DNA from: Dehalococcoidales bacterium | GTDB lineage: Bacteria > Chloroflexota > Dehalococcoidia > Dehalococcoidales > UBA3254 | Assembly: GCA_035477965.1 (NCBI GenBank) | Contig: DATIKD010000070.1 | Span: 1 to 42,447, forward strand | DNA length: 42,447 nucleotides | Direction: 5' to 3' | Part shown: in pieces, positions 1 through 42,447 of the stretch | How the letters are laid out: each line of letters starts with the position of its first letter | Position numbering within the stretch: position 1 is the stretch's first letter | Notes under the pieces: model-generated | Told to the model about the DNA's origin: nothing | What the model saw: the letters and a program-made list of their open reading frames with translations, nothing else | Database searches by the model: none | Translations under genes and position numbers: made by a program

Positions 1-393
1 CCGGCCGGCCGCATCCTGTAATTGATAGACCGTCACAAAAGGTTCAACTACCGCATGCATGTTCTTTTCATCGATTTCAAGTATTTTATTCATCCGTCTT
101 AATTCCAGGATGATGCTGCGCTCTTTAGCCATGTAGGTGGCCACATATTCAAAAGCGCGGGCGGAAGCCTTGAACAAGATGCCGGCCTGATTGCAATACC
201 GGACGATTGCCTGTACTTCAGCAGTGGTAGCGGGCAGAAGGACGGCTGCGGGCGGATTATGCCGTTTATCGCCAAAAGCCAGCTTGTTGCCCCACACCTG
301 GTTGTAGCTCTCCATTATCACCGGGTCCTGCGATAAATTTTCAGGTCCCACTATATCTTCAAAGGTCTTATATTCTTCTCTGGTCAGTTTCAT
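1..393 (-). CDS. FAD-linked (GlcD/PCMH-type) oxidoreductase, N-terminal 131 codons; the gene runs off the left edge
   Basis: Not in the ORF track because no stop lies in the window. My own translation starts at the ATG at 393-391, with GGAG 6 nt upstream: MKLTREEYKTFEDIVGPENLSQDPVIMESYNQVW...PAAVLLPATTAEVQAIVRYCNQAG.... The frame is open to base 1. The layout resembles the N-termini of GlcD-like FAD oxidases. Confidence 0.6.
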   Translation of the reverse strand, partial: MKLTREEYKTFEDIVGPENLSQDPVIMESYNQVWGNKLAFGDKRHNPPAAVLLPATTAEVQAIVRYCNQAGILFKASARAFEYVATYMAKERSIILELRRMNKILEIDEKNMHAVVEPFVTVYQLQDAAGR

Positions 394-428
394 TTTCCAC
401 TCCTTGTAAGCCGTCCATTGACAGCCAG

Positions 429-1706
429 CTACACTGACTGCTGAACGAGTTCGATAATATCCAGGACTTTAATTTTGTCGCCTGTGCCTTTAGCCGCTTC
501 CTGAAAGATATGTTTGCACCACGGGCAGGCGCTGACAATGGCTTCCGCCCCCACTGAATGGGCTTCGCGCAGCCTTTCAGCCCCAGTCCATTTAGCGAAA
601 TCCGGATAGGTGTCAATCACCCCACCTCCCGCCCCGCAGCACCAGGCATATTCGCGGATGCGGTACATTTCGACCAGATTGAGTCCGGGAATGCTTTTTA
701 AAATGTTACGCGGAGGGTCATAAACCCCGAAAGTGCCGCGCCGGTATTTTTTAGGAGGATCGTGCAAATATAACAAACTGCCTTTGGGTTTGTATTCCCG
801 ACCGTTCCAGTGTATCCAGGGTTCTCCCAGACGGCCCAGGTGGCAGGGATCGTGATAGGTAACCTGGATGGGCAGGGATTTCTTTAACTGCAGTTTGCCT
901 TCCGTGATCAATTTTTCCAGGTATTGCGTGATGTGATAAACCTCAATGCCCAGATTTTTCTCTATTTTGTCATAGAGCACTTTATAGGTGGCATAACAGT
1001 CGGCGCAGGGAGTAACCAGAGTTTTAACGCCGGCTGTTCTGAAGGTTTCAGCCTGGTGTTCGGCGAACTTGGTCATCTCCCCGATGTAACCCAGTTCGTA
1101 AGCCCGGCCGCCGCAGCAGGCTTCATCGGCTCCCATGATAGCCAGGTCTACCCCCGCCCGCTGGAGAAGTTCCACTCCCGCCCGGGCGATGGGCCATTGG
1201 GCTTGATCATATGAATAGCGGCAGCCGGCATGATAAAGCACCTCGGCTTTCTCATCGCCCGCTCTTTTTACATTCAGCCCTTCCGCCCAATCACCACGTT
1301 CGGAGCGCGGTTTCATCATCATGTTATCTTCTTTGCGCAGATTGCGCATTAGGGGCTGATGCTGGGGTAGAAGCTGGCCGTCATCTACACACTTGATTCT
1401 CAGTTCCTGCATGTGCTGCAAGGGCTCAATGTCATTGGAGACTTTGCACGAGATATCGCAGGAGCCGTCCATCATACATTTGTAAACTACATCCAGAAAT
1501 GACTCATTAATTTCAAGATGGCCTTTAAGCAGGGAGTACCCCAGGTTAAATTTGCCGCCTGAAGCATAAGAGTGGAATTGGTATCGGGCCACGGAAGGAC
1601 ACCCGTCCATAAAGTCAAAACTCCGGACATTGCGCCAGGGTATGGTTTTGCAGTATGAACACCGGGTACATCTCATCATATCATGTTCATAATTTTCCCA
1701 GTTCAA
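429..1706 (-). CDS. Soluble (Fe-S)-binding protein with two CCG cysteine-rich domains (GlcF/LutA/HdrD-like)
   Basis: 425-aa ORF. N-terminal Cys clusters are CTRCSYCKT...GCP and CMMDGSCDISC. The two CCG motifs are ACCGGRAYELGY and WCCGAGGGV. It lies between two FAD oxidase genes. Confidence 0.85.
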   Translation of the reverse strand: MNWENYEHDMMRCTRCSYCKTIPWRNVRSFDFMDGCPSVARYQFHSYASGGKFNLGYSLLKGHLEINESFLDVVYKCMMDGSCDISCKVSNDIEPLQHMQELRIKCVDDGQLLPQHQPLMRNLRKEDNMMMKPRSERGDWAEGLNVKRAGDEKAEVLYHAGCRYSYDQAQWPIARAGVELLQRAGVDLAIMGADEACCGGRAYELGYIGEMTKFAEHQAETFRTAGVKTLVTPCADCYATYKVLYDKIEKNLGIEVYHITQYLEKLITEGKLQLKKSLPIQVTYHDPCHLGRLGEPWIHWNGREYKPKGSLLYLHDPPKKYRRGTFGVYDPPRNILKSIPGLNLVEMYRIREYAWCCGAGGGVIDTYPDFAKWTGAERLREAHSVGAEAIVSACPWCKHIFQEAAKGTGDKIKVLDIIELVQQSV

Positions 1707-1797
1707 CAGTTAGCCTCCTTAATTGACAAGTAATTCCAAAAATAAGTTAGGGTTAGATGAGCGTTTTTAAAAATAGGCCTGTGCGGCTCGCTCTCCT

Positions 1798-3264
1798 TTA
1801 GAAACATAATTTACCCGGATTCAAAATACCGTTCGGATCGAATATGGCTTTGACCTGCTTCTGCATCTGGGCGGTATCCCCGGAGCGGCGGTAAGCCGCA
1901 GATGTCATGCCTGCATAGGGCCGGGAGAAGAAAGCGCCCCGGGCTTCCAGTGCATCGATCAGAATGTGCATAAATTCGCGGGTTTTTTCAGTCTCCTGCT
2001 TATCCGCCGGATTATAGAAAAGGTCAAATTCACAATGGCAACTGGTGCCCTGGGCGACCGGCTGGAGATAAGTTCCAACATCCGCCAGAGGATATCCAAA
2101 GCGGCGGGCTGTTTCAGCCAGAATGCCGGCCATTTCCGGAGTTCTGCCCTGAGTGGTCAGGAAAAAGACTTCAGCCAGATTGCCTCGATAGCGTGTTTTC
2201 CAATACGGTTCAGAGGAAGGAACGGCCAGTTGAGATGCCATTTCAGCCGCGCTGAGAGTTCCCAATTCCGTCTCTACACTTAAGCCGAAGGATGAGGCCA
2301 GTTCTTTTAAATCTGCCTCCAGGTATTGGACTTTCTCCGCAGGCAGAGGGCCGTAGCCTTCACAACTGACAAACATTATCCAGGGGGGCAACTGGCGGCT
2401 CAGGCGGCTGATTTCAGAAGGAGAGTGGCGCAGCAGCGCCGCCAGATTCAATCCGTTCAGGATGAAAATACTGCCGGTGAAACGAATGCGGGTCAATTTA
2501 TAGCTTAATTCAATCAAGGGTTCCAGCCGGGCGTTAGGAACGAAGAAAGCGCGGCTGAAGTCTGATAAAAAGCGGGTTTTGAGTGACATCCAGGTCACAA
2601 TCCCGATAGTTCCCTGAGCACCCGAAACCAGCCGCTGGGGGTCCATCTGGGTGGGGCCGAAGGGGCTCATCTGGGCTTTTCCGATTTCCCATTGCTGTTC
2701 AAGCGTATCGGGCCCGGCGGCTTCACCGGTACGCATTCTGTCTCCGGTACCAAAAACGATTTCCAGGCAGAGCATGGGGTCGGTACTGTCAAAATGCAGG
2801 CCCGGCATTGTCACGGGCTCTCTCTCCAAAATGCTGGTCAGGACGGATTTAGTGCGGCGGGGAGACAGGGGCAGATAAGCCGACATTCCTGATTTGGCCA
2901 GTTCTGCCTGCAGTTCTCCAAAAGTAACGCCCGGTTCTACGATAACCACCCGGTTGGCGCGGTCAACCCGCAATATTTTGTTCAGGCGGCGCAGGTCCAC
3001 TATCACCGTGCCTTCCCGGTTCGGAAGGGTATCTCCCCTGAAATGCGGCGCTCCGGAGCTAAGGGGTACCAGTGGGACTTGCCTGCGGTTGGCCAATTCG
3101 ACTATTTTCTGGACCTCAATCAGACTGGCCGGCCTCACCACACAGGCCGGGTTTTTTCCGGTGGCAAAACTGCAGTCAAAAGCATATTCCTGCAGTAAGT
3201 CCGGGGTGTCCAGAACATTTTCTTTTCCGGTAATCAGTTCAAGTTCATTTTTGATCAATTTCAA
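1798..3264 (-). CDS. FAD-linked oxidase (GlcD / D-lactate dehydrogenase-like)
   Basis: 488-aa ORF. It has a PCMH-type FAD-binding N-terminal half (VVRPASLIEVQKIVELA...VPLSSG) and ends in ...FDPNGILNPGK, typical of the GlcD family. Confidence 0.85.
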   Translation of the reverse strand: MKLIKNELELITGKENVLDTPDLLQEYAFDCSFATGKNPACVVRPASLIEVQKIVELANRRQVPLVPLSSGAPHFRGDTLPNREGTVIVDLRRLNKILRVDRANRVVIVEPGVTFGELQAELAKSGMSAYLPLSPRRTKSVLTSILEREPVTMPGLHFDSTDPMLCLEIVFGTGDRMRTGEAAGPDTLEQQWEIGKAQMSPFGPTQMDPQRLVSGAQGTIGIVTWMSLKTRFLSDFSRAFFVPNARLEPLIELSYKLTRIRFTGSIFILNGLNLAALLRHSPSEISRLSRQLPPWIMFVSCEGYGPLPAEKVQYLEADLKELASSFGLSVETELGTLSAAEMASQLAVPSSEPYWKTRYRGNLAEVFFLTTQGRTPEMAGILAETARRFGYPLADVGTYLQPVAQGTSCHCEFDLFYNPADKQETEKTREFMHILIDALEARGAFFSRPYAGMTSAAYRRSGDTAQMQKQVKAIFDPNGILNPGKLCF

Positions 3265-3331
3265 CCTCCTTCAATCAGGGACAGGATAATCAGTTACGGA
3301 GCAGGCGTTATAGTTTGTTTGTAAACAGGGA

Positions 3332-4333
3332 TCAGGTTTTGTTGACAGCCTTCTTTAAAGCAGCCGATAAGAGCGGCGCCACTATCTTCCAGTCGCCCTT
3401 AATCCCGTAATGGGCTGCCCTGAAAATATTGGCCTCCGGGTCTTTATTGATAGCCACTACCATTTTGGCTCCGGAGAACCCGCTCAAATGCTGGCTGGCG
3501 CCGGAGATACCGATTGCCAGATACAGGTCCGGGCTGACAATTTTGCCGGTTAAACCGATTTGCCGGGTATCTGCAATCCACCCTCTATCACAGGGTGGGC
3601 GGGTGGCGCCGACAGCCCCGTTTAATATACCTGCCAGTTCTTCCAGTTGTTTAAAACCCTCGGCGCTGCCAATGCCGCGGCCGCCAGCCACCACTACACG
3701 GGCATCCTCCAGTTTCACGCCTGTTGCCGGTTCAACCCGGTGTTCCACCAGGCGAGTTTTACAGTCTTCCGGACTGAAGGCATAATCGATTTGCACGACC
3801 TTGCCCTGCCGTGAACTCTCAGGCGAGGCCGGGACGAAGGATTTTCGGCGCAGAGCGGCTATTTGCGGATTGGTTGAACAGACCTGGACTGCCTGAGCAT
3901 TGCCGCCATAAACCGGACGCGTCATGAGAAGGCGCCGGCTGGCCGGGTCAATCTCCAGCGCGGTACAATCCATGGCGGCACTCGTGTTAAACCTGAAGGC
4001 CAAACCGGGTGCCAGGTCTTTTCCGGCTGCAGTTTGACTCAGCAAAACAATTTCCGGTCCGGTATGTATGACTGCTTTCTCAAGTGCCGCCAGATATAAT
4101 TCGGCCGAATAATCTTTTAAAGATGAGTTTTCTACCCGATAGACCAGATCAACTCCCAGAGAAACCGCCTCTTGCGCAGCCGGCTGCAATTCACTGCCGA
4201 TCAGAACGGCTGCCAGTTCGTGCCCGGATGCCTTCGCTAAGCTCCGGCCGGCTCCCAGCAATTCATAAGTGGAGGGAGAAAGACGGCCTCCGGTAGTTTC
4301 GCCAAAAACCAGGATTGTTTTATTTTCTGTCAT
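3332..4333 (-). CDS. etfA: Electron transfer flavoprotein alpha subunit
   Basis: 333 aa. It carries the classic C-terminal ETF-alpha FAD motif ...PDLYLAIGISGASQHLSGFSGAKMVVAINKDPEANIF. Confidence 0.92.
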   Translation of the reverse strand: MTENKTILVFGETTGGRLSPSTYELLGAGRSLAKASGHELAAVLIGSELQPAAQEAVSLGVDLVYRVENSSLKDYSAELYLAALEKAVIHTGPEIVLLSQTAAGKDLAPGLAFRFNTSAAMDCTALEIDPASRRLLMTRPVYGGNAQAVQVCSTNPQIAALRRKSFVPASPESSRQGKVVQIDYAFSPEDCKTRLVEHRVEPATGVKLEDARVVVAGGRGIGSAEGFKQLEELAGILNGAVGATRPPCDRGWIADTRQIGLTGKIVSPDLYLAIGISGASQHLSGFSGAKMVVAINKDPEANIFRAAHYGIKGDWKIVAPLLSAALKKAVNKT

Positions 4334-4373
4334 ACCAGTAACTCCCCTTGATCAAGTAAATGGTTATTTAAGT

Positions 4374-5165
4374 TCAAAAGACCCCAGCATCCTTCATTTT
4401 TCCCACCAACTGCAGGGTTTGTTCGGCCGGGCCGGCACCTTCCAGCATTTCGCATTTGATGTTATGGGCGGTCTGTTCCATTTTCAGGAAGGCGGCAGGA
4501 CCTGACCGGCTTTTATCCATCCCAATCTGCTGAGCGTTCCAGACAGTGAGCGGTTTTTTATTGGCGGACATAAAGGCTTCTACTCCCGGTTCTCGTAAAG
4601 TACCTGCTTCGTAACTGGTGGTAACTACTGCCGGCAGCGCCGAATCAATCACATCAAAACCATCCGGCATGATTTTTTCGACCCTGATACGGTCTCCGTT
4701 CAACTCCACTTTGCGGGCACAGGTGATACAGGGAATACCCAGCAGGCAGGCGATTCCGGTCCCCACCTGTCCGGCATTAGTGTCTGCCGCCTGTATTCCG
4801 CACAATATAAGGTCAAAGGCTCCAATTTTGCGGATGGCGGCTGCCAGAGACGCAGCCGTCAGACAACTATCAAAATCACTAAAAATTTCATCCTCCAACA
4901 GAAATAACTGGTCGGCACCGGCTGCCAGAGGGGCTTTAACTACCGTGCGCACCAGTTTTTTACCCAGACTGATAACCGAAACAGTGGCCGGCTGAGTGTC
5001 CTTGATTTTCAAGGCGGCTTCCAGTGCATTTTCATCGAATGGGCTTAATACCGGCGGAGTGGCTTTGGGCAGCACGGCCTGTTTGGCTGCTGCATCAATT
5101 TTAAACAATGAGAGCGGCGCCTCCGGGTCCAGGACTTGCTTCATACATACCATGATATTTTTCAT
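4374..5165 (-). CDS. etfB: Electron transfer flavoprotein beta subunit
   Basis: 263 aa. The N-terminus MKNIMVCMKQVLDPEAP...SPFDENALEAALKIKD is typical of EtfB. It sits directly upstream of etfA. Confidence 0.92.
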   Translation of the reverse strand: MKNIMVCMKQVLDPEAPLSLFKIDAAAKQAVLPKATPPVLSPFDENALEAALKIKDTQPATVSVISLGKKLVRTVVKAPLAAGADQLFLLEDEIFSDFDSCLTAASLAAAIRKIGAFDLILCGIQAADTNAGQVGTGIACLLGIPCITCARKVELNGDRIRVEKIMPDGFDVIDSALPAVVTTSYEAGTLREPGVEAFMSANKKPLTVWNAQQIGMDKSRSGPAAFLKMEQTAHNIKCEMLEGAGPAEQTLQLVGKMKDAGVF

Positions 5166-5180
5166 TTAGTTCTCCCTGGT

Positions 5181-7304
5181 TCATCCATTTATATTGGAAC
5201 CCGCCGTTTCAGGCCTTTTAACAGAGGTCTCGAGTGAGGCGGCGGCCAGTTCGGCGATATCCATGACGGGCAGTATACTCTCGCCTTCTGCGGCCCTGGC
5301 GGCATCTTCAAACATCTGAAGGCAGAAAGGACAGGCGGTGACTAAGGCTTCAGCTCGTGTTTCGTTAGCCTGCTTTAAACGCATCTCACTGATTCTTTGG
5401 CCGGTTTTTTCTTCCAGCCACATCCGGCCGCCGCCTCCGCCGCAGCAGAAGGCGTTATTCTGGTTTTGGGCCATCTCAACTGTCTCGATGCCGGGAATGT
5501 TTTGCAGTATTTGACGGGGTGAGTCAAAAATATCGTTAAAGCGGCCCAGGTAACAGGGGTCCTGGTAGCTGACGATCTTCCGGATATTTCCGTTGAGCCG
5601 GATTTGTTCATTCTTTATCAAACCTGCCAGAAATTGGGTATGATGAACTACTTCAAACCGCCCCCCCAGTTGCGGGTATTCATTTTTCAGGGTGTTGTAA
5701 CAGTGCGGGCAGGCAGTGACTATTTTCTTGATATTATAACCCTGCAGAAGCTGGATATTGTTCAGGGCCAGCATCTGGTAAATATGTTCTGCTCCGAACC
5801 GCCTGGCAGGATCACCGCAGCACATCTCTTCTTCGCCCAGAATACCAAAATTGACTCCCGCTTCCTGCATCAGTCTGGCAACGGCCCGGGCTATCTTCAG
5901 ACTGCGGTCTTCCAGTGCTTCGGTACATCCCACCCAGAAAAGAACATCAATATTGCGGTCTTCACCGGCTATCTTTATACCCATCCCTTCTGCCCAGTCA
6001 GTGCGGGCATTTATTGTACCCCGCCAGGGATTACCCCTGACTCGTAAATTTTTTAGAACATCACGGGCAGTCTCGGTGGTCTGAATCATCTGCAGGTGGC
6101 GGCGGAAATCAATAATTTTATCAATATGTTCTATGCTGACCGGGCAGGTTTCCTGGCAAGCCCGGCAGGTGGTGCAGGACCAGATGGCCTCTTCACTGAT
6201 GACGCTGCCGGTTAGTGGTTTCTGGGCGGCATCCGTCTGAAGGCCTTTTTCACCGTCAACCGGTACAGCGCTAACCGTAGAAAGACTGTTTTTAAAAAGA
6301 GCCGGGCCGGATTTAAAAAGGTGTTCTCTGAGGTCTAAAACAAGTTCTCTGGGGGATAGCTCTTTACCGCTCAGCCTGGCCGGACAAACCATGTGGCAGT
6401 GTCCGCACCAGGTACAGGCGCCCAGGTCAAGGAGTTGTTTCCAGGTGAAGTCCTGCACACGGGACACTCCAATTGTCTCGGGTTTGTTCAGATCAACCGG
6501 CCTGAGCGACCCTTTCGGCTCCAGACTTTGAAAAGCCAGATTGAAAAAGGAAGCCAGCGGGTGCAGGTGTTTGGAGCGCGGAGCATAAATCAGGACTCCC
6601 AGCAGAAGTAAATAGTTTACCCACCAGAGACTGGTGAATAAGGTCTCCAAACTGGTCAGGGTGATGGCGGAACCGGCAAACCAACCGGCCAGGGCGCTCC
6701 CAACCGGCGGCCAGTCGCCAGGAGCGGCATAAAGGGCATATCCGGTGCCTGCTATTAAGTAATGCAACACCATCAGTACCAGAATGACTGTCAAGAGCAA
6801 GGCCTGAGTGATTTTTTCCTCAGCGTTTTGGGGCCGGGCCAGCCTCTCCGGCCTGATTATATAACGTTTTATGATCACCCACAGGATAGATATGATAACC
6901 AGGAACGCCGCCAGATCCAGGATCGAAAAACTGACTCGTTCAAAAGTACTGCCGTTATACACTGAGAACAGTCCCATTCCGGCTCCCAGGCCGATGAAAA
7001 TAACGTAGGCCAGGCTGAATAGTATCAGTCCCCAGAACATTAACGTATGTCCCAGAGCGGCGGGGTCTTTAAAAGTCAGGCTTTTCAGGTTGCCGGATTG
7101 GGTTAATATTAGAGACAGAGCCCTTTTCAGGCGGTAAAACAGACGGTCAAAGCGGTTTTCCGGACGCCCTTTTTTGATCAGACAGATATTAAAATAAACC
7201 CGTTGAACAAAGAGGGTCAGCGCGACAGCAAATAAAAACCAGAATAGAATGAATCCCGAAATACCCGGATAACCGCTGGTCAGAATTGACATAATGTATT
7301 CCAA
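5181..7304 (-). CDS. Membrane-anchored Fe-S oxidoreductase (DsrMK/HdrD/GlpC-like) associated with EtfAB
   Basis: 707 aa. The first ~260 aa are hydrophobic, with about 6 TM helices by eye. Two ferredoxin motifs follow (CTWCGHCHMVCP, CTTCRACQETCP), then two CCG domains (MCCGDPARRFG, FCCGGGGGRMW). Confidence 0.85.
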   Translation of the reverse strand: MEYIMSILTSGYPGISGFILFWFLFAVALTLFVQRVYFNICLIKKGRPENRFDRLFYRLKRALSLILTQSGNLKSLTFKDPAALGHTLMFWGLILFSLAYVIFIGLGAGMGLFSVYNGSTFERVSFSILDLAAFLVIISILWVIIKRYIIRPERLARPQNAEEKITQALLLTVILVLMVLHYLIAGTGYALYAAPGDWPPVGSALAGWFAGSAITLTSLETLFTSLWWVNYLLLLGVLIYAPRSKHLHPLASFFNLAFQSLEPKGSLRPVDLNKPETIGVSRVQDFTWKQLLDLGACTWCGHCHMVCPARLSGKELSPRELVLDLREHLFKSGPALFKNSLSTVSAVPVDGEKGLQTDAAQKPLTGSVISEEAIWSCTTCRACQETCPVSIEHIDKIIDFRRHLQMIQTTETARDVLKNLRVRGNPWRGTINARTDWAEGMGIKIAGEDRNIDVLFWVGCTEALEDRSLKIARAVARLMQEAGVNFGILGEEEMCCGDPARRFGAEHIYQMLALNNIQLLQGYNIKKIVTACPHCYNTLKNEYPQLGGRFEVVHHTQFLAGLIKNEQIRLNGNIRKIVSYQDPCYLGRFNDIFDSPRQILQNIPGIETVEMAQNQNNAFCCGGGGGRMWLEEKTGQRISEMRLKQANETRAEALVTACPFCLQMFEDAARAAEGESILPVMDIAELAAASLETSVKRPETAGSNING

Positions 7305-7394
7305 TCCGGACTTATCAGCGGCTCAAAAGACTGAGCTAACAGACAATTCGATATTTATCTGAGCTGATTGTCCAGTACTTATTCAAATTGTTAA

Positions 7395-8243
7395 CTAAAA
7401 AGTTTTAGCAATATTGGCTGATACTTGTTTGGCGGCTTCTTTTACTTCATGCAAGAATTCCGGCATTTTCGGTCGGATACGGCTTTCGGGGCCGATAATG
7501 CTTACAGCGGCCGGCTGGACATAGTTCAAAACCGGGGCTGAAATACAGATACAGCCGCTGATTCTTTCTCCATATGAGATGCAGTAACCGGCTCGCCGGG
7601 TTTTAAAAACTTCTGCTTGCAGAGTTTTTTCCGTAACCATCTGTCCGGTGGGATATTTGAGGTCCATGAACTGCATGGCGTTTTTCAGTTCATCATCGGT
7701 CAACTGTGACAGCAGGACTTTGGAGGATGCTCCGGCGGGAACATGTCCGGTCTTGCGAGTCACCTCTGCCACACGCAGATCAAATCTGGCGGGGATTTCC
7801 CGCAGGTTGATGTATTGAATACCGAGTAAAATATTGATAAAAACAGTTTCACCTGTGACATCGCTCAAATGACTCATGGCCTGGAACCCGCAGGTTATCA
7901 GGTGTTCGTGGGTAGTATATGGATTGGCCACTATTCTGGAAATAGAGTGCCCCAGATAGTACTGACGTTTTATCGGGTCCTGAATCGCCAGATTGGAATC
8001 TACCATGGCTTTCAGTATTCTGTGCACCGTGGCTTTATTAATCTGACAAATGCGGGCGATTTCGGTTATATTATATACCCCGTGACTGAGGCAGGTTAAA
8101 ACGTTGGCGGCATAAAAAATGGACTTTACAGCCGCCGGTTCGCCTTCCATTTTAACCAGTAAATCATTCATATCCATGCTGGTCAGAGGATTATTGGTAT
8201 CTTTTCTCCAGGAAATGGGAACATCTCTATCATATGGAGTCAT
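7395..8243 (-). CDS. IclR-family transcriptional regulator
   Basis: 282 aa. It has an N-terminal wHTH (ITEIARICQINKATVHRILKAMV) and a C-terminal IclR effector-domain-like region. AGGAG lies upstream of the ATG. Confidence 0.85.
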   Translation of the reverse strand: MTPYDRDVPISWRKDTNNPLTSMDMNDLLVKMEGEPAAVKSIFYAANVLTCLSHGVYNITEIARICQINKATVHRILKAMVDSNLAIQDPIKRQYYLGHSISRIVANPYTTHEHLITCGFQAMSHLSDVTGETVFINILLGIQYINLREIPARFDLRVAEVTRKTGHVPAGASSKVLLSQLTDDELKNAMQFMDLKYPTGQMVTEKTLQAEVFKTRRAGYCISYGERISGCICISAPVLNYVQPAAVSIIGPESRIRPKMPEFLHEVKEAAKQVSANIAKTF

Positions 8244-8347
8244 CCCGGTTCTCCTTTTTTTATTGACTGCCCGAAGGCAGCCGGGAGTTCTCGCTATTTT
8301 TGATATTGCAGAATATTTTAAATAATTCCAGTCAGTATAAACAGAAA

Positions 8348-9259
8348 CTAAATGACACCTCTTAGTCTGGGATCCAGCGCATCTCTGAGACCATCGCCCA
8401 TCATGTTAAAGCCGAAAACCACCAGCATTATAGCGATACCCGGTCCGAGACATAATTCGGGGTTGGTCAGCAGGAATTTATAGCCTTCATTAACCATACT
8501 GCCCCAGGCGGGTGTGGGGGGATTGATGCCGACTCCCAGGAAGCTGAGACCGGCCTCAGCCAGGATGGTGGAACCTAACCCGACGGTGAGCATAACCAGC
8601 AGGGGTTGAAAAGAGTTGGGCAGGATATGCCGGATCATGGTCCGCAGATTACTCATGCCGATGGACCGCGCTGCCAGAATATAATCATTTTGTTTAACTG
8701 CGGTAGCCACACCGCACATCATGCGGGCCGGCGCAGCAATAAAGCCAATACAAAGAGCAATTATTACGTTTCTCATACCGCCGCCCAGCAGCGAGGCGAT
8801 CAGCAACGCCAGTAAAAGCATGGGAAAAGCCATCAGCGCGTCCACAAAGCGCATGATGATCTGGTAGGTGAAGCCGCCAAAAAAAGCCGCAATCAGCCCC
8901 AGAGTGATGCCTACCAAAGTGGAAATAGAGACGGCAATAATCGCAATTATGAGTGAAATTCTTGAACCGTAAATCACCCGGCTCAACGTATCTCTGCCCA
9001 CTGAATCTGTGCCAAGCCAGTGGGTCAGGCTGGGTGATTGCAGTTTATTGGGCAAATTCAATTTGTAGGGGTCGTAAGGAGCCAGCAGCGGCGCAAAAAT
9101 TGCGGTAATGATGAATACCAGAATGATGATCATGCCGATCACAGGAAGAGGCCGGCCAAAAAATACAGAGAAGAAGCGTTTTGCCTCGCTGTATCTGGGT
9201 GGAGCCTGTGAAGCATCAATTTCGCCGACCGCTGGTACAGGTCCAGAGCTTTTACTCAT
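8348..9259 (-). CDS. ABC transporter permease (DppC/OppC-like)
   Basis: 303 aa, multi-TM, with an EAA-type loop (ILAARSIGMSNLRTMIRHILPN). Confidence 0.9.
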   Translation of the reverse strand: MSKSSGPVPAVGEIDASQAPPRYSEAKRFFSVFFGRPLPVIGMIIILVFIITAIFAPLLAPYDPYKLNLPNKLQSPSLTHWLGTDSVGRDTLSRVIYGSRISLIIAIIAVSISTLVGITLGLIAAFFGGFTYQIIMRFVDALMAFPMLLLALLIASLLGGGMRNVIIALCIGFIAAPARMMCGVATAVKQNDYILAARSIGMSNLRTMIRHILPNSFQPLLVMLTVGLGSTILAEAGLSFLGVGINPPTPAWGSMVNEGYKFLLTNPELCLGPGIAIMLVVFGFNMMGDGLRDALDPRLRGVI

Positions 9260-9270
9260 TTTCGAACTCC

Positions 9271-10227
9271 TTAGTCGAATCTAATCCTTGGTTCCAACCA
9301 ACCGTAAGAAATATCTACTGTCAGATTGGCCAATACCACTGCAATTCCCAGCAGTAGAACTACAGCCTGAACTACCATAAAATCCTGTTGCAGCATGGAG
9401 GATGCCATCAACCGGCCTATGCCTGGAATATTAAAGATGGTTTCAATCAAGACTGAACCGCCAAAAATCAAGCTAACCTGGAGGCCCATGATGGTAATAA
9501 CCGGAATAAGGGCGTTTTTCAAGGCATGTCTAGTAGTTATCAAGCGTTCACTGAGACCTTTGGCCCAGGCAGTGCGGATGTAGTCCTGCTGAATGACTTC
9601 CAGCATGGAAGAACGCGCCTGGCGGCATTGGGCGGCGATTGTGAAGAGGGACATACAAAATACCGGCATTAACAGTTGCTTGGTACTGAGCCAGAAATCG
9701 GTGAAGGGTGAAGTGTACCCGCCGGTCGGAAACCATCCCAGAGTTAATGAGAAAAGAAAGATCAGGAAAATACCTGCCAGAAAACCGGGCATGGTGATTC
9801 CGATGTTGGCCAGGAAGGTGATTATGGTGTCAATCCATTTGCCTCTTCTCATAGCACAGATCACACCGGCAAATATTCCCAGCGCGTTGCCAAAAATAAA
9901 AGCGGCAATCCCCAGGTGCAGGGTGATCGGGATACGCTGTTTGATTAAGGTACTAACACTGTCATCGTAAAAAATTGAAAGCCCAAAGTCACCCTGAGCC
10001 AGATTACCGACCCAGTTGATATATTGAACCGGCAGAATATCGTTCAGGCCGTATTTTTCGCGCAATTCCCATAACTGCTGTTCGTTCAGGGTGCCTATTT
10101 CCCCTGCGCTTAGATATAATACCAGCGGGTCGCCGGGTAAAAGGCGCATCACCAGGAAAACGATAATAGTAATCAAGATAATAGTGATTAGCCCTAATAA
10201 CAGACGCCGCGTAATATAAGTTGTCAT
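9271..10227 (-). CDS. ABC transporter permease (DppB/OppB-like)
   Basis: 318 aa. The N-terminus MTTYITRRLLLGLITIILITIIVF and the loop YIRTAWAKGLSERLITTRHALKNALIPV are typical of DppB. Confidence 0.9.
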   Translation of the reverse strand: MTTYITRRLLLGLITIILITIIVFLVMRLLPGDPLVLYLSAGEIGTLNEQQLWELREKYGLNDILPVQYINWVGNLAQGDFGLSIFYDDSVSTLIKQRIPITLHLGIAAFIFGNALGIFAGVICAMRRGKWIDTIITFLANIGITMPGFLAGIFLIFLFSLTLGWFPTGGYTSPFTDFWLSTKQLLMPVFCMSLFTIAAQCRQARSSMLEVIQQDYIRTAWAKGLSERLITTRHALKNALIPVITIMGLQVSLIFGGSVLIETIFNIPGIGRLMASSMLQQDFMVVQAVVLLLGIAVVLANLTVDISYGWLEPRIRFD

Positions 10228-10358
10228 CAGATACCTCCGGATAATTCAGTGCTCCGTTGTTTTACGCCATCGGTCATTATCCTGAATCAGCCAGGCCCAT
10301 CCATAAAATAATGGTGGCGATGATGAACCAGTGGTAAGATTTATCCAGTCTTTTCAGT

Positions 10359-10394
10359 GGGGCAACCTGCCGGTAGTTTATTTCAGGTTGCCCC
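10359..10394 (-). promoter_or_regulatory. Intercistronic stem-loop between the binding-protein gene and the permease genes
   Basis: A perfect 10-bp stem joins GGGGCAACCT (10359-10368) and AGGTTGCCCC (10385-10394) inside the 225-nt gap. No U-tract follows, so it is more likely an mRNA-stabilising or attenuating hairpin than a full terminator. Confidence 0.4.
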
Positions 10395-10452
10395 GCGTCT
10401 TCAGAGTTGTATTTTGCCAGAAAACCGGACTGGCTTTCTTTCGTTTAAAGTG

Positions 10453-12201
10453 CTATCTCTTCAACCAGATGTCAGCTGACTCATACCAGCCGCTGGTGCT
10501 GTTGGAATGGAACCAGAAGTTGTTAACCTGCCCTGCTCTGGAAACAAAGAGAGAATTGGTGCCGGCCAGCGGAATGCCGATGCTCTCATCATAAATTATT
10601 TTGACAAGTTCTTTGAGCTGGGCGATGCGCCGGGTCTCATCCGGCTGTGAATAAAGCTGGTCCCATTTGGCCTGCCATCCGGGCGGACGGTAAAAACTGG
10701 TAAAGTTATCTTTATCACCCCAGCGGGCGACGTAGTTTACCAGATTGACCGGTTGTGGGAAACCGGTATAAAGAATACCTTCCCACCCCTCTCTTTGCAG
10801 AGTGGTGATGCGCGGGACGGTGGCGATGTCAACTTCAGCCTCGATGCCCACATCTTTGAGATAGGTTACCAGGGTGGTTAAAATATCCCGGCGGGCCCTG
10901 GTATCGGTTAGTAACTTGGTTTTAAAGCCTCTGGGATAACCGGCGGCAGTCAGCAGTTGTCTCGCTCTGGCCGGGTCGTAGGTACGGGCAGCCAGGTTGG
11001 GATCATACCATGAGTTCTGAATTGTAGCCATCTGGTAGGTAGTGGTGTATAACCCCATGCCGATGCCTTCGGAAATGCCTTTTCGGTCTATGGCATATTC
11101 CAGGGCTTCACGCACCCTTTTATCCGCAAAGGGTGACTTCGGGTTATTGCCGTCAGGCATAATCATATGCACCCAGTCAAGACCCTGCGGACCTGATTCA
11201 AAATTCTCCTTTCTTAACTGCAGTACATCCACCGGCTCGATCGGTTGGGCGCGGTGAATCTCTCCGGCTTTGAAAGCCATCAGCATAGCAGTAGGATCGG
11301 TGATGCAGCGATAGGTGATGGAATCCAGGTAGGGTTTACCTGGTTGCCAGTAGCCGGCGAATTTAACTCCTTTTACAAAATCATCCCGCTTCCAGCTATC
11401 GAATCTGAATGGACCGGTACCTACGGCCCGCTCTTCAGGGGTCTTCTTGGTTTGCATAGCGGTAGGCGAGGACATCTGGCCGATTACAGTCTGGGCCAGG
11501 CGCAGCAACAGGGTGTAATCAAACTCAGTCAAATTCAAGCGTATGGTATGGGAATCAATTATGTCATAGGAAGAGATTTTTCTGAGTACGGCGGAGCCGG
11601 CCAGATTGGCGGCCAGTGTCTGCTCCAGATTATATTTGACCGCTTCGGCGTTGAAATCAGTTCCATCATGGAACTTGACTCCCTTGCGCAGTTTAAAGGT
11701 GATGGTTTTTCTGAAAAGGTCGGTTTCCCAGGATTCAGCCAGCCAGGGGAACAACTTTTCATTTTCATCCGTTCTGATGAGAGGTTCAAAAATAGGATAG
11801 GTGATAGACGGAGAGTTGGCATCGATATGGCTTCCCATATTGGTGATACCCAGGGTGGAGGCCCAGATAAAATGGCCTCCCAATTGCTGGGGTGCCGAGA
11901 CTCTCCATGCACCCGCGGGCAGGGCCGACTGTACAGTCGGAGAAGCGGCCGGAGTAGTAGGTGAGGCGGGAGTAGCGGGGGTTGTTCTGGGAGTTGTGGG
12001 AGTTGTGGCAGCCGGAGTTGTAGCTGCAGGAGTGGTTGCAGCCGGAGTAGTGGCAGCCGGAACAGCAGGCGTTGTGGCCGGAGTGGTTACGGTAACAGGA
12101 GCAGTTGGAGTTGCAGGGGTGGCAGTGGGAGTGGCCTGACAGGCCGGAAGTACCAGAGTCAGTATCAACAGGAATGCCAATGGAATGAAATACTTTTTCA
12201 T
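10453..12201 (-). CDS. ABC transporter substrate-binding lipoprotein, family 5 (peptide/nickel/opine type) with a long Pro/Thr/Ala linker
   Basis: The track ORF starts at a GTG (12207). The ATG at 12201 has GGAGG 5 nt upstream, so I prefer it. It has a signal peptide and lipobox (LVLPAC), a ~70-aa TPATP-rich linker, then an SBP_bac_5-like body. Confidence 0.9.
   Translation of the reverse strand: MKKYFIPLAFLLILTLVLPACQATPTATPATPTAPVTVTTPATTPAVPAATTPAATTPAATTPAATTPTTPRTTPATPASPTTPAASPTVQSALPAGAWRVSAPQQLGGHFIWASTLGITNMGSHIDANSPSITYPIFEPLIRTDENEKLFPWLAESWETDLFRKTITFKLRKGVKFHDGTDFNAEAVKYNLEQTLAANLAGSAVLRKISSYDIIDSHTIRLNLTEFDYTLLLRLAQTVIGQMSSPTAMQTKKTPEERAVGTGPFRFDSWKRDDFVKGVKFAGYWQPGKPYLDSITYRCITDPTAMLMAFKAGEIHRAQPIEPVDVLQLRKENFESGPQGLDWVHMIMPDGNNPKSPFADKRVREALEYAIDRKGISEGIGMGLYTTTYQMATIQNSWYDPNLAARTYDPARARQLLTAAGYPRGFKTKLLTDTRARRDILTTLVTYLKDVGIEAEVDIATVPRITTLQREGWEGILYTGFPQPVNLVNYVARWGDKDNFTSFYRPPGWQAKWDQLYSQPDETRRIAQLKELVKIIYDESIGIPLAGTNSLFVSRAGQVNNFWFHSNSTSGWYESADIWLKR
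11999..12058 (-). repeat. Four tandem 15-nt repeats encoding (AATTP)n within the lipoprotein linker
   Basis: The units are ggagttgtggcagcc / ggagttgtagctgca / ggagtggttgcagcc / ggagtagtggcagcc on the plus strand. They are in frame and give TPAATTPAATTPAATTP. Confidence 0.85.
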
Positions 12202-12224
12202 GCTCACCTCCTCAATATTTGTAA

Positions 12225-12242
12225 AATTCGATTTTTCGAATT
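12225..12242. promoter_or_regulatory. Perfect 7-4-7 palindrome AATTCGA-TTTT-TCGAATT, candidate operator upstream of the ABC operon
   Basis: Read directly from the sequence. It lies 24-41 nt upstream of the preferred ATG of the binding-protein gene. Confidence 0.4.
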
Positions 12243-12789
12243 CCTACTTGTCCTGACGGAAAAAATTATCAAGTTATAGAAGGTGCTCGGGCAAGGGCTT
12301 TATTAACCTGGGTTGAAAATGTGTCTCCCAGTTCTCCACAAAAATGAGCCGGCGCCCTTTGATTACCTGTATTTTCAATATGTAAATGCGTTTGGGACCG
12401 ATTCCATTCGTACATTTTGGTGGTAATGGGCCGGTTTATCCCGGTATCCGTCCTCTTTTATAAGATTTACTGGTATCCGTTAAATTAGCAACTATAGTTG
12501 CAATTATACCGATGTCACTAATATACGCTTGTCGCTATTGTTTGTCAATAGTGCAAACAGGACAAAGTTTATATTGTTTTCCGGGCGGTATTCTTCAAGA
12601 CGGTAAATAGCCTGGTTTATGGCTCATTATGAAAAAGGGTTTTAGTTCCCATGGGAAAAAATGCCGGCAGAATGGCAGTGAAAGTATCACATTTCGTAAG
12701 TTTATTGTGACCCTTCAGTAATTATTGTGAGGTTTTTGTGATGACCGGATGATAGGCTAAATCCAGCCGCAGTATTTGAGAGAAAAAAT

Positions 12790-13722
12790 GTGAACAACCA
12801 GGTTTACCGGTTCCGGCTGGGATCTTTGGTTTGCACTGTCATCAGTGACGGCAGGTATGTTTACGCTCCCCCGGTTTACCCTCCTCCGGCGGATTTTATA
12901 TTTTCGGATGCTCGCCGCGAACAGATCGAAGATGCTTTTCGAAAACGCATTTTAAAACTGGAAGAGAGATATTTCTGGAACAGCGCCTGCAACTGTCTGC
13001 TGGTGGATTCCGGAGGCCAGTTACTCCTAATAGATTCCGGGGGCGGCAGTTTTGGACATGAAACCGGAAAATTGTATAAGAATCTGCTGGCAGCCGGGGC
13101 CTGTCCGGATACCATAAACTGGGTAGTTTTAACTCACGGCCATCCTGATCACATCGGGGGTGCCGCCAGTACTGAAGGCCGGGCCATGTTTCCCCAGGCT
13201 CATTACATTATGTCTAAAGATGAATGGGACTTCTGGCGTTCCGGGCGGGCCGAGGGCGTTATACGCGAATTCAATAAAGATATGCTCCTGAAAACGGAAT
13301 ATGGAAAGCTGCCGGCTATTCAGCATCAGTTAATTCTGATTGAAGGAGAAACGGAAATAATCCCGGGAGTCTTTGTCCTTCCCATTCCCGGCCATACCTC
13401 AGGACAAATCGGGGTGTGGTTGGCCTCTCAAGATAAACGTCTTTTGTATCTTTCGGATTCATTCTTTCACCCCGTTCAAATTCAATGCCCCGAGTGGAGT
13501 GGTATAGCTGACCTGGATTCAGACCAGACCATTGTCACTCGGTACTGCCTGCTGCGCCAGGCGGTCAGTGAACATGCCATGGTGATGGGCTTTCATTTCC
13601 CTTTTCCAGGTTTGGGTTGGGTAGTTCGCTATAAAAACCGTTTTATCTGGCTGGAACACAAGATTACAGAAGAAAACCCGATGCCTGAGCATGTTCCGGC
13701 CTGGGAAAAGAACCCAGTATAA
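12790..13722 (+). CDS. MBL-fold metallo-hydrolase (lactonase-like)
   Basis: 310 aa with a GTG start. It has the HxHxDH motif LTHGHPDHIGG, with downstream His and Asp residues (PIPGHTSG). Confidence 0.85.
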   Translation: MNNQVYRFRLGSLVCTVISDGRYVYAPPVYPPPADFIFSDARREQIEDAFRKRILKLEERYFWNSACNCLLVDSGGQLLLIDSGGGSFGHETGKLYKNLLAAGACPDTINWVVLTHGHPDHIGGAASTEGRAMFPQAHYIMSKDEWDFWRSGRAEGVIREFNKDMLLKTEYGKLPAIQHQLILIEGETEIIPGVFVLPIPGHTSGQIGVWLASQDKRLLYLSDSFFHPVQIQCPEWSGIADLDSDQTIVTRYCLLRQAVSEHAMVMGFHFPFPGLGWVVRYKNRFIWLEHKITEENPMPEHVPAWEKNPV

Positions 13723-13734
13723 GGACCGTGATCA

Positions 13735-14280
13735 ATACAAGCTGAAGCGCAAGCGAAACACCTGATTCGCCTTGCTTGTCATGCCGGATGCGGGGCGGAT
13801 TCGTCTGCGGTCATGGCTGTTTAGGGGCCCCTCCCCGCCGGATTCTTCGCCCCGATCAGGTATAAAGGCATGCTCGGGGCTCAAGAATGACGACGTGGGG
13901 ATGGATTCTCCTTTTTCGTTGTCATGTTTGAGCGCCACGAAGGACCTGGTGGTCCCTTTCGGTTGTCATCCTGGAAGCCTCGAATGGCGAGGCTGAAGGA
14001 TCTGGACGAGGGGTGGTAAGCGGTTCGATTCCTGCGTTCGTGTCAAATTAGCCCCAGTTATTGAGTCCCCCTCCCATCCAGATTCTTCGCCCCGCTCAGG
14101 CATGAAGACGTTCTCGGGGCTCCAGAATGACAGGTTTGGGATAGGATTCCCTCCGTCGTTGTCATCCTGGAAGCCTCGAATAGCGAGGCTGAAGGATCCG
14201 GACGAGGGGCGGTAAGTGGTTTGTCATGTTGGAGGCCTCGAATGGCGAGGCCGAAACATCTGGAGGAGGGTGGTCAGACT
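13735..14280 (+). repeat. Composite cluster of hairpin repeats: two B-type and three A-type units plus degenerate units
   Basis: A-type two-tier hairpins lie at 13968-14001, 14164-14197 and 14226-14259, with consensus gtcATCCTggaaGCCTCGaatggCGAGGCtgaAGGATc. B-type hairpins lie at about 13843-13890 and 14081-14128 (ATTCTTcGCCCCGa...TCGGGGCtcAAGAAT). The same A unit recurs at 19787, 27729-27962, 39274 and, degenerate, at 37283-37360. Confidence 0.9.
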
Positions 14281-14409
14281 TTGGGGCAAATCATCAGATT
14301 GGCTGGGCCTTATAAATGGATCTGGGTTCCCCCGGTATCCAGACAGGCGATTTCAAATTGGACTGCACAGGTTTTCCTGCCGGTAAAACCAGTCTAAACC
14401 GGGGATCGA

Positions 14410-16074
14410 TTAACTTGTGCCATTTCGCCACATCTGACCCAGTTTGACAAATTCCGAATAGGAATCGATCTGTTTTTGCCGTTCGGAAGAATCCCATTTT
14501 AGATAACCGGCCATCTCGGCAGCAACTGTGTCCACGGCCGCCTGTCCCTGATCAGCGGCAAAACCCATCAGGCTGCGGCGCAACATAAAATCGGCAATGG
14601 TCACTGCTGACTCATTCTCCACAGCCCATTTTATCTGAGCCAGAATATCCCGTCTTCCCGTGCAAACCGGCTGCTTAATACGCGGTTCAAGTTGAGTGGC
14701 ATCCAGTACGCGGGTGAATTGTGAACCATAAATGGATGCCAGATGATGGATGGTGTCAACCGGCAGCCCATAAACTGCGGCCGCGCTTTCTTTTTCACTC
14801 AGGCTGACCGCCGGGGCTCCAGGCAAGAGGGCAGAGTCTGTAATACATCTGGCAGAGACTTCCAGTTGACGGCAAACGCGGTCAACTGCCTCTTCGGCTA
14901 TTCCGCGATGGGCGGTTATTTTTCCACCCAGAACGGTAATCAACCCCGGAAATCCGCTGCTGGCATGGTCCAGGATGCGGTGAGCCCGTGAGGTGGCTGA
15001 GGCGGAAATGTTCTCACGGCCGACTAGCGGCCGTAAACCGGCCTGGGTATATAATATCCGGCTGTGGTCGAAGCCGGGAAAGTAACGAGCGGTCTCTTTC
15101 ACCAGGTAATCCACATCCTGGGCAGTGGCATAGACCCGGTCTGCATCGCCGGCATAATCCGTATCGGTAGTGCCGATGAGAGAGAAATCCTCCCATGGAA
15201 TGACAAAGAAAAGCCGGCCGTCGCTTTTGGCAAACAAGACCAGCGCTTTTTCGGAGAGCTTTGGGGTAACCAGATGGATGCCTTTGGTTTTACGCAGACC
15301 ATGGTGAGTTTTGACCTGGAATTGTTTCCAAACAAGATCGGCCCAGTGTCCGGTGGCGTTGATCACCCTGCGGCCGCGGGCGGAATATCTTGCTCCGGTT
15401 AACATATCCTGAATCTCGATACCCATCACACCTGAGGGTGACTTTGTTATGCCGGTGGCTGAAGCGTAATTTAAAATGCAAGCCCCTTTTTGGGCGGCTT
15501 CCAGCAAATTTTCCAGGCATAACCGTTCCATTAATCCGGCTTCGCAATCGGTGTATCCGTATGCTCCACTCAAGTTTTTAATCCCACGCAGGGCTGGTTC
15601 AAGTTCAAGGGCTGCGGCTGCCGCGAATTTTTTCCAGCGCGGTGCTTGCTGGTCGATCGCCAGCAGATCATACAACCAGAGTCCGAACGGCAGGCTAATC
15701 CGATAAAAAGTCTCCGTGCGCGGCAGAGGGATTATAAAAGGCAGGCGGCGTACCAGATGAGGCGCAATTCTCAGCAGGATTTCCCGTTCTTTGAGATCAT
15801 ATCGGACCAGCCGCCACTGCAATGAGCGCAGATAGCGCAAGCCGCCGTGGATCAGGCGGGAGGAGCGCGAGGTAGTACCGCAGGCAAAATCTTCTTTTTC
15901 GACCAGTAAAGTACTTAAGCCGCGCAAAGCTGCATCACGGGCTATCCCGCTGCCGATTATTCCCCCGCCGACGATAATCAGATCAAAAAGTTCGTTTTGA
16001 AGTCTTTCCGGTTGGCGTTTCATAGCGTTTGTGAGCGGTATCCTATCTCTCTTCCTCGGCCCAGCCCGCGGCAT
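14410..16074 (-). CDS. glpD: FAD-dependent glycerol-3-phosphate dehydrogenase
   Basis: 554 aa. It has the dinucleotide fold DLIIVGGGIIGSGIARDAALRG and the motif RLIHGGLRYL. The alternative ATG at 16023 would remove the 32-nt overlap with glpK. Confidence 0.88.
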   Translation of the reverse strand: MPRAGPRKRDRIPLTNAMKRQPERLQNELFDLIIVGGGIIGSGIARDAALRGLSTLLVEKEDFACGTTSRSSRLIHGGLRYLRSLQWRLVRYDLKEREILLRIAPHLVRRLPFIIPLPRTETFYRISLPFGLWLYDLLAIDQQAPRWKKFAAAAALELEPALRGIKNLSGAYGYTDCEAGLMERLCLENLLEAAQKGACILNYASATGITKSPSGVMGIEIQDMLTGARYSARGRRVINATGHWADLVWKQFQVKTHHGLRKTKGIHLVTPKLSEKALVLFAKSDGRLFFVIPWEDFSLIGTTDTDYAGDADRVYATAQDVDYLVKETARYFPGFDHSRILYTQAGLRPLVGRENISASATSRAHRILDHASSGFPGLITVLGGKITAHRGIAEEAVDRVCRQLEVSARCITDSALLPGAPAVSLSEKESAAAVYGLPVDTIHHLASIYGSQFTRVLDATQLEPRIKQPVCTGRRDILAQIKWAVENESAVTIADFMLRRSLMGFAADQGQAAVDTVAAEMAGYLKWDSSERQKQIDSYSEFVKLGQMWRNGTS

Positions 16075-17548
16075 GCCTGACGGCTTTTTGCCAGCGCCTA
16101 TATAGGTACTGACGCTGGTCAGCGGTCATGCCAGGCTCAAAAGTTTCAGAAGCCTGCCACAACCGGCCTAATTCCGATTTATCTGTCCAGAAACCACCGG
16201 CCAGCCCTGCCAGGTGCCCGGCTCCCATGGCAGTTGACTCATTAACCGCTGCAACCTGAATGGGTATGTTCAGAATATCGGACTGAAACTGCATCAGGAA
16301 GCGATTAGCCGAACCACCGCCGTCGACCCTCAGTTGGCGTATGGACTGTCCGGTTTCAGCTTGAAAAGCTTCGGCTACGTCCCGCACCTGGTAGGCGATT
16401 GATTCAAGAGTGGCTCTCACAATATGCTGGCGGGTGGTGCCGCGGGTCAGTCCCAAAACTGTGCCGCGGGCATACATGTCCCAGTGAGGAGCTCCCAATC
16501 CGGCAAAAGCGGGCACAAAATAGACCCCTCCGGTATCCGGCACTGCCCTGGCCAGGGTTTCGCTTTCGGCTGCATTGGAGATTATTTTCAGTCCGTCGCG
16601 CAGCCACTGGACCGCCGCGCCGGTCACAAATATACTGCCCTCCAGGGCATAATAAATCTTATCCTGGAGCCCCCAGGCGATGGTAGTGACCAGTCCTTTC
16701 TCAGACTTGATGGCCTTTAGACCGGTGTTAAAAAGCAGAAAAGACCCCGTACCATAAGTATTTTTGGCATCTCCGGTCTCATAGCAGGCCTGGCCGAAGA
16801 GGGCCGCCTGCTGATCGCCGATGACTGATCCGATGGGTATCCCTTTTTCTCCCAGCCAGCCGGGCCGGGTATTTCCGTAGATGCAACCTGAGGGGCAGAC
16901 AGCGGGAAGTAAGCGGGCCGGGATATTCAGGATTTCCAGGAGTTCCGGGTCCCACTGGAGGGTGTGGATATTGAATAACATGGTACGGCAGGCATTGGAA
17001 AAATCAGTTATGTGCAAACCGCCCGTTAATTTCCAGACCAGCCAGCTATCCACCGTCCCAAAAAGCAGTTCCCCGTTTTCCGCCCGTTTTTGTCCGTCCG
17101 GAATATTGTCCAGAATCCAGCGCAGTTTGGTGGCGGAAAAATAGGCATCAATCAATAGCCCGGTTTTATCTTTAACCAGTTCCTTCAGGCCTCGCTTTTT
17201 GAGTTCCTCGCAAAGCGGGGCAGTACGCCGGCATTGCCAGACCAGGGCATTGTAAACGGGCAGTCCGCTGCGGCGGTCCCAAACCAGGGTGGTTTCGCGC
17301 TGATTGGTTATGCCCAGGCCTTTAACCTGACTAAAATCGGCCTGCGCCAGATGCACAACCTTTCTGGCGGTGTTCAAAGCAGTATTAAAGATATCCAGAG
17401 GGTCCTGTTCGACCCAGCCGGGCTGAGGAAAAATTTGTTTAATTTCATCAGTAGTTTTGGCCGCAATCCTGCCGGCTTTATCAATCAATACCGAAGTACA
17501 ACCAGTGGTGCCTTCATCGATTGCCAGGATGTACTGTTTGTCAGACAT
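16043..17548 (-). CDS. glpK: Glycerol kinase
   Basis: 501 aa. It carries YILAIDEGTTGCTSVL...QPGWVEQDP and is FGGY-family throughout. Confidence 0.93.
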   Translation of the reverse strand: MSDKQYILAIDEGTTGCTSVLIDKAGRIAAKTTDEIKQIFPQPGWVEQDPLDIFNTALNTARKVVHLAQADFSQVKGLGITNQRETTLVWDRRSGLPVYNALVWQCRRTAPLCEELKKRGLKELVKDKTGLLIDAYFSATKLRWILDNIPDGQKRAENGELLFGTVDSWLVWKLTGGLHITDFSNACRTMLFNIHTLQWDPELLEILNIPARLLPAVCPSGCIYGNTRPGWLGEKGIPIGSVIGDQQAALFGQACYETGDAKNTYGTGSFLLFNTGLKAIKSEKGLVTTIAWGLQDKIYYALEGSIFVTGAAVQWLRDGLKIISNAAESETLARAVPDTGGVYFVPAFAGLGAPHWDMYARGTVLGLTRGTTRQHIVRATLESIAYQVRDVAEAFQAETGQSIRQLRVDGGGSANRFLMQFQSDILNIPIQVAAVNESTAMGAGHLAGLAGGFWTDKSELGRLWQASETFEPGMTADQRQYLYRRWQKAVRHAAGWAEEER

Positions 17549-17750
17549 AAAACCGCCTCAGGACAGGGCTTTTATCCGAGTATAACACAGGAATGAGCTT
17601 GAATGAAACACAGGGAAGCCGGTTTGTAGAATTATTCAAGATCAATAAACAGACAAAACAAGAAATCGACCAAACTATAATCTACCATCAAGTCGGCGCA
17701 GTTTCGCAATTTGGTTGTACCGGGCCAGGGGGCAGGATGATTGCCCGCCC

Positions 17751-17790
17751 AAAACCACAGAGGGAGACCTGCCGGCAGGTCTCCCTCTGT
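17751..17790 (-). terminator. Rho-independent terminator downstream of hcp
   Basis: A perfect 16-bp stem, ACAGAGGGAGACCTGC/GCAGGTCTCCCTCTGT, spans 17757-17790. On the minus strand it is followed by GGUUUUGG (plus-strand aaaacc at 17751-17756). Confidence 0.8.
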
Positions 17791-17806
17791 ACTTTAGTGC
17801 TTTGTA

Positions 17807-19372
17807 TTATTTTTTTAATATGGCGGCCAGGTCGGCCTCGGGAGTGGTAATCGGATGCAGTTCGAATTTTTCCACGATTGCTTTCAGTATATTGGGCGAA
17901 ATAAAAGCCGGCAGCGTGGGTCCCAGATAGATATTCCGAATGCCCAGAGAGAGCAGAGTCAAAAGTATTGCAACTGCCTTTTGTTCGTACCATGAGCAGA
18001 CAATGGTCAATGGCAAATCATTAACTCCCACTTTGAAAGCATCTGCCAGGGCCAGAGCGATTTTTACGGCTGAATAGGCATCATTGCATTGCCCGAGGTC
18101 CAGGATCCTGGGCAGACCGCCGATTTGTCCGATATCCAGATCGTTGAAGCGGTATTTACCGCAAGCCAGTGTCAGGACCACAGTATCCGGCGGGGTTTGT
18201 TTTACAAAATTGGTATAATAGTTGCGTCCGGTTTTGGCCCCGTCACAGCCGCCAACCAGGAAGAAATGCTTGATGGCGCCGGATTTTACCGCAGCGATAA
18301 CTTTATCAGCCACTCCCAGAACGGTGTTGCGGGCAAAGCCGGTCATGACGGAGTTACCACCGTTGATTCCGGTTAGCGCTTTTTCTTGTTTCCACCCTCC
18401 CAATTCCAGGGCTTTTTTGATAACCGGTGAAAAATCCTTTTTAGCGTTGACCTCCGTGATATGGGCTACGCCGGGATAACGGACCACTGAGGTGGTAAAA
18501 ACGCGGTCGGCATAAGATGTTCTGGGAGGCATCAGGCAGTTGGTGGTAAAGAGTATGGGGGCTGGAAGGTTTTCAAATTCCTTGACCTGGTTCTGCCAGG
18601 CGGTACCGAAATTGCCTTTCAGTTGCGGGTGTTTTTTCAATTCCGGATAAGCGTGGGCCGGTAACATTTCGCCATGGGTGTAAATATTGATTCCCTTACC
18701 GTCAGTCTGCTCCAGGAGTTGTTTTAAGTCGTGCAGGTCATGGCCGGTAATGACGATAAAGGGGCCTTTTTCAATGGTTAAAGGTACTTTGACCGGTACC
18801 GGATGACCATAGGCAGAGGTATTGGCTTCATCCAGGACGGCCATGCATTGCAGATTTATTCCGCCGAATTCCATCAGAAGACCCAACCACTCATCCACGC
18901 TGTGATCAGCGCCGACCGCGTCCAGACCTTTATATAACCAGTTGATGACGCTCCGGTCGGTTTTGCCCAGAATATAGGCGTGCCAGGCATAGGCTGCCAT
19001 ACCGCGCAAGCCCAGCAATAAAAGTGTTCGTAAAGAAACAATATCCGGATTTCCGCTGAACAATTGTGACGGATCGAATTTTGGCGCACCTCCCAGTTTA
19101 GCGGTTTCACTTTTCGCGTTCGTTATCATCGCCTCAATCGTTACCGGATCGAAACTGACGTTGGTAACGGTGGTGAACAGCCCCTGCATTACCAGTTCAT
19201 CGGTGTATTTAGAAGGTCGTTGTTTTTGTACCGCTCGGGAAAGTTCGATCAGGGCCGCGGTTAACCGGTCCTGTTCTACGGATACCTGCGGGTTTTTTCC
19301 GCAGACCCCGGTCTTGCTGCAGCCTTTACCCATGGCGGCCTGTTCACATTGAAAACAAAACATTTCTGACAT
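17807..19372 (-). CDS. hcp: Hybrid cluster protein (hydroxylamine reductase / NO-stress protein)
   Basis: 521 aa. The N-terminal Cys motif is MFCFQCEQAAMGKGCSKTGVCGK, and the prismane fold is visible throughout. Confidence 0.93.
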   Translation of the reverse strand: MSEMFCFQCEQAAMGKGCSKTGVCGKNPQVSVEQDRLTAALIELSRAVQKQRPSKYTDELVMQGLFTTVTNVSFDPVTIEAMITNAKSETAKLGGAPKFDPSQLFSGNPDIVSLRTLLLLGLRGMAAYAWHAYILGKTDRSVINWLYKGLDAVGADHSVDEWLGLLMEFGGINLQCMAVLDEANTSAYGHPVPVKVPLTIEKGPFIVITGHDLHDLKQLLEQTDGKGINIYTHGEMLPAHAYPELKKHPQLKGNFGTAWQNQVKEFENLPAPILFTTNCLMPPRTSYADRVFTTSVVRYPGVAHITEVNAKKDFSPVIKKALELGGWKQEKALTGINGGNSVMTGFARNTVLGVADKVIAAVKSGAIKHFFLVGGCDGAKTGRNYYTNFVKQTPPDTVVLTLACGKYRFNDLDIGQIGGLPRILDLGQCNDAYSAVKIALALADAFKVGVNDLPLTIVCSWYEQKAVAILLTLLSLGIRNIYLGPTLPAFISPNILKAIVEKFELHPITTPEADLAAILKK

Positions 19373-19425
19373 TTTCTACTCCTTACAGTATTATTTACCT
19401 TTATTCATGGTAAGTTATCGATCTG

Positions 19426-19474
19426 ATTATAATTATATTCACAACTGCCGGACAGTTTTATGATTTGTATCATA
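19426..19474 (-). promoter_or_regulatory. hcp promoter: CRP/FNR-type palindrome TATGAT-TTGT-ATCATA plus tandem TATAAT boxes
   Basis: A perfect 6-4-6 inverted repeat lies at 19459-19474. On the minus strand 21 nt follow, then TATAATTATAAT (19437-19426). Using the first TATAAT as the -12..-7 hexamer, the palindrome centre falls at about -41.5. Confidence 0.55.
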
Positions 19475-19629
19475 CTGGAGCAAGCGTATTCATGATCAAA
19501 ACTAGTTATGGGTAAATTAATCCATCTAAATTCACGTTGGTACGCTGCGAAGTGTCTGGTCTTTTTGGGCCAGGCTGGAGAGCAAGAGAGGCGTCCGGAG
19601 GTCATTTTCCTGTTATGCCGTAGCAAAGA

Positions 19630-19832
19630 CGAAACATCCGGTCTCTTTTGCGTTGTCGTGCGGGAGCGTCAGCGAAACATCCGGTCTCTTTTGCGTTGTT
19701 GTGCGGGAGCGTTAGAAAAAAATACGGTCTCTTTTGCGTTGTCGTGCGGGAGCGTCAGCGAAAAATACGGTCTCTTTTTCATTGTCATGTTGGAGGCCTC
19801 GAAAGGCGAGGCCGAAACATCTGGAGGAGGGG
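19630..19832 (+). repeat. Three tandem 43-nt degenerate units followed by one full A-type hairpin unit
   Basis: The units span 19630-19672, 19673-19715 and 19716-19758 (cgaaacatccggtctcttttgcgttgtcgtgcgggagcgtcag and variants). A unit ending in the hairpin 19787-19820 follows (ATGTT..GGCCTCGaaaggCGAGGCC..AACAT). Confidence 0.85.
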
Positions 19833-19992
19833 TGGAAGATTTTAAAAAGCCTGGACTAATTTTTATGTATTGGCCAGGTGGTTGCCGGACATATTTTAGT
19901 TTATTCAGTGCAAATTGAAGTAAATATGAAAAAGATTTTAGTGCCTTACGCTTGATCAAAACGGGTGGGCTGGCGGTTCAGGCAAACAATTA

Positions 19993-21345
19993 TTATCGGA
20001 TGTCCCTGACGTATCTTTCAGGCCAATAGGGAGGCCAATTTGCCAGATCGGGACAAGCCGGGTTGCCGGTGCGGGCGAAGGTCGCCCAGGCAGTCTGTAT
20101 TCGGTGGGATAGGGCGTCTGCTTCAGGACCAGTTCCGCAGAAGCTGGCATCATGATTCCCGAAGATGAAACCGATTTCCATACCATGGCATGCTCCAAGC
20201 AGGCCTCTCAGCACTGGAGATTTCCAACTGAACAGGTATGCCCAGGTTTTCTGATGCGGCCTTTTGCGGGCTTCCAGCAGATCACGCATGGGTAAGCGAA
20301 AATAAAAATCGGTCTGGGTGGCAACCAGTATTTCATCTATTTTTTTATCCGGCCGCAACGCCTGGAAAAGTCGGGTCTCTTCCAGGTTGGTGCCGGCTAA
20401 CAACGGGATATCCATGTCCTGCCCGGATTGAAAGGAAACCAGAGGATGCACGGGCAGGTTAACTCCGTCTATGACCGGGGCAATAGTATAGCTCCGCCTT
20501 TTTCGTCCGGAATGCAGTTTGGACTGCACAACCAGCAAATTAACCAGCGGGCAATTCAATAATGCCTTTTTATCATCCGGCCGGATGCCCAATTCCTGGA
20601 GGACCAGGCTGGTGTAATCAACCGCGTCAGTAAGTGGAATAAAACGGTGAATACTGCTCTGCATGATAGCTTTGTGAAACAAGCCGCGGGCTTCCGGCAT
20701 AACCATCAGGCACTCTATACTGGCGCCCCCGGCGGATTCGCCGAAGAGAGTGATGTTGTCAGGGTTACCGCCAAACCTGGCGATGTTGTTTTTAATCCAT
20801 TTCAGCGCGGCAATCTGGTCCAGCAGCCCTTCACAGCCCGAGGACGGAATCCGGCCTTCGGTCAGGACATTCAGATTCATAAAACCCAGCAACCCCAGAC
20901 GGTAATTCAGGGTAACTACTACCACATCCTGACTTTTGGCCAGATTGGTTCCCTCAAAAACACTTTGCGCGCCCGAACCCATGACAAATAAACCACCGTG
21001 AATCCAGACCATCACCGGACGCTTTTCAGTGTCCAGCCCGGGAGTCCAGATGTTCAGGTAGAGACAGTCTTCGGCCTGGGGTCCGGCTACCGCAAACTCT
21101 TTAAAGCGGTCGGCCCGGCCGGAATTCTGAGGTGCATTAGCTCCATAACTGACAGCCGGCCGGATTCCCTCCCATGGTTCGACCGGATGGGGCCTCTGCC
21201 AGCGCAGTTCAGCCACCTGCGGAGAGGCGTAAGGGATACCTTTGAAGACCGCGATTGGTCCAGTCAGAAAGCCTTCAACAGTCCCACTCAGCGTGCAAAC
21301 ACGCGGCGAACCTGATAAATTCATGAACAGATTTTCTCCGGCCAA
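19993..21345 (-). CDS. Carboxylesterase, type B family
   Basis: 450 aa. It has the nucleophile elbow FGESAGGASI and the oxyanion region WIHGGLFVMGSG. Confidence 0.88.
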   Translation of the reverse strand: MAGENLFMNLSGSPRVCTLSGTVEGFLTGPIAVFKGIPYASPQVAELRWQRPHPVEPWEGIRPAVSYGANAPQNSGRADRFKEFAVAGPQAEDCLYLNIWTPGLDTEKRPVMVWIHGGLFVMGSGAQSVFEGTNLAKSQDVVVVTLNYRLGLLGFMNLNVLTEGRIPSSGCEGLLDQIAALKWIKNNIARFGGNPDNITLFGESAGGASIECLMVMPEARGLFHKAIMQSSIHRFIPLTDAVDYTSLVLQELGIRPDDKKALLNCPLVNLLVVQSKLHSGRKRRSYTIAPVIDGVNLPVHPLVSFQSGQDMDIPLLAGTNLEETRLFQALRPDKKIDEILVATQTDFYFRLPMRDLLEARKRPHQKTWAYLFSWKSPVLRGLLGACHGMEIGFIFGNHDASFCGTGPEADALSHRIQTAWATFARTGNPACPDLANWPPYWPERYVRDIR

Positions 21346-21504
21346 GATTAATCGACTTATGTTTGTGGATAATTATAGCATATTTTTATTGGTATTATAG
21401 GTTTATATGCTTTTATACAGAGCCGGAGCGGGTTAATCGAAGACTGAAATAAAATCAGGCGAGATAGAAAGGCAGGTTTTGGCAGAGTGGACAGCCCCGG
21501 CAGG

Positions 21505-21993
21505 TTATTTAACCACCGGATGGCCCTCTTTTTCCCAAAGGGTGATCCCTCCGCTCAAATCATAAATGTGGAGGAAGCCCAGTTCTTTCATCAATGTGGC
21601 TGCCTGCCCGCTGCGGTTGCCGGAGCGGCAGATTAACAAATAAGTTTTGGTGCGGCTGTGAGTTGATATACTATCTTTAAAACCAGCCCCCAGAAAATCA
21701 ATATTGATAGAGTTGGCAATGCGGCCGGCGGAGAATTCCTCCGGTGTGCGGACATCCAAAAGGACAAAGTCGCTCTTCCCCTGATTTTGGGTAATTAGAG
21801 TCCGTGCGTCGGCCGGCGTGATTTTCTGATAAATTGCCGAAAGTGTCGGTGTTGAACCGGCATTGGTGCTGAGGGATGGGGCAACAGAATTCCCGGTACA
21901 CCCGTTGAGAGTTATCAGGAACAAAACCAGAGTTAAAAGAGATACTGAAAGCCGGAGCAATTTTCTCCCGGTTTTTGTTTTAGAATTATACAT
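21505..21993 (-). CDS. Rhodanese-domain lipoprotein (sulfurtransferase-like)
   Basis: 162 aa. It has a signal peptide with lipobox LNGC and an active-site loop CRSGNRS. Confidence 0.8.
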   Translation of the reverse strand: MYNSKTKTGRKLLRLSVSLLTLVLFLITLNGCTGNSVAPSLSTNAGSTPTLSAIYQKITPADARTLITQNQGKSDFVLLDVRTPEEFSAGRIANSINIDFLGAGFKDSISTHSRTKTYLLICRSGNRSGQAATLMKELGFLHIYDLSGGITLWEKEGHPVVK

Positions 21994-22013
21994 TGATTAT
22001 ATTATAACCTTTT

Positions 22014-22721
22014 TCACGTTTTAGAGTTCTCTGGCAGCAGGTCTTCCATACGTTCAACGCTTAATTTTTTCCTATGGAAACGGGCTACCGGACCGCCCAG
22101 GGTTTCCAGTCGGTGATTCGGTGTTATTTTAAGACAGCTGCCAGTGGGAATTCCGTAGCCTGTAACCCCGGCTTTTTCCAGCTTTAAGGCCCATTTCAAT
22201 TCTTCCCAGTCATCTTTCTCAGCGTGGGTATCGCAAATCACCGGTGCAATGCCCAGGCATGGAAACAATTCAGCGCTGGAATCATCCTCCGGATCTGTCC
22301 AGCGCACCCACTTTTCTGCCAGCATGATGCTTCCGGCTGATGCCCCGAAAAACAATTTACCCGTCGCAGAAAGTTCCTGAATGAAAGAAACCAACTGCCT
22401 TTCCTGTAAAACCTGCATGCCGGCTTCCACATCACCGCCGCTCATAAAAATGGCGTCTGAATTCTGAAGGATTTGTTTCGCCAGGTTAATATCAGCTTTG
22501 GGGCTGGACAGCAAAACCTGCTTTATTGTGCAGTCTCCGCCGCTTTTTATCATATTTCCGATAAAGCCAAAAAAAGTTTTATCATCGCCGCTGGCAGCGC
22601 CGATGTAAGCCATCTCCGGCCGGGGTTTATTAATCTCCCGAAAGATAGCCTGCATCAGTGTTCTGGCAGATCTGGTCCCGCGACCGCCGGCCATTAGATA
22701 GATGTTTTTTCTAGAATCCAT
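22014..22721 (-). CDS. Peptidase S51-like (dipeptidase E / cyanophycinase-type) protein
   Basis: 235 aa. It has FMSGGDV and the nucleophile motif GASAGSIML. Confidence 0.7.
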   Translation of the reverse strand: MDSRKNIYLMAGGRGTRSARTLMQAIFREINKPRPEMAYIGAASGDDKTFFGFIGNMIKSGGDCTIKQVLLSSPKADINLAKQILQNSDAIFMSGGDVEAGMQVLQERQLVSFIQELSATGKLFFGASAGSIMLAEKWVRWTDPEDDSSAELFPCLGIAPVICDTHAEKDDWEELKWALKLEKAGVTGYGIPTGSCLKITPNHRLETLGGPVARFHRKKLSVERMEDLLPENSKT

Positions 22722-22807
22722 TTGGAATTCTCCCGAAAATTAAAGTCCCATTCGTTTTTAGCTGCCGGATTAAGCGCCGGTATTCGGAATAGTATCACGA
22801 TCCAAAA

Positions 22808-24130
22808 CTAACTGTCCAGGTACGGCTCCAAATTGATTGGGAATAGTGCTTTTGAAAGCAGATATTTGCCTGACACTTCAGGAGTTATGGAATCTGTATA
22901 TATTATATTTATTCTAGCTTTAAGTCCGTAAATATTTCTTAAAATAGCGGCAGCTTTTTGTCCCGGATTGCTTTTATACAAGTTTTCTCCGGTCAGTAAC
23001 AGATTGTATTCAGACAAGCCGGTCTGAACAAACTGGTATTCGTAAATGTCATCCAGAACGCTGAGGGCATTATCCAGTTCCAACAGAGTCACAGGTCTCC
23101 CCTCGGGTGTCAGAGTTAAGTTGACTTTGCGACCTGCGATAGCCTTCAGAATCATACCTGAAGAACGACCACACCGGCAGGCTCCCCGGCTTTCGATCTC
23201 TACCATATCTCCTGTATCAAAATGGAGGTAATAGCACCACGGATTTCCCAGCGGCGTTACCAGGATGCGTCCCAGAAGAGGGCCGCCGTATTGAGCTTTG
23301 AAGGGTTGAAAATCCACCTGGCAAAAATCACTGTTCTGGTGCAGCAGGCCTTCTTCACATTGCATGAAAACATAACCGGTTTCGGTGGTACCGTAAGAAC
23401 TGATGAGCGGAGATTTAAAGCATGCGGCAATTTGCCTGAGGTGAAAGCTTGCCGGATATTCGTAAGTAAAAACAATTGCCTTAGGCTGAAAAACCTTTCC
23501 GGGCCTGGATGCGATATAGCGTGAGAGGCGGGCCAGATAGGACGGATTGGCTTCCAGTACTACTGGCTGAAACTGGTTGAGTTCATCGATCATGCGTTCC
23601 ATCAGGGAACTGGACCAGGTCAGGGGGTCGGTTTTTTCATTTAGATAAAGGTAACGCCCGAGCCGCCGCTGTTCCATGGGCAAGTCAACTTCATCCGATT
23701 TTACACCCACGTTTTTAGGGTTGACCAGTATGGCCTCAGGGTGCTGTCCGGTGGTGTTAAGCGACATTACAGAATGTAACTGCCAGGAACCCCTTTCAGC
23801 GGCGTCCCACCAATTCTGATTCCAGATGTTGGTAATTTTTTCGTCGGTGGTGCCGCTGGTTTCCACCAGATTTATTTCACGGGATTGCAAAGCCCGGTTT
23901 AAATCCATATCCGGAGGCAGCATACCGGCAGGGAAGTTTTCCCGGATGTCCTTTTTAGTTAAAACCGGCAGGGCTGCATAGCGTTTTTCAACCGGCCAGC
24001 TCTCTCCCGGGTCATATTTTTTCCGCTCCTGATAAAACGGTACGTGGTTTAACGCTTTTTCCAGAGTCTGGCGGGCCAGTTGGCGGTGATAATCGTTATA
24101 CGACCACGCAGGTAGTTGAGGATGATTCAT
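22808..24130 (-). CDS. Adenylate-forming ligase, PaaK / F390-synthetase / CapK-like
   Basis: 440 aa. The TSGTTDEKI motif sits where PaaK-family proteins have (S/T)SGTTG, and SYGTTETG lies further on. Confidence 0.65.
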   Translation of the reverse strand: MNHPQLPAWSYNDYHRQLARQTLEKALNHVPFYQERKKYDPGESWPVEKRYAALPVLTKKDIRENFPAGMLPPDMDLNRALQSREINLVETSGTTDEKITNIWNQNWWDAAERGSWQLHSVMSLNTTGQHPEAILVNPKNVGVKSDEVDLPMEQRRLGRYLYLNEKTDPLTWSSSLMERMIDELNQFQPVVLEANPSYLARLSRYIASRPGKVFQPKAIVFTYEYPASFHLRQIAACFKSPLISSYGTTETGYVFMQCEEGLLHQNSDFCQVDFQPFKAQYGGPLLGRILVTPLGNPWCYYLHFDTGDMVEIESRGACRCGRSSGMILKAIAGRKVNLTLTPEGRPVTLLELDNALSVLDDIYEYQFVQTGLSEYNLLLTGENLYKSNPGQKAAAILRNIYGLKARINIIYTDSITPEVSGKYLLSKALFPINLEPYLDS

Positions 24131-24413
24131 TTTGTAGAGACCTCCGGAGAAAGACCTTAACTCTGAACCAGATGCCGGCGTGTTCCAAATCAGATCAGGA
24201 TATTACCCTGTTTCAGTCTAATATTGGCACAGGTGTTCTGTCAACCGGTCGTCTTTAACAATGACACTCCCTCTCTACATTGCTGGCTCGGGTAAGAAAG
24301 GGTAAGTGCCCGGGATGTCTCAGAATGGCTGGTAGAATCCGGGGATTATCTACCCAGCTTTAAACCTGATATATTAAGATATAGAACTGAAAACTGCTCA
24401 GGGAGGCGCAATT

Positions 24414-25055
24414 TTGGATATTATCGCGGATTATCAAAATGTAAAAATAATGCGTTTGAAGCTGGGGCCATGGAACACCAATGCCTATATCATAATCGAC
24501 CCGCTGGCGGGGAAGAGCGCTCTGATCGATGTTCCTGACGGCGCCAGGTCAATAGTCAAACAATTGAAGGGTACTCAATTGGAATGGATAATACTGACTC
24601 ATAATCATCCTGATCATACCGGTGGGCTGGCGGCTGTCCGCAGCCAGGTCCTTTCAGCTGTGGTGGCGCATCCTCTGGACAATCACCCCGGTTTGCCGGT
24701 TAGACCGGATATGGACCTGCATAATCATGACTGTTTGCTGGTGGGCTCACTTAAACTGGAAGTGATCCATGTTCCGGGACATACCCCGGGCAGCCTTGGT
24801 TTGCGGCTGGGTAAATTTTTGTTTGGCGGAGATACTATTTTTCCGGGCGGTCCTGGGCGGACTGGAACCCCGGATGATTTTCAGAAAATCCTGAAGTCAA
24901 TCTCGGAACAAATCCTGACTCTGCCGGATGACACACGGATCTATCCCGGGCACGGGCCTTCGGTTACTCTTAAAAAAGCCAGACAGGAGTATGCTTCTTT
25001 TGCTTCCCGTCAGCATTCCGCCGGCTTATGTGGGGACGTAACCTGGAATATGTGA
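24414..25055 (+). CDS. MBL-fold hydrolase (glyoxalase II-like)
   Basis: 213 aa with a TTG start. It has LTHNHPDHTGG, HVPGHTPGS and GGDTIFPGG. Confidence 0.85.
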   Translation: MDIIADYQNVKIMRLKLGPWNTNAYIIIDPLAGKSALIDVPDGARSIVKQLKGTQLEWIILTHNHPDHTGGLAAVRSQVLSAVVAHPLDNHPGLPVRPDMDLHNHDCLLVGSLKLEVIHVPGHTPGSLGLRLGKFLFGGDTIFPGGPGRTGTPDDFQKILKSISEQILTLPDDTRIYPGHGPSVTLKKARQEYASFASRQHSAGLCGDVTWNM

Positions 25056-25182
25056 CTATTGTAATACAGGTCCGGCCTGAAACGGGAAAACCCTGAAGGG
25101 GAGTGTTTACCCCATAGCTATAGAAAGCCGCATCTTATAAAAGGCAACCTTCGTAAAATCTCCGCTCCGGCAAAACCCTCAA

Positions 25183-26766
25183 TTACTCATCGCTGGGCGG
25201 ACTGACTTCAGAAATCTCCAGGATGCGGTCAACCCGAAAAGTGCGTTCAGCCTTTCGGGTCAGGCAAAAAGCCCGCATTCCCAAATAACTAACCCCCAGA
25301 TAGTTCATTTCTCCCACCAAAACAGGCTTAATAGTACGGCGAGATTTGACATCATCCGGCTTGAGATAAACAATCTCCACCCAGCCATTACCGGCAATGG
25401 CATTCTGAATCAAGCGCAGTTTTTCGGCCGCCGGCAAATTCCGTTCAGATTTTTGATACTGGTAGCGGGTCAGAAAGTCCACCACTTTCCAGTCCATCCA
25501 GATGTGCTTCTTTAATATCGGCCGTTTCAGGACGATGCCTTCCAGAGTGGTACAGCGCGAGAGGGCCACATACATTTGACCATGGGCGAAGGTGCCGCGT
25601 CCGATATCGATGATGACTTTGTTGAAAGTCTTTCCCTGGCTTTTATGAATGGTAATAGCCCAGGCCAGCATGAAGGGAAACTGGGTAAAGCTGCCTACTA
25701 TCTCAGTTTTTAAACTCCCGGCTTCCAGGACGAACCGGGAGATTTCCCATGTAAAAGGCGATACCTCTACTTCGTCTCCGTCAGAAAGAGTGACAATTAC
25801 ATGGGGACTGCCGTCCTTATCTTTGGTAAAACCACTGATTTCACCCATTGTTCCGTTGACCCAGCGTCCTTCGAAATCATTGGTCAGCATCATAATCTGC
25901 GCGCCGTTTTTAACATCCAGCTCCACCTGGGTGGGCAGATATTCATCTCCAAAATCACCTTCTCGCACGCCAATGAAAGTCCGCAACTTACCGCGAAGCT
26001 TTCTGAGCTGCAGGGCATTGATTTTAGCCGCCATTTCGTTAGTGGTGGTCAGTTGTATATAGAGTTCGCTGGCAGGCGGTTCAAAATCAGGCTGGCAGCG
26101 GCTGTTCAATAACTGCAGACCTTCTTCGGTAATGGTTTTATTGCGTATGGAGTTCAGCAGGTTAATAAATTCAGCATCATGCTGTCGGTAGATTTTCTCC
26201 AGTTCCAGGAATTCCATTTTGAAATCGGTGAAGACCCGGGCGGAATAAAAGTAGGGGGTTTCGTAACGTAAGCTGAAACTATTTTTTTCCAGGCTGGTTA
26301 CCACCGGAGGAAGTTGATAGAGGTCACCGATGAAAACCATCTGGATGCCGCCAAAAGGTACGCCAGTATGAGGGCCGTTCAGCCGCAGGAATTTGTCCAC
26401 GCAGTCCAGGAGGTCGGCCCTGACCATGGAAATTTCATCAATGACCAGAGTTTCCAGTTTCTGATAGAGGGAGCCTTCTTCATCGGAAGCCCGCAGTTTT
26501 TTTACCAGGTCAAGCGAAATATTGGGTTTGAACTTAAAGAAGGAGTGGATGGTCTGCCCGCTGACGTTAAGGGCAGCCACACCTGTCGGAGCCAGAACTA
26601 CTACCTTTTTCTTAGTGTTGCGGCGGAAATAACCCAGCAGGGTTGACTTGCCGGTACCTGCGCGTCCGGTGATAAAGATGCTCTGGCGAGAGTTCTCAAG
26701 AATATACAGAGCCTTTCTGAATTGTTCATTGAGTTCTACTACCGGGAGTTCTGCGGGCTTTGACAT
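25183..26766 (-). CDS. Pif1/RecD-family SF1B helicase with a C-terminal WYL-like domain
   Basis: 527 aa. Walker A is GRAGTGKSTLL and motif II is LVIDEISMV. The Pif1-type motif GDLYQLPPV is present, followed by ITIHKSQGKTF and YVALSRCTTLEGI. The C-terminal ~80 aa end in ...AFCLTRKAERTFRVDRILEI, a WYL-like signature. Confidence 0.85.
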   Translation of the reverse strand: MSKPAELPVVELNEQFRKALYILENSRQSIFITGRAGTGKSTLLGYFRRNTKKKVVVLAPTGVAALNVSGQTIHSFFKFKPNISLDLVKKLRASDEEGSLYQKLETLVIDEISMVRADLLDCVDKFLRLNGPHTGVPFGGIQMVFIGDLYQLPPVVTSLEKNSFSLRYETPYFYSARVFTDFKMEFLELEKIYRQHDAEFINLLNSIRNKTITEEGLQLLNSRCQPDFEPPASELYIQLTTTNEMAAKINALQLRKLRGKLRTFIGVREGDFGDEYLPTQVELDVKNGAQIMMLTNDFEGRWVNGTMGEISGFTKDKDGSPHVIVTLSDGDEVEVSPFTWEISRFVLEAGSLKTEIVGSFTQFPFMLAWAITIHKSQGKTFNKVIIDIGRGTFAHGQMYVALSRCTTLEGIVLKRPILKKHIWMDWKVVDFLTRYQYQKSERNLPAAEKLRLIQNAIAGNGWVEIVYLKPDDVKSRRTIKPVLVGEMNYLGVSYLGMRAFCLTRKAERTFRVDRILEISEVSPPSDE

Positions 26767-26940
26767 GGTAACTCCAGTTTAACACAAATGTCGGAAAAAG
26801 GGTTATGGGTAGGGTTTATCCTCACCGGACGTTCAGCAGTAAAAAGGCGGAGATGACGGGGCCGATTTTCTCCTTTTTCCGGTAAGGTTTATAATATAAA
26901 GAAATACCCATAGCGCGGGTGAGGATAAAAGGAAAACGGA

Positions 26941-27573
26941 TTGAGCGGAACATCAGATTTATTGAACTGCTTAAGGATGTTGCTGGCCGGGCTGGAAAAA
27001 CAAACAGTTCAGGATAAAGCCAGGCGGGCTTCGGCCGTCCTGATACCAGTTTTTTTCCAGGAAGACCGGCTGCATATGTTGTTCACCAAGCGCACTGAAC
27101 TGGTGCATCACCACAAAGGCGAGATTTCTTTTCCCGGGGGCGGATTTCATGCGGGGGACGGCAGTCTTTTACAGACTGCGCTGCGTGAAGCCCATGAAGA
27201 AATCGGGCTGGATCCGGCCGGGGTGCAGGTGCTGGGAGAACTGGATCAGATCGTTACCCGCGGTTCACCCTATATCATTTCACCGTTCATTGGGTTAATA
27301 CCACCGGCCTATCAATACAAAACCAGTGCCTTCGAAATAGCCGAAATCATCATTATTCCGGTGCAGGCACTAATTATAGAGGGCTGCCGGGAAGACGGGA
27401 TTGAAGTAATGCCTGAAGGCCACCTGGTGGCATCACACGTTTATGCCTACCAAAAATACCGCATCACCGGCGCCACTGCTCGCATCTTGCGGCAATTCCT
27501 GGATTTATATTTACGGGCTGACTGCTCAGTCTGCCAAGATGCCAATCCCAGGCTCCAGGAAGGAAAATCGTAG
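26941..27573 (+). CDS. NUDIX hydrolase (CoA pyrophosphatase-like)
   Basis: 210 aa with a TTG start. The Nudix box is GEISFPGGGFHAGDGSLLQTALREAHEEIGL. Confidence 0.85.
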   Translation: MSGTSDLLNCLRMLLAGLEKQTVQDKARRASAVLIPVFFQEDRLHMLFTKRTELVHHHKGEISFPGGGFHAGDGSLLQTALREAHEEIGLDPAGVQVLGELDQIVTRGSPYIISPFIGLIPPAYQYKTSAFEIAEIIIIPVQALIIEGCREDGIEVMPEGHLVASHVYAYQKYRITGATARILRQFLDLYLRADCSVCQDANPRLQEGKS

Positions 27574-27714
27574 CATTTTCTTTATGACCAGCCTAAAATC
27601 AGGCAACCTCTGTTTCTGCTCACTGCTGTCCCAATTATGCCCAGAATGATAGACAACTTGGTTAAAATTCTCCATTCTGGTTGTAAAGAGTTATTTTATG
27701 GAGAAAACAGGGGT

Positions 27715-27966
27715 TGGCCCCCCTCCGGATCCTTCAGCCTCGCCAATCGAGGCTTCCAGGATGACAACGAACAAGGGGTCGGATCCTTCAGCCTAGCCAT
27801 TCGAGGCTTCCAGGATGACAACGAAAAAGGGACCGGATCCTTCAGCCTCGCCATTCGAGGCTTCCAGGATGACAACGAAAATGGGGCATTAGAGAGCCAG
27901 ACACGGGGACTGGCCGCCCCGCCGCCGGATCCTTCAGCCTCGCCATACGAGGCTTCCAGGATGACA
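27715..27966 (-). repeat. Tandem array of four A-type hairpin units (reverse orientation), spaced 54, 54 and 92 nt
   Basis: The hairpins lie at 27729-27762, 27783-27816, 27837-27870 and 27929-27962 (ATCCTTCAGCCTCGCCAATCGAGGCTTCCAGGAT and variants). The inter-unit segments resemble one another (acaacgaaNNNgggg). Confidence 0.9.
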
Positions 27967-28201
27967 GGAATAAAGGTCTCCGGATGCCTGGCTGTCGCTC
28001 CGGCATGACTCCCTGTTTTGACACCGTGATGATGAAAAATCAGGGTATCAGGCTCGTTACAGATTTTTATGTTGGACAAGAGTGATAAGAGGGCGAAAAA
28101 AGGCGAACCCAGGACACGGGGCTATATGATTGACTCTGCGCCGGTCCGGCTCACACCTTAATATACCCCCGGCCGCTTAAATACCGCCATAAAGCCGGCT
28201 T

Positions 28202-30238
28202 TTATCCAGAAGGAGACCAGGGCGTCCACCAGCGCCGCGGGGGACGGATGCGCCGGCCCAGGAATCTCTCCAACCCGGCTTTTTGCAGGACGGTCCGGTT
28301 GTTGCCGCTGGCTTCTTCATCAATCAGAGTTGAGGGGACATCATCCCATTCAAAGTCACGCCGTCCAAAGGCGTCCCGCTGTTCCCAGACAATCACTTTG
28401 TCCCGCTCCATTTTCCAGCCGTTGGGCAGACTGCTTTCATTTCTGGCATAGGAGGTTGGCCGCAGGAGGCTGTCCAGGCGGGATTTAACGCGGTCATAAC
28501 GCTTTTCGGCATAATTCAACCAGGTTACCGGCTGACACCAGTCCGGCAGTTTTTCACCCGTGAATTCCGCTATTAGACCGGATATTGTCCCGGAAGATAA
28601 AGCCAGCCAGTCCTGAGGCAGCCGTTCAGACTCAAGTTGGTCCATTATCCTGGACAGATAACAACGGTAAAAGTGCCCTGTCAACCTGCGCCGCATTTCC
28701 TGCACCTTACTCTGCAAACGCTGGCGCATTTCCTCGTTATGAGGCGGCAAAGCGGTGGCAGTGTAAATCATCAGGCTGCGTTTGACCACCTCATCCGGGA
28801 AAGATTGAGGTTCGGCGTTCATGGAAAGAATGAAGCCGGGGTGTTCTTTGACCGGCGGCTGAAGTTCATTTTTTATCATATCCCGGCCGTGCGTCCTGAA
28901 AGCGGCGCGTCCGATGTCATCAAAAACCACCGGCAGGCGTTTATAGCTTTGCTGCAGGGCCTGCAGCCTGGCGGTGGTGAAGTTTTGTTTTTCTATCACC
29001 GGCGAATATCCGAACATGGAAGTCATCAGGGTATCCACCAGGCTGGTTTTGCCGCAGTTGGATTTACCAAAAATGATGGCAAAAGCCGGGAAGCGAATGA
29101 TATCACTGTCCTGCAAAAGGGCCAGAGCGCGCATATCGCACATAAAGGGAGAGAAATACAGCCAGGACATCAAGGTGAAGTAATCCCGCTGCAAACGCGG
29201 CACATTGCCTTCAAAGGCCCCTTCATAGTTGGTGAAATATTCCAGGATCAAGCCGGCATCTGTCCTGGCATAATCATCCTTCCAGTCAAGCGGGTACAAT
29301 TTGCCGGAAAGGTTGGCGGTCCGGTTGACCCGGTCCAGTGAAAAATAACGGTTATCGGCTTCTTCGGCCGACTTAACCAGGCGGATACGGCTGATTTCTT
29401 TTTTAATTTCAGGCGTAATTCTCTGTTTGCCGTTACGGATGGGCGGCAAAGCGGCCGAAAGAGTGGGGCCGAGGGCTGCGACTACTTTCTCAACTCGTTC
29501 TACCTGCACCGGTATGCTGATTTCGATCTCTTCGGCTGAGGGTGCATCTATGACCAGAGTGGAGGGTGAGCTGGTCATGACCGGAGTGCTGGATATTTCA
29601 ATTTCAGCGGTGCTGATACGGCTGTCTGGAAGGTCTATTTCATCCGCCGCCGCATCGCGTATCCGGTCGAACATCCGGTTGTAGTGCTGCCAGGCTTTTT
29701 CATCGTTGTCAAACTTGACCAGTGTTTCCGGTTGAGTGCCGGAAAAGGCCCGCTCAGAAAGATTGGCTGAGCCAACTATAACACGGTTACACCCTCCTTT
29801 ACCGGAGAGCAAATACAATTTGGCATGGGCGATGTATTTTCTGAGCACGTAAAAACGGGCGCCGCCGGAGTGTACTTTTTCCAGCACATAAATGTGGCGC
29901 TCATCCTTTAGTCCCATGATAGCTGCCCGCGTATCGCTAACCACCACTTTTTGAAAGGCCAGGATCTCTTTCATATCCCGCAGTATACCGTAGTGTCCGA
30001 AAAGGCACTCAAAACTCCGGAATGAATAGTTATCCAGCATCCTGACGATGGCATTGATACTGGAAGAATAAGTCAACACCCGCAGGCTATCGTAATCTTT
30101 AAACAGGTCCCAATCAAATTTCTGTTCATTTAGAAAGCGGGCGTCCACCACCCGCAAGCCAGTGCCGTCATCCAGACTAAGTCCTCGCTGGATTTCCTGG
30201 GCACCGTCAGATTCACCGAAAAGTCCGTTGGCCGGCAT
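28202..30238 (-). CDS. Fusion protein: N-terminal single-HKD PLD-family nuclease domain and C-terminal SF3/VirE/D5-like P-loop NTPase
   Basis: 678 aa. The HKD motif is IAHAKLYLLSGKGGCNRVIVGSANLS (His138, Lys140, GSAN 156-159; His codon at 29827-29825). Walker A is GKSNCGKT (aa 391-398), Walker B is LPVVFDD (aa 435-441), and LSMN (Asn473) is motif-C-like. Confidence 0.75.
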   Translation of the reverse strand: MPANGLFGESDGAQEIQRGLSLDDGTGLRVVDARFLNEQKFDWDLFKDYDSLRVLTYSSSINAIVRMLDNYSFRSFECLFGHYGILRDMKEILAFQKVVVSDTRAAIMGLKDERHIYVLEKVHSGGARFYVLRKYIAHAKLYLLSGKGGCNRVIVGSANLSERAFSGTQPETLVKFDNDEKAWQHYNRMFDRIRDAAADEIDLPDSRISTAEIEISSTPVMTSSPSTLVIDAPSAEEIEISIPVQVERVEKVVAALGPTLSAALPPIRNGKQRITPEIKKEISRIRLVKSAEEADNRYFSLDRVNRTANLSGKLYPLDWKDDYARTDAGLILEYFTNYEGAFEGNVPRLQRDYFTLMSWLYFSPFMCDMRALALLQDSDIIRFPAFAIIFGKSNCGKTSLVDTLMTSMFGYSPVIEKQNFTTARLQALQQSYKRLPVVFDDIGRAAFRTHGRDMIKNELQPPVKEHPGFILSMNAEPQSFPDEVVKRSLMIYTATALPPHNEEMRQRLQSKVQEMRRRLTGHFYRCYLSRIMDQLESERLPQDWLALSSGTISGLIAEFTGEKLPDWCQPVTWLNYAEKRYDRVKSRLDSLLRPTSYARNESSLPNGWKMERDKVIVWEQRDAFGRRDFEWDDVPSTLIDEEASGNNRTVLQKAGLERFLGRRIRPPRRWWTPWSPSG

Positions 30239-30380
30239 ATTTCACCCCAGTCCACTGGCGGTTCACGGTGTATTTAAAGCTTTTGCCTTATTCCGGTCAT
30301 GTCCGCCGAACCCGGAAAAGCCCGTACGGTAATAGAATATTCTTTTTCAGGGTCGTTTGAACAACCTTTTTACTTACTTA

Positions 30381-30409
30381 ATTATAGGCTGACGGTACGA
30401 ATGACACAA
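30381..30409 (-). promoter_or_regulatory. Candidate sigma70-type promoter for the PLD-ATPase gene (TTGTGT-17-TATAAT)
   Basis: On the minus strand the -35 TTGTGT lies at 30409-30404 and the -10 TATAAT at 30386-30381, with a 17-nt spacer. It sits about 143 nt upstream of the ATG. Confidence 0.35.
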
Positions 30410-30620
30410 CACACATCCTCCCGTCCGGCTGCATTAACGGAAGGGTCCGGCTTCCCGCATGAAAAAGCTGCTCGTACCCTCTGTCCGGCGGAAGCTAAAC
30501 GTTCCGTGAAATAGAAAAACGGTCTGGCTTTTTTGGCGCATGAGGAATGGACTTCAGAGATAATTTTCCGTATCAGGGAACAAACACAAAGGAAATCAGT
30601 TTTTAGCTCCGGGACAGGTC

Positions 30621-31439
30621 CTATAAGAGTCTGGGCTTGTTCTCCGGCGCGGCCTTTCCGTTATGAAGTTGGCTGTTCTCTCCCTGATAACCCGGGTCGG
30701 GCGGGAGTTCAGGCTGGCCGGCGGCAGACTGAGCCAGTTGGTCACACCATTCGTTTTCTGTTTGAAAATCATGCCCTTTAACCCACCTGAATTCAACACT
30801 GTGCGTCTCACATATCTTCAGCAGTCTTTCCCACAGGTCAGGGTTGATGGCTTTATCCTTGTTGTTTCTTTTCCAGTTGTTGGCCCGCCACCTTTTAGCC
30901 CAGCCAAGGTTAATAGCTTCAACCAGGTACTGGGAGTCGCTGTAAATGACAGCTCCGGTTTGAGGCGGCAAAGTTTCCAGGGCAACTATGGCGGCCATGA
31001 TTTCCATGCGGTTGTTAGTGGTAAGCCTGAATCCGCCGGACCGGGCCCGGGTTTGCCCGCGGCATTTGTAAATAATCCCGTAGCCGCCCGGCCCAGGATT
31101 GCCGGCACAGGCTCCGTCTATCCAGATTTCCAGAGCACCGCCGGATAACCATTCAGGGGTGATTTCAGTGTCAAGCGGTCCTTTGCCGAGCTTATTTTTG
31201 AGACCTGTGGGCAACTGCGGCACTTGCCGCGGCTGGTTTTCTTCAACCACTGCATAAAACTTTTTAACCACTCTTAAAGCTGCCGCCCTTTCTTTGAGGT
31301 CAACCATCCAGGCTTTATTCTCGGGGTCCCACTTGCGGGATTGGGTGCCGGATTTCAGTTCTGCCACGAAATCAGTATGGTAAGCGGCAGTGATTATCAT
31401 TCGCTGTTCGATGTATTGAATATGAGCGGTGTCGATCAT
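30621..31439 (-). CDS. rnhA: RNase HI domain protein with an unrecognised ~110-aa N-terminal extension
   Basis: 272 aa. The C-terminal RNase H fold has an intact DEDD set (IDGACAGNPGPGGYG, NNRMEIMAAIVALE, IYSDSQYLV, WVKGHDFQTENEWCDQLA). The N-terminal part contains KWDPENKAWMV. AAGGAG lies upstream. Confidence 0.85.
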   Translation of the reverse strand: MIDTAHIQYIEQRMIITAAYHTDFVAELKSGTQSRKWDPENKAWMVDLKERAAALRVVKKFYAVVEENQPRQVPQLPTGLKNKLGKGPLDTEITPEWLSGGALEIWIDGACAGNPGPGGYGIIYKCRGQTRARSGGFRLTTNNRMEIMAAIVALETLPPQTGAVIYSDSQYLVEAINLGWAKRWRANNWKRNNKDKAINPDLWERLLKICETHSVEFRWVKGHDFQTENEWCDQLAQSAAGQPELPPDPGYQGENSQLHNGKAAPENKPRLL

Positions 31440-31711
31440 ATGCTCCTTAATTCAGGGTTTTCCGGCCGGACTAATCCCGATTACCGTTTGTATTCTAACA
31501 TTCCCAGCCGTCAGTATGCACTATTCAGCCGGGACTCTCCAGGTAAAATCGAAGGCAGCCTGTAATCGGTTCCTTCCCCTTTTTTCAGCCGCTTATGGCA
31601 TAGTTTTAAAAAGCGGTCCGGAAGCTTTACCTACAGGCTGCCTCGATATTCAGTTAGCTGGCCTTCTCCACTTTGAGGAATATTGGCCCTGGGAAAAGTG
31701 CGAAGTGTCTA

Positions 31712-32650
31712 TTACTTGGATTTAACCTGGTCCTTCTCACTCAGGTATTTGATCAGGCTGTATCTTTCGTTTACTACCTGCTGCAGGTCATTGATAGCCT
31801 CTTCTTTCATATGGGAGAATTTACCCGCCATCTTGAGTAACTCACCTACCGGTTTGGGTTTGGCTACTTCGTGGGTCATGCGCAGTTTTCCATTCTCTGC
31901 CTCCCACAGCGGGAAGTAGTTGGTATTGACCGCAGTCCGACAGACCTGGATTACGCTGTCCGACTCCATGCGTGAGCCTACCGGGCAAGGCGCATAAACG
32001 TGCAGGTAAACAAATCCTTCATTTTTCTTCTCTTTGGCCTTTTCCAGTTTTCTGACCAGATCGTCAAGATGGCTCACGGTAGCCGTGGCTACATAGGCCG
32101 GCTGGTGCATCAGCATGACTAAGGGCATGTACTTTGAATGGGTAGGTTTGCCAAGCCACTTTTTGCCGACGGGTGTGGTGGTGGTGGCGGCACCCTTGGG
32201 GGTACCACTGCTTCTTTGAACCCCGGTATTCATGTATCCTTCATTATCGTAGCAAATGTAGATTATGTTCTCGGCTCTCTCGGCAGCACCGCTGAGAGGC
32301 TGAAAACCCACATCGGCGGCTCCGCCATCGCCAGTCCAGCAGACAATGGTGGCTTCCTTACCGATCTTCCGGTAATATCTGGCGACTCCGGTGGCGCTGG
32401 AGGGGACTCCCGTCATCAGGCAGCCCATGGAAGCCAGCTTGTGCCATGCACCCATATTCTGCCCGAAGAGAATCGGGGCCGAGCAGCAGGGGCAGCCAAA
32501 TACGACCATATCCTTACCCAGGACTTTCGGCGCATACCTGGCCAGAATTTCCAGAGTACAGCCGGGGCACCAGGCTAACCCTGGAGAAAATTGATCTTCC
32601 TTACTGAAATATTCAAAAACTTTGCCTCTTTTTTTCGTTCCTTCTACCAT
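31712..32650 (-). CDS. porB: 2-oxoacid:ferredoxin oxidoreductase beta (TPP-binding) subunit
   Basis: 312 aa. It has WCPGCT and the TPP motif GDGGAADVGFQPLSGAAERAENIIYICYDNEGYMNTG. Confidence 0.9.
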   Translation of the reverse strand: MVEGTKKRGKVFEYFSKEDQFSPGLAWCPGCTLEILARYAPKVLGKDMVVFGCPCCSAPILFGQNMGAWHKLASMGCLMTGVPSSATGVARYYRKIGKEATIVCWTGDGGAADVGFQPLSGAAERAENIIYICYDNEGYMNTGVQRSSGTPKGAATTTTPVGKKWLGKPTHSKYMPLVMLMHQPAYVATATVSHLDDLVRKLEKAKEKKNEGFVYLHVYAPCPVGSRMESDSVIQVCRTAVNTNYFPLWEAENGKLRMTHEVAKPKPVGELLKMAGKFSHMKEEAINDLQQVVNERYSLIKYLSEKDQVKSK

Positions 32651-32651
32651 C

Positions 32652-33854
32652 TTATTTCTCCTCCATCGGTATCCAGGTTACCTCCTGATAGGGCTTGCCC
32701 TTGGCGGCGGCGTTTGTCTCATCCACCACCCGCTCAAGGTGCGGGATGGTGATGTCCAGGTTGGCCAATCCGTCAATATAGTCAAGCATGGGAATAATGC
32801 CGATATCCGGCGTAAGCGCTCTCATTTCCATGTACAGGGGGCCGCAGTCCCAGCCAAAACAAACGGCGCGGTCAAGAATGCCTATGGCTTTTTTCCCTTT
32901 GAGAGCCTTGGCCAGCCTCTGGCGGGGGAAGGGACGGAACATCCTCAATTTGATCAGGCCCACTTTTATGCCTTGTGCCCTTTTGGCATCCACCACCACG
33001 CGCGCTGTTCCGGTGACGCTTCCTGAGGTCATAATCACTATTTCGGCATCTTCGGTACGATATTCCTCAATCTGGCCTCCCCAGCTTCGACCGAAATGCT
33101 TCTTGAACTCCTTGTCTAACTCCTCCAGTTTCTGGGGCACTCTGGCCATGGCTTTGGAATGCTTATAGCGAAGCTCCATGAAGCCCTCCAGCATGCCATG
33201 GGTAGCGCAACCCGTGGGCTGCCCCGGAATTATCTTGGGGCGCTCCGGCTGCAGCTTGAGAGGCGCCAGGAAATTATCCACCCTCTCGATGGCCGGAATA
33301 TCAACTGCCTCGGCATTAAATGAAAGGTAAAAACCATCATAGCAGACCATCACCGGAAGCTGAATGTTATAATCTTCCGCCAGACGGAAAGCCAAAATCA
33401 CGGTATCCATGATCTCCTGACAGTTTTCAACGCCTATCTGGACCCAACCGCCTTCCCGCACTGTCCAGGTATCCTGCTGGCCGCAGGAGACGGAAAATAT
33501 ACTGGTTAATTCTCGGTTGACGTTGACCATCACTACCGGGGCGCGGTAACCGGCTGCCACCAGGTAGGCATCAAACATAAAAGCCAGACCCGCTGCGGAA
33601 GTGGCTGTGAAAGCGCGTCCACCAGCCATACTGGCACCGATAACGGCGTTCATGGCCGAGTTTTCTCCCTCGGCTTCTACCATTTCGGCATCGAGTATAC
33701 CATCAGCGTGGAATTGGGAAAGCGTTTCTACCACCTCGCTCATAGGGGTTATAGGATAAGTACCCACCACATCCGGACGGCAAAGCATAGCCCCGTAAGC
33801 GGCGGCTGAGTTACCGGTAATTACTCTCACCTGACTGCTATTTTTAGTTGTCAT
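32652..33854 (-). CDS. porA: 2-oxoacid:ferredoxin oxidoreductase alpha subunit
   Basis: 400 aa. The N-terminus ...ITGNSAAAYGAMLCRPDVVGTYPITPMSEV is typical of PorA/VorA. Confidence 0.9.
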   Translation of the reverse strand: MTTKNSSQVRVITGNSAAAYGAMLCRPDVVGTYPITPMSEVVETLSQFHADGILDAEMVEAEGENSAMNAVIGASMAGGRAFTATSAAGLAFMFDAYLVAAGYRAPVVMVNVNRELTSIFSVSCGQQDTWTVREGGWVQIGVENCQEIMDTVILAFRLAEDYNIQLPVMVCYDGFYLSFNAEAVDIPAIERVDNFLAPLKLQPERPKIIPGQPTGCATHGMLEGFMELRYKHSKAMARVPQKLEELDKEFKKHFGRSWGGQIEEYRTEDAEIVIMTSGSVTGTARVVVDAKRAQGIKVGLIKLRMFRPFPRQRLAKALKGKKAIGILDRAVCFGWDCGPLYMEMRALTPDIGIIPMLDYIDGLANLDITIPHLERVVDETNAAAKGKPYQEVTWIPMEEK

Positions 33855-34137
33855 CGAACTCTCCTTCAGGCCGCATTACAATAGCTTTTTTGGGGCATTC
33901 TGTGACACAGATGCCGCAGCCTTTGCAATAAGCCAGATTTATAGTGAAAACGTCACTGGCTTCTTTTATACATTGCGGGGGACAGTACATTGCACAAAGC
34001 CCGCAACTATTACATTTTGCTGCATCCAGCACCGGCCGCTTGGTCCGCCAGCTACCCGTATCCAGGCAAAGAAACGATACATTGGCGTCAGACCAGGCGT
34101 TCTCCGTCTTAAATATATTTTCATATTTTTTTACCAT
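33844..34137 (-). CDS. porD: 2-oxoacid:ferredoxin oxidoreductase delta subunit (2x[4Fe-4S] ferredoxin)
   Basis: 97 aa. The cluster motifs are CNSCGLCAMYCP and CKGCGICVTECP. It overlaps porA by 11 nt. Confidence 0.9.
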   Translation of the reverse strand: MVKKYENIFKTENAWSDANVSFLCLDTGSWRTKRPVLDAAKCNSCGLCAMYCPPQCIKEASDVFTINLAYCKGCGICVTECPKKAIVMRPEGEFDDN

Positions 34138-34165
34138 ACAATTTCCTCCACTTCTTTATAACCTC

Positions 34166-34663
34166 CTATCCAGGGTAGAACCTTTCCGCGCTCCTGATTT
34201 TCTTTGAAGAATAACTCAGTCGGGGCAGTCCCCGCTTGTAACCGGCTCTGGCGTCAATCAGGTAGCGAATACAACGAAAAGGCGGGTACCAGGGATGTCC
34301 GGCCCGATTTTAGTATCTTTTTTTTACGCCATAGGCGACACCTCCTTTTCTAAAAGTTTTATCAGGCTATTTTAAATGAAAGTTGGACCCGATTTTACCC
34401 CTGTGAACAGGGCAGAGAGCAAAAAGTGGCCGGTTGATGGCTGACTGAGATTCGCGATTATTAATTAGAACTTCCTCCCGTGTTGTTTGACCCTTAAAAC
34501 GGGAGATCGTCATAAGGCTGATCACTCGTCTTAAAAAACCACAAATACCAATTCTGTCAGCTCGTTTACCCTTGGACAGGCAAACCTCCGGCAGGCGCCT
34601 GGCTACCCGAACGGTTCTCTGCCCTACCCTGATGTTTATCCCTGTTTCGATCAAATTCCTCAT
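34166..34663 (-). pseudogene. Decayed porG (gamma subunit) remnant split over two frames
   Basis: The ORF 34367-34663 keeps the PorG N-terminal spacing I-R-x-x-G-Q-x8-L-x-E-x2-L-x2-GK-x8-G-x2-R but lacks the GRGGQG glycine motif and is Arg-rich. A second frame (34309-34166) reads ...CIRYLIDARAGYKRGLPRL, resembling the PorG C-terminal DA...KRGxP region. The call rests on my recollection of the family consensus. Confidence 0.4.
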
Positions 34664-34708
34664 TTCAATCTCTATAGTTGTTGCGACCTTTCGTATTACC
34701 CTTATATT

Positions 34709-34757
34709 AAAAAAGAGGCTTGAAAGCTGTCCTGGGGCAACAGCAATCTAAAGCCTC
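34709..34757 (-). terminator. Rho-independent terminator closing the orphan transcription unit
   Basis: The minus strand reads GAGGCUU-uagauu-GCUGU-ugccccagg-ACAGC-uuuc-AAGCCUC followed by UUUUUU (plus-strand A-run 34709-34714). Confidence 0.65.
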
Positions 34758-34909
34758 GTTTCTTCGGTATGAATGAATTTTAACCCCGCCCGCCGGGTAT
34801 GTATGATGATCGTTTTACCAGAGTTTAGTCTATAGGCTTCTCCACCCCTAATTTTTTATCTATAGCTATTGCTGTGCCTTATTCCGGCATCAGCAGGCTT
34901 ACTTCTAAA

Positions 34910-35167
34910 TCAAACTCGAATGGACAAAGTCATGGATGAGACTGGGAGCAATGGAAATCTTTTTGCAGAAGTCCTGGAAACTGGCAACCTTACTGAACGT
35001 CTCGAACACCCTGAACCTGGGCTGGTTGTTCGGAGGCGTGTCATGTTCATCATTTCGTCAGTCGATTTTTCGCGGCAATTCTGGTTGAAGCCCAGTGTGA
35101 AACGGCCGCTTGCAAGGGGGCGGAAGACTTTCTGGAAAGTCATGTTATAGTTCTGGCCAATACTCAT
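34910..35167 (-). CDS. Small hypothetical ORF (85 aa), probably frame-disrupted
   Basis: AGGTGA lies 4 nt upstream. The ATG overlaps the TAA of an upstream open frame (TAATG). The first ~40 aa look protein-like (MSIGQNYNMTFQKVFRPLASGRFTLGFNQN). The tail is Arg/Ser-rich. The -1 frame (35057-34905) reads ...FRVFETFSKVASFQDFCKKISIAPSLIHDFVHSSLI. Confidence 0.3.
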   Translation of the reverse strand: MSIGQNYNMTFQKVFRPLASGRFTLGFNQNCREKSTDEMMNMTRLRTTSPGSGCSRRSVRLPVSRTSAKRFPLLPVSSMTLSIRV

Positions 35168-35444
35168 TACTTCACCTGCAGTACGTTTATGCGTTCCTGG
35201 CCTGGTTTGAGCATTACGGAACTACCAAACCCCAATGGGTAACCTGATCACCCTGTTACTACCAGACGGCGGGTATCTACCCGGCGCGCCTCCGCGTCAA
35301 ACCGGATATTATCCGGAGCCGGTCCAGTCAAGATTAAACGAAAGAAAGACTGATAACATCGGGAAATAACACTGACCTGCTATTCTACAGAGGAATACCG
35401 GTAAGAGACCGGAAATATGTAATAGATAGCGTGTAATTTATTTC

Positions 35445-35473
35445 ATTATATAATTTTATTCGGTCAGTGTCAA
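35445..35473 (-). promoter_or_regulatory. Perfect consensus sigma70 promoter TTGACA-17 nt-TATAAT
   Basis: On the minus strand TTGACA is the reverse complement of 35468-35473, the spacer runs 35467-35451 (17 nt), and TATAAT is the reverse complement of 35445-35450. It fires toward 34.7 kb. Confidence 0.65.
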
Positions 35474-35536
35474 AAAAGCACTGGTTGGGCCTGATTCGAG
35501 TCAGCCCCGAAGAAATAACCGGTGAATTCTCCTGTT

Positions 35537-37054
35537 TTACACTGAAGGTTTAATTTCAAGTCCGACTATTTTTTCAGCAGAATCGTAAATTACCCGGATA
35601 ATGATGACGGCCCTGGTAAAAACACAGGTGACAGAAACATAATCCAGATTATCTTTATTAACTGAAGATATGCTTCGGATGCTTTGGAAATTACCAACCT
35701 GACTTATGAGAGAAGCCCAGCTATCCCTGATAGCCGCAACCGGTAAGTGGGCAGTAAAAGTTTTGTCCAGAAATCCGGCTGCCAGGTCGAATTTTTCTGC
35801 CACCATGAGTTCTATCCAGGCTTGCGCCTTTCCCTCCAGGAGTTTATTAGAGTTTTTGGCTGTACCGGTAGCTGAAGTGACCTGAGCAGGGGAATCATCC
35901 AAACCGGTCATTTGCAGAATAGCCTCTTCCAGCGCCGCCGAACCATCGCCGCAACTGGTGAATCCGGCAAAACCAATATCCAGGGCCGGGTAAACCGCTA
36001 TTGTGGCATAGAAAGTACCGCCGGAACCGCTGGCAGTGCTTAAGCTGCTCCCCTGAAAAGTGGAAATTGCCCAGCCGTAACCCATATTGACCGTACCTTT
36101 CTGTCCGGACATTTGAGGATTATAAGCATACATATCACTGATCTTTTCGCTCAAATGCAGGGTATGGATATTGTCATAACCCTTTTTATCCAGAAGCCGG
36201 CCATGACCCTGGAGACCGGCCAGATTTTCCTGGACATAAAGCGCAAAGTCGGTAATACTGCAATGCACCCCGCCGGCCGGATTCATCCAGTTCGGGAAAA
36301 TATACGCGTTATTTTCCAGTTCCTGCGGTTGGGGTAATCCACCGGCCGCCGGATAATGTCCCCGGGGCTGATCAGGTTCGGCCGAGGAGGCCGGCCAACC
36401 CCCGATTTTGGCCTTTTTCATACCCAGGGGTCGGAATATTCTTTCTTGCAGGAAGGCTTCGTAAGGCCTGTCTGCAACCGCATCGATTATATGTCCGGCA
36501 ATCGACCATCCGGTATTGGAATAGACGGCTTTTGTACCCGGTTTGTTAATTGGGGCCAGGTTTAGTGCGAATTTAGCCACTTCATGGCGCTGTTCCTCAG
36601 GTTTGGAAAAAGCGGCCGGGATGTCATGCCAGAGTTTCTGCCAAACTGCGGGGGCTTCGGTATCCGACCTTTGTAAAGGCAAAATGCCGGCCTGGTTTAA
36701 TAATAGAGCGGCGAGGCTGACCTGGCGGTATTCTTCTCGCATGGGTATATCCGGCAAAGCTTTTTCAAGAGGAGTGTCATATCTGATTTTCTCTTCATTC
36801 ACCAGCATCTGGATAAGCAGGGCCGTCATTGTCTTGGTGGTGGACCCGATGTGAAAACGGCTATCGATTTTGACAGCTTTGTTTTGCCCGTAAACAACTG
36901 TTCCTGCACAGGCCTTGGCGATTATTTTATTACTGTTGACCAGGGCACAGGCCATAGCGGGCTGATGGTAACGTTCACGAATTGACTTGAGGGTATTCAG
37001 TAATTCACTGTCACCGGTTATCAACAGCTGCCAGCCGGCCTTATTTGTTTTCAC
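35537..37054 (-). CDS. Serine hydrolase (class C beta-lactamase / PBP family) with a C-terminal DUF3887-like domain
   Basis: 505 aa with a GTG start. The SxxK motif is FHIGSTTKTMTALL. The C-terminal ~100 aa form a separate small domain. Confidence 0.8.
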   Translation of the reverse strand: MKTNKAGWQLLITGDSELLNTLKSIRERYHQPAMACALVNSNKIIAKACAGTVVYGQNKAVKIDSRFHIGSTTKTMTALLIQMLVNEEKIRYDTPLEKALPDIPMREEYRQVSLAALLLNQAGILPLQRSDTEAPAVWQKLWHDIPAAFSKPEEQRHEVAKFALNLAPINKPGTKAVYSNTGWSIAGHIIDAVADRPYEAFLQERIFRPLGMKKAKIGGWPASSAEPDQPRGHYPAAGGLPQPQELENNAYIFPNWMNPAGGVHCSITDFALYVQENLAGLQGHGRLLDKKGYDNIHTLHLSEKISDMYAYNPQMSGQKGTVNMGYGWAISTFQGSSLSTASGSGGTFYATIAVYPALDIGFAGFTSCGDGSAALEEAILQMTGLDDSPAQVTSATGTAKNSNKLLEGKAQAWIELMVAEKFDLAAGFLDKTFTAHLPVAAIRDSWASLISQVGNFQSIRSISSVNKDNLDYVSVTCVFTRAVIIIRVIYDSAEKIVGLEIKPSV

Positions 37055-37282
37055 GCCCCCGTCTCCCCAAAATTGATTTTGTACACGAAAGCTGCAATTC
37101 CTGCGATTATCAAGCTACCGTATAAGAGCCGGAGGTTTTTCCATATATCTCGATTTTCTTCGACTCTTTTTGGTTTCACAACACCATTATACATACCCTG
37201 ATTCTCAGCATATATTATTCCCTCACGGGACGACTAATCCGGCGGGAGAGGGCATCAGAGAGCCATGACTTCAGGCGAATAT

Positions 37283-37412
37283 CCCCCACAAGTTGTTTCG
37301 CTTCGCTCCAACACGACAACCAAAAAGAAGGCCGGATGCTTCGCTTGCGCTCGTGTACACTAATGCGCCTGTATTAGACTGATTATTTTGATAATACCCC
37401 GGACTTTTTTTT
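37283..37412 (-). repeat. Two degenerate A-like units (reverse orientation) plus the conserved C-type core
   Basis: The reverse complement of 37283-37360 reads ...cgagcgcaagcgaagcatccgg...gttgtcgtgttggagcgaagcgaaacaac, related to the 19.6-kb units. The core agactgattattttgataat at 37376-37395 is identical to 39215-39234. Confidence 0.7.
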
Positions 37413-37441
37413 CTGACTCCAACAACTGATTTCATCCGTAC

Positions 37442-37469
37442 TTGTATTTTACTCTAAAAGTGTTAAAAT
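37442..37469 (+). promoter_or_regulatory. Candidate promoter of the PNPOx-like gene (TTGTAT-16-TAAAAT with a TGn extension)
   Basis: TTGTAT lies at 37442-37447 and tgtTAAAAT has its hexamer at 37464-37469. It sits 54 nt upstream of the ATG. Confidence 0.35.
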
Positions 37470-37522
37470 TCTACTAACAGCATTTTCCCTTAACAAAATA
37501 AATATTTCAGGAGGAGAAACAA

Positions 37523-37915
37523 ATGCAGGAAGTTTTTGATTTTTTGAAGAAATGCGGGACTTATTATCTGGCCACAGTGGAAGGCGATCAGCCTCGCGTC
37601 CGTCCTTTCGGGACGGTCAACATTTTTGAAAACAAAATGTATATTCAGACCGGCAAGGCCAAACCGGTATCCAAACAGATGAAGAAAAATCCCAAAGTTG
37701 AAATTTGCGGGTTTACCGGCGGCCAGTGGATACGCGTTCAGGCTGAAGCAGTTGAAGATGACCGCGTCCAGGCCAAGCAGAGCATGCTGGATGCTTACCC
37801 ACAGTTGAAGAACATGTATTCCGCCACTGACAGCAATACCCAGGTGCTCTATCTGAAGAACGCCGTGGCCACCATTGCCTCCTTCCAGGGCCCTCCCAAA
37901 GTGATTAAATTCTAG
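37523..37915 (+). CDS. Pyridoxamine 5'-phosphate oxidase-like FMN-binding protein
   Basis: 130 aa. It has YYLATVEGDQPRVRPFG...KMYIQTGKAKPVSKQMKKNPKVEI, a split-barrel pattern. GGAGGAG lies upstream. Confidence 0.85.
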   Translation: MQEVFDFLKKCGTYYLATVEGDQPRVRPFGTVNIFENKMYIQTGKAKPVSKQMKKNPKVEICGFTGGQWIRVQAEAVEDDRVQAKQSMLDAYPQLKNMYSATDSNTQVLYLKNAVATIASFQGPPKVIKF

Positions 37916-37976
37916 TCCGGTTTCCAACCGGGTTAAGGTCGAACAATCCGGCCGTTAGTTCATTTCTAAACATGAG

Positions 37977-38025
37977 CCCTCTTTCAAACCTCCACCCATC
38001 CGGAGGAATGAAAGAGGGTTTGTAT
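37977..38025 (+). terminator. Rho-independent terminator after the PNPOx-like gene
   Basis: A 10-bp outer stem joins CCCTCTTTCA (37977-37986) and TGAAAGAGGG (38009-38018). An inner CCTCC/GGAGG stem sits within it, followed by TTTGTAT. Confidence 0.7.
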
Positions 38026-38066
38026 CAATTTTGAATGATCTGGTTAAGTATGAACAGGAGAAAGAC

Positions 38067-39035
38067 ATGGGGCCGCAAAAATATGCCGGAAATATTATCA
38101 CACGCACCAGGGAATATACCCCCCAGGAACTTAAAATGATTGAACAGATGCTGCGTGAGCACCCGGTCGAGACCACTGTCAGCATGGAACGCCTGTTATG
38201 GATGGATAACCAGATGGTCCCCGGTGCGGAAATGTACATGGAATGTATCTGGTTATGGAGCGGAGAGACCAAATCCGGATTGATGGAAGAACCCCACGTG
38301 CATGATTTTGAGGAAGTAATCGGTTTCATCAGTTCTGACCCGGACAACCCTAAAGAATTGGGAGCGGTAATGGAAATCAATCTGGGGGATGAAATTCATT
38401 ATCTAACCCAAAGCTGCCTGGTGCATATTCCGGCCGGCATGAAGCACTGTCCTCTAACCTTTAAAGAGGTCCGCCGTCCGGTCTTTTTCTTCACACTGGC
38501 CCCCATCAGTCAATATGGGCGCACTTCCGGTTTTAAAAATCCTGAAGCAGTGAAGAAAACGGCTTTTGTTCCTCCCGCTGAGGCTGATGCTTCGGGCACC
38601 CGCTACGGGCGTTATATAGTTACCAGGCCAAAATCCCACGCCCCAGGTGGAAACAGTGCAGAGAGGCCTCGCCCTGCCAACTTGCGGGCTAACCAGATTG
38701 TCTCCCTGGACAGCGAAGTTTCGCCGGGAGCTTTTTATGTTGACTTCGTCTGGATATGGAGCGGGTCCATGACCATGTCCCCCCAGCCTCATAAACATGA
38801 TTTTGATGAAATGATAGGCATTGCCGGCGCCGGCAGCCCGGGAAATGCCCGCCGGATCGGCGGTGAAGTGTCCATTGATATCGAAGGAGAAAAATATCAG
38901 ATCAAAGAAAGCTCACTGGTGTACCTCCCTAAAGGCATTGATCATTGCCCGCTGGAGTTCAAAGACATAACCTCTCCGGTGCTTTGTTTCACCATCGGCA
39001 ATACCACCCGCTGGGAGACCCTCAAACCGGTATAA
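38067..39035 (+). CDS. Bicupin protein of unknown function (two H-x-H...P-x-G-x-x-H-C-P modules)
   Basis: The track ORF starts at TTG 38031. I prefer ATG 38067 because AGGAG lies 6 nt upstream. Module 1 is EPHVHDFEEVIGF...VHIPAGMKHCPLTF. Module 2 is QPHKHDFDEMIGI...VYLPKGIDHCPLEF. Confidence 0.8.
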   Translation: MGPQKYAGNIITRTREYTPQELKMIEQMLREHPVETTVSMERLLWMDNQMVPGAEMYMECIWLWSGETKSGLMEEPHVHDFEEVIGFISSDPDNPKELGAVMEINLGDEIHYLTQSCLVHIPAGMKHCPLTFKEVRRPVFFFTLAPISQYGRTSGFKNPEAVKKTAFVPPAEADASGTRYGRYIVTRPKSHAPGGNSAERPRPANLRANQIVSLDSEVSPGAFYVDFVWIWSGSMTMSPQPHKHDFDEMIGIAGAGSPGNARRIGGEVSIDIEGEKYQIKESSLVYLPKGIDHCPLEFKDITSPVLCFTIGNTTRWETLKPV

Positions 39036-39211
39036 CCGGGGAGAATTATCATTTGGAATTTTTACTACGAATTAACAACGGCAGTTGGACTGGGGGTTCT
39101 TCGTCCTCAAGTTTGATGCGGCAAATTTACCGGTGTAATTCCGTCCCTGGACGCAATAATGAATATGGATTCACCTGCTTGTCCAAAATAAGAGTCCGTT
39201 TCGAGTCTGGG

Positions 39212-39320
39212 TTAAGACTGATTATTTTGATAATTCCCTGATTTTTTATATCACGGTGCGAGAACAAGGTGTCATGCTGGAGGCCTCGAAGGGCGAGGCC
39301 GAAGCATCCGGAGGAGGGGT
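39212..39320 (+). repeat. C-type core followed by one A-type hairpin unit
   Basis: The core lies at 39215-39234. The hairpin lies at 39274-39307 (ATGCTggaGGCCTCGaagggCGAGGCCgaAGCAT). Confidence 0.85.
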
Positions 39321-39516
39321 ACAACCCCATACAATAACCATTTATAGCCAAAATGGAGGATTTTTACAAGATTGTCACTCGTTCAGCCTTCAAATTGGAC
39401 AGCAGTGAGATTTCTCTTAATGGACACGTGAAGTTTCAAAAAATGGATTGGTAATTTCTTTTTCAGTGTATTAACATTATACCAGTAACCAAAATACCTG
39501 ATTATAGGAGGATCAT

Positions 39517-39993
39517 ATGGCAGGAATGGATAATCTTAAGAACGTGGTACGGGAACCCAATGTAGTAGAGCTAAAACCCTGGAAATCTATCCACTATGAA
39601 ATTAAGGAGGTGATGGTGACCGGACTGGGAACGGTTGATATCCCGGAATCTGTCCTGGCATCGGGCTTCGCTCGTATTACTGAGCCGGTATGCATGGGCT
39701 CGCCCACTCACAAGCATCCCTTCGATCAGTGGATCTACTTGATCGGCGATACTGACAATTTCGGTAAGTTGGACGCCGATATTGAGATGACCCTCGGCGA
39801 TAAAATCGTCAAGATCAACTATCCCTGTTATGTCTTCATCCCCAAAGGCGTCATGCATTGCCCGCTGGATGTAAAACGGGTTGGAAAGCCTTTCATATTT
39901 ATCGATTCCAGAATAACCGAAGAGGCGTCTGTACGCCCTGCTACCGTCAAGAAACACGCTGCTATAAAATACATTGCCAAACAGAAAAAATAG
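39517..39993 (+). CDS. Single-domain cupin, paralogous to the bicupin modules
   Basis: 158 aa with a GGAGGA RBS. It has PTHKHPFDQWIYLIG...VFIPKGVMHCPLDV. Confidence 0.8.
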   Translation: MAGMDNLKNVVREPNVVELKPWKSIHYEIKEVMVTGLGTVDIPESVLASGFARITEPVCMGSPTHKHPFDQWIYLIGDTDNFGKLDADIEMTLGDKIVKINYPCYVFIPKGVMHCPLDVKRVGKPFIFIDSRITEEASVRPATVKKHAAIKYIAKQKK

Positions 39994-40017
39994 ACAAATC
40001 TTAGCCGTGTACTAATC

Positions 40018-40057
40018 AAGAGGGTGATGGCGAGCTCGCCATCACCCTCTTCTTTTC
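40018..40057 (+). terminator. Rho-independent terminator after the 158-aa cupin gene
   Basis: A perfect 17-bp stem, AAGAGGGTGATGGCGAG/CTCGCCATCACCCTCTT, spans 40018-40051 and is followed by CTTTTC. Confidence 0.8.
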
Positions 40058-40468
40058 AAGTCAATCGCAATCAGGGCGACCGGGGTATCTATCGCCTGCG
40101 TTCTGTTGGCAGAAATATTGTACCGGGTAAGCAACATCATGAAGAGAGATTTGGCATCCATTTTTAAGATCCTTATTCGGTGCAGTGTAAGTTGGGTTTA
40201 GTGGACAACCAGGCCGGTTAAACTAGAGTAGACGGAGGCGTTCTGTCTGGAAGAATAACAAATCAGAACTCTGACAGGCGGCTGATTTTCAAAATACGAC
40301 CATGGAGCGAACCGTCTCAAGTGTTTTAAGGGTAAAATACTTTGGCACCTGAAGGGCCGGCTGTCTTTTTCCAGGCCCTTTTCGGGTATTGCGCAACGGT
40401 GTACGCTGCACAGACCTGTTTTCACTTGAATTCAGCTTCACCAGATAAATGTGATAATACGAATCTAC

Positions 40469-41239
40469 CTATTTAACCTGCAGAAGTATAGTTACTCCTG
40501 TCAGGTCACCCTCCAGTTCGTCACATTCCGCCTGCTGGCTCTCAACATACGAATCAAACATGGCAGTTTTATCCGAATGCGCTAGCTTTAATTCATTCGC
40601 TCGCTTGATTATTTGTTCCTGGTTGTATCTGTTTATCGCGGCGAATTTTTCATTATCGATGGCCTTTTCAGCAACCAGCTTAACCCCGGCGTTTTTAAAG
40701 GTCTTTAGACAAGTCTCTCTTGTGGGAAATTTATCATCCGACTCGTTATTGCTGTATGATTCGTCCACTATGATGTAACCCGCAGGTTTAACGATTTCCT
40801 TCAACTTTAAAATGGTTTCAAGACGATTACCCAGCAAATCGCCGAGTGCACCGAAAATTACGATGTCATAATTTTTCTCGATCTCAACTGATTGATTGAT
40901 GTCTTCGACCACGAAATTACAAAAGCTTTCAACCCCGTGTTCTCTGGCTTTTCTCCATGCATAATCTATAAACTCCGGCATAATGTCTATACCTTTGACC
41001 TTACAACCCAACTCTTTGGCCAGATGAATGCTGACCGCACCTTTCCCACACCCCAGATCAAGGATGCCTAGTTTATTCGAAACTGGGCAGTTTTTAGTAA
41101 TGAGTTCAACAATATCTTCCGGTTCTGAACCGAGTTCCCACAAATCCTGCAGCAGGTAAGCCAAGAATGGAATCAATTCAGTGGTTTCGGCGGTTAGCGA
41201 TTTGGCCAGCTTCTCTCTGCTTCCAGGTGTGATATCCAT
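40469..41239 (-). CDS. Class I SAM-dependent methyltransferase
   Basis: 256 aa. Motif I is ILDLGCGKGAVSIHLA, with an acidic motif II residue in KGIDI. Confidence 0.85.
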   Translation of the reverse strand: MDITPGSREKLAKSLTAETTELIPFLAYLLQDLWELGSEPEDIVELITKNCPVSNKLGILDLGCGKGAVSIHLAKELGCKVKGIDIMPEFIDYAWRKAREHGVESFCNFVVEDINQSVEIEKNYDIVIFGALGDLLGNRLETILKLKEIVKPAGYIIVDESYSNNESDDKFPTRETCLKTFKNAGVKLVAEKAIDNEKFAAINRYNQEQIIKRANELKLAHSDKTAMFDSYVESQQAECDELEGDLTGVTILLQVK

Positions 41240-41464
41240 ATTTTTCCCTCTTCTCCCGTTGTATAGGGGTAGTTTACCGTAAAATCCTATTTTCCCTCAA
41301 ATCAGGTGTCGATCCATTGGCGGTTATCAAGCAATTGAGACGTCCATTCCAGGAAAAAAGGAGAGACAGTCTTACGTGGAGTTTAACAGGAAGCTGTTGG
41401 TGGGTTTTTGGGGTGTGAAGCTATCCTGGAGCGAATGGACTCCCTTGATCAGCGCTAAAGGGCC

Positions 41465-41493
41465 TTGACAATTCGCCATAATTGGGATATCTT
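41465..41493 (+). promoter_or_regulatory. Candidate promoter TTGACA-17-TATCTT for the last cupin gene
   Basis: TTGACA lies at 41465-41470, followed by a 17-nt spacer and TATCTT at 41488-41493. GGGAGGTG lies at 41508-41515. Confidence 0.45.
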
Positions 41494-41521
41494 AAAGCCA
41501 TCATTTTGGGAGGTGCTAAAA

Positions 41522-42447
41522 TTGGGTAGACTCGATAACCAGTTCAATCCATTTATAAAAACACACGATAAAGACAACTGGTATGGTTACACCAGTCCGC
41601 GCATGACTTTTTTTAATTCCGATGCTGTAATTCCGGGTGTTTCGTTTGGAACGGGCTTCCTCGTGGCCACTAAAGTGGGAACTATGGATATTCCGCATAT
41701 TCATGACGGGGCGCATAATTTCTTCGTCTTCACCGGCGCTGAACTTGACAGGATCTTTGAGGCTGAATTTGAAATCGGTTATTGTATAGGTGATTCCGCA
41801 AAATCCATGGAAATTTACCATATAACAAAGCCGTCCATCGTAACTGCTCCTGCGGGCGTTCTTCACTGTCCGGTGTATTTCAAAAAGGTTGTCAGAGGCC
41901 TTAATACCATGCTCACTTATGTTGGAACTACTAACGGAAGAGTTTACAGCCGCCTTGATAAAAACGGAAAAGAGGAATGGCTCTACCAGAAAGACCACTC
42001 GAGACCCTGCGTAAAAGACCCGAAAAAAGAATGCACCTTCTGCGGGCTTTGCTTCACTAATCCGAAGCAGACAGACGAGGATGTCCGTAAATATATGGAA
42101 CCTTTCTACAAAAACGCTTCGACTGTTGGTAAGTATAAAAACTGTATCGTTGAACTAAGAAAAGATTACCACAAGCTCGGAGATGCGGTAATGAATCCCA
42201 GATGTGTTTTCAAAGGCAAAGAAGATATGCCCAATACCGGGCAGCAGTTCAGCTTTAACATCATTACGGCGCCATGCCAGTTGGGAGATAACGAACCGGT
42301 GAGCAACGGACAAATCGCCGAATTTCTGTGGTTTTCCGGAACGGACGTCGTCGAACCGTGGGGTAGTTTTGACGCAGAGATAGAGGTAATGCTGGGAGAA
42401 GACCCCGACCATATGGAGGCGGTAAAATTCGACAGGCCCGGGGTCAT
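41522..42447 (+). CDS. Bicupin-like protein with a Cys-rich inter-domain linker, 3' end beyond the window
   Basis: Not in the ORF track because no stop lies in the window. My own translation starts at TTG 41522, 6 nt after GGGAGGTG, and is open for 308 codons to the edge. It reads ...DIPHIHDGAHNFFVFTG...APAGVLHCPVYF...RPCVKDPKKECTFCGLCF...AEFLWFSGTDVVEPWGSFDAEIEVMLGED.... The three minus-strand track ORFs here are antisense artefacts. Confidence 0.75.
   Translation, partial: MGRLDNQFNPFIKTHDKDNWYGYTSPRMTFFNSDAVIPGVSFGTGFLVATKVGTMDIPHIHDGAHNFFVFTGAELDRIFEAEFEIGYCIGDSAKSMEIYHITKPSIVTAPAGVLHCPVYFKKVVRGLNTMLTYVGTTNGRVYSRLDKNGKEEWLYQKDHSRPCVKDPKKECTFCGLCFTNPKQTDEDVRKYMEPFYKNASTVGKYKNCIVELRKDYHKLGDAVMNPRCVFKGKEDMPNTGQQFSFNIITAPCQLGDNEPVSNGQIAEFLWFSGTDVVEPWGSFDAEIEVMLGEDPDHMEAVKFDRPGV

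Follow-up and report, generated by a model that had tools for sequence, protein, structure and literature searches.

What does a protein do that joins, in a single chain, a nuclease domain of the restriction-enzyme kind and an ATPase resembling the helicases of viruses and mobile elements? The question is posed by one gene in a stretch of 42,447 nt from a Dehalococcoidales bacterium (contig DATIKD010000070.1), which we refer to as the window.

The gene and its flanking signals

The gene is a complete open reading frame on the minus strand (28202..30238) with an ATG start and 678 codons plus stop, as an earlier sequence-only reading had it, and its product combines a PLD nuclease with an SF3/Cch-like ATPase. 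Judging by homology searches, the gene is real: it has more than 1301 homologues, the best 120 of which are of the same length and share 69–79 % identity with it. The database entry P0001, titled 'phospholipase D-like domain-containing protein [Dehalococcoidales bacterium]', is 100 % identical to the window protein. The proposed three-part architecture, consisting of a single-HKD PLD nuclease, a spacer and a P-loop ATPase of the SF3/VirE/D5-like type, proved to be real, and the AF2 model of the whole protein reached a mean pLDDT of 81.5.

The promoter attributed to the gene in the earlier reading is weak in the window. The consensus scan recovered none upstream, and the candidate TTGTGT-17 nt-TATAAT (30381..30409, minus strand), located ~140 nt upstream of the ATG, was read by eye only; the scan missed it because its −35 element agrees at just 3 of 6 positions. 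Other family members display a better conserved promoter, TTGACG-17-TACGAT. Downstream, a terminator-like hairpin followed by a T-run lies ~80 nt past the stop codon (28106..28123, minus strand). Such hairpins are no more numerous in the region than expected from shuffled sequence, and this one is a consensus match alone.

The N-terminal nuclease domain

The nuclease domain spans aa ~28–200 (29639..30157, minus strand), as delimited by Pfam, Foldseek and model confidence (pLDDT 75–91). Its catalytic motif, H138-x-K140 ... G156-S-A-N159-L-S161, is encoded at 29756..29827 (minus strand), and the residues A137-H138-A-K140-LYLL and G156-S-A-N159-L-S161 were found where the sequence-only reading had placed them. 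Pfam profiles, Foldseek and conservation of the HKD residues all bore out the claim of a single-HKD PLD domain at the N-terminus. The window protein passed the curated Pfam cut-offs for both PLDc_2 (30.7 bits vs 27) and RE_NgoFVII (29.2 bits vs 23.8), and matches to these profiles at E ≤ 0.1 were obtained for 59/59 and 56/59 distant members, respectively. The first-ranked Foldseek match in the PDB was 4rct_A, the R.NgoAVII protein (E 9.1e-6, probability 1.00). H138, K140, S157 and N159 are each present in 82/82 distant full-length relatives and are invariant in our alignments A1 and A4. By profile and predicted fold, the domain is a PLD nuclease of the BfiI/NgoAVII type, i.e. of the restriction-enzyme subtype with one HKD motif, and from this we infer nuclease activity. 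Weak matches to Tdp1 (Tyr-DNA_phospho) were also seen in 5/59 members.

The linker and the C-terminal helicase module

The ~200-aa linker of the earlier reading is only half as long. A linker of ~100 aa predicted with low confidence is indeed present (aa ~201–298; 29345..29638, minus strand), with pLDDT of 50–73 and below 50 at aa 235–242 and 286–294; it is kept within the subfamily and variable across the family, where column conservation is 0.15–0.32. The rest, aa ~299–380 (29099..29344, minus strand), is a well-folded N-domain of the helicase module, composed of a beta-hairpin region and two long helices (pLDDT 87–98), with D327, F342, G344, Y353, W359, P364 and R370 conserved. In the model, this domain probably falls within the 428-column Foldseek alignment to the SCCmec helicase Cch (5dgk_A).

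The AAA+/SF3-type ATPase core, recognised by Foldseek and a PDB-sequence profile search, follows at aa ~381–500 (28739..29098, minus strand), and the P-loop motifs sit at the residues named earlier. Walker A (G391-KSNCG-K397-T398; 29045..29068, minus strand) is recognisable by conservation, with G391 and K397 in 82/82 distant relatives, G396 in 81/82 and T or S at position 398 in 82/82. Conservation likewise marks Walker B (L435 followed by P436-VVF-D440-D441; 28916..28933, minus strand), with P436 in 81/82 and D441 in 79/82, plus two relatives with E. Motif C, or sensor-1 (S472-M-N474; 28817..28825, minus strand), stands at the end of the predicted strand 469–473, and N474 occurs in 82/82 distant full-length relatives. 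Two further elements are candidates by position. H450...K456 (28871..28891, minus strand), between Walker B and motif C, may represent the SF3 motif B', which in SF3 helicases is the region of a DNA-contacting hairpin; K456 is invariant in alignment A4 and reaches at least 90 % in distant representatives, and H450 reaches at least 90 % in A4. R487 (28778..28780, minus strand), 13 residues after sensor-1, could serve as the arginine finger and is found in 81/82 distant relatives and invariantly in alignments A2, A3 and A4. The chain ends with a helical bundle (aa ~501–595) and a small beta-rich domain (aa ~600–665), together at 28205..28738 on the minus strand (pLDDT 74–98). Y524, Y527, D543, S548, P565, W608 and P635 are conserved here, and the two domains possibly form a DNA- or target-binding module.

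Among PDB structures, Foldseek ranked Cch helicase 5dgk_A (E 1.4e-5 over 428 columns) after R.NgoAVII as a match to the protein, followed by African swine fever virus (ASFV) primase-helicase, SauUSI (7clg_A, E 1.3e-3), papillomavirus E1, MPXV E5 and vaccinia D5; the entries 8iqh, 2v9p, 7apd, 9ilz, 8hwd and 8hwc had E-values of 1e-3 to 5e-3. Against viral models, the matches (3e-6 to 1e-4) were DUF927 proteins, an 'active ring-shaped helicase' and D5/COG3378/VirE primase-helicases. TM-scores were low (0.2–0.4) because the query is multi-domain. The PDB-sequence profile search aligned 5dgk from Walker A through Walker B (E 0.025). No Pfam model matched the P-loop part of the window protein above threshold, the best being the SF3 RNA_helicase profile (18.2 bits vs a cut-off of 21.5), and the 59 distant members gave only sub-threshold matches to RNA_helicase (16/59), VapE-like (3/59) and DUF5906 (3/59), with no DUF927 or D5 model at threshold in either. 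Of the earlier assignment to SF3/VirE/D5-like ATPases, the motif order and the fold therefore stand, but no named SF3 family profile was reached. Motifs and model indicate that the last ~380 residues form an AAA+ helicase module of the SF3/Cch/D5-like kind in which the positions of Walker A, Walker B, the B'-like motif, sensor-1 and the arginine finger are all intact, SF3-like by predicted fold and outside the RNA_helicase, DUF927, D5_N/Primase_Cterm and VirE/VapE profile families.

Family membership and catalogue status

The protein had been thought impossible to place in a named family, but the precomputed database annotation assigns Pfam PF27394 (PF27394.1), "Aq_aa27", to exactly this protein (P0001) and to all listed relatives. 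PF27394 covers the C-terminal part of the family proteins and is a catalogue entry only, no functional study or publication on it having been found in the searchable literature. The family comprises more than 1000 clusters at 50 % identity, and relatives carry the NCBI title "restriction endonuclease PLD domain-containing protein". Its catalytic residues are 96–100 % conserved down to ~20 % identity, and those of nuclease and ATPase are co-conserved in the 82 distant full-length members, which answers the question of whether the motifs persist among homologues.

Profile and fold searches did not reveal membership in any characterised replication-initiator or primase-helicase family. The view that this pairing is absent from described defence systems was upheld as well, as HKD plus SF3 was found neither in PADLOC v2 nor in the searchable literature. 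Searches with PADLOC-DB v2.0.0 gave no significant full-length match to any system protein model; the window protein produced a local match to ZacB over the HKD region (9.6e-6, aa 138–192) and P-loop noise.

Genomic neighbourhood in the window and in other branches

The window is ordinary chromosome. The gene is flanked by NUDIX, MBL hydrolase, 2-oxoacid:ferredoxin oxidoreductase subunit and hybrid-cluster protein genes, among others, so the statement that it lies away from any metabolic context was wrong. The RNase H, Pif1-WYL and repeat-array neighbours, previously taken as informative, are specific to the window (conserved in 0/82 related loci), and the array is a dispersed genomic repeat unconnected to the gene. 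In the window's own subfamily we counted 117 distinct immediate-neighbour families, mostly housekeeping, and defence genes were not enriched among them (~8 PADLOC-type hits vs ~7 in 117 far-flank controls). No cognate methyltransferase was present in the window or conserved among the 82 loci; hsdM abuts the gene only in a Latescibacterota clade. The gene is solitary and needs no conserved partner gene.

Contextual support for the suspected association with defence and mobile elements comes from subfamilies other than the window's own, the strongest island evidence being found in branches just 25–47 % identical to the window protein. In one setting the gene is embedded in a Type I R-M locus that also carries zeta-toxin, Fic, AlbA_2 and HigB genes (HigB being near it at locus L090). 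At other loci it adjoins a ScoMcrA-like HNH gene with NOV_C and SIR2_2 genes, or EVE-HARE-HTH-AAA_5 and BrxC_BrxD genes with an integrase (L092), or stands between a Type IIG enzyme, GmrSD and SRA-HNH; at L093 a PDDEXK/REase-ARP gene comes after it and PIN toxin pairs (PIN/DUF433) lie on its flanks. The L094 locus is an integrase island. In a gut subfamily, 28 of 60 adequately flanked loci contain at least one SauUSI-like, GmrSD, PglZ, BrxL or Type IIG gene. The neighbours seen most often there are SauUSI-like genes, with an enzyme of this kind (PADLOC mREase_IV, 2.7e-232) at most 300 bp upstream in 12 loci; the one at L107:3542-6706 has ResIII, Helicase_C and DUF3427 all present. This tandem arrangement suggests complementary target ranges. 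Some gut-subfamily loci have a WYL-WCX regulator after the gene. The gene also occurs on plasmids and one plasmid-like contig; on Acetobacteraceae plasmids it is found in accessory regions rich in toxin–antitoxin genes, among VapBC, BrnTA, HicAB and RelE/ParE modules, and a RepA initiator and a TraA relaxase are supplied by the carrier plasmids themselves.

Distribution and evolution

Carriers include Chloroflexota, Latescibacterota, Actinomycetota, Acetobacteraceae and Thermus plasmids, and human-gut bacteria, and copies at least 62 % identical span Chloroflexota, Latescibacterota and Acidimicrobiia. The gene is patchily distributed, and its tree is at odds with that of the species; copy L018 from Latescibacterota shares 82 % identity with Dehalococcoidia copies but only 67 % with others from its own phylum. 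Differing contexts have in common the ORF together with no more than ~130 nt before and ~85 nt after it, and one subgroup keeps a conserved sigma70-like promoter that moves along with the gene. Sequence comparison indicates that the gene moves between phyla as a single-gene, ORF-only cassette. The copies shared between contexts are old (~80 % nt identity), no conserved terminal repeats or iterons flank the copies compared, and the gene is single-copy per genome in 80 listed loci. tRNA genes abut it in 3/60 loci. There was no match in 50,697 phage genomes, and only 1 in 2.9 M viral contigs had a family member. Purifying selection is strong (mean column identity 80 %), and the gene's rate of evolution does not exceed that of its syntenic neighbours; in 17/24 pairs its conservation lies above the neighbour median. 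One plasmid copy is broken up by a transposase, which indicates that the gene is dispensable.

Proposed function and alternatives

As the family is large, consists of single genes, crosses phyla and elsewhere stands among anti-phage genes, a one-protein defence nuclease is the most likely explanation. We consider it somewhat probable that the gene encodes a single-chain, stand-alone, NTP-driven restriction-like enzyme of this kind. Its motor is SF3/AAA+-like and therefore presumably ring-forming; by analogy with hexameric Cch, E1 and D5, the ATPase modules would assemble as a ring with R487 acting in trans, load onto DNA and translocate. Single-HKD PLD domains would need pairing to form one active site, and ring assembly or the encounter of two complexes could bring them together, so that the tracked DNA is cleaved. 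Since no cognate methyltransferase travels with the gene, self would be told from non-self by modified bases, as in Type IV enzymes, or by foreign DNA structures or replication intermediates, the candidate sensor being the C-terminal helical and beta domain. The logic would be that of SauUSI and NgoAVII/CglI, with a ring-type SF3 motor in place of the SF2 helicase. Counting against a defence role are the housekeeping neighbours in the gene's own subfamily, the ordinary chromosomal setting of the window, the lack of a detected modified-base reader domain, and an evolutionary rate no faster than that of syntenic neighbours, which is atypical for arms-race genes.

A replication or mobilisation protein would nick DNA with its PLD domain via a covalent phosphohistidine and unwind it from the nick with its SF3 helicase, chromosomal copies being remnants or minimal elements; its analogues would be HUH-SF3 Rep proteins or the self-loading SaPI Rep and Cch helicases. 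We find such a role unlikely. The closest ATPase folds are mobile-element or viral replicative helicases (Cch, D5, E5, E1, DUF927 or primase-helicases), with Cch related to SaPI Rep initiator-helicases (PMC7581432), and the compact cassette, the plasmid and plasmid-like copies, the abutting tRNA genes and the integrases at L092 and L094 fit as well. However, carrier plasmids bring their own RepA and TraA, phage genomes lack the gene and viral contigs nearly so, genomes hold one copy each, most loci are without integrase, primase or other element genes, conserved flanking repeats or iterons are missing, and the nuclease is of the restriction-enzyme subtype. A bolder variant, very improbable in our view, has it serve as the only protein of a minimal self-mobilising element, instead of or in addition to a role in defence: the PLD domain would act as covalent phosphohistidine nickase/strand-transferase and the SF3 ring helicase would peel off or replicate a ~2.2-kb cassette, as a PLD-based equivalent of HUH-helicase Rep proteins and Helitron transposases. 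This reading would account for the ORF plus ~80–130 nt of flank shared across phyla and sites, with some copies abutting tRNA genes; the single-copy state, the age of the copies, the lack of conserved terminal repeats and the restriction-type nuclease weigh against it.

Hardly more promising is a non-immune role in chromosomal DNA maintenance, in which the enzyme of Dehalococcoidia and of bacteria sharing their habitat would process stalled forks, R-loops, protein–DNA adducts or further aberrant structures. It would suit the housekeeping neighbourhoods of the window's subfamily, the ordinary-to-slow rates and strong purifying selection (as conserved as neighbours), the RNase HI and Pif1-family helicase beside the gene and the weak Tdp1 matches, yet that adjacency is unique to the window, none of the branches conserves a repair or replication partner, the gene is located in defence islands or plasmid accessory regions in other branches, and the patchy distribution, the tree conflict and the transposase-disrupted copy speak against maintenance. 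We also think it quite unlikely that the protein is an abortive-infection or addiction toxin, whose motor would sense an invader cue such as replication intermediates and whose PLD domain would degrade host and invader DNA indiscriminately, or which would stabilise the DNA carrying its gene. The toxin–antitoxin surroundings on Acetobacteraceae plasmids, the PIN/DUF433 pairs at L093, HigB at L090, the WYL-WCX regulator in part of the gut subfamily and the lack of methyltransferase partner and recognisable base reader agree with a toxin, but no antitoxin or regulator is conserved across the family, and the contexts fit Type IV-like restriction equally well, especially the tandems with SauUSI-like enzymes.

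Comparison with known systems

SauUSI, a Type IV ATP-dependent restriction enzyme of Staphylococcus aureus (PDB 7clg; PMC7913695), resembles the window protein in being a single polypeptide in which an N-terminal PLD nuclease precedes an ATP-driven DNA motor, and in having a solitary gene without a methyltransferase. Its motor is an SF2 helicase (ResIII/Helicase_C), it is a dimer and it reads 5mC/5hmC with DUF3427, whereas the motor of the window protein is SF3/AAA+-like. Pfam detected no ResIII, Helicase_C or DUF3427 in the latter, which sets it apart from SauUSI-type enzymes, nor any other recognisable modified-base reader (SRA, EVE). The closest solved structure to the nuclease domain is the NgoAVII R-protein 4rct, and in NgoAVII/CglI the PLD nuclease cuts only when coupled to NTP hydrolysis by the motor (PMC4267653, PMC4267654, PMC5861437); ATP hydrolysis is required for cleavage in SauUSI too (PMC4267653, PMC7913695). 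The missing adjacent cognate DNA methyltransferase sets the gene apart from ATP-dependent R-M systems of the NgoAVII/CglI type. ATP-dependent PLD restriction enzymes are, to our knowledge, known only with SF2 motors (SauUSI, NgoAVII/CglI, PbeA-like proteins).

Enzymes that combine an N-terminal PLD nuclease with differing C-terminal modules form a class of single-gene defence demonstrated by experiment, and END, which belongs here, is missed by PADLOC and DefenseFinder (PMC12191111). The END/BfiI class shares its modular principle and nuclease subtype with the window protein, but END proteins are shorter than 500 aa and have an inactive EndoIII-like sensor and no ATPase; helicases are noted among the C-terminal PLD fusion partners, with no SF3 or Aq_aa27 partner described in the END paper (PMC12191111). 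BfiI differs in its B3-like domain and methyltransferase partner. McrBC offers a parallel in its motor, as a ring-shaped AAA+ GTPase translocase feeds DNA to a nuclease in a Type IV system without methyltransferase that is often found in defence islands. It consists of two proteins, its nuclease is of the PD-(D/E)xK kind and the N-domain of McrB reads modified bases, and we know of no sequence relationship between McrBC and the window protein.

Cch, SaPI Rep and D5/E5/E1 are the best fold and sequence matches to the C-terminal ~430 residues and share the motif order of Walker A, Walker B, B', sensor-1 Asn and Arg finger. Cch, encoded in SCCmec (DUF927; PDB 5dgk), is a relative of the SaPI Rep initiator-helicases; it is hexameric and moves 3'-5' (PMC7581432). 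The members of this group act in replication or its initiation within mobile elements, fused to or working alongside primases, polymerases or origin-binding domains; the window protein instead has a restriction-type nuclease at its N-terminus, and its gene stands alone. Membership among plasmid or phage replication initiators or primase-helicases is not supported, given the absence of a primase or Rep domain, the carrier plasmids' own RepA and 0/50,697 phage genomes. Ring helicases of the SF3/D5/Cch type are usually seen as a hallmark of replication in viruses and mobile elements. In this family a single chain unites an SF3-type motor with intact motifs and a nuclease of the restriction type. 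Should the role prove to be defence, the protein would be an additional single-gene system undetected by PADLOC v2, an example of a replicative-helicase module recruited to immunity, and a compact NTP-gated nuclease in which to study how a ring translocase licenses a dimerising nuclease.

The PLD-SF3 gene and its family

The ORF of the PLD-SF3 gene (28202..30238, minus strand, ATG start, 678 aa) was delimited correctly in the sequence-only reading, and all the motifs named there lie at the residues quoted: AHAKLYLL (H138/K140), GSANLS (N159), GKSNCGKT (K397), LPVVFDD (D440/D441) and SMN (N474). The start codon is correct, because the N-terminus of the window protein (MPANGLFGES) aligns with those of its homologues. 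Among the 5.8 billion proteins searched there were more than 1301 matches, the best 120 of which are 69–79 % identical to the window protein and equal to it in length, and the gene is certainly real. In the spacer of ~380 nt upstream of the gene, Rfam gave no match to a conserved non-coding RNA, and conservation there amounts to a promoter-sized stretch in one subgroup.

The architecture, which the sequence-only reading could not assign to a named family, could be placed. In the precomputed annotation of the protein collection, this very protein and all its listed relatives carry PF27394 (Aq_aa27). When 1.84 billion cluster representatives were searched exhaustively with an HMM, 1034 clusters matched at E ≤1e-3 and 320 at ≤1e-30; the full-length family matches are mostly 650–680 aa and span both halves of the protein. 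The labels found in databases are "PLD family protein", "NgoFVII family restriction endonuclease", "restriction endonuclease PLD domain-containing protein" and "hypothetical", and none of the sources annotating the relatives gives the family a functional name. The literature search for 'aq_aa27' produced irrelevant matches only. Aq_aa27 is a family known to databases, not to experiment. We also found no description in the searchable literature of an HKD/PLD domain paired with SF3, D5 or DUF927. A comparative survey of helicase fusions lists D5-type SF3 helicases joined to Toprim, PrimPol, RepB', PolA and HerA/FtsK, and HKD nucleases joined to SF2 helicases (PMC10853773); the HKD-SF3 fusion is absent from it.

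Residue conservation was assessed with 81 distant full-length representatives, with identity down to ~20 %, and is counted out of 82 sequences. The HKD and Walker residues are strongly conserved: H138, K140, S157, N159, G391, K397 and N474 are present in 82/82, G396, P436 and R487 in 81/82 and D441 in 79/82. Two further residues between Walker B and sensor-1, K456 and H450, are conserved too. SF3 helicases carry their motif B' between Walker B and sensor-1, and K456/H450 lie at this position as a candidate B'. R487, 13 residues past sensor-1, is a good candidate for an arginine finger. Since the nuclease and ATPase residues are conserved together across distant relatives, both enzymatic activities are under joint selection family-wide.

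Domain architecture and predicted fold

Two Pfam families, PLDc_2 and the N-terminal PLD domain of NgoFVII restriction endonuclease, matched aa 113–194 over their curated cut-offs. The P-loop region had sub-threshold Pfam matches only, with the SF3 family RNA_helicase on top. NCBIfam gave nothing meaningful for the window protein, PADLOC a local HKD match only, and a single-sequence search of PDB sequences no match. The profile built from distant members aligned the stretch from Walker A to Walker B to the SCCmec helicase Cch, again below threshold.

An AlphaFold model from 36 close homologues was unusable (pLDDT 54, the entire P-loop region below 50). It was replaced by a model from an alignment of 84 more diverse sequences (24–79 % identity), which reached a mean pLDDT of 81.5, with 80–98 in the ATPase and C-terminal parts. 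The first Foldseek hit in PDB was the NgoAVII R-protein, on the nuclease domain (E 9e-6), and the second was Cch (E 1.4e-5, 428 columns), followed by ASFV primase-helicase, SauUSI, papillomavirus E1, monkeypox E5 and vaccinia D5. Among predicted viral structures the top matches were DUF927 proteins, an "active ring-shaped helicase" and primase-helicases of the D5/COG3378/VirE type. Given these fold matches to the NgoAVII R-protein, Cch and D5/VirE-type helicases, the original description of a single-HKD PLD nuclease joined to an SF3/VirE/D5-like ATPase is right at the fold level; by sequence profiles no named SF3 family includes the ATPase module. The 200-aa linker proposed between the two domains is about half as long: aa 200–298 (~100 residues) are variable and modelled with low confidence, but aa 299–380 form a well-folded domain which, according to the model and column conservation, belongs to the helicase module.

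Taxonomic spread and mobility

In the set of GTDB species representatives, Dehalococcoidia and other Chloroflexota (Caldilineaceae among them), Latescibacterota and Acidimicrobiia have full-length copies with 62–74 % identity to the window protein. The isolate and contig names suggest sponge or groundwater communities as the source of many of the carrier MAGs. The gene tree is in conflict with taxonomy; the copy on a complete 5.66-Mb Latescibacterota chromosome (locus L018; L numbers denote loci carrying family members elsewhere) is 82 % identical to Dehalococcoidia copies but 67 % to other Latescibacterota copies. Across unrelated contexts, nucleotide similarity covers the ORF and at most ~130 nt upstream and ~85 nt downstream, and in one subgroup a common sigma70-like promoter, TTGACG-17-TACGAT, travels with the gene. 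As the shared DNA is limited to the ORF with short flanks and the promoter moves along, the gene moves as a single-gene cassette. Each of the listed genomes has one copy, and in syntenic loci the gene is slightly more conserved than its neighbours (17/24 pairs). A search for the ends of a transposon, in the form of inverted repeats or target duplications on the flanks, gave nothing convincing. Insertion next to a tRNA was seen in 3/60 loci, too weak to build on.

In six loci (L011, L014, L017, L018, L020 and L066) the conserved promoter-like TTGACG-17-TACGAT, ~130 nt upstream of the gene, follows a variable palindromic element. The palindrome of L017 is perfect, GCCCATTGTGAT-ggg-ATCACAATGGGC, and the 5' leader of L066 contains a small inverted repeat, CAACC-TT-GGTTG. 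These elements may serve as operators of the transferred cassette or mark its boundaries.

Regarding replicons, we found no copy in 50,697 phage genomes and a single match in IMG/VR. The latter, a contig of the viral collection (L097, IMGVR_UViG_3300029573_000197, 700-13900), encodes a MobA/VirD2 relaxase, MobC/NikA, ParA and ParB and resembles a plasmid or mobilisable element. Next to its homologue there are a NUDIX gene and an MBL-fold/Ada-Zn gene on the flanks; NUDIX and MBL genes also occur near the window gene. On Acetobacter and Komagataeibacter plasmids the gene lies in accessory regions rich in toxin-antitoxin genes, on replicons with their own RepA and TraA. The copy on Thermus oshimai JL-2 plasmid pTHEOS02 (L100, 3983-7041) has a transposase gene between its N- and C-terminal parts and appears split by the insertion and decayed.

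Neighbourhood of the window gene and its close subfamily

The window gene is flanked on one side by a NUDIX hydrolase gene and three copies of a 54-bp repeat, and on the other by a gene for RNase HI with an N-terminal extension. Genes for a Pif1-WYL helicase, an MBL hydrolase, subunits of 2-oxoacid:ferredoxin oxidoreductase and a hybrid-cluster protein are nearby. When all ORFs from 82 related loci were clustered, no universal neighbour emerged and none of the window neighbours recurred. RNase H, Pif1-WYL, NUDIX and the repeat array were therefore rejected as functional partners, and the context that the sequence-only reading had seen in the RNase H gene, the helicase and the array falls away, the repeat being dispersed in the genome. 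The NUDIX gene also adjoins the family gene in L097 and six loci of the gut subfamily, a remote 667-aa branch; we take this as coincidence because the NUDIX proteins have only the generic NUDIX box in common.

The repeat array (27725-27887) overlaps two mechanically called ORFs, 27637-28008 (+) and 27696-28079 (-). Two more copies, at 13959-13997 and 14155-14193 (-), have at most 2 mismatches over 39 nt, with 0 expected by chance, and lie in another intergenic region 14 kb away, which makes the array a dispersed repeat. Its unit holds a short palindrome, GCCTCG...CGAGGC, and it looks like a REP/MITE-like element of the genome. The RNase HI gene (30621-31439, minus strand) matched NCBIfam ribonuclease HI at aa 103-242 (2.6e-50), and its ~100-aa extension resembled the HARP annealing-helicase repeat weakly (E 0.012, below threshold). 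The Pif1-family helicase with a C-terminal WYL domain (25183-26766, minus strand) had partial matches to PADLOC candidate systems (PDC-S68 at 3e-23, type IV RecD and RecD-like) and could itself be a defence- or mobile-element-related gene; no other genome showed it linked to the PLD gene.

The 117 distinct families of immediate neighbours in the close subfamily are mostly housekeeping, e.g. SecA, RtcB, DnaN and transporters. In a crude comparison, their PADLOC-type matches about equalled those of 117 far-flank control families, and the window's subfamily is therefore without a defence-island signature. The suggested association with defence or mobile elements finds contextual support in other branches.

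One exception is a Latescibacterota clade, in which the family gene lies 27–46 bp from a gene for an AlbA_2/HATPase_c_4 protein and from Type I hsdM, with zeta-toxin-like, Fic, DUF488, HigB and hsdS genes around. In L052, L054, L059, L060-L063 and L090 (gene at ~6000-8000 or 8001-10040) hsdM adjoins it on the same strand at 31–46 bp and hsdS follows a few kb downstream; no DExH-box ORF, as a candidate hsdR that the family gene might replace, was seen within the 6–8 kb flanks of the Type I loci. Two genes upstream in L052, L057 and L063 a large ORF (≥1427 aa) contains a Walker A motif; it had no match among PDB sequences.

Defence islands in other branches

The defence-island evidence comes from relatives 25–47 % identical to the window protein. 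The gene stands between a ScoMcrA-like HNH enzyme with NOV_C and a 1196-aa SIR2_2 protein in L091, and in Chloroploca asiatica (L092) its neighbours are the gene of an EVE-HARE-HTH-AAA_5 protein on one side and DEAD-helicase and BrxC_BrxD genes on the other; an integrase lies close by. In L093 it is followed by a PDDEXK_13/REase-ARP gene, with PIN-DUF433 pairs on the flanks, and in L096 it lies between a Type IIG enzyme and GmrSD_N and SRA-HNH genes. L094 has a phage-type integrase 1 kb away and orphan genes around, and the context of L095 is ambiguous.

A metagenome scan showed the gut subfamily to be abundant in human-gut metagenomes. Its context statistics, like those of the other branches, are descriptive and the counts inflated by related genomes: a SauUSI-like enzyme (PLD, ResIII, Helicase_C and DUF3427 domains; PADLOC mREase_IV, 2.7e-232) is present in 24 loci, at most 300 bp upstream in 12, families of GmrSD_N, PglZ, BrxL and Type IIG methylase recur in 5–10 loci each, and 28 of the 60 loci with adequate flank hold at least one of these five. 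A 354-aa protein (L107, 8757-9818, and nine other gut loci) is encoded immediately after the PLD-SF3 gene, at -34 to +33 bp; it matched nothing in Pfam or PADLOC and is a possible clade-specific partner. A fused ADP-ribosylglycohydrolase-Macro protein was found near the gene in eight gut loci (e.g. L111, 2311-3720), and an isochorismatase-family protein in six (e.g. L131, 10420-10944). Both are gene types of NAD/ADP-ribose metabolism that at times occur in conflict systems.

Proposed function and comparison with known systems

We lean towards the PLD-SF3 protein being a modification- or structure-dependent restriction-like enzyme driven by an NTP-consuming ring; this type of restriction is favoured because a methyltransferase partner is lacking and the family keeps company with Type IV enzymes. 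A lone single-HKD PLD domain does not have a complete active site. Probably the SF3/Cch-like module assembles into a ring, in which R487 would act in trans, and this ring would bind DNA and translocate on it at the expense of NTP. The PLD domains would be paired, and cleavage thereby gated, when the ring assembles or when two complexes collide; specificity is likely to reside in the helical and beta-rich C-terminal region (aa 500–665). The helicase Cch forms hexamers and moves 3'-5' (PMC7581432), BfiI and R.NgoAVII dimerise via the PLD domain (PMC4267654), and NgoAVII/CglI and SauUSI, which are PLD restriction enzymes, need coupling to a motor that hydrolyses ATP in order to cut (PMC4267653, PMC7913695). 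An N-terminal PLD nuclease with an interchangeable C-terminal module is moreover an experimentally supported class of single-gene defence, missed by standard tools (PMC12191111).

A role in chromosomal DNA maintenance would agree with the housekeeping neighbourhoods and slow evolution of the window's subfamily, but the patchy, horizontally transferred distribution and the island contexts of other branches make it unlikely. Helicase ancestry and cassette-like spread would also suit a Rep-like replication or mobilisation protein; yet the gene is absent from phages and single-copy, its carrier plasmids have dedicated Rep proteins, and no ends or iterons were found, so we hold this to be quite improbable. 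Abortive infection or addiction would be a variant of defence and fits the same data as restriction does; we give it little weight.

Modular nuclease-ATPase defence proteins are a familiar theme. The HKD-SF3 fusion is a neat and testable case from a large family, and the proposed function is least supported for the window's own subfamily. In fold the protein is like Cch and the D5 helicases, but it has no primase or origin-binding partner and no membership in their profiles. The mode of action that we propose is like that of SauUSI and NgoAVII/CglI, but the protein lacks an SF2 helicase and a DUF3427 or B3 domain, and a methyltransferase is missing as well. For these differences, and as the HKD-SF3 fusion is not listed in the survey of helicase fusions, we rate it as a putative NTP-dependent PLD restriction-type enzyme with a ring-type SF3 motor.

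Follow-up and report, generated by a model that had tools for sequence, protein, structure and literature searches.

Debris of a second carB gene beside a decayed porG, behind a probably active promoter, in a member of the Dehalococcoidales

A small number of highly degraded pseudogenes survive in the genomes of bacteria, as analysed in Salmonella (PMC2916853), and pseudogenes in Sodalis are transcribed at reduced levels (PMC7067036). The locus we describe here resembles such remnants in its stops, its frame changes and its large internal deletions. It resembles them also in that an intact paralogue elsewhere in the genome, on contig C222, buffers the loss, and in that residual transcription signals are plausible. 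It is unlike them in other respects. The remnant is very old, being 40-45% identical to intact copies that are ~85% identical to one another, and it lies between a promoter that matches the consensus at 12/12 positions and a clean terminator, away from the locus where relatives keep the gene.

The gene in question is carB (NF003671/TIGR01369), which encodes the large subunit of carbamoyl-phosphate synthase. The locus agrees with one lineage of this gene, here called type A, in having homology over residues ~335-461 and 679-718 that is collinear and on one strand, but it differs in that invariant residues are replaced and the frames are broken. The other obvious comparison is with the structured RNAs and riboswitch leaders of Rfam, and here the likeness is one of outline only: a promoter, several hundred ORF-poor nucleotides and a terminator. 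The locus departs from these RNAs in having no covariance-model match, no excess fold stability and no homologues. A stretch of this kind, with its small hairpins, mimics a new RNA gene by eye, and it is the translated search that shows carB debris. We regard the unit as an ordinary pseudogene relic, an instance of a known phenomenon, and not as a new structured RNA.

The window is the whole stretch of DNA that we analysed, 42,447 nucleotides from a Dehalococcoidales bacterium. Its source is a metagenome-assembled genome (MAG) of 2.42 Mb in 401 contigs, 88.6% complete and with 2.8% contamination. The features that matter to the argument are these, in the order in which the minus strand reads them.

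35537-37054, minus strand: serine hydrolase of 505 aa, PF00144 plus DUF3887 by Pfam, beta-lactamase family; the upstream neighbour
35473-35445, minus strand: perfect sigma-70-type promoter, TTGACA-17 nt-TATAAT, 12/12 hexamer match
35306-35438, minus strand: 5' segment of 133 nt, 40% G+C, intergenic-like, no matches
35305-34777, minus strand: carB pseudogene body, ~70% of the unit, three collinear pieces in three frames
35027-35305, minus strand: carB piece 1, residues 335-428 of type-A carB, from tblastn, profile, NCBIfam and DNA matches
34929-35024, minus strand: carB piece 2, residues ~430-461, in a different frame; a weak but collinear match
34777-34896, minus strand: carB piece 3, residues 679-718, in a third frame with stops, from tblastn and profile
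34910-35167, minus strand: residual 85-codon ORF; its start codon is the Met within carB's conserved GEVMSIG motif
34764-34709, minus strand: intrinsic-terminator-like hairpin plus U6, from the fold and the U tract
34134-34648, minus strand: porG pseudogene (gamma subunit of 2-oxoacid:ferredoxin oxidoreductase), pieces in three frames
31712-34137, minus strand: intact porD, porA and porB, the only intact co-oriented genes downstream

The reading that we favour, and hold with moderate confidence, is that an old fragment of a carB pseudogene lies next to a dead porG, downstream of a promoter that probably still works, and that the transcript most likely has no function. The first-pass annotation had described the span from promoter to terminator as one without an intact gene, and this is what we find. 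The longest frames in 34138-35536 are 98, 93 and 85 aa, and the whole interval from the hydrolase to porD, whose start is at 34137, contains no ORF of more than 98 codons. The 98-codon frame, which lies beyond the terminator, is itself the porG remnant.

The identity of the unit's body is established by translated searches, and several kinds of search agree on it. Tblastn with a relative's carB aligned residues 335-430 to 35305-35021 at 40% identity with two in-frame stops (E 4e-17), residues 427-459 just downstream in another frame, and residues 681-716 to 34890-34783 in a third frame (E 7e-4). A whole-genome protein search gave E 2e-14 with 2 internal stops. A profile built from 13 intact type-A carB proteins of 13 genomes scores 66 bits on piece 1 (E 9e-23) and 16.1 bits on piece 3 (E 1e-7); its score on piece 2, -3.0 bits (E 0.06), is not significant alone. 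The carB equivalog model NF003671 matches over its positions 366-423 with E 2e-5; with only a fragment to score, it reaches 22 bits where the cutoff is 599. Pfam gave no match on the three minus-strand frames; its domain models do not seem to cover the regions of carB that survive here.

The comparisons at the DNA level point to the same gene. A search of 40 relatives returned one match, 70% over 121 nt, and it lies inside a carB gene. When 34664-35536 was searched against 363 genomes of the order, DNA 66-76% identical to piece 1 was found only in carB genes, in 11 of the 362 other genomes, with one further match of 32 nt at 88%. Piece 3 has a collinear 42-nt match in the carB of genome G201 that is 77% identical, though with E 1.4 it is not significant alone.

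What survives of the gene is small. Piece 1 alone is interrupted by a TGA and a TAG and is one codon short through a deletion, ~218 codons are absent between pieces 2 and 3, and piece 3 corresponds to the start of the second ATP-grasp half. Altogether ~170 of ~1065 codons are left, in ~500 surviving nucleotides, in place of a full-length frame of ~1060 aa with two ATP-grasp halves. The body of the unit is debris of a type-A carB and cannot encode the enzyme. It had been suggested beforehand that the region might be the fossil of a small operon whose signals survived. The fossil is real in essence; the small operon is not, for what is preserved is part of a single large gene, a second paralogue of carB.

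It is important to realize that the Dehalococcoidales contain two carB lineages, ~45-47% identical to each other, and that the remnant belongs with only one of them. Type-A proteins are 40-45% identical to the remnant, against 29% for the intact carB of its own genome (C222:4201-7392), and on this basis we reject the idea that the remnant is a recent copy of its own carB. The intact type-A genes of 13 genomes are 79-95% identical to one another over residues 335-428, with a mean of 85%, and many residues that are invariant among them are replaced in the remnant. The genome studied here and both other genomes of its genus have non-type-A carB only. G008 and G201 have both lineages, in G008 clearly one each. 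We take the remnant, from these sequence comparisons, to be the last trace of a paralogue that the genus has lost, and to be old. The lineage would once have carried a second, type-A carB, which relatives in the family keep intact and the genus lost; what survived would be three collinear pieces shaped by substitutions, stops, frame changes and an internal deletion.

The first-pass annotation had allowed that the region would be simple pseudogene decay if relatives carried an intact protein gene here. In substance they do, with the intact carB standing at other loci. This difference in position counts against the explanation that we favour. The type-A loci of G201, G005, G008 and G004 share no neighbours with the window, so decay in place at an ancestral carB locus is unsupported. 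As for the signals, comparison with the regions upstream of type-A carB found no link of the promoter or terminator to carB's own, and the promoter and 5' segment show no similarity to the regions upstream of the 13 type-A carB genes, so we do not regard them as carB's own leader. The 5' segment (35306-35438) has no carB profile match and no Rfam match, and it is not similar to the regions upstream of type-A carB or porG in relatives.

Some details of the intact loci may be useful to others. Two carB genes are present in G008, G201, G088, G076, G115, G117 and G177, and type-A carB of relatives can be found at L089:9058-12255, L036:9494-12691 and L037:8163-11363. A small ORF of ~87-138 codons, conserved in at least five genomes, directly precedes type-A carB; it is at L036:9160-9465 in G008 and has equivalents in G005, G117, G143 and G198. 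Its pattern is roughly R-x-EAY-x-Y ... L-x-ELI-x-LKEG-x-x-DP-x-x-ALV ... LV-x-PF. This conserved ORF of ~90 aa is absent from the unit in the window.

The second dead gene is porG. Residues 3-86, 123-138 and 172-181 of an intact PorG align to the remnant, spread over three frames, and in place of the lost GRGGQG motif the remnant reads RVGQRT. The porD ribosome-binding site at the 3' end of the remnant is conserved. In the nearest relative, Dehalococcoidales bacterium H81_827 (L039), porG is intact at 182 aa and is preceded by a MarR-like gene; we considered the unit as a remnant of that gene and found no trace of it. Over its whole length the porG remnant is 55% identical in DNA to the relative's gene, with 7 indel runs. 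Against the same relative, identity is 47% at the fourfold-degenerate sites of porA and 49% at the third codon positions of porD. Since the porG identity is near that of the fourfold sites, the porG remnant has changed at a roughly neutral rate during most of the period after the two lineages parted.

The intact part of the cluster is a different matter. Its porA is 84% identical to that of H81_827, the best in the genome collection, and in a metagenome scan no match to porA exceeded 68% identity. The nearest other porA relatives are in Actinomycetota and Gaiellales MAGs at 61-67% identity, and most other Dehalococcoidales are more distant, which hints that the por cluster of the window may have been acquired by horizontal transfer. 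A complete paralogous porGDAB is present on contig C240 (L024:4847-5395), with a porA 59% identical to the one in the window. The porDAB of the window has no working gamma subunit gene, and the PorG of C240 might substitute. For this lineage the locus therefore documents several things at once: the loss of one of two carB lineages, the decay of porG beside an intact porDAB, and 1.3 kb of dead DNA that a small genome has kept for an unusually long time.

The promoter is the feature that sets this debris apart, and it is as the first-pass annotation described it: a perfect TTGACA-17-TATAAT on the minus strand. No other site in the window matches at 12/12 positions. It does lie downstream of the hydrolase stop codon (35537-35539), at a distance of 63 nt and not 65 as claimed. 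Allowing one mismatch or none to TTGACA/TATAAT, there are 2 matches in the window against 0.18 expected from shuffles. A T6 run lies directly 5' of the -35 hexamer and overlaps it, and the predicted transcription start is near 35438. Counted over the whole genome with spacers of 16-18 nt, there are 12 perfect sites against 1.07 expected from base composition, an 11-fold enrichment, and most of the remaining 11 have an ORF 30-290 nt downstream. In this organism a perfect site is thus usually a real promoter. Since perfect sites are enriched and nearly all the others precede genes, we think the one at 35473-35445 is probably active.

A rough Jukes-Cantor calculation, which assumes that porG died soon after the split from G201, turns the 55% porG identity into ~0.34 substitutions per site on this lineage. 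At ~0.34 substitutions per site, 12 neutral positions would all be intact ~2% of the time, which suggests that the promoter arose after the debris or that selection maintains it, a point against the explanation that we favour. The still-perfect promoter taken together with the clean terminator hints at the same two alternatives, selection or an origin younger than the debris.

The branched hairpin with U6 that had been reported ~730 nt downstream of the promoter is also there, as a putative terminator. Its basal stem is G+C-rich, with GAGGCUU at 34757-34751 pairing with AAGCCUC at 34721-34715 over 7 bp. Above this there is an internal loop and then a 6-bp apical stem, and U6 follows the hairpin directly at 34714-34709. 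An A-rich run upstream can pair with the U tract. The fold has an MFE of -25.3 kcal/mol and a z of -2.29, with 7/200 shuffles as stable. The hairpin is longer and more branched than a typical intrinsic terminator, and a simple terminator scanner with a loop limit of 8 nt missed it (34764-34709). On the explanation we favour, the promoter, 133 nt upstream of the remnant, is predicted to be able to fire still, and the hairpin and U6 at the 3' end of the remnant would stop most of the transcripts, so that the product would be a functionless transcript of pseudogene debris.

The most serious rival is that selection has kept this promoter as the working promoter of porDAB, with the debris serving as a 1.3-kb leader and the terminator being leaky or conditionally read through. 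We consider this possible though unlikely. Several points speak for it: porD, porA and porB, all intact, read in the same direction as the promoter, the ribosome-binding site of porD has been preserved within a decayed porG, and the promoter is perfect while the neutral sequence around it is near saturation. Between 35473 and the porD start there is no other minus-strand candidate that reaches 9/12, although promoters of this host need not score 9/12 and another start site is possible. TTGACA-type promoters precede porG by 130-210 nt in the paralogous por operons of this genome and of relatives, and without the carB debris and terminator the promoter of the window would sit ~185 nt from the porG start. 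However, a transcript from the promoter would have to pass what is predicted to be a good intrinsic terminator before it reached porD, and the nearest relative has its porG 78 nt after the MarR-like gene without such a promoter. There is also no sequence similarity between the promoter and 5' segment and the por leaders of relatives, so we reject them as a por leader on that comparison. If the promoter does drive porDAB through the debris, the locus would be a tidy example of how promoter retention shapes which junk DNA persists.

Selection could also be acting on the transcript itself. It is improbable, in our opinion, that the unit as a whole is kept by selection, whether as a young regulatory RNA or as a conditional attenuator or insulator of porDAB, made from pseudogene debris; in line with it, the 12/12 promoter and the clean terminator have outlived nearby sequence that is close to saturation. 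The related proposal that the transcript has been co-opted as a functional non-coding RNA, be it a regulatory RNA from carB debris or a regulated attenuator, we find very improbable. In its favour, neither the promoter nor the terminator shares the decay of the sequence around it, and the 730-nt fold has a z of -1.9 to -3.0, varying with the number of shuffles (z -3.05 with 20 shuffles, z -1.9 with 40). But this z is within the spread of coding controls: for 14 control stretches of 730 nt from the same window, mostly coding, z ran from -3.9 to +0.55, and 3/14 were about as low as the unit or lower.

The case for a structured RNA had been made mainly by eye, from a 5' part of ~270 nt said to be rich in helices. 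The named short helices, CCGGAUAAUAUCCGG, CGGGUAGAUACCCG, GUAAC/GUUAC, GGUUUG/CAAACC and GUUCC/GGAAC, are present, all at 35313-35190, and nearly all of them fall inside the decayed coding sequence of carB piece 1. Their excess over chance did not hold up, for the first 269 nt of the unit show no excess fold stability (z -0.67, with 51/200 dinucleotide shuffles as stable) and so fold like shuffled sequence. The structure of the unit is no more than chance gives, and such helices are expected of any 270 nt of this composition.

The database comparisons that had been called for agree with this. Rfam has no match at its gathering score in the whole window, none even at E <= 10 in 34150-35560, and no gathering-score match at three loci where relatives have type-A carB. 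The 363 genomes of the order contain no homologue of the unit, and this holds for the promoter, the 5' segment and the terminator; the plasmid and phage collections contain no match to the unit either. With no conservation and no covariation, no Rfam match and no excess folding, the structured non-coding RNA that the first-pass annotation had proposed found no support. Neither did its alternative of a riboswitch-like leader followed by a small protein, which lacks the same Rfam match and excess folding and whose 85-aa ORF has no small-protein relatives. A repeat or mobile element is rejected as well: the sequence is single-copy in the genome and tblastx finds nothing else there.

That the unit expresses a small protein from the 85-codon ORF at 35167-34910 is highly unlikely. 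The ORF does exist, and it has an AGGTGA Shine-Dalgarno-like sequence 4 nt upstream of its start. Against this, its first ~45 codons are carB residues 382-428, after which it leaves the carB frame and runs into Arg/Ser-rich sequence. It has no Pfam match, and among 5.8 billion clusters there are no related proteins of similar length.

An assembly artefact, a chimeric join in a MAG as fragmented and incomplete as this one and with no second record of the contig, is extremely unlikely, since the many substitutions, stops and indels over 1.3 kb are unlike a mis-join, the decay of porG runs smoothly into intact porD, and the G+C content shifts at sensible boundaries only.

The old carB fragment, as we read it, lies in a part of the chromosome that is an accessory patchwork. 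In 200 genomes of the order the serine hydrolase upstream has no relatives at E <= 1e-30. Its closest homologue (GCA_016294925.1) is 59% identical and stands in an unrelated context, with a MerR regulator and a CoA-transferase alongside. It is probably a recently acquired accessory gene. Closer strains did not turn up: an exact look-up with porD and a metagenome scan with the hydrolase were both empty. Downstream of the hydrolase stop, at 35487-35508, there is a hairpin GGGGCUGA-CUCGAA-UCAGGCCC, and the T6 run at 35472-35477 begins 9 nt later. Together they may form a non-canonical terminator for the hydrolase gene, or the T6 may simply be an A/T tract upstream of the promoter.
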